A stretch of 64,000 nt of DNA from Macrostomum lignano (taxonomy: Eukaryota), in assembly GCA_002269645.1 (NCBI GenBank), contig NIVC01001275.1:219539-283538 (forward strand), written 5' to 3'. A model generated the notes under the pieces. It saw only the letters and a program-made list of their open reading frames with translations. It had not been told where the DNA came from and ran no database searches. Below, piece by piece: positions 1-64,000 of this stretch. The stretch's first letter is position 1, and each line of letters starts with the position of its first letter. A program made the translations under genes and the position numbers.

Positions 1-2007
1 GGCCACGAATCGCTTGTTGTACTGAATGCGGCGCTTAGCCCGGCCAGTTTTGGCCTTGTGCTTCTCCTGCTTGGCCACTTTTGGCGTCTGGCCGCGCACT
101 TTGCCAGCTCGGGCCAGCGAGCCGTGCACCTTGCCGCCGGGTAGCAACGCCTGGATGTCCAGAGTGGTGCCTTCGGTGGCCACCTGTGGTACAGCGGAGG
201 GGGTAGGGGTGGGACATGACACTTGCTTGATACAAATCAAAACCGTTTCTGTCATTTTAACCTAGAGTTCAGTTGTTCTTAATCAGATCCCACAATAGCT
301 GTCAATCCAATCAGATCCCACAATAGCTGTCAATCCAATCAGATCCCACAATGGCTGTCAATCCAATCAGATCCCACAATAGTTGTCAATCCAATCAGAT
401 CCCACAATGGCTGTCAATACAATCAGATCCCACAATAGCTGTCAATCCAATCAGATCCCACAATAGTTGTCAATCCAATCAGATCCCACAATAGCTGTCA
501 ATCCAATCAGATCCCACAATAGCTGTCAATCCAATCAGATCCCACAATAGCTGTCAATCCAATCAGATCCCACAATAGTTGTCAATCCAATCAGATCCCA
601 CAATAGCTGTCAATCCAATCAGATCCCACAATAGCTGTCAATCCAATCAGATCCCACAATAGCTGTCAATCCAATCAGATCCCACAATAGCTGTCAATCC
701 AATCAGATCCCACAATGGCTGTCAATCCAATCAGATCCCACAATAGTTGTCAATCCAATCAGATCCCACAATAGCTGTCAATCCAATCAGATCCCACAAT
801 AGCTGTCAATCCAATCAGATCCCACAATGGCTGTCAATCCAATCAGATCCCACAATAGTTGTCAATCCAATCAGATCCCACAGGCACAATAGTTGTCAAT
901 CCAATCAGATCCCACAATGGTTGTCAATCCAATCAGATCCCACAATAGCTGTCAATCCAATCAGATCCCACAATAGTTGTCAATCCAATCAGATCCCACA
1001 ATAGTTGTCAATCCAATCAGATCCCACAATAGCTGTCAATCCAATCAGATCCCACAATAGCTGTCAATCCAATCAGATCCCACAATGGCTGTCAATACAA
1101 TCAGATCCCACAATAGCTGTCAATCCAATCAGATCCCACAATAGTTGTCAATCCAATCAGATCCCACAATAGCTGTCAATCCAATCAGATCCCACAATAG
1201 CTGTCAATCCAATCAGATCCCACAATGGCTGTCAATCCAATCAGATCCCACAATAGCTGTCAATCCAATCAGATCCCACAATAGTTGTCAATCCAATCAG
1301 ATCCCACAATAGCTGTCAATCCAATCAGATCCCACAATAGCTGTCAATCCAATCAGATCCCACAATAGCTGTCAATCCAATCAGATCCCACAATAGCTGT
1401 CAATCCAATCAGATCCCACAATAGCTGTCAATCCAATCAGATCCCCAATAGCTGTCAATCCAATCAGATCCCACAATAGCTGTCAATCCAATCAGATCCC
1501 ACAATAGCTGTCAATCCAATCAGATCCCACAATAGCTGTCAATCCAATCAGATCCCACAATGGCTGTCAATCCAATCAGATCCCACAATAGCTGTCAATC
1601 CAATCAGATCCCACAATAGTTGTCAATCCAATCAGATCCCACAATAGCTGTCAATCCAATCAGATCCCACAATAGCTGTCAATCCAATCAGATCCCATAA
1701 TGGCTGTCAATCCAATCAGATCCCACAATAGCTGTCAATCCAATCAGATCCCACAATAGCTGTCAATCCAATCAGATCCCTAAAATAAGTGCTAAGTTAG
1801 CAAGCCAAGCATGCACTATGCAAAACTCACAGTCGCAATGGTGGCATCATCGTCCAGAGCTTCACCGGCAGCGGCAAACACAGCCAGGCCTAGAGGAGAG
1901 GCGCCGCACTGTTCGCCAGCCCAGGTCTTCAGGTCGGCAATGGTGTCCTCGGCGGCAAACTGCTTGGCGATGGTGTCGCCAGTAGGCAGGGATACAAACA
2001 CGGGCAT
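1..2007 (-). CDS. FAU: Ubiquitin-like FUBI / 40S ribosomal protein S30 fusion (partial, 3' end beyond window start)
   Basis: Exon 2007..1831 ([11 protein letters not shown]...DDDATIAT, donor GTGAGT) splices in phase 0 to exon 183..1 (acceptor CAG): [17 protein letters not shown] then [44 protein letters not shown]. This gives a 76-aa Ubl ending in GG followed by the canonical S30 N-terminus. Confidence 0.97.
281..1780. repeat. 28-bp minisatellite filling the FAU intron
   Basis: Unit CAATCCAATCAGATCCCACAATAGCTGT, about 53 copies with few variants. Confidence 0.97.
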
Positions 2008-3169
2008 GATTTCTGGCAGGTTCTCTTTGCGTTGGATTGCTACTAGGAGCTGAAGATTGATGGGATTAAAAAGTACTCCAGAGTGCAGATTAAAGAAGAC
2101 TGACAATAGTCAGTGTTCCAGCTTCATGTTACTTGTACTTGATGCTCACATATAACATGTTTTCCAGACAATTGCTATTATAGACAATGGAATATTCCAT
2201 ATTTGTACTATAGTACTAGATAGGACAAAATCTAGTGTTATATATTAATAAATATTGGCCTTAGGATACACCAATATTATTAGGATCATTAACCTTTCTG
2301 TAATGTTGCCGTTGTTTAGATTATTTACATAAGCCCTAAAGGCTTGGGTTATTTTTTTTTAAATACAGGCTATTGTTCTATTATAAAGATCATGCAAAAT
2401 ATATGCTAGAAAAATTGATATATTAAAAAATAAGTGTTACCACTCTAGAAAGAGAGCAAGATTGGTACTCAAGAGCTGTAGCCCCTCCCTATTCCTCCCT
2501 TGACACAGCCACTGGTGCCAACTATAGGCCAATGTCAACTGTATATTGGTAACCCAAAAAAATTATATTGGGAATTTTTTGGTATGTCCTATATCTCTAT
2601 ATGCTCTTAATAGCTAGAATCCTCCAATATATATGCTAGAAGCCATCTGTCTCTTTGTATGTGTATAAGATATGCCAAGCAAAAAGCATAAGTTGCACCA
2701 GTTTTAAATCATCTAGACTCTTGTTGTGTAGTAGTTTTATCTACTGCCTTTTTGTCTACTAGTAGATGAAATACAAGGTAGCATTTTCTAATAAATATAG
2801 GACATAACATTGTCCCAGTCTTGTATGTATACCCAGAACTGGATTAAAGTAAATGATATATAATTTATTGTCTGCATCAATGTATAAAAGTTGTTTTATA
2901 TCTTTGCAATAGTTTTATATTTTTGTGTATATACCTTATTGGAAGGAAACCTTATTTAGCCTTTATTCAATCATTCGAGTCAGTGATATTTTTAAACTTT
3001 CATTGGTCATGGATCTTGCACTTCATTTCCAAAATAAAAAAACAATAAATGAAGCTGGTTGAAATACCAAACTATTTAAGTGCTACAAGGATACTGTACT
3101 TTGGATTTCAATTAGTCATTCAATTGGATCAGTTAGTGTGACAAACCAAGGATGAACATTTTGCTCAAT

Positions 3170-3860
3170 TATAGGAAGTAGTTTGCAAAGGCAATGCTAA
3201 CTATAAACACTGGCGACTGCTAATGAGCAAAGATTGCTAAGCAAGTACATCTGATCTGTTGGAGTTATATTTCTTAATGGGTAATATTTATATATAACAA
3301 ATAAGGAAGTAATTGATGAGAATTGTTGCCAACTAGCCAAGCTATGCAAAGATTCTGGCTATCTAGTATGCACAATTAATGTTCTATGCAGCAGAGCCAA
3401 TTACCAACTTGAAGATATCTAGAACCAACTAGGCCTGATTCAAAAGCTTCATCTGGTTGTTGGTTGTTGTGTAATACTAATGAGGAATATTGTCTATTTA
3501 GTGGCTTAGTTAATAGATCTAATGGAATTATTTATAGAATATGCTATATGACATGTACAAAACTGCCTAGTCTGCCTATAGTGGTATGGGTTGAGTTCAA
3601 CAAATATAGTAGGAACTTGCATTGTCTATCCAGGAATAGCAATGACCTCAGTGGAGAATGATTCCAATTGGAACAATCAGAAAAGCCTCTGTCATTTGTA
3701 GTATCCAACAATTGCCACTAAAATTGGCCTAGGTTATTACAATTCACAATTTGCAAAGAATGATACTGAACAAAATTTTTATTGACATAGGCTATGGCCA
3801 AAGCAAATAAAAGTCAATAGTTTGGCTTGCTTTACATTGCACTATTGTGTTTATTGTCTG
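3170..3860 (+). pseudogene. Degenerate PIF1-family helicase, probably a Helitron/Helentron RepHel remnant
   Basis: Broken-frame motifs LHLVVGCCVILMRNI, SGLVNRSNGIIYRI, LPIVVWVEFNKYS, QQLPLKLA*VITIHNLQRMILNKIFIDIG and GLLYIAL match the PIF1 C-terminal motifs (LPLKLAWAITIHKSQGMTL...GxxYVALSR). Multiple stops and frameshifts. Confidence 0.7.
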
Positions 3861-4139
3861 ACAGATTTGCACATCAATGCTTGCAAAAGTAAAAGTATTT
3901 GTACCAGTGTATATACCTTTAAAAGCTGAATATTTTAAATGAATTAGCAATTATCAACCAAGAAGAAGTGGAACTTGTCCAAAGCAGGGGTAAGTATAGT
4001 ATTAGCTTATTAAATTTTAACAATGCAAATGTTGATTGGAAACATTATATTACATGTACTTATTTTTATTTTAGATTATATCTTTAGAGTTGTTTATTCA
4101 AAATTGTTATTCATTTAAACATCTCAGGTGAAATGTTTG

Positions 4140-5370
4140 TCATATTGTCAGTAGTAGCTTAGCATAGCCAAAACAATTTGCTTAAAGCATTTTGCCACAC
4201 TAAAAAATAGTAGCAGCTCCTAGATGTATATAATTGTGCTAAGCTAATGCTAGAATTTAAAGCAAATATCAGTTTAGTGAAAGTGTATTTGATAGAGACT
4301 ATTAGGAAAACAGTATGCAATTCTAATGTTCAAACTTCTATAATCAGTTGTGTGCATTCAGGCAAGGTAAAAATCCAGTTGCAATAGTTGCAGTTGTAGA
4401 GTAGCAGAGCTCTATTCCAATGTTGACAATAGAAGTTCAGGAGTCTGAGGATATGATCTTTGCAATTGTTTATCAATCAATTGCTATGAAGGAAATGTCT
4501 GAAGTCTATCCAGAAGTGCTACTATTTGACACTACTTATAAGGTGGACAATTGTAACATGCTACTCTTTTGCCAATGGTTAAAGATGGTGACAATAGTAT
4601 CTAAGTATCTAAGACTATTAATACTAATTGCTAATGAAATAGCTAAGACTGTAGCAAATGCTGTAAACTTTTTATCACTTTTTGTAGCATATGATAAAGT
4701 TTGCTGCTTAATAGTTGACAAAGACCTGACAGCTTTAAAAATTTTGAATAAGTGCTTTTACAATGCTAAGCCAAATTTGTGCAAATTTCACATTTTATGA
4801 ACTCTTATGAAAGTGCAGTCCTTAAGCTCCTAGAAAATATGGTCCACACAGTGACAGAAGCAGAATTTGAAAGATCTCATTGCCAGCTGCAGCAATTGGC
4901 ATTGCCATATCTTCTAGAGTACTTCAAAAAAGTAGGTTCTCTTGTAGGCATCAGTGGGCAAAGTGCTATAGGAAGTTTTGCCTTAACCTTAGTACAAGTG
5001 ATACTCAGCAACTAGAATGTTTTCATTGGTAGGTGAAGGATATCATTAGACACAATTTGGAGATTACATTTTTTGTTGCCAACTTTCCATTCCTACTTCA
5101 CTCAACTGATAAAAAGTTGAATCACTAGGTATTCAATACAAAAAACAGACCAACAACAGTACTATCAAGCTCAAGCTTTTTATACAAATAATTTAAAGTC
5201 TTGGCACCATTTCCTTTTGCTCAAATTGAGAAGAAATCAAAGAATGTGTCATTAACCACTGTCACTGAAAAGTTAGAAAATAGTTGAAAAGGTGTTCTGC
5301 GTGTTAGTAGTCTAACTTGCCAGTGTGCTGCCTTCAATTCCTTTTCACTGCCATGTAAGCACATTTTGCA
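4140..5370 (+). pseudogene. Degenerate Mutator-like (MULE) transposase with SWIM zinc finger
   Basis: YPEVLLFDTTYKVD (about 4507), IVDKDLTA, NLCKFH (about 4776) and SWIM CQCAAFNSFSLPCKHIL (about 5298-5348), interrupted by stops and frameshifts. Confidence 0.8.
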
Positions 5371-6089
5371 ACTCCAAGTATGGGAACTCTTGCTATTATT
5401 TCATGAAGATTTGATCATATGATGATGGTTTCATAGCTACTGGCTTTCTATGACTAGATTGAACTCATCTAAGAGCTCCATTACTATCCATTCAATTGAC
5501 AAAAAAGTGTGTTCTAATAGATACATAGAAATTTTTTCAAGTGTACTCAGTTTGCAAATAGCTAGCACAAATCATTATCTGTTAGAATGGTTCAGTTAAG
5601 AAATTGAATGTCACTTCTGGAGCAAATGCTTTAGGGCTAGAAAGAAAGTCACTCTATTAGTATCCACTCCATATTAGGAATAAACCAAACATCCTTTGTG
5701 CCTGCATTAGGAAAGCATAGAATACACACCCAATGACAATATTTTTGCTACATTTGGCATTGATGCAAAGCTTGAGGTAGATATTCTTACATTTTTTACT
5801 TATACATTTTTAGCAACTGGATGCTGAGCAAATGCCCAAGGCTAAACAACTGGGGCTTTGGAGTCATTTAAGGTTTGTTTTTGGGAGTTATTTCCTACAT
5901 GCAATAGTTTTTTACTTGCAATCTAGTGTCCTCCTTTGGGGCACCCAATAAGGAAGGAACAAAAATTATTTATACAAATCCATTAAAAAGCACATTTTCT
6001 TAAGAACCAACTTATTTTTTAGTTTTATGCTAATATAAACCACCTTATTTTAGTAAAATTTTCACAGACAAATATATTTGCTATGAATC

Positions 6090-6950
6090 TATATATTGCC
6101 TTAAAGTAAAATGACACAAAAAAATAAAGCCTTCACAAAAGAAACATGCATTCCCTAGACCCCAACACCCCCTTAAATAGCAAGCACTCCCAGATAGCAA
6201 ACATCCCTTAGATTGCAAGCATCCCCCAGATAGCAAGTATCCCCCCAGATAGAAAGCATCCTCTAATAGTAAGCAACCCCAGATAGCAAGTATCCCCATA
6301 GATAGATAGCAAGCATCTTTAAGATAGCAAGCATCCTTCAAATAGCAATAAACCCTAAACAGCAAGTATACACCCCAATAGCAAGCACCTCCCAGATAGC
6401 AAGCAAACCTAGATAGCAAACATCCATGGATATAAAGAATCACTAGATAGCTAGCAACCCCCTCCTTAGACAGTAGGTACCCCCTACCCCTGAGAGCAAA
6501 CATCTCCCCAATATAACAAGCAACCCCAGATAGCAAGCATCCACTAGACATTAAGTAGCTAATGCAACAATTTCCTTAGCTAATGCAATGATTGCTATCT
6601 TAGGTAGTGCAATAATCATTTATTTATCAAATGCAATAATTTATGTCTTAGCTAGTGCAACAATCCTTTTCTATCATCAAGCATATTTTTCCTCTAGTGC
6701 AATAGTCGACATTTCATCTAATACAAGTATCCTTTTTTCATTTAGTGCAATAATCCTTTACTCATTAAGCACAATAATGCATGTTTCAACAAGTGCAATA
6801 ATCCTTTACTTACTAAGTGCAATAATCATTGTCTCATCAAATGCAATAATCATTGTTTCATCAAGCATAATAATCTTTTATTATTCTCATCAAGCATAGG
6901 GATATGATCATCAAGTGCAATAATCATTGTGTTTTTAATAAAAGCTTTCA

Positions 6951-6994
<44 letters not shown>

Positions 6995-7640
6995 CTATAC
7001 CAAGATTTGAACAAAGGTTGCTGCAGTAGTATTTCAGTCTGTTCATATCTAGGCTAGCTCTTCATTGAATTTATAAAATGAATTTGTAGCACTTATAATT
7101 CAATACTCATACCAAGTCAGATAAAGTAAAAGTTATATAAAGCAATTATGACAATCAATTTTTTCAGGTAAGTCAATACTAGTCTTTATTAAAGTTAGCA
7201 ATATGGTTATGCAACATAAATAAAGTCTTTTTTTATACTTCCACACTGCATTTTTAACACTGGCGCAATTCAATTCAATGTCGAAAATCAGCTAGGGGCC
7301 TAATAGATAGACTGAATAAATAAAAAGCCTAGTCTAATATAATTTATTCATAATCAGATCTTAGCTAGTCAGTTTTTTCCTTAGCATTCTTACAATGCAT
7401 TTCAAGTCAAAAATTGCTTGACCTTTGCAAAAAAGCATGTTTTTCACATATTTAATCCTTTTAGCATTAAGCAATTCCTTAACCATGTTGATTGTTGTAT
7501 ATACTAGGCCTATCATGGAAACAATTCTGATCAAATGGTGCAAGTTTGAAAGAATATTTTTTCTTCGATCAATTATATATCTATCTTATTATCTACTTAT
7601 CTAAATAAATATTGACAAACCATTTTCAGTATATGAAGTC
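6090..7640 (-). mobile_element. Old, CpG-depleted copy of the Helitron-like family seen at 9345-13387
   Basis: Shares the 18-bp GATAGCAAGCATCCCCCA array, the CCAC(C/T)AGACA...GTGC(G/A)ACAATTTCC spacer, and colinear blocks 7000-7560 matching 12860-13330. Boundaries approximate. Confidence 0.65.
6955..6991. repeat. (TA)n microsatellite
   Basis: Perfect TA run. Confidence 0.95.
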
Positions 7641-9749
7641 ATTTGTAGTCCTAGTTTTTTATATTAAATTATTTTTTGATACTAAACTTTTTAACAAACA
7701 AACCAAAAAGGCTTATTAAAGCATTACTAAAGCTTTACTAAAGTTTACTTTAAAGTTTACCTCCAAAGTTTATAAATGGTCTTAATGACAACCTTTTCAA
7801 GTTTTATTTTAACAAATTCCTTTGGCACTAGGTACTAAGTCTATCTATAGAAATACTTTAGCAATTTTTTTTAACCTATTACTATAGGTATAGTGAGTAA
7901 TGATATTTAAAAGCCTTCATGGTTTATAGACTTACACATATCTTAAATATGCTTTAGTAAACTCATTTTGGTTTATTTATTTAAAACTTTTAATTTTATA
8001 TAAAAATAATTTACTCTAAGAAACTATAATTAGGGCCTATGCTAACATGTATATATAATATATTGTCTAAATTTCTATGATCTAGAATTACATAGAATAA
8101 GCCTAATAAATCTAAATAAATTATCTACTCATTATTACTAATGGGGCCTATAGGCCCTAGGCCTATGTATTGTGCACTGCATTGACTCTAGTTAAAAATA
8201 GGCCTAAGCATCTTGGCCATAGACTAGGCCCTCATTATGGTAGCCTTCTAGCTTAAAATAGTTCATGGGGCCTAATCATAAATAAATTTCTAGAATAAAA
8301 ATAGTTTAAAGAATAGGTCTTGATAACTCAGTCACAACTGGCCAACTGTTGTATAACTAAGCCTAGGCTAGACCTAAAATAGGTAATGGGCAATGGCTAG
8401 AGTTCCGGCACTGGAACCTGTTTTCTAATGGCTATGGATCTGTCTAAAAATGTGTCGGCAAAAGTTATACAGGTTATGGATCTTCTGGCAGTCTTCTGCA
8501 GGTAGTTATCTACTAATAGTGCTTGATTACACTTAAAACACTTAAAATGTTGCAAAAAGTGTCGGCGAAAGTTATATAGGTTAGGCCTATGGATCTGGCA
8601 GTCTTCTGCAGGCAGTTATCTACTAATGAAGTCTTTGAACATTAGAAGTATCTTGTTTTGAATGTCATTGTTTCATTTTGATCTTATCTTGAACTAAATC
8701 CCAATATCAACCACCCATTAAAAAGTAAAATGTTTTTGCTATATTATACTGGCATTCCTTCAGTATACAATCATTGAAATTAGTGACAATCCCCATTGCC
8801 ATTGGAGGGATAGACCTAGAAAGATGACGAAAGTGCTGTTTTTTCATCAAAATGCAAAACAACAGCTGGCAACGCCAACAAGCACTCCGATAATTTTTAT
8901 TTATCCATCATAACACAGGCTTATAGCTACAGATAATGTTTGAATGAAAAGAGAAGGTAAGGGGCTTTGTGCTCCACTTCACTTCACGAGTCCAAGAATC
9001 GAAGACGATCCTATATATCCACTTCGGTTTATGATTATTTAAATGGGAATAATACATGTAAATGATCGTGAACCGAAGCTAGCCATGTATCGAGATAGCT
9101 ACAAGCATTATCTGAAATCAAGCACTATGGCACTAAGCACTAAGCACTATCCTCCTTGTGGAGGAATAGAGCCTGTTTTCCTAAACATAATAAACACACT
9201 ATAAACTTCAATGCAATACTTACTTAAGTAAGGTACCTTATCAGTGCTGTTACAGTTCTATTTTAAACACAAGAAATCGTAATGCATACGTACGTAGCCG
9301 CAGTACATTAACGCACACTAATCTATAAAAAGAAGATGACTCTACTAGTAGACCATAATTATGTGATTATGTTGTGACCGGACCTTTTTCTCAGCAGACG
9401 ACGCGCTTTTCGTTTTGTATAGTTATTTTACAAACTTTAAAGAATACACATACGTATTGCAAATACTATAAATAAATGTAAGTATTCTGTATTGATTTTT
9501 TTGACTTCTTTACAAATTTTTGTTAATTCGGTATATATTTTGAAATGAAAATTCTACTAAATAGCTTAATTCCTTGGAATTTTTTTTCTTTTTAGAAAAT
9601 TACTAGCAATCTTCGCCCCCCCCGATGGGGGACATCTGGATAGAACTTCTGTTCTCTACAAGTAAAAAAACCCCGCCAAATAGAGTCTTCACAAAGACAA
9701 CAGAAAAACTGCTCAAATGAAGCGCAATGCAAAAAGAAAACATCCCAAG

Positions 9750-9900
9750 ACAGCAAGCATCCCCCCTCCCCCCCCAGATAGCAAGCACCCCCAGATAGCA
9801 AGCACCCCTAGATAGCAAGCACCCCCCAGATAGCAAGCACCCCCAGATAGCAAGCATCCAATTGATAGCAAGTATCTATCCTTAAATAGCAAGCATCCAC
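9750..9900. repeat. 18-bp minisatellite
   Basis: Unit about CCAGATAGCAAGCA(T)CCC; the same unit occurs at about 6150-6540 and 11650-11940. Confidence 0.9.
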
Positions 9901-9989
9901 CAGACAAAAAGTATATAGTGCAACATTTCCTTTTAGCTTTCTAGGGGCTCCTTTATGATTGGCATGACGCTTCTTATTACGTTTGAAAA

Positions 9990-11648
9990 TGTCTCTCCTG
10001 TGTTTGAAATGGTGGCTATTTTATGTTTGAATTGGTGGCTTTTTAATGTTTGGCATGGTGACTCTTTAATGTTCTACATGGTGGCTCTTTAATGTTTGAC
10101 ATGGAGTCACATATATGTTTCACATGGTGGCTCTTCTATGTCTAACTTGGTAGCTCTTTTATGTTTGACATCGTGGCTCGTTAATGTTCGACATGGTGGC
10201 TCTTTAACGTTCGACATGGTGGCTCTTTAATGTTTGACATGGTGGCTCTTTACTGTTCGACATGCTGGCTCTTTAATGTTTGACATGGTGGCTCTTTAAT
10301 GTTCAACATGGTGGCTCTTTATTGTTTGACATGGTGGCTTTTTAATGTTTGACATGGTGTCTCTTTAATGCTCGACATTGTGGCTCTTTAATGTTCTACA
10401 TTGTGGCTCTTTAATTTTCTACATTGTTGCTCTTTAATTTTTGACATGGTGGCTCTTTAATGTTCTACATTGTGCTCTTTACTATTTGACATTGTGGCTC
10501 TTTAATGTTCTACATTGTGGCTCTTTAATATTTGACATGGTGGCTCTTTAATGTTCAACATGGTGGCTCTTTATTGTTTGACATGATGGCTACTTAATGT
10601 TCGACATGGTGGCTCTTTAATGTTTGACATGGTGTCTCTTTAATGTTTGACATGGTGGCTCTTTAATGTTTGACATGGTGTCTCTTTAATGTTTGACATG
10701 GTGGCTCTTTAATGTTTGACATGGTGGCTCTTTAATGTTTGACATGGTGGCTACTTAATGTTCGACATGGTGGCTCTTTATTGTTCGAAATTGTGGCTTT
10801 TTAATTTTCTACATGGTGGCTCTTTAATGTTCTAAATGGTGGCTTTTTAATGCTCTACATTGTGGCTCTTTAATGCTCTACATGGTGGCTCTTTATTGTT
10901 TGACATGATGGCTCTTTAATGTTTGACATGATGGCTCTTTAATGTTTGACATTGTGGCTCTTTAGTGTTCTACATTGTGGCTCTTTATTGTTTGACATGA
11001 TGGCTTTTTATTGTTTGACATCATGGCTCTTTAATGTTCTACATTGTGGCTCTTTATTGCTTGACATGGTGGCTCTTTAATGTGTGACATGGTGGCTCTT
11101 TAATGTGTGACATGGTGGCTCTTTAATGTTTGACATGGAGTCACGTATATGTTTGACATGTAGTCACGTATATGTTTGACATGGTGGCTCTTTAATGTTT
11201 GACATAGTGGCTCTTTTATGCTTGAAATGGTGGCTCTTTAATGTTCGACATGGTGGTTCTTTAATGTGTGACATGGTGGCTCTTTAATGTTTGACATGGA
11301 GTCATGTATGTTTTTGGCATGGAGTCACGTATATGCTTTACATGGTGACTCTTTAATGTTCGACATGGTGGCTCTTTAATGTTTGACATGGAGTCACATA
11401 TATGTTTGACATGTAGTCACATATATGTTTGACATAGTGGCTCTTTAATGTTTGACATAGTGGCTATTTTATGCTTGACATGGTGGCTCTTTAATTTTCG
11501 TCATGGTGGCTCTTTAATGTTCGACATGGTGGCTCTTTAATGTTTGTTATGTAGTCATGTGTATATGTTTTACATGGTGGCTCTTTAATGTTAGACAGGG
11601 AGTCACGTATATGTTTGACATGTAGTCACGTATATGTTTGACATGGTG
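9990..11648. repeat. 22-23-bp minisatellite array
   Basis: Unit about ATGTTTGACATGGTGGCTCTTTA. Confidence 0.95.
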
Positions 11649-11649
11649 G

Positions 11650-11940
11650 CTCCCCTAGATAGCAAGCATCCCCAAGATAGCAAGCATCCCCCAGATAGCA
11701 AGCATCCCAAAGTTAGCAAGCATCCCCCAGATAGCAAGCATCCCCAAGATAGCAAGCATCCCCCAGATAGCAAGCATCCCCAAGATAGCAAGCATCCCTC
11801 AGATAGCAAGCATCCACCAGATAGCAAGCATCTCCCAGATAGCAAGCATCCCCCAGATAGCAAGCATCCCCAAGATAGATAGCATCTCCAAATAGCAAGC
11901 ATCCCCAAGATAGATAGCATCCCCAAATAGCAAGCATCCA
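11650..11940. repeat. 18-bp minisatellite
   Basis: GATAGCAAGCATCCCCCA units; source of the DSKHPP pseudo-ORF. Confidence 0.95.
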
Positions 11941-12039
11941 CCAGACAATAAGTAGCTAGTGCGACAATTTCCTTAGCATTATAGCGGCTCCTTTAAAATT
12001 CGCTTACTTTTACGTTTGAAATTGTGTATCTTTTATGTT

Positions 12040-12805
12040 TAACAGGGTGGCTCTTTTATGTTATACATTGTGGCTCTTTTATGTTATACATTGTGGCTCT
12101 TTTTTGTTCTACGCTCGTACATGGTAACTCTTTTATGTTTGACACGGTGGCTTTTCAATGTCTGACATGGTGGCTCTTCTATGTTTGACATGGGGGCTCC
12201 TTTATGTTTGACATGGCGGCTCTTCTATGTTTGACATGGGGGCTCTTCTATGTTTGACAAAGTGGCTTTTTAATGTTTGACATGGTGGCTCTATTATGTT
12301 TGACATGGTGGCTCTTTAATGTTAGACAAAGTAGCTCTTTAATGTTTGACATGATGGCTCTTTAATGATAGACATGGTGGCTCTTTAATTTTTGACATGA
12401 TGGCTCTTTTATGTTTGACATGGTGGCTCTTTAATGTTTGACATGGTAGCTCTTTTATGTTCAACATGGTGGCTCTTTAATGTTCGACATGGTGGCTCTT
12501 TTATGTTCGACATGGTGTCGCTTCAATGTTTGACATGGAGTTACCTATATGTTTTACATGGTGGCTCTTTTATGTTCAACATGGTGGCTCTTTAATGTTT
12601 GACATGGGGTCTCTTCAATGTTTGACATGGAGTTACGTATATGTTTGACATGGTGGCTCTTTAATGTTTTACATGTAGTCACGTATATGTTTGACATGGT
12701 AGCTCTTTTATGTTTGACATGTAGTCACGTATATGTTTGACATGGTGGCTCTTATATGTTTGACATGGTAGCTCTTTTATGTTTGACATGGTGGCTCTTT
12801 AACGT
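12040..12805. repeat. Second 22-23-bp minisatellite array
   Basis: Same unit as 9990-11648. Confidence 0.93.
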
Positions 12806-13885
12806 TTCGTATTTTGTGTTTTTTAAGGTGTTTTAATAAAAAAAACATTTTTCACTACTAAGATTCGAACCAAGGTCGCTACATTAGCATTCCAGTCTGT
12901 TTGCATCCGGCTATCTCTTTTCAATTGGAGAACATGACTTGTGGCCCTTATAATTCAATACTTACAGCAAGTCGGTTAGAGTAAAAAGTTATGACATAAT
13001 CAATTTCTCAGTCAGCCAGTATCAGTCTCAATTTAAGTTAGCAATAGGGTTACGCAATTTCAATCAAGTCTTGTGTGCGTTTCTGTGGCACTGTTTTCAC
13101 CTTGTTGTGATGCAATCTTTATCACAATCGGAATTGAGCCAGTCAGTTTTTTCTCTAGCATTCTTACAATGCATTTCAAGTCGAAAATTTGGCTTGACCT
13201 TTGCAAAAAAGCATGTTTTTCGAATATTTAATCCCTTTAACATTGAGCAATTTCTTAGCCAAGATGCATGTACCGTGCCAGGAAAATTTCTGATCGAATG
13301 GTGCAAGTTTGAAGAAAATCGGTTGAGCCAATTTTTCTGAAATCTATCGCATAGCTACAGACATTTCATTTTTAGTATATAGGAGGATGCTTAGTAGTAA
13401 ACCCGAAGGGTGAAGACGCTTTGGTGAAAAGTTGTTTTTTACAAAAAATTCTATAGTTTTTCCCACAGCCATTTTTATGCGCAATATGTTATTCTATCAC
13501 TATGCCAATGGCATCAATATGCCAATAATAAATGAATAACCAATTTTACAACATTTTTTCAATCAATTATTAATCAATTAAACGCATTAGAAGCATTATA
13601 GGCCCTAAAGTCTCTAAAAAGTCGCAAAAGAAGTGCTTGGCAGATAGAAAATGCATGCCTATCTACTATCACCTATGGCTATAAACCCAGTGAGCTATAA
13701 ACTTGGCAAAATGACACAAAATTTGGCAAACAAAAATGCATTGAAAATTTTCGTGTATTCTTTGGCCTAGCAAGCATTGCAACTCTGTTCAATAGAAGCC
13801 ATTCCCATTTTTTCACCAGTAGGGCCTATTATTAAATAATTGATAAAACAAGGGTGGGGGTTAATTTTACTAAGTAATAATAGGC

Positions 13886-15304
13886 CTAGTTCCCAGTGAG
13901 CTCCGCGAAACCCACAAACCCAAGGACACGCGCGAAGCGCGTGTCCTTGGGTTTGTGGGGTGAGCGGAGCGAACGCGCGAGGCACAAAGTGCCGAGCATG
14001 AGGAACAAACAGCCAGCCAATGCGCGAAGCGCATTGGGTGGTCTGGCTTGTGACGAATATAATAATATGAGACGTGTGCATCGAAAAAATGACAAGAAAA
14101 ATCTCACAAAAACTGCTGTAACTTCAAAACTACAAGTGCGAATTTCACAAGTGAGGTGTCATTTTAAAGAGAAGAATCTGATCTATTTAACGAGTATAGT
14201 TTTGTATGGATTCACTGCGGAGAAAAGGAACAGGCTTCAGTTGAAATGTTTGTCTTAAGATTATGTCTTTACAAAAGTGCATTTCCTCATGCACATTAAA
14301 ACTCGAGCTAAAAATGTTCGAGGGTTATAGGTGCGCCTTACTAAGATGCATAACATTATTGGGTTGTTTTTTTCAATTGTATCAAAAAGTTGGCACTTTG
14401 GTTGCAAAAAATGCAAAAATTGAAAATGTACTTTTACAGTTTTTTGCATTTTTTTCTATACTGCTAATAGTTAAGCATACATACTATGCACCAATTGATG
14501 CGCAATTCAAAGATACACAAGTGTGGAAGTTTTCAATTCTTAAACATTTGAAATCAGAAAGTTATCGACGAAAGACTAAAAATCATGATCTCAAACTGAT
14601 TTGAGGAAAAGTGCTCATTATAATTTTTGGAATATGGAAGAAACAATTCAACGCCGTCATCTAATTCCAAACTAACTGTACTTTAAGGTACTGCGATGAT
14701 TTTTTTATTGAAAGAGCGAAACCTGTTTAAATATTTGAAAAAATGGAAAAAAAGTACCTTTTTTCATAGAAATACACTCTTTTGACTGCTTAATCCGATT
14801 TCCAACAACAAAATAGTTGCTTTCCTGCTGGTGCAAACCGTTATTAGGGTGAATTTTCAAAATTGCATACTGTGCCAAAAGTAAACTGAAGCTTAATATT
14901 TATAAACATTAGAAACGGGACCACTAATGGGTATTTTACTTTGGTTACTTACTATGGACTAAACTGGCACTGGCAGAGACAGATTTGAGAGAAACTAATT
15001 GCTCCATTGTATTTGTATTTGGCTCCAGCGTTACAAATTACAATAGCTATTTCGGGGTCTAACCGGCTAAGTTATCAAAAAAGCTAGATACCAATCACCA
15101 GTTTCATCATCAGCTATACCTACCACGATTTTATAGTCACATGCAACAGTAATACCCTCCTTTAAAAGTTTTCAATATCTAAAATGATGTGTTAAATTTT
15201 ATAAAATTTCATAAACAGTGAAATTTTAGCTGTTTACGTGCTGGTGGTTTGAACGTAGCTACTTTGTGCGAAAATACACTGTCATTAATACCGTACCTAT
15301 TATT
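13886..15304 (+). mobile_element. Unclassified interspersed repeat tipped by GCGAAGC-loop hairpins
   Basis: Perfect 23-bp stem (13911-13933 / 13937-13959, loop GAA) and a second stem at 14017-14037. About 13926-15304 is duplicated at 28484-29858, with identical ORF translations. Confidence 0.7.
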
Positions 15305-16218
15305 GTATTTATTGTATTGAAAGTTGATGTGTAAATTGTACTTTTCTATTTTTTTGTCATTCGTTATCGCACTCGGGCCGGCCTGCCTGCCTTGTGGGGT
15401 GTGGTGGCCTTGGCCACTTTCTCCCCCTTCTGCTAGGATCCAAAGCAAGCTTTCAAGTGTACATTTAATATTATCGATCGATTATTTAAAACAAGCCTCT
15501 AGTGGCTGGTGTTGAGAGTGAGTGGCCTTGAGTGTACGCGAAAGCAAGAGGAAGCCCATGGGCGGACTATATGAACCTTCCTTTAGTGGAAAGTTGGGCC
15601 TTGTACATTGGATAGTGTACGCTACACAAGACAGAAGGTAAAGAAAAAGAGAACGACAGGCTAGCCAATAGCGATAGCATGTGCTTCTTTCTCTCCAGTC
15701 CACTATGGTAGGGGGGGGAGGGGGTGTCAGACGGCCCAACTCTAACCCCCATACCCAAAACAGCGTACATGTAGAATAAGAAGGGATTGGGTCCAGATAA
15801 GTCTTCCCAAATGTACATGTATGTACAAAGACAAACACAGACAAGAAAAATGGCTCTAAAAACCATTGTTATTGTTACACTGTGTGTCTATTTTTATTAA
15901 CTTGACTTTGACTTGTCTTTACTCTAGCATGGTCAAGGATAATTACTGTTACTTCATACCTAATTTACAATTAATTGCATAAGATTAAGAAGGAATAATA
16001 CAATCGAGGTCGAACCCATGATCACTTGACCCACCCACCCATGATCACTTCTGATTCTGACCTACATGTATCTACTATATCCTGCCAGTTTCTCCAGTTT
16101 TATGGGTCTTGGTGTCGGTGATTCGAGCAATTCCATTACATTTTATCGGTGCAGTGCGTCTATTAATGCTTAGCTACTTGTATATGTGTTGCAGAACTTA
16201 TGCTCGTAGTTTCCCTTC

Positions 16219-17000
16219 TAGGGATGTTGACCCCGGGAGTGCTCCCCGGGGAGCTTGTCGGGGAATACTCTCCGGGGAATTTAACCGGGGACCCTGGGGA
16301 GAAAAAATATGAAAAAATGCATTTGTAACTTAATTTTTGCCATTAAAATAAGAAACTGATTCACAGAAAGCTGATTGAAACTCTGTCTATGCTCTTTTAC
16401 CGCATAATTGCTTATTTCAATGCATTACATGTATAATTTGAAACACAACACACGTTTGATTGTTTTTTCACTAATAAGTCATTCAATCAAGCAAATTGCA
16501 CGTAGAAAAGAAACCCGTCAGGAAAAAGAAGCCTTACTGACTAGTGACTGCTGTGCTGGTCTGCGTTGACGGCTTGACGCAGGCGCAGCGCTGCGTCATG
16601 CGTCAGGCACTGACGCATAGGGGGGTGTCATACATATACTCCCTATTAGACAAGGACAAAATGGTGATTTACATATATATGCAAGAAATAAAATTCCGAT
16701 TATAAAAACAGTCTCATTCATTAATTATCCTCTCACGAGCGTAGCTGTTTAGCATGCATTCCAACAAATGCACTTTTCCGATAAAGGTGCGCGCACGATT
16801 TCGTGATGCCACATTGTCAAATACAGTTTAAAAAAACATTGTTTAAAATTTTTACCCCTGCGCCTTGAACATGTAGTACAAAGCTTAAATCAAAGTTTAA
16901 AAAATTCCACTTACAATTTAAGTGATCCGCCGTTTTTACTTATTTTTTCTTTTCACCGGGGTCCCCGATAAGATAATTCCCTGGGGAATCGACATCCCTA
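16219..17000. mobile_element. hAT-type non-autonomous element (MITE)
   Basis: TIR TAGGGATGT(T/C)GA ... TCGACATCCCTA. Flanking direct repeat TTCCCTTC at 16211-16218 and 17002-17009 (one extra A at the right end). CCCCGGGG-rich subterminal repeats. Confidence 0.8.
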
Positions 17001-17832
17001 ATTCCCTTCCTATAAATCATTTGACGTTAGAGACATTTTACAACTCTCGCCCTACTTTATCTATTAGGCTAACTTTATGTATGACACGACGCAAAATATT
17101 AGGAGCATCAGCGTTAATAATGCCTTGAAAGTCTTTAAATAATCGATACAACACTAGGTATTATAAAATTCCAACCCCAAAGCTCACTGGGGCGAAAAGA
17201 CTTTGTCTTCATTAACTAGTAATAAAGACATTGTTATTGGTAGTATAATTATTAGATAGGCCTAGGCCTAGGCCTAGTATTAGCAAGTAGAAAGACCATA
17301 GTCTGAATCATGCTAGGCTAGGTGCATGCCTGAACAAAAGTTGAATAGTTACAATGCACACAAAAAAGTTGAGTGCATAGCCATATTCTCAAAGCTAGAC
17401 TAGAGCCTAGTGCCCAGGCCCCAAGTAGGCCCCTATTGTGTCAATAAATAACCTTTTTTGCATTGCAACAGTAAATGTTACATAAATGACCCTTTTTTAT
17501 GCTAATAATTTGGTTGATTATTCATCTTTTTTGTTTATACTATATATAGCCAAAAATCAACATATAAACATTTGTTTAAACACCTTATTTGTTATTATAA
17601 GTTTTTCAAAGTAGAAAGCTTAAAATTTATGCTTTAAAATCTACTTTTCCATGTTTTTCTATTTTTTTCCACTTAACATTAACTTTTCTGCATGATTCTA
17701 TCAAGTGCATACTAGGTATGCATACACATTATTTTTTAGGGTAATAGCAATACCTAACTTTTGGTATACAAGGCAAATGCATGCCAAAATTTTTGTGCAT
17801 ATACTACATGATCCAGAGTTTGGCAGGACAAA

Positions 17833-19753
17833 TCTCTACATATAAAAATCAAAACTTTGTCTGTCTGTCTGTCTGTGTGTGGACAATTTTGATCGCTATG
17901 GACTCCCAAACCGCTCAACCAAATTACACCAAACTTTACACCCACCCTAAACTTACTACGGAGAATGTCTTAGGCTACCTTTTAATTTCCTAAATTTGAG
18001 TCTTCCTACCTAAAAGTACAAAAAAACTGCTCAAAATGCGCGATTTTTTCACTTAATCCTCCATAGCGCCGCTCCACTTCTACCGATTCTCTTCAAATTT
18101 GACACAGGCAATTTTCAACTATTTTGACACAATCGTGTAAAATTTCAAATCTCAAAGTTAATCCTGAAAGCCGCTGTGCACTTTTAAAGTTTGGCTGTTT
18201 TTTTCAGCGTAGCAACCACCCCAACCTCCACCCGCCTGCCTCTCTTTCCCGATCCCGATCTGGGCCCAGATGTGTAAAAGGGTTTCAAAATTGACTAACT
18301 TTCAGCTGCCATAAGTTTGCTCCACGTAAAGCGATTGACTTCAAACTTGACACAATTCTTCATTGACTCATTCTCTGTCTAAATGTAAAGTTTCAACTCT
18401 GTAACTCAACCGAAAAAGAAACTGTAAGCATGTGAAGTTTGTCTGCTTTTTCTGTTGTTTGTGCCACTCACTCACTCATTGCCCCAGAGCCAGACGAAGG
18501 GTCAGGCGATAGGACTGAATGTACATAGCAAATGTACAGTGTTTTGGATTAACTTTATTTATAGCCTTCTCTGCACCCCGAGAGTGGAGAGGCTACGTTT
18601 AGCCATAACAGTTTAGTGAGAAATTCTAACCACTGCCCTCCCCTCTGTATTGGCAAACTCTGCAGCAGTTTAACAGTGGATGGCAATTGGCAAATCGAGG
18701 GAATCCAGCATGGTTTGTAAAAGCTAAAGATTTATGAAAAGGCGATGTGATGCAATGCAATACAACCCTACTAAATTAGGCACACCAGGGAAATTTTAGG
18801 TTTCTTTTAAAGGTACTATGTAAATTTTAAATGGCCTCCTAAGAAATGCGTATTTCCTTGGTTTTTAGACTGATGCAGACTGCAGTGGAGCTGAAGATAC
18901 ACAAATTCCTTTCAGGACTGCAAATTAGCAAGAAAGATGACGTGATCCAAGCATGAGAACAACCATGAGTGTACTACGTCCCACAAACTGGCTTTCCAAG
19001 CAGGGATGGGCAGACTTTTACCTCAAAGGCCAGATAAAGAATCCAGCTCATAGCTAAGGGGCAGATGAAAGTGGAAAGAAGAAGGAATAGACGATTCGAA
19101 GAGAGGAGAGGCGACAGAGGGGATAAAAGAAAAGATAAAAGATAATAGGAGAGATGAGGGGGTGAGGACGATGAGAGAGAGGGGAGAGAGGAAAAGCGAG
19201 AGGAGAGAGTAGAGATGAGAGAACAGAGAGCTGCAGATGAGAGGAGAGAGGAGACAGCAGAGAGGAGAGCAGAGAGGAAACAGGTGAAAGAAGAGATGAG
19301 AGAGTAAAGGGAAGAGAGAAGAGATAAAGATACATCTCTACATCTCTAAGGTTCTAGAGATGAGAGAGATGGAAGGAGAGATAAGAGATAACAGAGAGAG
19401 GAGAGTGGAGTGAGAGAAGAGAGGGAGACAGAGTATAGAAAAGGGAAGAGAAGAGAAAAGAAGAAAGGAGAAAGGAAAGTGAGGAGTCAAAAGAGGGGAA
19501 AGAAAAGAGTACAGAGGAGAGAGGTGAGAGAACATATAAGACAGAGATGCCAGATTAAAGAGGGGGGATGAGAGAGCAGAGACGAGAGTGAACAGATAAA
19601 AGATGGGAGAGTAGAGAGAACAGAGGAGAGGTTACAGAGACGAGAGGAGAGAGGAGAGACAAAGGTAGAGAAGTGAGTGAGGAGAGAGGAGCGGAAAGAG
19701 GAGAATGGAGAGGGGAGAGGGGAGAGAGAGAAGGAGAGATAAGAGAGAAAGAC

Positions 19754-19831
<78 letters not shown>

Positions 19832-20394
19832 GGGAGCAGAGAGAAATGAGAAGAGATAAAAGATAAAAAAAGAGAAAGGAATGATAAGAGAGCAAAGACG
19901 AGAGAGAAAAGAGGTGAGGGAAGAGACGAGAGAAGAGGGGAGAGATGAGAGAGGAGAGGGGGAGAGAGGAGAAAGGAGAGGAGAGAGAAACGAAGAGACA
20001 AGAGATGAGATAAGAGAGATGAAAGAGAAGAGAGATAAGGGAAGATACGAGAGGAGAGAGGAGAGAGGAGAGACGAGGGACAAGAGAGATGAGAGGAAAC
20101 AAAGAGACGATAGAAGGATCCAAGGGACGTAGGGAGAGTCAGGGAGAGACCAGAGTTTAGCAGTATATGTTTTAGAGACAGACAGACATTGCCTGACATT
20201 CTGCGCAGTACCCCAGCCAACAATGTCTCAAACCCTAATTTTAGACGAATGTGCTCCATTTTATGTCTACCTCTATCCTACTAACTATTAACAAGTTTTT
20301 GTTTGTGTATGGCCTTAGATTTCAGAATACATGCAAAAGTAGTTCCGGGTATTGGAATTCCTCGGGTTCAAAATCCGCGGGTTTCAACAGCTTG
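17833..20394 (+). mobile_element. Non-autonomous Helitron-like element with (GTCT)n and AG-rich core
   Basis: 5' A|TCTCTACATATAAAAATCAAAACTTTGTCTGTCTG; 3' GC-rich stems then CAACAGCTTG|T. Homology to the inverted copy breaks exactly at these ends (32451 and 25256). The 3' tetranucleotide is CTTG rather than canonical CTRR. Confidence 0.75.
19050..20130. repeat. AG-rich low-complexity tract with perfect (AG)n
   Basis: Perfect AG run at about 19762-19824 within degenerate purine-rich sequence. Confidence 0.95.
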
Positions 20395-22626
20395 TTAATT
20401 ATAAAGAATTAATAAAGTTAAAAATGTTATATTACTTTTACTAAATAATAGTATTTTTAGCATTAAAATAGCAATAAAATTAAAAGATATAATTAAAAAT
20501 AAAATAGCATTAAAATGGTAACCAGAATAAACAAATGAAAATAAAAAAAGGTTACAAATGACTTTCAATTTTTGGGATATATGCAAGCATATCCTAGAAC
20601 CATGATACCTATGAGTTGGCTAGTCTAGTCATATTAAAGCTACAAAAAGCAGCTATGCAATAGTATTACTATCTTGATTACATATTTAGCTATCATTGAG
20701 GCATTACCCAACCATTGTCTATCAACTATTTGTGACCAGGTTAGCAAAATTCACTCATTTCCCTAAGTTACATTGGTGTAGATAAATCAAGTGACTAGAA
20801 TTATATATATGCATGTAATGAAACCTTTGTAAGATAAAAAACAATGCAAGAAAAAGTAACATTGATGCTGGCAAGTGCCAAACTGGCTAACTATAGGTAT
20901 TAGTATAAAACAATTTGAAGCATGCAGCTCTATTTTGCTTTTGCATTTAATTTCTATAGGAATAAAACATTCTCCATATGCAGAAGCAAATGGTACAAGC
21001 ATGAAGAAGCTAGAGATGAAGTATATGTGTAGTATATCCTATATATCATACTGAAATTCAAACCTTACTACATTATACCTTTCCCTATAATACATATTTA
21101 CCTAAAGTCTACAAGTACTTTAAAATGCACTGCCAATAAAACACAATAGAGATACTTGCAATAATTGCTAAGTAGAATAATAATTTATTTTGGAAGCAAA
21201 TAGAAGTCACAAATTTTCTTTGCGACATGCTTCTTATCACTGTACAAATTGTAGCCGTAGCATATAGCTTAGTTATTGGATGTCTAATATTAGCCTTGAA
21301 CCAATGATAGTTGGAACCAATGATAGGGACAAACTCTACTACTGAATACTAACTACAAAAGTGAGAAAAAGGGCTTATTAGAATGCAATAAACACAGCCT
21401 TTCTGTCCTCTCTCCCTTTCTCTTTGTCCTTAATCTCTTTAATTTAAGTTTCTCTTTAATTGTCCTATATCCTCATGCTTCTTATATGGCATCTTTACTT
21501 CTCTTTCTCTATTATTTAAGAAATATTTAAAATTCAAAATTAAAATTGATTTGATTTTTTTAATTTAAAACCTGATTGCTAGGTGGCTTGCAGTATGTTA
21601 TACACCTGCTGGCCATCTCTTAAAATGCATGTTTGATATAATATAGTGCAAAATTTAAAACTGGCCCCTATCCTATCCCTTTCAATTATTAAATCAACAG
21701 CTCCAATGGAAAAAGTCTTACTAAAATATTACTAGATATGGAAAGTATATGTTCCTTTCATATGCTTTGTCTAAAAAACCTTTATATCTATAACTTCTCA
21801 TAGCCATATCTATAGCTACAGTGGAACTCTAATGCGTGACCTTGGCCTTGGTAGGATATAACAAATAATGACAGTAGCATGGTAGAGGCAGCTATGTGAT
21901 CAGGCATAGCTACCCAGCCTACCATCAAACACTTTGTTGAACCACATTCTGCCATGTCCAGCACCTATTGACCAAGTCAAAAGGCACCTTGTCCTTGATA
22001 GAACTTCATGTCATCAATTTTGCAATTTATGCCAGCTAGATTGACTGGGTTAACCAACAGTTATGCATGTATATTTGGATATGTATGCATGCATGTATAT
22101 GCTCATGCATTTAGCATACTGGAAGCATTAATCATAATAAATATAATAATGGGTATAAATTGCTAGATAAATAGGAGATGCCACTTTTATTCACCTTTGC
22201 TTTTGGCAAGGCATCAATACCCTAATTTATATAGTAATGTAACTACTAATATTAGTAGTATTACTACTACTGCACTAACTTGCCCAAAGCCACTGGAAAT
22301 TGAACAAACTACCAGTATAAGCTAAAAGCTGAGTTCTCTGACATCACTAAGGCCTGGCTTTCTAGATCTTTGCATTAATTCATATTCTCAAATGTAGTAT
22401 AAGAATATACATATTTTTCTAAAGCATCAGGTTGAAGAATTCTAACTCCCAGCAAAAGTTCGATAACTTAGAGATAAGTATGTTACATTTAGAAGCGTGT
22501 ATAAAAAACTAAGGTTTTAACAGTCCCCGCTGTTATTGTGCTTTATTTTGTGTGAATATGTTATCACACGAAGAGAAATCAGTTGGAATTTAGCGAATTA
22601 AAACAAAAACACACTGCAGCTGCGCA

Positions 22627-24643
22627 ATGTCGGACAAGTGCTGCTATTTAGTGGAGTTCGATTACAAAGCCGACCAGGAGGACGAGCTCTCCATAGTCAA
22701 AGGCGAGCTGCTGTACGACGCCGAGCCGGAGGAGGACGGCTGGCTTCGCGGCCGGAACTCGGCGGGCAGGCGCGGCCTGTTCCCTGACAATTTTGTTAAA
22801 CCGTGCCGCCTGGCCACCCTGCGCCGGGTTGACCCGAAGCTGCGCGCCTCCGGCTTGGAGGCCAATTCGGCTGTCTATGCGATGGAGCCGCTGCCAGCTG
22901 CCGGATCCGCCGCTGTGGCGACCGTCTACGTGCCCAAGCTGGCCGCCAAGTTTCCCGTCCCGCTGGCCTATCTGGACATTGACGGCGGGGGTGGCCAGCC
23001 GCCGCACGAGCAGCAGCAGCTGCCGTCGCGCCCCCTGCCCGGGATGGCGCCCACCAGCGCAGTCAGGCAGCACCAGCCGAAGCCTGCGCAGTCGGCGACT
23101 GCTGGCGGTTCAGCATCGGCCTCGCTGTCTGATAAGGCCAAGCTGCAGATGCACTCGGACTATGTGAAGGTTAGGGAGGCTGGGTTGGAGTGGCTCGGGT
23201 ATTGGGGCACAGATCCCAATTACAGACACCCAGATCCCAATTACAGACACCCAGATCCCAGTTACAGACACCCAAATCCCAGTTACAGACACCCAGATTC
23301 CAATTACAGACACCAAGATCCCAATTACAGACACCCAGATTCCAATTACAGACACCCAGATCCCAATTTCAGACACCCAGATCCCAATTACAGACACCCA
23401 GATCCCAATTACAGACACCGAGATCCCAATTACAGACACCGAGATCCCAATTACATACACCCAGATCCCAATTACAGAAGCCCGGGTCCCGAATCCATAA
23501 AAATATCCCCATTCACAATCCCTATTTCCATGGCAACGCAGGTGATCCACGCCTACACGGCCCAGCACCAGGACGAGCTGACCCTCCACATCGGCGACGT
23601 GATCCGCGTCACCAACCGCAACCTCAGCGACGACGGCTGGTGGCAGGGCGAGCTGCACGGCCAGGTCGGCGTGTTCCCCGACAACTTTGTTGAGCCCTGC
23701 TCCGCCTCGGCTGCCGCGCCTGCCCGACAGGCCGCCTCCTCGACTGCCGCCGCCGCGCCGGCCCGGCCGCCTGTCAGCGCCGCCGCCCGGCACCAGAACT
23801 CGTCCGGCGGGCTGGACTCCGCCGCTGCACACGCCGGCAGCAACGGCCTGCTGGCTGGCGACCACCCGCAGCGGCAGCCGCTGGCCGACGCGGCAGCTGG
23901 CAGGCCGCGGCCGGTGGCCGGCAAGAGGCCGCCAAACGGAGCCAATCACAGGGGCCCAGTGAGTGTCCTACTGGGGATGGGAATCCCAAAGTGTAGGGTA
24001 TTGGAATCCTACAGTGTAGGGTATGGGAATCCCACAGTGTAGGGTATGGGAATCCCACAGTGTAGTATGGGAATCCCACAGTATAGGGTATGGGAATCCC
24101 ACAGTGTAGGGTATGGGAATCCCACAGTGTAGTATGGGAATCCCACAGTATAGGGTATGGGAATCCCACAGTGTAGTATGGGAATCCCACAGTTGTAGGG
24201 TATGGGAATCCCACAGTGTAGGGTATGGGAATCCCACAGTGTAAAACACGGTAAAGCCAAATCCAGGTGACCGCTGGTTGCTAAGGCCCGCATAGCAACT
24301 GAGCAGCAATCCATTGAACGCCCCGCAGCATCTGGAAGAGGAGGCCAGCCGCACCGAGAGCTCCCAGCTGACCACGGCCGCCACGTCTTACAGCGCGGCT
24401 GGCGGGTCCGGTCAGCAGCAGCCGGAGACGCTCGCTGAACTGCTTCAGGAGGTGCAGCGCCTTCGCTCGGAGGCGGCCCAGCGCGACCGGGAGATCCTGG
24501 AGCTGAGCAGGTTCAAGCGCACGGCTGTTGACAACATCGCGGGCCTGAAAGAGGAGATCGACAATATTAAGAAGAGCTTTCACGCCTGCTGCGTGGACAT
24601 GGACCGGGTGAAGCGGGAGCTGGCCAGCCTCAGCAGTATCTGA
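22627..24643 (+). CDS. CD2AP/CIN85-like adaptor: two SH3 domains, Pro/Ala-rich linkers, C-terminal coiled coil (about 424 aa)
   Basis: Exons 22627-23169, 23542-23958 and 24329-24643, all phase 0 with GT-AG introns. SH3-1 VEFDYKADQEDELSI...GWLRG...GLFPDNFV; SH3-2 VIHAYTAQHQDELTL...DGWWQG...GVFPDNFV; coiled coil LAELLQEVQRLRSE...VKRELASL. Confidence 0.9.
23210..23478. repeat. 21-bp minisatellite in intron 1 of the SH3 gene
   Basis: Unit CAGATCCCAATTACAGACACC, about 13 copies; reads HPDPNYR in the gene frame. Confidence 0.95.
23965..24242. repeat. 21/23-bp minisatellite in intron 2 of the SH3 gene
   Basis: Unit CAGTGTAG(GG)TATGGGAATCCCA. Confidence 0.95.
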
Positions 24644-24873
24644 ATAGGACCGGGTGAAGCGGGAGCTGGCCAGCCTCAGCAGTATCTGAATAGGACCGGG
24701 TGAAGCGGGAGCTGGCCAGCCTCAGCAGTATCTGAATAGGACCGGGTGCAGCGGGAGCTGGCCAGCCTCAGCAGTATCTGAATAGGACCGGGTGAAGCGG
24801 GAGCTGGCCAGCCTCAGCAGTATCTGAATAGGACCGGGTGAAGCGGGAGCTGGCCAGCCTCAGCAGTATCTGA
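24601..24873 (+). repeat. 46-bp tandem repeat of the gene's last codons and stop (6 copies)
   Basis: GGACCGGGTGAAGCGGGAGCTGGCCAGCCTCAGCAGTATCTGAATA starting at 24601, 24647, 24693, 24739, 24785 and 24831. Confidence 0.97.
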
Positions 24874-25912
24874 GCAAATGATAAAGGAATCTGATATTGA
24901 ACAGACATTCACATGAAGTTCATTTGCAATGCACACCACACACCGATTCTGTCAGTTTTTACCATTTTTTTACTTTGTGAGACCCAAGATTAATTATAGT
25001 CATTGCTTCACGAGTATTAGGAATTTACAAGCCGCCCGCAATTCACAAGTAACAAGGGAATTCGCATAGTGCATTTTTCTAATTCACCATTTGAGTTGAA
25101 TGATGTAGCTCGTACATCAACAATCTAATTAGCTTCCTGTGAATTTTCTTCATAATGAATGAATTTATATATGCAGCTGTAACATTATTTGTCATTAATT
25201 ACTAGTAGTGTTCACAACACAAGTTTCGTGAATTTTGTATTTTTTACCATTGGTACAAGCTGTTGAAACCCGCGGATTTTGAACCCGGGGAATTCCAATC
25301 CCCGGAACTATTTTTGCATGTATTCTGAAATCTAAGGCCATAAACAAACAAAAACTTGTTAATAGTTCGTAGGATAGAGGTAGACATAAAATGGAGCGCA
25401 TTCGTGTAAAATTAGGGTCTGAGACATTGTTGGCTGGGGTACTGCGCAGAATGTCAGGCAATGTCTGTCTGACTCTAAAACATATATTGCTAAACTCTGG
25501 TCTCTCCCTGACTCTCCCTACGTCCCTTGGATCTTTTAAAATTTCTATCATCTCTTTGTTTCCTCTCATCTCTCTTGTCCCTCATCTCTCCTCTCTCCTC
25601 TCTCCCCTCTTCTCTCGTATCTTCCCTCATCTCTCTTCTCTTTCATCTCTCTTATCTCATCTCTTGTCTCTTCTTTTCTCTCTCCTCTCCTCTCTCCCCC
25701 TCTCCTCTCTCCTCTCACCCCCTCTTCTCTCTTATCTTCCTTCTCCTTTCTATTCTTTTCTCTCTTCTCTTAACTCTCTCCTCTACTCTCTCATCTCTCC
25801 CCTCTTCTCTCGTCTCTTCCCACACCTCTTTTCTCTCTCGTCTTTGCTCTCTCATCTTTCCTTTCTCTTCTTTTATCTTTTCTCTCCTATCTCTTCTCAT
25901 TTCTCTCTGCTC

Positions 25913-25997
<85 letters not shown>

Positions 25998-27223
25998 TAT
26001 CTCTCCTCCTCTCTCTACTCTCTCCCCTCTCCATTCTCCTCTTTCCTCTCCTCTCTCCTCTCATCTCTGTAACCTCTCCTCTGTTCTCTCTACTCTCCCA
26101 TCTTTTATCTGTTCACTCTCGTCTCTGCTCTCTCACCCCCCTCTTTAATCTGGAATCTCTGTCTTATATGTTCTCTCACCTCTCTCCTCTGTACTCTTTT
26201 CTTCCCCCTCTTTTGACTCCTCACTTTCCTTTCTCCTTTCTTCTTTTCTCTTCTCTTCCCTTTTCTATACTCTGTCTCCCTCTCTTCTCTCACTCCACTC
26301 TCCTCTCTCCGTTATCTCTCATCTCTCATTTCTCATCTCTCCTTCCACATCTCTCATCTCTACAACCTTAGAGATGTAGAGATGTATCTTTATCTCTTCT
26401 CTCTTCCCTTTACTCTCTCATCTCTTCTTTCACCTGTTTCCTCTCTGCTCTCCTCTCTGCTGTCTCCTCTCTCCTCTCATCTGCAGCTCTCTGCTCTCTC
26501 CTGGCCCATCTCTCTTTCTCCTCTAATCTCTCCCCTGTTTCCTCTCCTCTCTCGTCCTTTCTCCTCTTTCCCCGTCCTCTCGGTTCTCTCCCCTCTCCTC
26601 CTCTCTCCTCACTCACTTCTCTCTCCCTTGTCTCCCCTCTCATCTCTTATTTCTATCCTTTTTTCTCTCCACTCTCCCATCTCTCGTCTGTTCACTCTCG
26701 TCTCTGGTCTCTCATCTCCCCTCTCTCATCTGCCATCTTTACTCTCTTATACTCGTATGTTTTCTCACCTCTCTCATCTGTACTCTTCTCTTCCCCTCTT
26801 TTGACTCCTCTTTTTCCTTTCTCCTTTTTCCCTTCTCTTCTCTTCCCTCTTCTATTCTCTCCCTCTCTTGTCTTCTCTCTTCTCTCTTCACTCTCCTCTC
26901 TCCTCTCATATTTCGCGTTCACTCTCATCTTTGCTCTCTACCCCCACTCTCTTCTGTCATCTTTACTCTCCACTCTCCTGTGTACACTTCTCTTTCCCCT
27001 CTACTGAATCCTCTCTTCTTACTCCTCTTCTCTTCCCTCTTCTATACTCTCTCCCCTCTATTCTCTTCTCTTGTCTCTGCACTCTGCTCTCTCTTCCTTC
27101 ATCTCTCATCTCTACTCTCTCATCTTTCCTTTCATCTCTCTCATCTCCACAATCTCATCTATTTCCTCTCTCCTCTTCTTCCCTTTACTCTATCATCTCT
27201 CCTTTCTCCTCTCTTCTTTCTCA

Positions 27224-27294
<71 letters not shown>

Positions 27295-28229
27295 TTTTAT
27301 CTTCTCTCTTCTCACTCCTCTCTACCTCTCTCTCCCCTCCTATCTCCTCTCTGTTCTCTATTCTCTTCTCACTCTTCTCTACTCTCCTCTCTCATCGATC
27401 CTCTGTCTCATCTCTCCCCTCTTCTCTCTTCCTCTTCTCTCCTCTACTCTTTCCTCTCCCTCCTGTCTCCCCTCCTCCTCCCATATTCTCTGCTCTCTCC
27501 TCGTCCTCACCCCACTCGTCTCTCCTGTTATCTTAATATATTCTCTCTTACCCCCCTCTCGCCCTTCCTCTCTTTCTAATAGTCTATTCATTTTCTTTTT
27601 CACTCTCATCTGGCCCGCAGCCATGAGTTGGATTCTTTATCTGGCCTTGAGTTAAAAATCTACCGATCCCTGCTTCGAAAGCCAGTTTGTGGGACGGTAC
27701 TATCATGGTTATCATTTCTCATGCTTTAATCACGTCACCTTTCTGGCCAATTAGCAGCCCTGAGAGGAATTTGTGTATCTCCAGCTCCACCACCACAGTC
27801 TGCACTCTGCAGCAGTCTAACAACCAAGGAAATACGCATTTCTTAGGAGTCATTTAAATTTTAAAGTTACCCTATGCGAAACTTAATGTTAAAAGCTTCA
27901 TGGTGTAACTAATTTAGTAGGATTGCATTGTAATCAGTTATTCATTAATTTTTCGATATTTTTACAAACCATCCCACATCGCCTTGGTTTGCCATCCTTG
28001 TTTAACTGCTGCAGACTTGTCTATTCAGAGGACAGTGGTTTGAAATTGAATCTCTCGCTAAACTCTCTCCTCTCCACGCCTCTCCACTCGCGGGGGTACA
28101 GAGAAGGCTATTAAAAAGTTATTCCAAAACACTGTACATTCGCTATGTACATTCAGTTCTTTCGCCTGACCCTTCGTCTGAGCTGGGGGAATGAGTGAGT
28201 GAGCGGCACAAACAACAGAAAAAGCAGAC

Positions 28230-28483
28230 GAATCCATAAAAATATCCCCATTCACAATCCCTATTTCCATGGCAACGCAGGTGATCCACGCCTACACGGC
28301 CCAGCACCAGGACGAGCTGACCCTCCACATCGGCGACGTGATCCGCGTCACCAACCGCAACCTCAGCGACGACGGCTGGTGGCAGGGCGAGCTGCACGGC
28401 CAGGTCGGCGTGTTCCCCGACAACTTTGTTGAGCCCTGCTCCGCCTCGGCTGCCGCGCCTGCCCGACAGGCCGCCTCCTCGAC
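28230..28483 (+). other. Duplicated fragment of the SH3 gene: end of intron 1, splice acceptor and entire second SH3 domain
   Basis: 254-bp match to 23491-23744. Acceptor CAG at 28278-28280; reading frame VIHAY...QAASS continues into the adjacent repeat as TREARVLGFVG* (stop ends at 28517). Confidence 0.93.
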
Positions 28484-29858
28484 ACGCGAAGCGCGTGTCC
28501 TTGGGTTTGTGGGGTGAGCGGAGCGAACGCGCGAGGCACAAAGTGCCGAGCATGAGGAACAAACAGCCAGCCAATGCGCGAAGCGCATTGGGTGGTCTGG
28601 CTTGTGACGAATATAATAATATGAGACGTGTGCATCGAAAAAATGACAAGAAAAATCTCACAAAAACTGCTGTAACTTCAAAACTACAAGTGCGAATTTC
28701 ACAAGTGAGGTGTCATTTTAAAGAGAAGAATCTGATCTATTTAACGAGTATAGTTTTGTATGGATTCACTGCGGAGAAAAGGAACAGGCTTCAGTTGAAA
28801 TGTTTGTCTTAAGATTATGTCTTTACAAAAGTGCATTTCCTCATGCACATTAAAACTCGAGCTAAAAATGTTCGAGGGTTATAGGTGCGCCTTACTAAGA
28901 TGCATAACATTATTGGGTTGTTTTTTTCAATTGTATCAAAAAGTTGGCACTTTGGTTGCAAAAAATGCAAAAATTGAAAATGTACTTTTACAGTTTTTTG
29001 CATTTTTTTCTATACTGCTAATAGTTAAGCATACATACTATGCACCAATTGATGCGCAATTCAAAGATACACAAGTGTGGAAGTTTTCAATTCTTAAACA
29101 TTTGAAATCAGAAAGTTATCGACGAAAGACTAAAAATCATGATCTCAAACTGATTTGAGGAAAAGTGCTCATTATAATTTTTGGAATATGGAAGAAACAA
29201 TTCAACGCCGTCATCTAATTCCAAACTAACTGTACTTTAAGGTACTGCGATGATTTTTTTATTGAAAGAGCGAAACCTGTTTAAATATTTGAAAAAATGG
29301 AAAAAAAGTACCTTTTTTCATAGAAATACACTCTTTTGACTGCTTAATCCGATTTCCAACAACAAAATAGTTGCTTTCCTGCTGGTGCAAACCGTTATTA
29401 GGGTGAATTTTCAAAATTGCATACTGTGCCAAAAGTAAACTGAAGCTTAATATTTATAAACATTAGAAACGGGACCACTAATGGGTATTTTACTTTGGTT
29501 ACTTACTATGGACTAAACTGGCACTGGCAGAGACAGATTTGAGAGAAACTAATTGCTCCATTGTATTTGTATTTGGCTCCAGCGTTACAAATTACAATAG
29601 CTATTTCGGGGTCTAACCGGCTAAGTTATCAAAAAAGCTAGATACCAATCACCAGTTTCATCATCAGCTATACCTACCACGATTTTATAGTCACATGCAA
29701 CAGTAATACCCTCCTTTAAAAGTTTTCAATATCTAAAATGATGTGTTAAATTTTATAAAATTTCATAAACAGTGAAATTTTAGCTGTTTACGTGCTGGTG
29801 GTTTGAACGTAGCTACTTTGTGCGAAAATACACTGTCATTAATACCGTACCTATTATT
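28484..29858 (+). repeat. Copy of about 13926-15304
   Basis: Constant offset of 14554 bp; begins inside the large hairpin and ends at CCGTACCTATTATT. Confidence 0.95.
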
Positions 29859-30450
29859 CTCTCTCTCTTGCTTCCCCTCTCTCTCTCTCTGCTCCCCCTC
29901 TCTCTCTGCTTTCTCTCTCTGTCCCCCTCTCTCTCTGCTTCCCCCCCTCTCTCTCTGCTTCCCCCCTCTCTCTCTCTGCTTCTCTCTCTCTGCTTCCCCC
30001 CTCTCTCTCTGCCCCCCCTCTCTCTCTGCTTCCCCCCTCTCTCTGCTTCCCCTCTCTCTCTCGCTCTTCTCTCTGCTTCTCTCTCTCTCTCTGCTTCCCC
30101 CTCTCTCTCTGCCCCCTCTCTCTCTGCTTCCCCCTCTCTCTCTCTGCCCCCCTCTCTCTCTCTGCTCTCTCTCTCTGCTCCCTCTCTCTCTGCTGCTTCT
30201 CTCTCTCTCTCTGCTTCCCCTCTCTCTCTCTGCTTCCCCCTCTCTCTCTCTCTCTGCTTCCCCTCTCTCTCTCTCTGCTTCCCCCCTCTCTCTCTGCTTA
30301 CCCCTCTCTCTCTGCTTCCCCCTCTCTCTCTCTCTGCTTCCCCCTTCTCTCTCTCTGCTTCCCCCTCTCTCTCTCTGCTTCCCCCCTCTCTCTCTGCTTC
30401 CCCCCTCTCTCTGCTTCCCCCCTCTCTCTCTGCTTCCCCCCTCTCTCTTA
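29858..30450. repeat. CT-rich compound microsatellite
   Basis: Units about (CT)n-GCTTCCCCC. Confidence 0.9.
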
Positions 30451-33028
30451 TCTCTCCTCTCCCATCTTTCTTCTCCTCTCTACTCTCTCCCCTCCATTCT
30501 CCTCTTTTCTCTCCTCTCGCCTCACTCACATCTCTCTCCCTTTATCTCTCCTCTCGTCTCTGTAATCTCTTCTCTCTTATCTCTCCTCTGTTCTCTCTAC
30601 TCTCCCATCTCTCGTCTGTTCATTTTCGTCTCTGCTCTCAGCTCATCCCCCCTCTTTCATCTGTCATCTTTACTGTCTTATATGTTCTCTCGTTCTGTCC
30701 TCTCTGTACTCTTTTCTTTCACCTCTTTTGTCTCCTCACTTTCCTTTCTCCTTTCTTCTATTCTCTTCCCTCTTCTATATACTCTCTCCCTCTCTTGTCT
30801 CGTCTCTTCTCTCTCCCCTCTCCTCCTTTATCTCTCATCTCTCATCTCTCATCTCATCTCTCCTTACACCTCTCTCATCTGTACAACCTTATCTCTTCTC
30901 TCTTCCAAGTTCCATTTACTCTCTCATCTCTCCTTTCTCCTCTTTACTAACTCCTCTCTGCTCTTTTCTCTGCTCTCCTCTCATCAGCAGCTCTCTGCTC
31001 TCTCCTCTCTACTCGCTCCTCTACTCTCTCCTCTCTACTCGCTCCTCTACTCTCTCCTCTCTACTCGCTCTTCTACTCTCTCCTCTCTACTCGCTCCTCT
31101 CTACTCGCTCCTCTCATCGTCCTCACTCCCTCATCTCTCCTATTATCTTTTATCTTTTATCTTATTCTCTCTCTCACCTCTCCTCTCTTTTCGAATAGTC
31201 TATTCCTTCTTCTCTCCACTCTCAACTGCCCCTCAGCCATAAGCTGGATTCTTTTCTGGCCTTTGAGGTAAAAGTCTGCCCATTCCTGCTTGGAAAGCCA
31301 GTTTGTGGGACGTAGTACTCTCATGGCTGTTCTCATCCCTTGATCATGTCATCTTTCTTGCCAATTTGCAAGCCCTGAAAAGAATTTTTGTATCTTTAGC
31401 TCCACTACAGTCTGCATCAGTCTAACAACAAAAGGAAATACGCATTTCTTAGGAGGCCATTTAAATTTTAAAGTACTTTTAAGAGAAACTTAAAATTTCC
31501 ATGGTGTGCCTAATTTAGTAGGGTTGTTTTTTAATTGCATTGCATCGCCTTTTCATAAATATTTCGCTTTTACAAACCATTCTGGATTGCCTCGATTTGC
31601 CAATTGCCATCCACTGTTAAACTGCTGCAGAGTTTGCCAATACAGAGGGGAGGGCAGTGGTTAGAATTTCTCACTAAACTGTTATGGCTAAACGTAGCCT
31701 CTCCACTCTCGGGGTGCAGAGAAGGCTATAAATAAAGTTATTCCAAAACACTGTACATTCGCTATGTACATTCAGTCCTATCGCCTGACCCTTCGTCTGG
31801 CTCTGGGGAATGAGTGAGTGAGTGGCACAAACAACAGAAAAAGCAGACAAACTTCACATGCTTACAGTTTCTTTTTCGGTTGAGTTACAGAGTTGAAACT
31901 TTACATTAAGATAGAGAATGGGTCAATGAAGAATTGTGTCAAGTTTGAAGTTAATCGCTTCACATGGAGCAAACTTATGGCAGCTGAAAGTTAGTCAATT
32001 TTGAAACCCTTTTACACATCTGGGCCCAGATCGGGATCGGGAAAGAGAGGCAGGCGGGTGGAGGTTGGGGTGGTTGCTACGCTGAAAAAAACAGCCAAAC
32101 TTTAAAAGTGCACAGCGGCTTTCAGGATTAACTTTGAGATTTGAAATTTTACACGATTGTGTCAAAATAGTTGAAAATTGCCTGTGTCAAATTTGAAGAG
32201 AATCGGTAGAAGTGGAGCGGCGCTATGGAGGATTTAGTGAAAAAATCGCGCATTTTGAGCAGTTTTTTGCACTTTTAGGTAGGAAGACTCAAATTTAGGA
32301 AATTTAAAGGTAGCCTAAGACATTCTCCGTAGTGAGTTTAGGGTGGGTGTAAAATTTGGTGTCATTTGGTTGAGCGGTTTGGGAGTCCATAGCGATCAAA
32401 ATTGTCCACACACACACACACACACAGAGTTTTGATTTTTATAGGTAGAGATTGTATACTATTAATATTAATTATACTGTCAGCACCAGAAATCGTATTG
32501 TTTACAAACTTTGTTTGCGAAACTTTATATTGTTTTTAATTGTTGTCTATCTGCTCAACCATTATTGCTATTGGATTGAATCAAGAGCAGAAATTTTTAA
32601 GTTCCGACATTACAGAATCCTTCTTTTATGGCTCTTACCTGCTCTAATTTAGTAGTTTTATTACTGGATTGGATTAACTGTGCTGTGAGGCTTTTTTGGC
32701 CCATTTATTGCATGAAAGTGCAAAGTACAGAAACAATGCGCTTTTCCAAGTTTCATTTATTTACAACATAACGTAACAATCAGATACTGTGCGCTTTCGC
32801 AACCCAACACAGTATTGTTGTCGCCGTGCTTTTTTTAAAGAAGAAAAAACAAATACACTGTGAATTGCAGTGCAAACTAAAGCACATATGACTGTGAAAA
32901 GCAACGTTTTCTGCTCTGCTATTCAATTTAATCAGTGATTTTTTTCTATTATGTCAAATTTTCAAAGGTTTACGAAAGTATCATTTTTGCACGATAGACC
33001 CTACGAGTACTTTTCTAACGCAACTTTT

Positions 33029-33299
33029 CAACTGGCGAGCCACGTGATCCGGGCCGAGGGCTACTGCCCCCAACCTGTTCAGGACGTCCTGCTGCTCACC
33101 CTGCGGGGCCCGCTCAGGCGGGGTCAGGCCCAAACCTGTCGATACGTGGACTGCCTCCTACGCGACGCCGGGGCGCCTGACACTGCCAAGAGGGCGAACA
33201 TCGTCCGCTCTCAGGCTCTGCGGCGCGCCATCTGACGCACCCTGCTCTGTGACTGTGCTTGCCAGGCTGCGTAATTTGTTGTTTGTTGTTGTTGTTGTT
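33029..33299 (+). mobile_element. 5'-truncated RTE-like non-LTR retrotransposon 3' end
   Basis: QLASHVIRAEGYCPQPVQDVLLLTLRGPLRRGQAQTCRYVDCLLRDAG resembles the RTE C-terminus (LAGH...DVLLW...RRGRP..YVD.L.RD); (TTG)n tail. Confidence 0.65.
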
Positions 33300-33379
33300 A
33301 ACGCAATATATGTACTGTGTACTATGAGTACTTGCATGTACTACATGTATGGCGGGAAGGTTTTACATTTTCTAAGAGA

Positions 33380-33650
33380 TGTGGCAGGCCACGTGATCCG
33401 GGCTTAGAGCTACTGACCCCAGTCTGTCAAGGACGTCCTAGCTGTGCAAACTTTGCCGGGACCGTTCCGTTGGTCTCAATTACGAGTAAGCGAGGACCCA
33501 GAGAGATACGTGAACTGTATCCTGAGCGACGCTGGGGCGCCCGACACCGTCAATGGGCCGGACTTCGTCTGCAAGTTTGGCGCTTCGGCAGCGATCTGCA
33601 GACGCTCCTTCCATTGACTTACTGGAGGACTACGTACTTTGTTGTTGTTA
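33380..33650 (+). mobile_element. Second, diverged RTE-like 3' end
   Basis: Colinear with 33029-33299 (GCCACGTGATCCGGGC, AGGACGTCCT, GACGC(C/T)GGGGCGCC); short TTG tail. Confidence 0.6.
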
Positions 33651-33871
33651 AGAGATTCGTTTGCTAAAATATTCAGAAACACATGCATGATATCATGAAT
33701 GAGTCCATAACAAGCTTAGCTTCGATCATGCCACGCACGGCTTACAATCGTCTTATTTTTTAACGTGACGTTCGTTGGTAATATTAGGGAAAAACTGCAG
33801 CACGTATTGCAAGAAGTAGAAATTAAACCGTGATGTATGTACATGTCGCGCAGCAGGCGCAGGCGTTTCAG

Positions 33872-34026
33872 CAGTGGCGCAACCAGAGGGGGGCGGCGTC
33901 CCCCCTTAGGCAGAGACTTTAAAAATCCAAGGGGAGCAAGCGAATTTTTGCCAAAAACAGAGCCACCCCCCTTCGCCCTTCTAGAATCCGTCCCCTAAAA
34001 CAAATTTCATGGTTGCGCTACTACTG
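33872..34026. mobile_element. hAT-type MITE
   Basis: TIR CAGTGGCGCAACCA / TGGTTGCGCTACTACTG; flanks CGTTTCAG and CGCTTCAG (7/8 TSD). Confidence 0.7.
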
Positions 34027-35329
34027 CGCTTCAGGTTCATAAGGAATAAGAGAGCAAACCAGAGTAGTTTATAATTCTGTTTTGACAAAAAATAGTCGTT
34101 TATTTACTGGCCGTTAAAGAGTTTAAAAAATATTTTTCAGTATTCAACACATCTTCAGCTTCTCATATTTTGCGGACACCGACATCAGTCGACGCCTATT
34201 AATCTATAGAAAGTATTAAAAATTTATTTAACCCTAGCATATTAGCTAATTTATTTTTTGTCTTTTTCGGTATCGCTACGATTATTACTTTGATGTGATA
34301 ATGTTAAACGCACGATTTTAAACGTTGTGAAAAGAAATTATATTTAATAACATTTTTTGTATATCATGAATGAAGTTTCTCCTTTTATTTAGTTTAAGTA
34401 TTTCTTTTCAACCAGCAGAGTCAGATAATCTATTTAAAAGTTCTACCTAGGCCTAACTAAATTCACAAATCACAAGGTTTTTTAGAAGTCTTATGCTTTA
34501 TTCATACAGCTTACTTGGTATATTACCGTATATATGAATATGCGGCAATAGTAGTGCAGTTTTGTTCGCGAAATTATTTTTCGTTTAAATTTGAAAGTTC
34601 GAAAGTTTGAAATTTCTATGCCAATGACACTGACAGGAAGTTGGCATAGGAGTAGGAACAGGGGCCCGTGGGGCCATGCCCCCCCCACTTTTCGAGAGTG
34701 GGGGCAGCAAAGTCATCTGGCCCCCATTTTTATTAGACAAAAAACTTTTTTGAACTTCTTACTCCTGATATAAAAAATCATATATGTAGGAATGGGGGGG
34801 GGCAATTGACCATGGTCCCCCACTTTTTTAAGCATTCATTCCTATGTATGCCATAGCTATGCAATAAACCTATGGAAGTTTGCATGCATGCAGGATGTAA
34901 ACGCAATAGGGTGCACATAGCAGATGTACACTTCTAGGCCTAAAAGAGGCTACGCCTATACCATGCTCTTATTGTTTTTAGAAACAATAAAAATCATATT
35001 AAGTAGGCCCCCTATATAAATTTAATAGTTTTTTAAACAAATTGTATAGGCCTATTATAAACTTAAACTAACATTTTAAAAAGTAAGGGCCTATATATAT
35101 TAGATAATGTAGGCCCCTATGCTTTTATTAAAATAGTTTTTGAATTTTTGTAACATTTAAATTTATATTAATAGTATACTATTAGGGGCTAAGAGATTTT
35201 AGATTTATTATATTGCTAATATGTTTCAAACTAAGGGCTTAGTCTAATAAGTGTTGATAGACAGTTGACAGAGCTTTTATATTATTAGCTTAGTAGTTTG
35301 TCTACCTTAATAGTTTGGTTCCTAGCATC

Positions 35330-35720
35330 CTCAAAGATTTGCAGTATTGTTGCAGGCTTGCCTAGGCTGCTTTTTGTTCTATGAGCCCTGAGGGCAGTCC
35401 TGCAGTCTAAGGTCTTACTTGACTACCAGAAGGCAGCATTGTTCTAGGCAATGATTAAGACTATCCTAGGCCTAATATATAATGTTGAGACCTTGATGCT
35501 AAAGGAGTCGCTTGAGTAATTAGTTGATAATATGGTATATGCTGGCTTGCTATATGCAGGCCATCTTCAATATTGGCTATAAGCAAGTGACCAACATAGC
35601 TTTGTATTGCCTCACTGGCCTAGGCCCCCTAGTCTATCTAAGCAACCTATTGCACCATTGGCGACTCCAGCTGGCAGGCCACATGATCCATGCTAAGTTG
35701 TACTGCGTATTCTGTCATTA
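35330..35720 (+). pseudogene. Old RTE-like retrotransposon fragment (post-RT region)
   Basis: Degenerate KAALFxAMIKTIL..NVETL...VTNIALY...HWRLQLAGHMIHA. Confidence 0.5.
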
Positions 35721-37302
35721 TTATTTATATGCTATAGTTTTTTGGTTTTACTAAAAATATTTGATATTATATAGAAATAGTGCATATATAATATATAAAA
35801 AATTCTAATTAAATGATGCAGGTCTTATGAAAATCAATTAAGCCATTTAGGATATAATTGATTGTACATAAACAAGTGTTGTAGGGCTTACTTCTGTCCT
35901 CTGAACTATCTCACTAAATGCTATCAAATTATTACAGGCTGACTTTTTTCTTAACAATATCCTTAAATAATGTTAAACATTATTTCTTAATTTCTAATTC
36001 CTAATTCTAGTAGTGTTCTGGTAGCATTCTGGTAGTATTCTTAGTACTATAATATGGCCTGAGCAGTCTTACTGGTAGTTAGATGTATTATTCTCCAGTC
36101 TGGGCATTACCAAGATTAGAGGGTCACACTGTCACAGCAATTACTCTTAGTATTCTCTTTGCATGAATTCCTGATTCCCAACTCCCAAGCTTCCTCACAA
36201 TACTTCTTAGAATAAATAAGCAATGGTCTGAGAATTGAGCACATTTTGAGCTTATAGCTATTGAACTAGTGAAAACACAAGTTATACAAGTTGCCTCTCA
36301 GCCTGCTCCTATTTATATTATCCAAACATGTGTATTTTTAAGAAACATAAAATATTGAGAATAGATAGAATATTTTGTAAAGTAAAATTATTAGCGCAGA
36401 TTCAAATTGTTATATTCTTAGAAACTATTAACCACTTCTACACTCCTACACAAGCAAACAAGATCTTCATTTTTAGTATATAGGATGATATATTGATTAT
36501 CTTTAAAAATGTTCTAGCATATGCTATGCTACTTTCCTGATTATAGTTAGATTTAAAAGGGCCTAGTAATGATTAAAGCTGTCATTCCAGATAAGGACGG
36601 TCGTAACATGTCACTGTATTTGGTCATATTTTTTCTAATAGGCGAAAGTATTTGAAACAAAAAACATGTGGTCTTGAAAGCACTTCGTATGGTCTTTCTT
36701 TTGCAAAAACAGTTGGCACAAATTGTTGTTTTATTAGGAGAATAATTAACAAAACATTCACATCCCGGTCGTAACCAGTGAAAAACGTAGATCACGTTTT
36801 TAAAAAGTAAACTAAAAGTTTACTCAACATATTCATTGGAACCACAAGCGAGTGACAAAAATATGCTACAAAGAAATGAAACAACAGGTAAGCAATGTGA
36901 TTCGCTTCTATTTTAGTACTTTTGATAGTTTAAAGTCAGTTTGTTAAAATCCCGGTCGTAACATCCCGGTCGTAACACTTTTGTCTCCCCGCAGTCACAC
37001 TCGGGAATTATCAACAAAGTGGCGGTGAGTCAAGTAATATCGTTCTTTTCTTGAAAGGTACATGTCTTATGATCGTTTGAAATGATAGTTAAACATTTGG
37101 TAAAAACTATTAAAACTTGTTTTGGACTTCAAGGTCAACGATAGCATTTTTTCAACATCTTTTATGACCTACAAAGTGACATTGAGTTTGATGGTACCCA
37201 AACACGCTAGATTTTGCATGCACTATTATAACACTGACAAATTAAATTTTCCCATTTCAGATCAGCAAAAACGTCGAAGTAAAAGCAGTAAAGTGAACAC
37301 AA

Positions 37303-40300
37303 CCCACGTAACCAAGAATCTCGCCAAAGGCTTGCGTCCCCATCGCGTGGCAATATTAGGCGATATCTCGCCTGGCGATATCTAAGCAATATCTAAGCGA
37401 TATCGATCGGCGATAAATCAATACGATAGGAAATTGCCTCTAAAGTCCTATATATATGTCTAAAAGACACTAAAACGAAGTTCAAACCTATATTGGCCCA
37501 TCTTGCGCGCATTCTTGCGAAATCGCCAAAACCTTGAGTTTCGATGCCTTGGCGATAATTGCACCATCGCCGAGCGATAGAACAACGTTGGGAATGCGAT
37601 CCATGCTTAATTCACATGTATTTTAGCCTACTCGACTTATAAATTCGCAATTTAAGGTCACTTCGTGAATGGTGAGTTGCAAGCAAGTGATGCTCTTCTG
37701 TTTTAGCATTATCTTCTTGGTCTATCGTACCGTACATATAAACAAGTTCGTGCATCGCGGCGCGATATTTTAGTGGTTGGCTGGCGCTGTTTTTAAGTGC
37801 ATCTTGAAACTTTGATGCCAATAAGATGTATATCAAGTTAAATTTGCAGTTTTGATATATGAAAATAAAAAATATGTTCTTTTGTCGTCTTGTCCTGCTT
37901 TGTGTTTCTGACTGCAAAATTCATTTATTAATTTGATAAAATACGCGTTAAATGTATGCTCTTTTAAAAATGACGCTGCACAACTAGTCAGAGGTCTTGA
38001 TCGAATTAAGACAGATCATCAGATCGCATGTTCCCTTTTTACATATGTTATACATGTCTTACGCTCAAGATTATTTGTTAAACAAAAAACTGTGGTAAAT
38101 AGTGGTAGATAGTAACAGTAGTCCAGTGCTCAGAGTTTTATTTTGTCAAACTGTGTTTTTAGCACCTTATTTTTAGATTTCTTTTGCACATCCAGATGCC
38201 AATTTTGCACCTCGAAATGTTGGTAGACGCATACTTTTAATTACATTTCTAGAATTCAAATGCATTTTGGCTCTTTTAGAGAAATTATAACTATTACTGA
38301 ACTTAAATCAGTGCCAACTGCCAATGTAGTTGATTAGGGCCTAACTTAAATTTCCTTCATTGTTCATTTCAATTTCAACCTGATCTAGCATTGATTAGGT
38401 TTTAGAAAATTCTAAATAGCTAAACTAGCTCCAGCCTATATTCTACAAGTAGAAGATAGCTTTTGTGGACTTCTTAAGGATCAGATGTATAAAATACTTG
38501 CTGATGTCCAAATCTTAAACTGCTTTTGTGATTTGTCAAATGTCAATACTACTACTAATGTAAAATTTAGGATTTTGGAGGATTTTTGACAAGTGGAAAT
38601 TTGTATACCTAGCTATTAATGGTGATATTGATCTTCTTGAATAGAACAATAGGCCTTTCCAACCATAACCCATAGGCCATATTCCCCATGGTCCAAGTAT
38701 TAAGGTTAACTTATTTTAGACCTTGACTTATTGTTAAATGCTAATTAGAAACTTATTTTATAGAATATAATGGCCATTGATCTTGAAATTAGATAGAACA
38801 GTGAGTCTCTATTAAAGATCAATTACAATATAGGTAGCTAGTAGTCTATACTATATGTGGCTATAGTTTATTGTCATTTTTCCATATCTATAATTTTTGA
38901 CTTAGCCATTTTCTTATGGCGTTATGCCATGGTTTTTGGTGTTTAGGTTAGCTACCCTAGGGCTAGGCCTAGTCATTTCAAATTGACTAGATCTCAATTT
39001 TTAATATATTTTATAGTAGCTATTTATCTTAAATAGAAAAGTGGGCTTCTTTTAAAGATTAGGCTAGGCCTAATACTATATTAATACTATATTATATTAC
39101 ACTTCTACCTACCCTAACACCCTGTTCCCTATACAGGTTATAGCTATGGTACTTAGCATTGATATTAGGATTATCCTAGTTATTTTTTGTAGTAAAAATG
39201 GATGCATTATTTGAACTCTCCATACCAAAAGACCTCTATTTAGACTATAGCTACAAATTTATGAACTGATATAAAATGGAACTATCCTAGTTATTTTATC
39301 ATTTGGACCAAAAATGCTAGTTTTACTGGTTTAATAAAATTTGTTCACATCTTTATTTATGCAAGCAATTATATCCTTTCTTTCAGCTGTTCTACAATCT
39401 CAATTTTGGGGGCCAGTTTGTCAAGTATACTCCCGAAGCATGAATTATCAGCCTACCAACATGCCAATGGCCTTGAGTAAGCATGCTTGGGCGCAACCTT
39501 GGGATTCGCCCGGCCGTTTCTATTGGCAACACACGCATGTGGGTCGCTATTGGCTGAGAGCAGTCACGTGACTACTGTTCTGTCCAATAGCGACTTACAT
39601 GCGTGTGTTGCCGGTAGAGGCGGCCGAGTGAATCCCAAAGTTGCGCATGTATGTGAGTAAGCAATGAATGACTGAAGGTCCTCAGAAGCAAAGGTTCAAT
39701 TCCGGAGACTGACTGGGAGGCCCATTCCTGTACCATCCTGTCAAAGTGTGGTAAATAATTTTAAAGTTCTAGACTTCCTTTGAATTACTTATTTGGTGAC
39801 TAACTGAACTGCATACTTCTGATGTGGGTGATATTCTGCACAAGCATGATAAGTCAAAGTAACTGGAATTTTACTTTGTTACATTTAATTTTTCCATTGT
39901 GAAGTAACCAATATTTACTGTCGAATTGCTTGTTAAAGAAGTCGGAAATATTTAATATTTTGTTTTTTTTTAGTCATCTGGGTTTTTCACCTTAGACTTC
40001 AAGTCATGTAATGACATGACCATCATTCTATTAGCATGACCAAATTGAGACGGGTTCATGCCAGCCTGGTATTATCAAGAAATTTTATTGTTATGGGTGT
40101 CATTTTGACTTGGCTTAGGTTTTGTAAAGGGCAAAAATTTATTAAGTTACGAATTTTGAGTCATTTAAAGATTCGAGGAGTCTGACAAGAATGCATCATA
40201 CTTGTCAAATGTATGTTTTTTCTTATTGCCAACCAGCCCAGCATTTGTCTTCAATATTTGTCAAATGAAAGTCTTTAGTGCTCAAGTCTAACTATTGCTA

Positions 40301-40751
40301 TTTTTCTCCTATATTATATTTTTCTCTCCCTGCCTGCTGCATATTTATAGCTGAATTTTCACCATACATGCTGCTGTAAGTAGCATCATTAGAAGTAAAA
40401 TATATATTCAAAAATCGGGAGGCATTAATAAGAACTTGTGGAGTTTTCGTCTCCAGCGACTTAAAGGAAAGCTATAGGCTATCTGATGGAATAATAAATT
40501 TGCAGTATTGAGCTGTGTCTGTTGATTCTTTCAATCATTTTTAATGCTATCATTTAAACAAGAATTATAACTGTATCGTCAATTCATCGCCAATTGCTCG
40601 CCAAACGATATCGCCGGGCGATACGGGACGATATCGCCCCTGCGGACAGCCGCGATATTTCGGCGAGATGAGGGCGATCGCTCGGCGATGTTTAGACGAA
40701 TCGCCGGGCGGTATCGCCCCGATGTGGAGGCGAGGTTTTTGGTTATGTGGG
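37303..40751. mobile_element. Nested non-autonomous EnSpm/CACTA-like (CCC-terminus) element
   Basis: TIR CCCAC(G/A)TAACCAA(G/A)AA(T/C)CTCGCC; 2-bp TSD AA; dense CGATATCGCC/GGCGAT subterminal repeats at both ends; AT-rich filler. Confidence 0.75.
39482..39653. mobile_element. Palindromic hAT-type MITE
   Basis: Long imperfect inverted arms centred on GTCACGTGAC; perfect 8-bp TSD TGAGTAAG at 39474-39481 and 39654-39661. Confidence 0.8.
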
Positions 40752-40824
40752 AATAAACATGGATGCAGAACCTGGAACCCAGAAAAGTAACATCCGGGTT
40801 CCAGGTTCTGCATCCATGTTTATT
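40752..40824. terminator. Perfect 29-bp inverted repeat carrying AATAAA in both arms, just downstream of the transposase stop
   Basis: AATAAACATGGATGCAGAACCTGGAACCC, 15-nt loop, then its exact reverse complement. The minus-strand AATAAA lies about 26 nt after the stop. Function as a poly(A) signal is inferred. Confidence 0.6.
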
Positions 40825-40849
40825 GTGTGGCAGTTGCTGTTGTTGCCCA

Positions 40850-43462
40850 TCACTCAAAGTTGAATTTGAAGTGGCCACGGGCATCCAAGGGCACAGGGGG
40901 ATCCAACAGCTTCTGGATGTCAGCCAGTGGGTAGTAAATACAGTCCTTGGACTTTGGCCAGGCGTAGTTCGTGTTGCCGCTTTTCACCATCACATTCACT
41001 TTGTATTCAAACACCCCCTCAGTGTCGTCCAGCTGCCGGATCTTCACAACCTGGCCAGGGAAAACCTCGCCCTCATAGTCGACCAGGACCCACCGGCCCA
41101 CAGCTAGCTCAGCTGCGATGGGGTCAAGACTGGCACTTGGAGCCTCAGCGGACTCTTGGCTCATGCCAGTGAGCAGCCTGCCTGCTGGAACCGGAGTACT
41201 GGCAGCTGCAGGGACCCAGGAAGGCCTTGGCGGCGGAGCACTTGAGACTGGCGCTCGCACAGCAACTTCACTGTCAGTGTCCAGGCACCAGAAGTGGTCA
41301 CGCTGGATGCCCTTGACCTGTTTTAATTGAGATAAATATATATATATATTTATAGTATTTTGTTTTCTGCGTTGTACACATGTACTTTATTTCATTTTCA
41401 AAGATGGGCTGTGATTTCAATGTTCTTAGTTTTTTCTGTTTTATAAATAATTGCCGCATGCACTTAAGTTTATTTTCTTCTTGAGTGCGCCTAAGTAAAA
41501 AAATACAATTTAATCAATGCTGACATTACCGCAGGTGCATCCAGGAGCTGAGACTCGAGGCTGGAGAACTGAGCCTGGATCGTCTCGCTGGCAATGAGCA
41601 CAGTCTCAATGCTGCTGTCCTTCACAGCGTGAACGAAGTCCTGCGCGCTGTGAATGAAGAGCTGACGGGCCTTCACCTTGGTCCAGGCCAGCCGCTTCAG
41701 AACGCCACCGACGCCGTCAATGGCGCCCTTGCCATGGGAAGTGGCAAAAAAATTCCACGTGATGCGCTTGACGCCCGGGTTCTCGGTCAGGAGGATGGCC
41801 AGCAGCTTCATCATGAAACGGTTCTTGAACTGTGAAGCTGGGCCATCACTCCAGAAGTGGACCACCTTGGGCTGCCGAGACTCACAGAACTTCTGGGAAG
41901 GAAAAGCAAGGGAGAAAGGGATGGGGATTGAGACAGAGAGACAGAGAGAGAGAGAGAATGGACTGGGACAAATGGAATTCCTGTAAAAAGTACATAACTA
42001 TGCCTTACCTGCATCAGGTGCCGCAGGAAAGTTGAAATGGCCTCCTTGGAATGATGAAGGTGGTCGCTGACGATGGCCATCATCTTGCTGCCACCTGGCC
42101 AGTAAGCAGCAACAGTGAAAAGTGTTACCTGCGCCTGATTCCAGTAGGCGCTTTGGGCCATGTCCTGCTGGGAGCACGTGTAATTCTCGCTGAAATCGAA
42201 GTGCAGCAGGAGCTCTCCGTCGGCCAGCGCGTCCTTCTGGTTGCGAAAGAAGCTGGCCTGCACCTGCTTCGTCTGGTGGTGAAGGACGAAAGCAGGCAGC
42301 TGCTCAACCAGCATCTTGAACGTGTCGGCCACGGTGAGCTGCACTGGCTGCTGCTGCACGCGGCCGTCCGCCCCGAAATCCCACTGGTGAAAGCGGACCA
42401 CGTGCTCCTTCTCCTCATCAGTTGGTGACACCAGGCGGTGGTTGTCACCTGAAGCACAGCGCTGGCATTGGCCATTGTTGCAATCCAGAGTCGCCGGGTT
42501 GCAGAGGATGAATTCGCCTACCCAGCGCGACGAGTAGGACGGCATGCCAGTGGCACCAGCCAGGGCACTGCAGAGACTGTTTTAATAGAATAATTTGAAA
42601 TGGGTGGCAGTTTGTTAAGAAGTAATATTTAAGTATATGTAACTTAGTACATCTGTCATAATTATGTCGAACTACCTTTTGAAGTTCTCGTGCAGCTTGC
42701 AGCAGCAGGCCTCCAGCGGTGTCTTGGAAAATGTCAGGATGTGACGTGGCCGCAGCTCGCAAAACTTCGACAGCGAGAGCTTGTGCTCTACATGCTCGTG
42801 GATGAACAGGTGGTGCAGCTCCTTCATGCCGGCCACCAGGTAGCGCTTCTGGATCTGCTGACCATTGACTTTGACGTACTCCTTCCGCCCAGGAGTCCAG
42901 CGGGAAACGTCTTCGCGATCAAAAAAGGCAGCCACAGCATCGATGGTCTCGAATGGAATCCGCTCCCGGGAGATCTTCGGGGGGTCAACCAGCTGCACGC
43001 CAAGGTTTTTGGCGAGCTGGCGAACGACTACGCGCTGGTGATCTAGTGATCTTGGCAGACCCTTCCAGGCGCTAGAGTGAAAGAAAGAAAGGGGAATGTT
43101 CTACAAAAAACATCTAGATACACATGTCACACATTGTTACAACCTACAAACATAACTACCTAAAGGTGTCAAATTCAAATGCCAACTTACCGGTTCACAG
43201 CACGATTGAGTGTTTTGCTGCTGCTGTAGGTGGTGCTCTCAAGTGACTCAGCCTCCTGCTGCTGCTGTTCCACCAGTTCACGCCGCCTCTGCCGCATGGC
43301 TTGCATCCGAGCTAGAGCTTGCTTCCGCTGCTTCTCAATCTTTGCAGGGTCCTTCTTCGCCTCACTCCTCCTATCCCGACTCCTCTTCTTCTCCTTCTCA
43401 CGCAACTCGTCTCCCTTCCGAATCCTATAATCACGCTTGACTTCTTTTGATGGCTTTACCAT
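40850..43462 (-). CDS. Intact DDD-type transposase (688 aa), Sola2-like, with C-terminal Tudor-like domain
   Basis: Exons 43462-43191, 43071-42676, 42576-42009, 41892-41530 and 41317-40850 (2067 nt, phases 2,2,0,0, all GT-AG, no internal stop). Motifs LSLSKFCELRP, CCCKLHEN, HFDFSENY, WSDGPASQFKN, WNFFATSHGKGAIDGVGG. The family call is from recalled motifs, not a search. Confidence 0.88.
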
Positions 43463-45094
43463 AATGAATTCAAGTTAGAAAGTCACTTGGCTGTAAGAAA
43501 AATAACACACGGTCAGTATTTTGAATGAGGGAATAAAAATCAACATGAAAAAACAAATGGTATCATTGTGTTACGACCATGTTACGACCAGGATATCCCG
43601 GTCGTAACCTAACTTTACACATAAAATAGAGTACAAAATGCATATCGAACTGTGTCAATACTTCTGTATCACACCAATATACATGTGTTTCAAATGAAAA
43701 CCATTCCCGATGTTAATTTTTTCAAAGAGACAGTCACCAAAAAAACTTTTCAACTTTCTATATCCCGGTCGTAACACATGAATTACATCACAATAAACTG
43801 TTTCATACTATCTTTCAAGCTATGTTTAAACTGCTAAAAACGTTTTTTTTTACTTTCATATACTGAAACATTAGTTATATGCCAGAAAACGACTTCTATA
43901 GTTAGTAACTATTAAATTGCAAAGCTTAAAACTTTATACCTATCAGCGTACCTATTCAGAATGTATGCATTACATAGACTTTGGAGTAGAAAAAAAGGAA
44001 CAAAAATGCCATATCTTCATTAAAGTTCAATAAAAACATAAAATATAGACTCTCACTAAGCACTTTAAGCAAAGTTGGTGCTTCTACATCAGTTTTAATT
44101 TTTTTCCCATTGTGTCCTTTTCTCGTGGAATGACTAAAAGACTCAACTTATAAGTAAAATAATACATAGATATTCATCTTTGCTTTCTAAACCTTTAATT
44201 ATTATTTGTATAATAAAACTCTTTTAATATCTACAATAGAATTTTACAGCTTACTATGCATATAATTTTTTGTATTTTTATTTTATATATTAGGCTATAT
44301 AAGGCCTATTGCAGCCAATGGCCATTATCATGGATAGAGTCTAATATAGATTGGCCTTTAATAGTGTAGGCATAGTCTAGTATAGTTAGGCATAGGAAAA
44401 GGGATGTCTGGTATGATTTAGACCTTGGTGACAATAAGGGGCTATAGCCTAAAAAATTACAATGCCATGATTATAAATATATCTTAATCTTCTTAAACAT
44501 TGTTGGTTGGCTTGAATTAGAAATATTTAAAAATAAATTTTTATTTAATGTCTTATTATGCCCAATTCTTTGACTCTTTAACAATGAAATTATGTGTATT
44601 TTATTGGTATAGCTTTTATAGAAATATGTACTAAATGTATTAATAAATTCATTTGTAATAGAACAGTTTTAGTATTTTCAATACAATTTTATTTAAATGT
44701 TAATAAAATGTTAGTAAAATAGTATTATAAAAATTTTATTTATAAATTACAACATAGTGTTAAATGTTTAACCTAAATTATATTTTTACTAACTATAGTA
44801 GGGGCTATGTAACTGTGAATATTGCCATTCTTGTGTATATTATGTTTAGATTCTAGCTCTACTGGTACTAGGCAAATAAAAATTTTATTTTATTTTTTTA
44901 ATAATTTTTCCATTTCATGCTATGCTACGTTTTGTATCTAGATCAAAGGAACCCTGTGTACTTTTATTGAAATGCAAAATTGAAGTCTTTGTTGTGCATC
45001 TAACTATATTTGCAACTGTTTTAACAACTTTAAGTATGTAGTTCAAAAATGCCCGTAGCAAACAGGCACAGTCTTTCTTTGCAGCTCTGAAAGC

Positions 45095-48000
45095 ATGGAG
45101 TCCAGTTGGGTGATTGTGATGACGCCAATCAGGCGAGGCCAAATGACTACTATGGAGTGTGTGCGCACCTCCAGCGACAATCTCGACCAAAACCAGATTG
45201 TCCATGTGGCTACTGGCGTCAACCAGGGCATTGTAATCTATAAAGCGATTATTGATGACAGTAAGTCTTCTTCAGAATTAGAGGGGTCAAAACGGCAGTT
45301 TGCTGCAGAATCACAGAGGGGTCAAAACGGCAAGTCTGCTGCAGAATCACAGAGGGGTCAAAACTGCAGTCTGCTGCAGAATCACAGAGGGGTCAAAACT
45401 GCAGTCTGCTGCAGAATCACAGAGGGGTCAAAACTGCAGTCTGCTGCAGAATCACAGGGGGGTCAGCGGCAGTCCCGCTGCAGAATCACAGAGGGGTCAG
45501 CGGCAGTCCCGCTGCAGAATCACAGAGGGGTCAGCGGCAGTCCCGCTGCAGAATCACAGAGGGGTCAGCGGCAGTCCCGCTGCAGAATCACAGAGGGGTC
45601 AAAACTGCAGTCTGCTGCAGAATCACAGGGGGGTCAGCGGCAGTCCCGCTGCAGAATCACAGAGGGGTCAGCGGCAGTCCCGCTGCAGAATCACAGAGGG
45701 GTCAGCGGCAGTCCCGCTGCAGAATCACAGAGGGGTCAGCGGCAGTCCCGCTGCAGAATCACAGAGGGGTCAAAGCGGCAGTCCCGCTGCAGAATCACAG
45801 AGGGGTCAAAGCGGCAGTCCCGCTGCAGAATCACAGAGGGGTCAGCGGCAGTCCCGCTGCAGAATCACAGAGGGGTCAGCGGCAGTCCCGCTGCAGAATC
45901 ACAGAGGGGTCAGCGGCAGTCCCGCTGCAGAATCACAGAGGGGTCAGCGGCAGTCCCGCTGCAGAATCACAGAGGGGTCAGCGGCAGTCCCGCTGCAGAA
46001 TCACAGAGGGGTCAGCGGCAGTCCCGCTGCAGAATCACAGAGGGGTCAGCGGCAGTCCCGCTGCAGAATCACAGAGGGGTCAGCGGCAGTCCCGCTGCAG
46101 AATCACAGAGGGGTCAGCGGCAGTCTGCTGCAGAATCACAGAGGGGTCAGCGGCAGTCCCGCTGCAGAATCACAGAGGGGTCAGCGGCAGTCCCGCTGCA
46201 GAATCACAGGGGGGTCAGCGGCAGTCCTGCTGCAGAATCACAGAGGTTCAGTGGCAGTCTGCTGCAGAATCACAGGGGGGTCAGCGACAGTCTGCTGAGA
46301 GTCACGGAACAGCAGAGGGTGACTCAGTGTTTATGTGATTTTTTGTCTAAAAACGAACCTCATTCAGATCCGCTATCCACTTGGTCCATTTGCAGGCAAA
46401 TTCTGAATTCGTCATTCACTACATTGTGTAGAAGGCCTCTATCTCTGTGTGTTTTGTTTACACATCTATCTTAGCCGGGTTGTGCGCGTGCCTTCTAAGA
46501 TATGGATGCATCCCTCCCTATCGATTCGTGGTACAGACGGGGAAGTGGCTAAGGCGAAAATATGAATCACTACCTTGCCTATCTATCCAGTTTATTCCAG
46601 AGCGATCACAACAGAAGCAAGTCTGGGGATATTTCTCTCTGTTGGGCTGTGCCTCTGTAAACTCTATTTGATGGCTTCGATTTCCTGTATTAGTTGTAAT
46701 CGGATTGCACCTGACAGGATTTTATTGCTTACTGGATTAATTATACTTATTCCGCATAGAAACTGTTTCTATAGATATTTACTGAACTTTAGAAGCCTTG
46801 GGCGACATTTCGACCCCGGGTGACAAATCCCGTTTATGATTTTTGTTTCTCTGGCATCCACGCAGTATAATAAGTTCGGATTTTATCGTTGTCAAGAAGA
46901 AAAAGTAGGGAATTTTTACTGCGCTTTTAGCATCAGCGCTGCGCATTAAACAGGGCTTTGATTTGTGCACTTCTTGCCCAAAGAATAATTACTTTTAAAG
47001 TCGTGATTTTGCCTAGAATTGCATCAGGTTTGGCAGGAAAAATCGACTATTTCTCACCTGTAAGTAAGCTACAATTAGCTCGCCATGGGGGTGCTTTGCC
47101 TGGCAAGGGTGACGGAAAGTTTTAACAGCCTGTTTGAAGCTGGCTACCCCTTGATAGTGTCTGTAGTCTCAGTAGTATATTCTCGTAGCTTTAACTTGGG
47201 TACACTTGCGCCGCAAGTTACCCAGCAACCGAACGGATTTCCCTCAAAAAATCTCCCTATTTTAAATAATCCGCAGAGGGCGCCTACACACCGTTGGCTG
47301 ATTCGGAGTCCGAGATCACCTACAAATGCTTTGTAGTCAACCAGGACTCTAATGATGTTCGAGCAGTAAGTTGTGATAAAATCAGATAAAGTGCCAACAG
47401 CACCTTCCTACAAGTTAAAATAAAATTACAAAAATTTAACCCGTGTTTTGTCTTCATCTACCTGCAGGAGAACCGAAAGCTGCACTTCTGGTTCGTCCCG
47501 TCCGCGCAGAAGAAGGTGACCAGCTTTCTAGTGCAGACGTCATTCATGTTCTTCAACGATCTCATCACGCCGGGTCACGTGCCCAAGGATTATGCCACAT
47601 TTATTAAACGAGTGATGCGGCTGATGCTGCTGGATAAGTACAATAACATTTCTCGCATCCATCTGGACGTGATCCCGTTGGACAAGAACGAGGCAGTGTT
47701 CGAAGGCATGGAGGGTAAGTTCTATCGATTTGCTAATTTTTATCGTTATTTTTCACTACTGTCTACTCGTTGAGTAGCAAGTCTTGTACTTGTCGATTAG
47801 CCAAACAAAATCGGCAGATTTTGGTATATTACTTTCTGTTCAAGTCTCCTAATAAAACTAAAAATCTAAACAGATATAAGATAAAATTATAAAGATAAAA
47901 TGAAAAGCTGTCAGAGTTGTTTAGAACTAAGCTGTACTTGTAATATTGGTATAGTCATGCTATTAACCCAATAAAATTGGCATCTTGTCTATAAAAATCC

Positions 48001-51000
48001 TTCCAATAATGTCTATAAAATCATTCCTTCAATCTATTTTTAGACATGCCAAACTTTGGTAAGAAAACTTTTTTTGCAAAGTTAGTTACCTTGTCTGGTA
48101 TTTTTTGTTTTTATTTGTCCTTTTAGTTTCTACTCGTAGGCATGTTGCGGATGGCTTTCTTCTTTGCATTGGATTATTTTGTTCCTTTTTCCCGTGTTGA
48201 TGCTTTTTCTCAGGTTTCTGAGAAAAAAAAGCAGTGTCAGATTTGATGTTGGGCAGTGTCAGATGGGATATTGAGCAGTGTCAGATACGATATTGAGCAG
48301 TGTCAGATTTGATGTTGGACAGTGTCAGGTGTGATATTGAGCAGTGTCAGATGCGATATTGAGCAGTCTCAGATGGGATATTGAGCAGTGTCAGATAGAA
48401 ATAGCTATTGTCAGGTATTTTACTCCTACTTTCGTTGTCGCTTATTTGAAGTTGTTGCGCTTTGCGAAGGCTGCACCTGTCTTTTATTATAGTTTCCCAG
48501 CTTTATAGGCTTTGAGCTGTTTTGTAGATTTGCATTTGCACTTCTTGTAGTTGCTGTGAGTAAAATTCCTTATCAATTAGGGTTGTAGTTGATGTCTTTG
48601 TTATTTTATGTATATCATGATCCATCGTATCCATGTATTTTGTTTTTAGTAATATTTGTGTTTTGTTAATAATTTTTAGTACGCAGGTGTTTTTTGACTT
48701 TTTTTTATATTATACGGTGTCAGACTAGAAAAATGGGCAGTGTCAGACATAATGATAATGAGCAGTCATATAGAAGTTACAAAGTAGTTAGATGTGATTC
48801 AGAACAGTGTCAGATGTGATTTAGAACAGTGTCAAGTGATACAGAATAGTGTCAGAAGTGATACAGAAGTGTCAGATGTGATTCAGAACAGTGTCAAGTG
48901 ATACAGAATAGTGTCAGAAGTGATACAGAATAGTGTCAGAAGTGATACAGAATAGTGTCAGAAGTGATACAGAAGTGTCAGATGTGATTCAGAACAGTGT
49001 CAGATGTGATTCAGAACAGTGTCAGGTGTGATTCAGAACAGTGTCAGCTGTGATACAGAACAGTGTCAGATATGATACAGAACAGTGTCAGGTGTGATAC
49101 AGAACAGTGTCAGGTGTGATACAGAACAGTGTCAGGTGTGATACAGAGTAGTGTCAGGTGTTGATACACAGCAAGTTCAGATGTTATCCAGAACAGTCTC
49201 GGATATAATTAAATACTTGACAGATGGGATAATAATTCGTGTCAGATATGATACAGAGTAACTTCAAATGATTCAGAGCAGTGTCAGAGATTAGCTGTGT
49301 TATATCCACATAGTGAAATATCTTAGCTGAAAACTTTCACATGATTGTTCCGTTTGCTTTACACTAGTAACCAACAGCAAAGTTATTACATTTTCCCATT
49401 TAAATTACCTGTCCAGAGCGAGACGACAGGCCACTGGAGGTTCGAGTGCAGGAACAGCTGATGCGCACCATTGAGGAAGCCTATCCCAATGTGCTCACTA
49501 CTGAGGAGCTGTCCAAGTAAGCATCTCTAATCTAGCATCCCCTATTTTAACACCAGTTGTGTCAGATGCATTTTTGGCTAATTATAGACCAATTACATAA
49601 TTTGAATATTGTGCTATCAAACATGTCCTGTAAGTATAGATGCAAATGCATAGTAAGTAAAGTTGACAGGTAATGACATATAGGTCCTCCTCTGTAACTG
49701 GAGGAGGATTAAATTCCAGAACTGGAATTTACTGTATATTTTATATACCTCTACAAATACCATATTGGCTATGGGGGGGGGGGGGTTCACAAACTCGAAA
49801 TTTCACAACGTCGAAAGCACCTTCTTTCACAAGATTGAAATTTCACAAAGTCGAAATTTCACAACATCGAAAACTTTAGCAAGGGACTTCATAAGGTCGA
49901 AATTTCACAACGTAGAAAACTACGTGTTTTTGATATATAGTTCTTGTTATATTAAATTTTCGACGTTGTGAAATTTCGATCTTGTGAAGTTTCGACCTTG
50001 TGAAAGTGGCTGCCATTTGAGTTTTCTACGTTGTGAAATTTCGACCTTGTGAAATTTCGACCTTATGAAGTCCTTTGCTAAAATTTTCGACCTTGTGAAA
50101 TTTCGACCTTGTGAAAGTGGCTGCCATTTGAGTTTTCTACGTTGTGAAATTTCCACCTTGTGAAATTTCGACCTTATGAAGTCCTTTGCTAAAATTTTCG
50201 ACCTTGTGAAATTTCGACCTTGTGAAAGTGGCTGCCATTTGAGTTTTCTACGTTGTGAAATTTCCACCTTGTGAAATTTCGACCTTATGAAGTCCTTTGC
50301 TAAAATTTTCGACCTTGTGAAATTTCGACCTTGTGAAGTTTTGACCTTGTGAAATAATTTACTTTTCGACCTTTTGAAAGCACCCCTTGGCTATTCCCTC
50401 GCTGCATCACAACTCTCAAAACAATCGCGCTCAGGGTGATTCGCCAGGACGAGAAGCTGATCGTGCGCATCCTTGACCAGATGCTGTCAGAGGAGAGCAT
50501 CCACCGCATGGCCATGGAGGGTAAGCACAAGGGCAAGTTTGCCTACGTACTCCGGGTTGCCCAGGACGAGGAGAACGCCGATCTGGGCATGGGCAAACTG
50601 GAAGTCATGGCCGAGGGCAACATGGACGTCATCACTAAGATGAAGGACAAGCCGACCGTGGCCATTATCACTAATCTGATGTGCGAGAAACGAGCGGTGG
50701 ACGCTATGATGCAGGATAAGACCACCTACGTTCGCTACGAGACTAAAGGCGGCGATTCGCACGTCTACACTATCGGGTTTATTGGTCCGCACAAGTGCGT
50801 CAGCACTAAACTGCCGGCGGTTGGGCGTGACAGGCGGGCCAAGATTGCTAGCGGCAATACGACGACTCGATTGTTGGGCACGTTTCAGGCAAGTTCTTAG
50901 AAACTGCGATTTTTACATTCTTTATTAGCTAAATTTCGCATCGTTTTGGGCAAGCTGACAATGTGTCTACACAAGATCGGTGGACACCCCACAGTGTCTC

Positions 51001-64000: not shown

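What the first reader, a model, noticed from the sequence alone, without database searches (positions are those of the whole stretch)
25256..32451. Helitron-bounded 7.2-kb composite that has copied its neighbours: a host SH3 exon and a hairpin-tipped repeat
Seen: the segment starts and ends with the exact termini of the 17833-20394 element, inverted. Between a diverged 3' portion and a close 5' portion sit two pieces copied from this same window, 23491-23744 (host gene) and about 13926-15304, both in their source orientation. Junctions show 1 nt (C, 28229) and 3 nt (GAC, 28481-28483) of microhomology. Established: Helitrons capture gene fragments, and template switching (FoSTeS/MMBIR) chains nearby templates. 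Inference: a very recent capture event with the donor loci still alongside, which is rarely visible.
Basis: partly seen in the sequence, partly recalled or inferred. Interest (0 to 1): 0.8.

Follow-up and report, generated by a model that had tools for sequence, protein, structure and literature searches.

The report
Helitron pair patched with local DNA

Summary
The window is the last 64 kb of M. lignano contig NIVC01001275.1 (Mlig_3_7).

- **Structure.** 25256-32451 is bounded by the true 3' and 5' ends of a non-autonomous Helitron family. I confirmed those ends on a filled versus empty pair of paralogous sites: A|T target, no duplication, 5'-TC, 3'-CTTG.
- **Copied pieces.** Inside lie a 255-bp copy of 23490-23744 (100% identical) and a 1,377-bp copy of about 13925-15304 (one irregularity, at the junction). 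Both are in source orientation. Junction microhomology is 1 nt and 3 nt.
- **Corrections to the finding.**
  - The two Helitron parts are different family members. They overlap by about 1.65 kb of element coordinates and are 75-81% identical there, so this is not one element with an insert.
  - The "exon" is 52 nt of intron plus 203 nt of exon 2. It includes the splice acceptor and the whole second SH3 domain.
  - The second donor shows no sign of being a repeat family. Its copy stops 6-9 nt past the loop of a 71-nt palindrome.
- **Best reading.** A recent, in-place, replication-type template-switch (filler-DNA) repair. This matches the known Helitron filler-DNA model and the known tendency of TE-flanked captures to lie near their parent sequence.
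- **Open points.** Mobility and read support are untested. The GenBank gene model PAA69985.1 splices the parent gene's exon 1 to the captured copy; this could be real or a read multi-mapping artefact.

The parts
17833..20394 (+). Reference copy 'A' of the non-autonomous Helitron family (2,562 bp). It has a 5' unique part, a mid unique part, a purine tract of about 1.06 kb (88% purine) and a 3' unique part with two short palindromes.
   Evidence: Flanked by A and T. The family boundaries were checked on an empty site.
25256..28228 (-). 'X': the 3' part of a Helitron, missing the first ~609 nt of the family. The true 3' terminus ...CAACAGCTTG is at 25256. X is a mosaic: its mid unique part is 81% identical to A, Y and the L003 copy, while its last 300 nt are 92-97% identical.
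28229..28483 (+). Copy of 23490-23744 (100% identical). It holds the last 52 nt of intron 1 with the splice acceptor, plus the first 203 nt of exon 2, which encode the whole second SH3 domain.
   Evidence: It is 98.4% identical to the three other paralogs, so the local gene is the donor.
28484..29858 (+). Copy of about 13925/13928-15304. It starts 6-9 nt before the loop of the donor palindrome. Apart from a 2-nt slip (or 1 mismatch) at the tip it has no differences.
29859..32451 (-). 'Y': the 5' part of a Helitron, with the true 5' terminus TCTCTACC at 32451. It is 94-97% identical to A in the unique parts. It is cut inside the purine tract, lacks the last ~300 nt, and ends in an array of about 30 units of 19-21 bp (29858-30475).
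23490..23744 (+). Donor B, inside the neighbouring gene. Its left end lies about 12 nt after the intronic 21-bp minisatellite (23210-23478). Its right end abuts a GCC-rich stretch.
13900..15304 (+). Donor C. It begins with a 71-nt palindrome at 13900-13970 (34-nt arms, inner 23 bp perfect, GAA loop in a GCGAAGC tip). The palindrome's predicted ssDNA folding energy is -42.4 kcal/mol (z = -12.6). A second GCGCGAAGCGC hairpin lies at 14018-14038. The rest is AT-rich with no family hit.
22627..24643 (+). Parent gene, an intact 3-exon CD2AP/SH3KBP1-like adaptor with two SH3 domains. Exon 1 is 22627-23169, exon 2 is 23542-23958 and exon 3 is 24329-24643.
   Evidence: (100% match to UniProt A0A1I8H878)
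28281..28517 (+). The terminal coding exon of the GenBank gene model PAA69985.1 (BOX15_Mlig008314g1, 260 aa). It is the captured exon piece read through J2 into C-derived sequence, giving the tail ...AASST|REARVLGFVG*.

Best explanation
Two members of one Helitron family lay head to tail on the minus strand just downstream of a CD2AP/SH3KBP1-like gene (or they formed an older chimera of two members). DNA synthesis broke down in the long purine/pyrimidine tract of the upstream member, Y. The free 3' end was then extended on two nearby templates in turn: 1.38 kb lying 14.5 kb away, and 255 bp of the neighbouring gene lying 4.7 kb away. Synthesis then resumed on the downstream member, X, at family position 610.

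This is a FoSTeS/MMBIR-type or gap-filling ('filler DNA') repair that does not depend on transposition. It deleted Y's 3' end and X's 5' end and left a 7.2-kb segment that still carries one good Helitron 5' end and one good 3' end.

Shown: the structure, the donors, the direction of copying, the youth of the event, and the validity of the Helitron ends.

Inferred: the replicative mechanism, the prior tandem state, and the direction of synthesis. Leftward synthesis (Helitron sense strand) is slightly favoured, because each copied tract then ends at structure-prone DNA: the pyrimidine tract, the palindrome tip and the minisatellite edge.
For: - The donors are intact, in the same orientation, within 15 kb, and identical to the copies at 255/255 and about 1,375/1,377 positions. 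Helitron copies differ from one another by 3-19% and gene paralogs by 1-4%.
- There are three junctions in 1.63 kb with 1, 3 and at most 1 nt of microhomology and no target duplication.
- The C copy ends 6-9 nt past the loop of a palindrome with a predicted ssDNA folding energy of -42 kcal/mol, with a 2-nt slip there. Only about 4 comparable hairpins exist in 64 kb.
- Y is cut inside an 89% pyrimidine tract.
- X and Y are not recent duplicates of each other or of A, so both were already in place.
- The family transposes like a Helitron and was active after the homeolog split: L003 and L002 are filled and L001 is empty.
- Precedent: a bias for captures to lie near their parent sequence, and about 2 bp of microhomology, in transposition-independent gap filling (PMC8277862); and the Helitron filler-DNA model (PMC6544945).
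Against: - No reads or second assembly were available, so the junctions rest on one Canu/Pilon assembly.
- The microhomologies are short. A 1-nt match has a 25% chance expectation, and the 3-nt one needs an indel.
- The state before the event (a Y-X tandem) is not observed anywhere.
- The right end of donor B abuts a GCC-rich stretch, so the opposite direction of synthesis is also defensible.
- Pilon polishing with multi-mapping reads could have erased small differences and made the copies look younger than they are.
Confidence: 0.62

Rival explanations
1. Transposition-coupled capture. The template switches happened while the Helitron sense strand of Y was being peeled off and resynthesised by RepHel-driven rolling-circle replication. 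On this reading the composite is a new chimeric Helitron (Y 5' end, captured DNA, X 3' end) that is or was mobile.
For: - The composite has intact, family-typical 5' and 3' termini and A/T flanks.
- The family was recently active.
- If synthesis ran leftward, it ran in the Helitron sense direction from Y's 5' end, and the exits lie at stalling sequences.
Against: - The copies are far younger than the divergence among family members.
- The donors are local, which is the signature of single-copy, transposition-independent captures.
- No second copy of any junction is in the 64-kb window or in about 67 kb of paralogous loci.
- No RepHel gene was seen in the window.
Confidence: 0.15
2. Assembly or library artefact. 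A chimeric long read or a mis-join created the three junctions, and polishing with multi-mapping short reads made the inserted pieces look identical to their sources.
For: - There is only one assembly, from an unusually repetitive, partly redundant genome.
- It was polished with Pilon using Illumina and RNA-seq reads.
- The exact look-ups found no independent contig carrying the junction ORFs.
Against: - An overlap assembler cannot join sequences across 1-3 nt, so the junctions must lie inside reads.
- Ligation chimeras join random genomic fragments. They would not give two same-strand pieces from within 15 kb, one of which ends at a hairpin tip.
- The PacBio library is not reported as amplified.
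- The look-up failures are uninformative, because no M. lignano sequence other than the Mlig_3_7 assembly turned up in any look-up.
Confidence: 0.07
3. End-joining capture. A double-strand break between Y and X was sealed by non-homologous or polymerase-theta end joining that ligated in free DNA fragments already copied from the two donor sites, rather than by continuous template switching.
For: Very short or absent microhomology at J1 and J3, and a possible untemplated A at J2. Filler insertions at end-joined breaks are well known (reference list of PMC6544945).
Against: Templated fillers made by end joining are usually tens of bp, not 1.4 kb. Free fragments would not be expected to keep a common orientation and come only from the same 15 kb. 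The hairpin-tip end point fits polymerase dissociation better.
Confidence: 0.08

Closest known systems
Helitron gene-fragment acquisition by the filler-DNA model (for example the stepwise acquisition in Spodoptera Sfru_Hel1A, PMC6544945)
   Same: Foreign host DNA sits internal to Helitron termini. The source loci are identifiable. The junction homologies are short. More than one piece is chained.
   Different: Here the donors lie within 15 kb on the same contig and are identical to the copies. The acceptor is two different family members rather than one element. No amplified copies are known. The pieces are antisense to the Helitron.
Single-copy Pack-TIRs made by transposition-independent gap filling (Tan et al. 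2021, PMC8277862)
   Same: A TE-flanked duplicate of a small gene fragment, close to its parent (<15 kb). About 2 bp of microhomology. A break at a fragile internal TE site. Chimeric transcripts with the neighbouring gene are frequent.
   Different: The flanking TE here is a rolling-circle Helitron, not a TIR element. Two templates were used. One template tract ends at a palindrome tip.
FoSTeS/MMBIR complex rearrangements (human genomic disorders and cancer; my own knowledge)
   Same: Serial switches between nearby templates. Microhomology of 0-5 nt. Copy gain with intact donors. Small errors next to junctions.
   Different: The scale here is small (1.6 kb), and the event sits inside transposon DNA, which leaves a unit that could in principle be mobilised.
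Chimeric Helitrons formed by end bypass or new 3' ends (maize, bats, Helraiser experiments; my own knowledge)
   Same: A 5' end from one element is paired with the next available 3' end downstream, enclosing whatever lies between them.
   Different: The enclosed DNA here is not the original flank but was copied in from elsewhere. Use of the pair of ends in transposition has not been shown.

Membership tests
Helitron (canonical Helitron1-type, non-autonomous) | Insertion between host A and T without target-site duplication | tested here: met
   Empty site in L001...GATTA|TAGGTC. Filled site in L003...GATTA|TCTCTACC...CAGCTTG|TAGGTC. A and the composite also have A and T flanks.
Helitron (canonical Helitron1-type, non-autonomous) | 5'-TC terminus | tested here: met
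   TCTCTAC... in A, Y and the L003 copy.
Helitron (canonical Helitron1-type, non-autonomous) | 3'-CTRR terminus | tested here: not met
   All copies end CAGCTTG (CTTG), including a diverged subfamily in L001. This is a lineage variant of the terminus.
Helitron (canonical Helitron1-type, non-autonomous) | Short palindrome about 10-20 nt before the 3' end | tested here: inconclusive
   Two conserved palindromes are present: CCGGGG..CCCCGG and AAATCCGCGGGTTT, the latter 10 nt from the end. Their folding energies are not better than shuffled sequence, z = -0.3 to -0.75.
Helitron (canonical Helitron1-type, non-autonomous) | No terminal inverted repeats (and no Helitron2/Helentron-type asymmetric repeat) | tested here: met
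   10 of 40 terminal positions match. No inverted copy of the 5' 16-mer occurs in the last 400 nt.
Helitron (canonical Helitron1-type, non-autonomous) | An autonomous RepHel partner in the same genome | not testable with these tools
   No Rep or helicase domain was found in the window ORFs. The rest of the genome could not be searched.
Helitron gene capture (mobile captured fragment) | Captured host fragment between valid Helitron ends, with an identifiable parental locus | tested here: met
Helitron gene capture (mobile captured fragment) | The same chimeric junctions present at other insertion sites, i.e. the composite has transposed | not testable with these tools
   Each junction 30-mer is unique in the window and absent from L001-L003. 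No genome-wide search was possible.
Replicative template switching (FoSTeS/MMBIR, gap filling) | Two or more switches between nearby templates, intact donors, microhomology at junctions | tested here: met
   Three junctions. Donors lie 4.7 and 14.5 kb away. Microhomology is 1 nt, 3 nt (with a 2-nt slip) and at most 1 nt. The microhomology alone is only weakly above chance.

The most novel reading that the evidence does not exclude
This may be a caught-in-the-act case of exon shuffling. On this reading, the switches occurred during rolling-circle strand replacement of a Helitron, with each copied tract ending where the polymerase met structured DNA (a purine tract, a palindrome tip, a minisatellite edge). 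The resulting unit can be mobilised. Its captured splice acceptor plus SH3 domain is already spliced to exon 1 of the parent gene, producing a truncated two-SH3 adaptor, as the GenBank model PAA69985.1 suggests.
Probability: 0.12. Interest if true: 0.7.

Novelty: new member of a known kind. Interest (0 to 1): 0.35.

Why it matters
- It is an unusually clean, very young example of how a transposon-bounded segment picks up a functional module (a splice acceptor plus a complete SH3 domain). Both donors are still next door and every junction can be read to the base.
- It would let the filler-DNA / template-switch route of Helitron gene capture be examined directly in a transgenic-tractable animal.
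- The end point at a palindrome tip is a concrete clue to where such switches happen.
- Practically, it flags a likely problem in the public annotation. The only GenBank gene at this locus (PAA69985.1, 260 aa, "partial") joins exon 1 to the captured copy instead of giving the intact 424-aa product.

Tried and rejected
- **Junction ORF look-ups.** Exact look-up of the two junction-spanning ORFs (28143-28661 minus strand, 28269-28517 plus strand) in public assemblies found nothing. This is uninformative, because the only M. lignano contigs returned by any look-up were from Mlig_3_7.
- **Metagenome scan.** A scan for the Helitron 3' terminus gave one unrelated chance match, L005.
- **Empty site for the composite.** I looked for a homeolog or empty site of the composite. 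The three paralogous gene loci (L001-L003) share only 22572-24875 with the window. The nearest other coding ORFs (40.5-43.5 kb) have no significant Pfam match, lie more than 8 kb from the composite, and look like a possible mobile-element gene. I did not pursue this further.
- **Identity of donor C.** An Rfam scan of 12-34 kb gave no credible RNA family. Pfam on the donor-C ORFs gave nothing. I cannot confirm that C is a repeat family.
- **Literature.** There is no mention of Helitrons in the supplements of the M. lignano genome paper, and no paper mentions Mlig008314.
- **Readings I rejected.**
  - One Helitron with a simple insertion: X and Y overlap in element coordinates and are only 75-81% identical there.
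  - A nested transposon insertion: there is no target duplication, and the flanks are not contiguous in the family.
  - Reverse direction of copying: the gene is continuous with its paralogs, and the donor palindrome is complete.
- **Not run.** I ran no further search on the junction ORFs, because a null result would say nothing.
Full report
**Source of the window.** A protein search with the long ORF at 22627-24042 gave a 99% match to a Macrostomum lignano protein. Fetching the contigs of that protein's cluster members gave locus L004, which is 100% identical to window 12624-38517 over 25,894 bp. The window is therefore the last 64 kb of contig NIVC01001275.1 of assembly Mlig_3_7 (GCA_002269645.1); record position = window position + 219,538. 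That assembly was built with Canu from PacBio reads, polished with Pilon using Illumina and RNA-seq reads, and annotated with a genome-guided transcriptome (PMC5730564).

- Self-BLAST shows 28229-28483 = 23490-23744 (255 bp, 100%) and 28482-29858 = 13928-15304 (1,377 bp, 99.93%). Both are plus/plus.
- The outer parts match the 17833-20394 element in reverse: 30076-32451 at 85.6% and 25256-26500 at 87.6%.
- The terminal 20-23-mers of that element occur exactly twice each in the window, at the four expected positions, with none expected by chance.

**The ends are real Helitron ends.** Three other loci carrying paralogs of the gene (L001, L002, L003) are syntenic with one another. L003 (and L002, at its edge) carries a 2,697-bp copy of the family; L001 lacks it.
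- Empty site: ...GAGGTAAGATTA|TAGGTCTATAAAAA.
- Filled site...GATTA|TCTCTACCTATAAAAATC...CAACAGCTTG|TAGGTC.
- So the element inserts between A and T with no target duplication, starts with TC, and has no terminal inverted repeats.
- It has two short conserved palindromes just before the 3' end, although their folding energies are not better than shuffled sequence.
- The 3' end is CTTG rather than the textbook CTRR. A diverged subfamily also ends CAGCTTG|T, so this looks like a lineage variant.
- The element has no coding capacity, and its sense strand carries a tract of about 1 kb that is 88% purine.
- The filled/empty difference between loci that are 96-97% identical shows the family moved after those loci diverged.

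**Anatomy of the composite, read in Helitron sense (window minus strand).**
- *Y* (32451 to 29859) holds family positions 1 to about 2263. It is 97% identical to A and to the L003 copy in the first 600 nt and 94-96% in the mid unique part. It is cut inside the purine tract and ends in about 30 units of a 19-21-bp motif that is single-copy in A.
- Next come the reverse complement of donor C, then the reverse complement of donor B.
- *X* (28228 to 25256) begins at family position 610 and runs to the true 3' end. X is a mosaic: its mid unique part is only 81% identical to A, Y and the L003 copy, while its last 300 nt are 97% identical to the L003 copy and 92% to A.
- X and Y overlap by about 1.65 kb of family coordinates and are 75-81% identical there. 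The composite is therefore not one Helitron that received an insert. It is the 5' part of one member joined, through copied DNA, to the 3' part of another.

**The donors.** Donor B lies in an intact three-exon gene for a CD2AP/SH3KBP1-like adaptor with two SH3 domains. UniProt A0A1I8H878 matches the window's exons at 100% (exon 1 22627-23169, exon 2 23542-23958, exon 3 24329-24643).
- The 471-aa ORF seen in the raw sequence is an illusion. Both introns are open in frame because they are minisatellites.
- The copied piece is the last 52 nt of intron 1, with the acceptor ...GCAACGCAG|GTG, plus the first 203 nt of exon 2. It contains the whole second SH3 domain.
- It matches the local gene at 255/255 but the three paralogs at only 98.4%, so the neighbour is the source.

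Donor C is AT-rich DNA with no protein or RNA family match.
- It starts with a 71-nt palindrome at 13900-13970 (inner 23 bp perfect, GAA loop within GCGAAGC). The palindrome's predicted ssDNA folding energy is -42.4 kcal/mol, z = -12.6.
- A second GCGCGAAGCGC hairpin lies 90 nt further on.
- The composite holds only the right arm, the loop and 5-8 nt of the left arm. The donor is complete, so the copy is the derived one.

**Junctions.**
- J1...AAAAAGCAGA|C|GAATCC. The C is shared by the Helitron and donor B.
- J2: ...CCTCCTC|GAC|ACGCG--AAGCGCG. GAC is shared by both donors if a 2-nt CG slip at the hairpin tip is allowed. Otherwise there is one untemplated A.
- J3: ...CCTATTAT(T)|CTCTCTC. At most one shared T.
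- There is no target duplication. Each junction 30-mer is unique in the window and absent from the other loci.

**Most likely mechanism.** The pieces are essentially identical to their sources, whereas family members differ by 3-19% and gene paralogs by 1-4%. The donors are intact, in the same orientation and within 15 kb. Three switches are packed into 1.63 kb.
- This is the signature of a single recent replicative repair event with serial template switching (FoSTeS/MMBIR or gap filling), carried out in place.
- Because X and Y are neither recent copies of each other nor of A, both were already at the locus. The event probably removed Y's 3' end and X's 5' end.
- If synthesis ran leftward (making the Helitron sense strand), each copied tract ends at difficult DNA. 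Y is left inside an 89% pyrimidine template. C is left 6-9 nt past the loop of the palindrome, where the new strand can snap back on itself; a 2-nt slip sits exactly there. B is left about 12 nt after a 21-bp minisatellite.
- Only about four comparable hairpins exist in the window, so the hairpin coincidence is unlikely by chance (roughly 1%, judged after the fact).
- The direction is not settled, because the other end of donor B abuts a GCC-rich run.

**What is not shown.**
- Nothing shows that Helitron enzymes made the event or that the composite has moved. It does retain one valid 5' end and one valid 3' end with A and T flanks, so it could in principle be mobilised.
- No reads or second assembly were reachable. 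Exact look-ups of the junction ORFs found nothing, and a metagenome scan gave one chance hit.
- An artefact seems unlikely, because junctions with 1-3 nt of overlap must lie within reads, and ligation chimeras would not draw two same-strand pieces from the same 15 kb. It still needs checking.
- Pilon polishing could have exaggerated the identity of the copies.

**A consequence for annotation.** The only GenBank gene at this locus, PAA69985.1 (BOX15_Mlig008314g1, 260 aa, partial), joins exon 1 to the captured copy 5.1 kb downstream and reads through J2 into C-derived sequence (...AASST|REARVLGFVG*). The copied acceptor is identical to the real one.
- This may be a true alternative terminal exon. 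The composite lies downstream of the gene on the same strand.
- It may equally be an effect of multi-mapping reads in the genome-guided assembly. Reads containing the J2 30-mer would decide.

**Comparison with what is known.**
- The Helitron filler-DNA model predicts exactly this kind of internal acquisition with short junction homology. Stepwise examples with identified source loci have been described (PMC6544945).
- For TIR transposons in animals, single-copy captures are mostly within 15 kb of the parent, have a median of 2 bp of microhomology, arise without transposition at fragile internal sites, and are often transcribed as chimeras with neighbouring genes (PMC8277862).
- The present case is the Helitron counterpart. 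Its particular features are two chained templates, an end point at a palindrome tip, and acceptor sequences from two different family members. It is a new member of a known kind, not a new kind.

**The locus has a history of such events.** The parent gene copy is itself a dispersed DNA-level duplicate. Its homology to the three syntenic paralogs starts 55 bp before the ATG and stops 2 nt after the stop codon. At that point the last 43 nt plus ATA is repeated six times (24601-24873), whereas the paralogs have a single copy.

Noticed in passing
window 22572-24875 (tandem copies at 24601-24873): The SH3 gene copy is a dispersed duplicate that keeps its introns. Its homology to three syntenic paralogs (L001-L003) begins 55 bp before the ATG and ends 2 nt after the stop codon. 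At that point the last 43 nt of coding sequence plus ATA is repeated 6 times at 99% identity; the paralogs have one copy. It looks like another template-switch product.
   Followed up: partly
window 13886-13970, minus strand: Read on the minus strand, the big palindrome of donor C is followed after 10 nt by CTAG. That is the layout of a canonical Helitron 3' end, but the next base is G rather than T. The tip motif GCGAAGC recurs in a second hairpin at 14018-14038. This could be the end of another Helitron family or could be chance.
   Followed up: partly
L003 1711-4407 and L002 1-410 versus L001 2940: A Helitron of the same family is present in two of three syntenic gene loci and absent from the third, with a clean A|T empty site. 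The family therefore moved after these duplicated loci diverged (about 3-4%).
   Followed up: yes
window 23210-23478 and 23973-24243: Both introns of the SH3 gene are minisatellites (21-bp and 23-bp units) that stay open in frame. The raw sequence therefore shows a false 471-aa ORF with a PDPNYRH repeat.
   Followed up: yes
window 22624-23169 + 28281-28517: GenBank model PAA69985.1 (Mlig008314g1) splices exon 1 to the captured exon copy instead of the true exon 2. The intact 424-aa product has no annotated gene at this locus in Mlig_3_7.
   Followed up: partly
window 281-1780; 10001-12807; 45302-46292: Long, well-kept satellites: a 28-bp unit x53 (96%), a 23-bp unit x >100 (about 80%), and a 34-bp unit x29 (95%). 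The last lies inside a 459-aa ORF whose only Pfam hit is an 18-residue match to Pr_beta_C (30.5 bits, cut-off 25).
   Followed up: no
window 4420-4800 (+): An ORF fragment with MULE transposase and ZSWIM1-3 RNaseH-like domains (E = 9e-17). It is the remnant of a Mutator-like element.
   Followed up: no
window 40850-43462 (-): A run of minus-strand ORFs (up to 244 aa) with no significant Pfam match (only a faint DUF7869 hit). It sits next to a 32-nt-arm palindrome at 40752-40824. It may be a mobile-element gene of an undescribed family.
   Followed up: no
window 62862-63440 (+): An ORF with a weak MACPF (perforin-like) domain hit (E = 0.005, below the Pfam cut-off), at the end of the contig.
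   Followed up: no
window 29858-30475: About 30 tandem units of a 19-21-bp motif (TCTCTCTCTCTGCTCCCCC) directly abut junction J3. The motif is single-copy in element A (about 19826-19845). The array may be linked to the instability that caused the break.
   Followed up: partly
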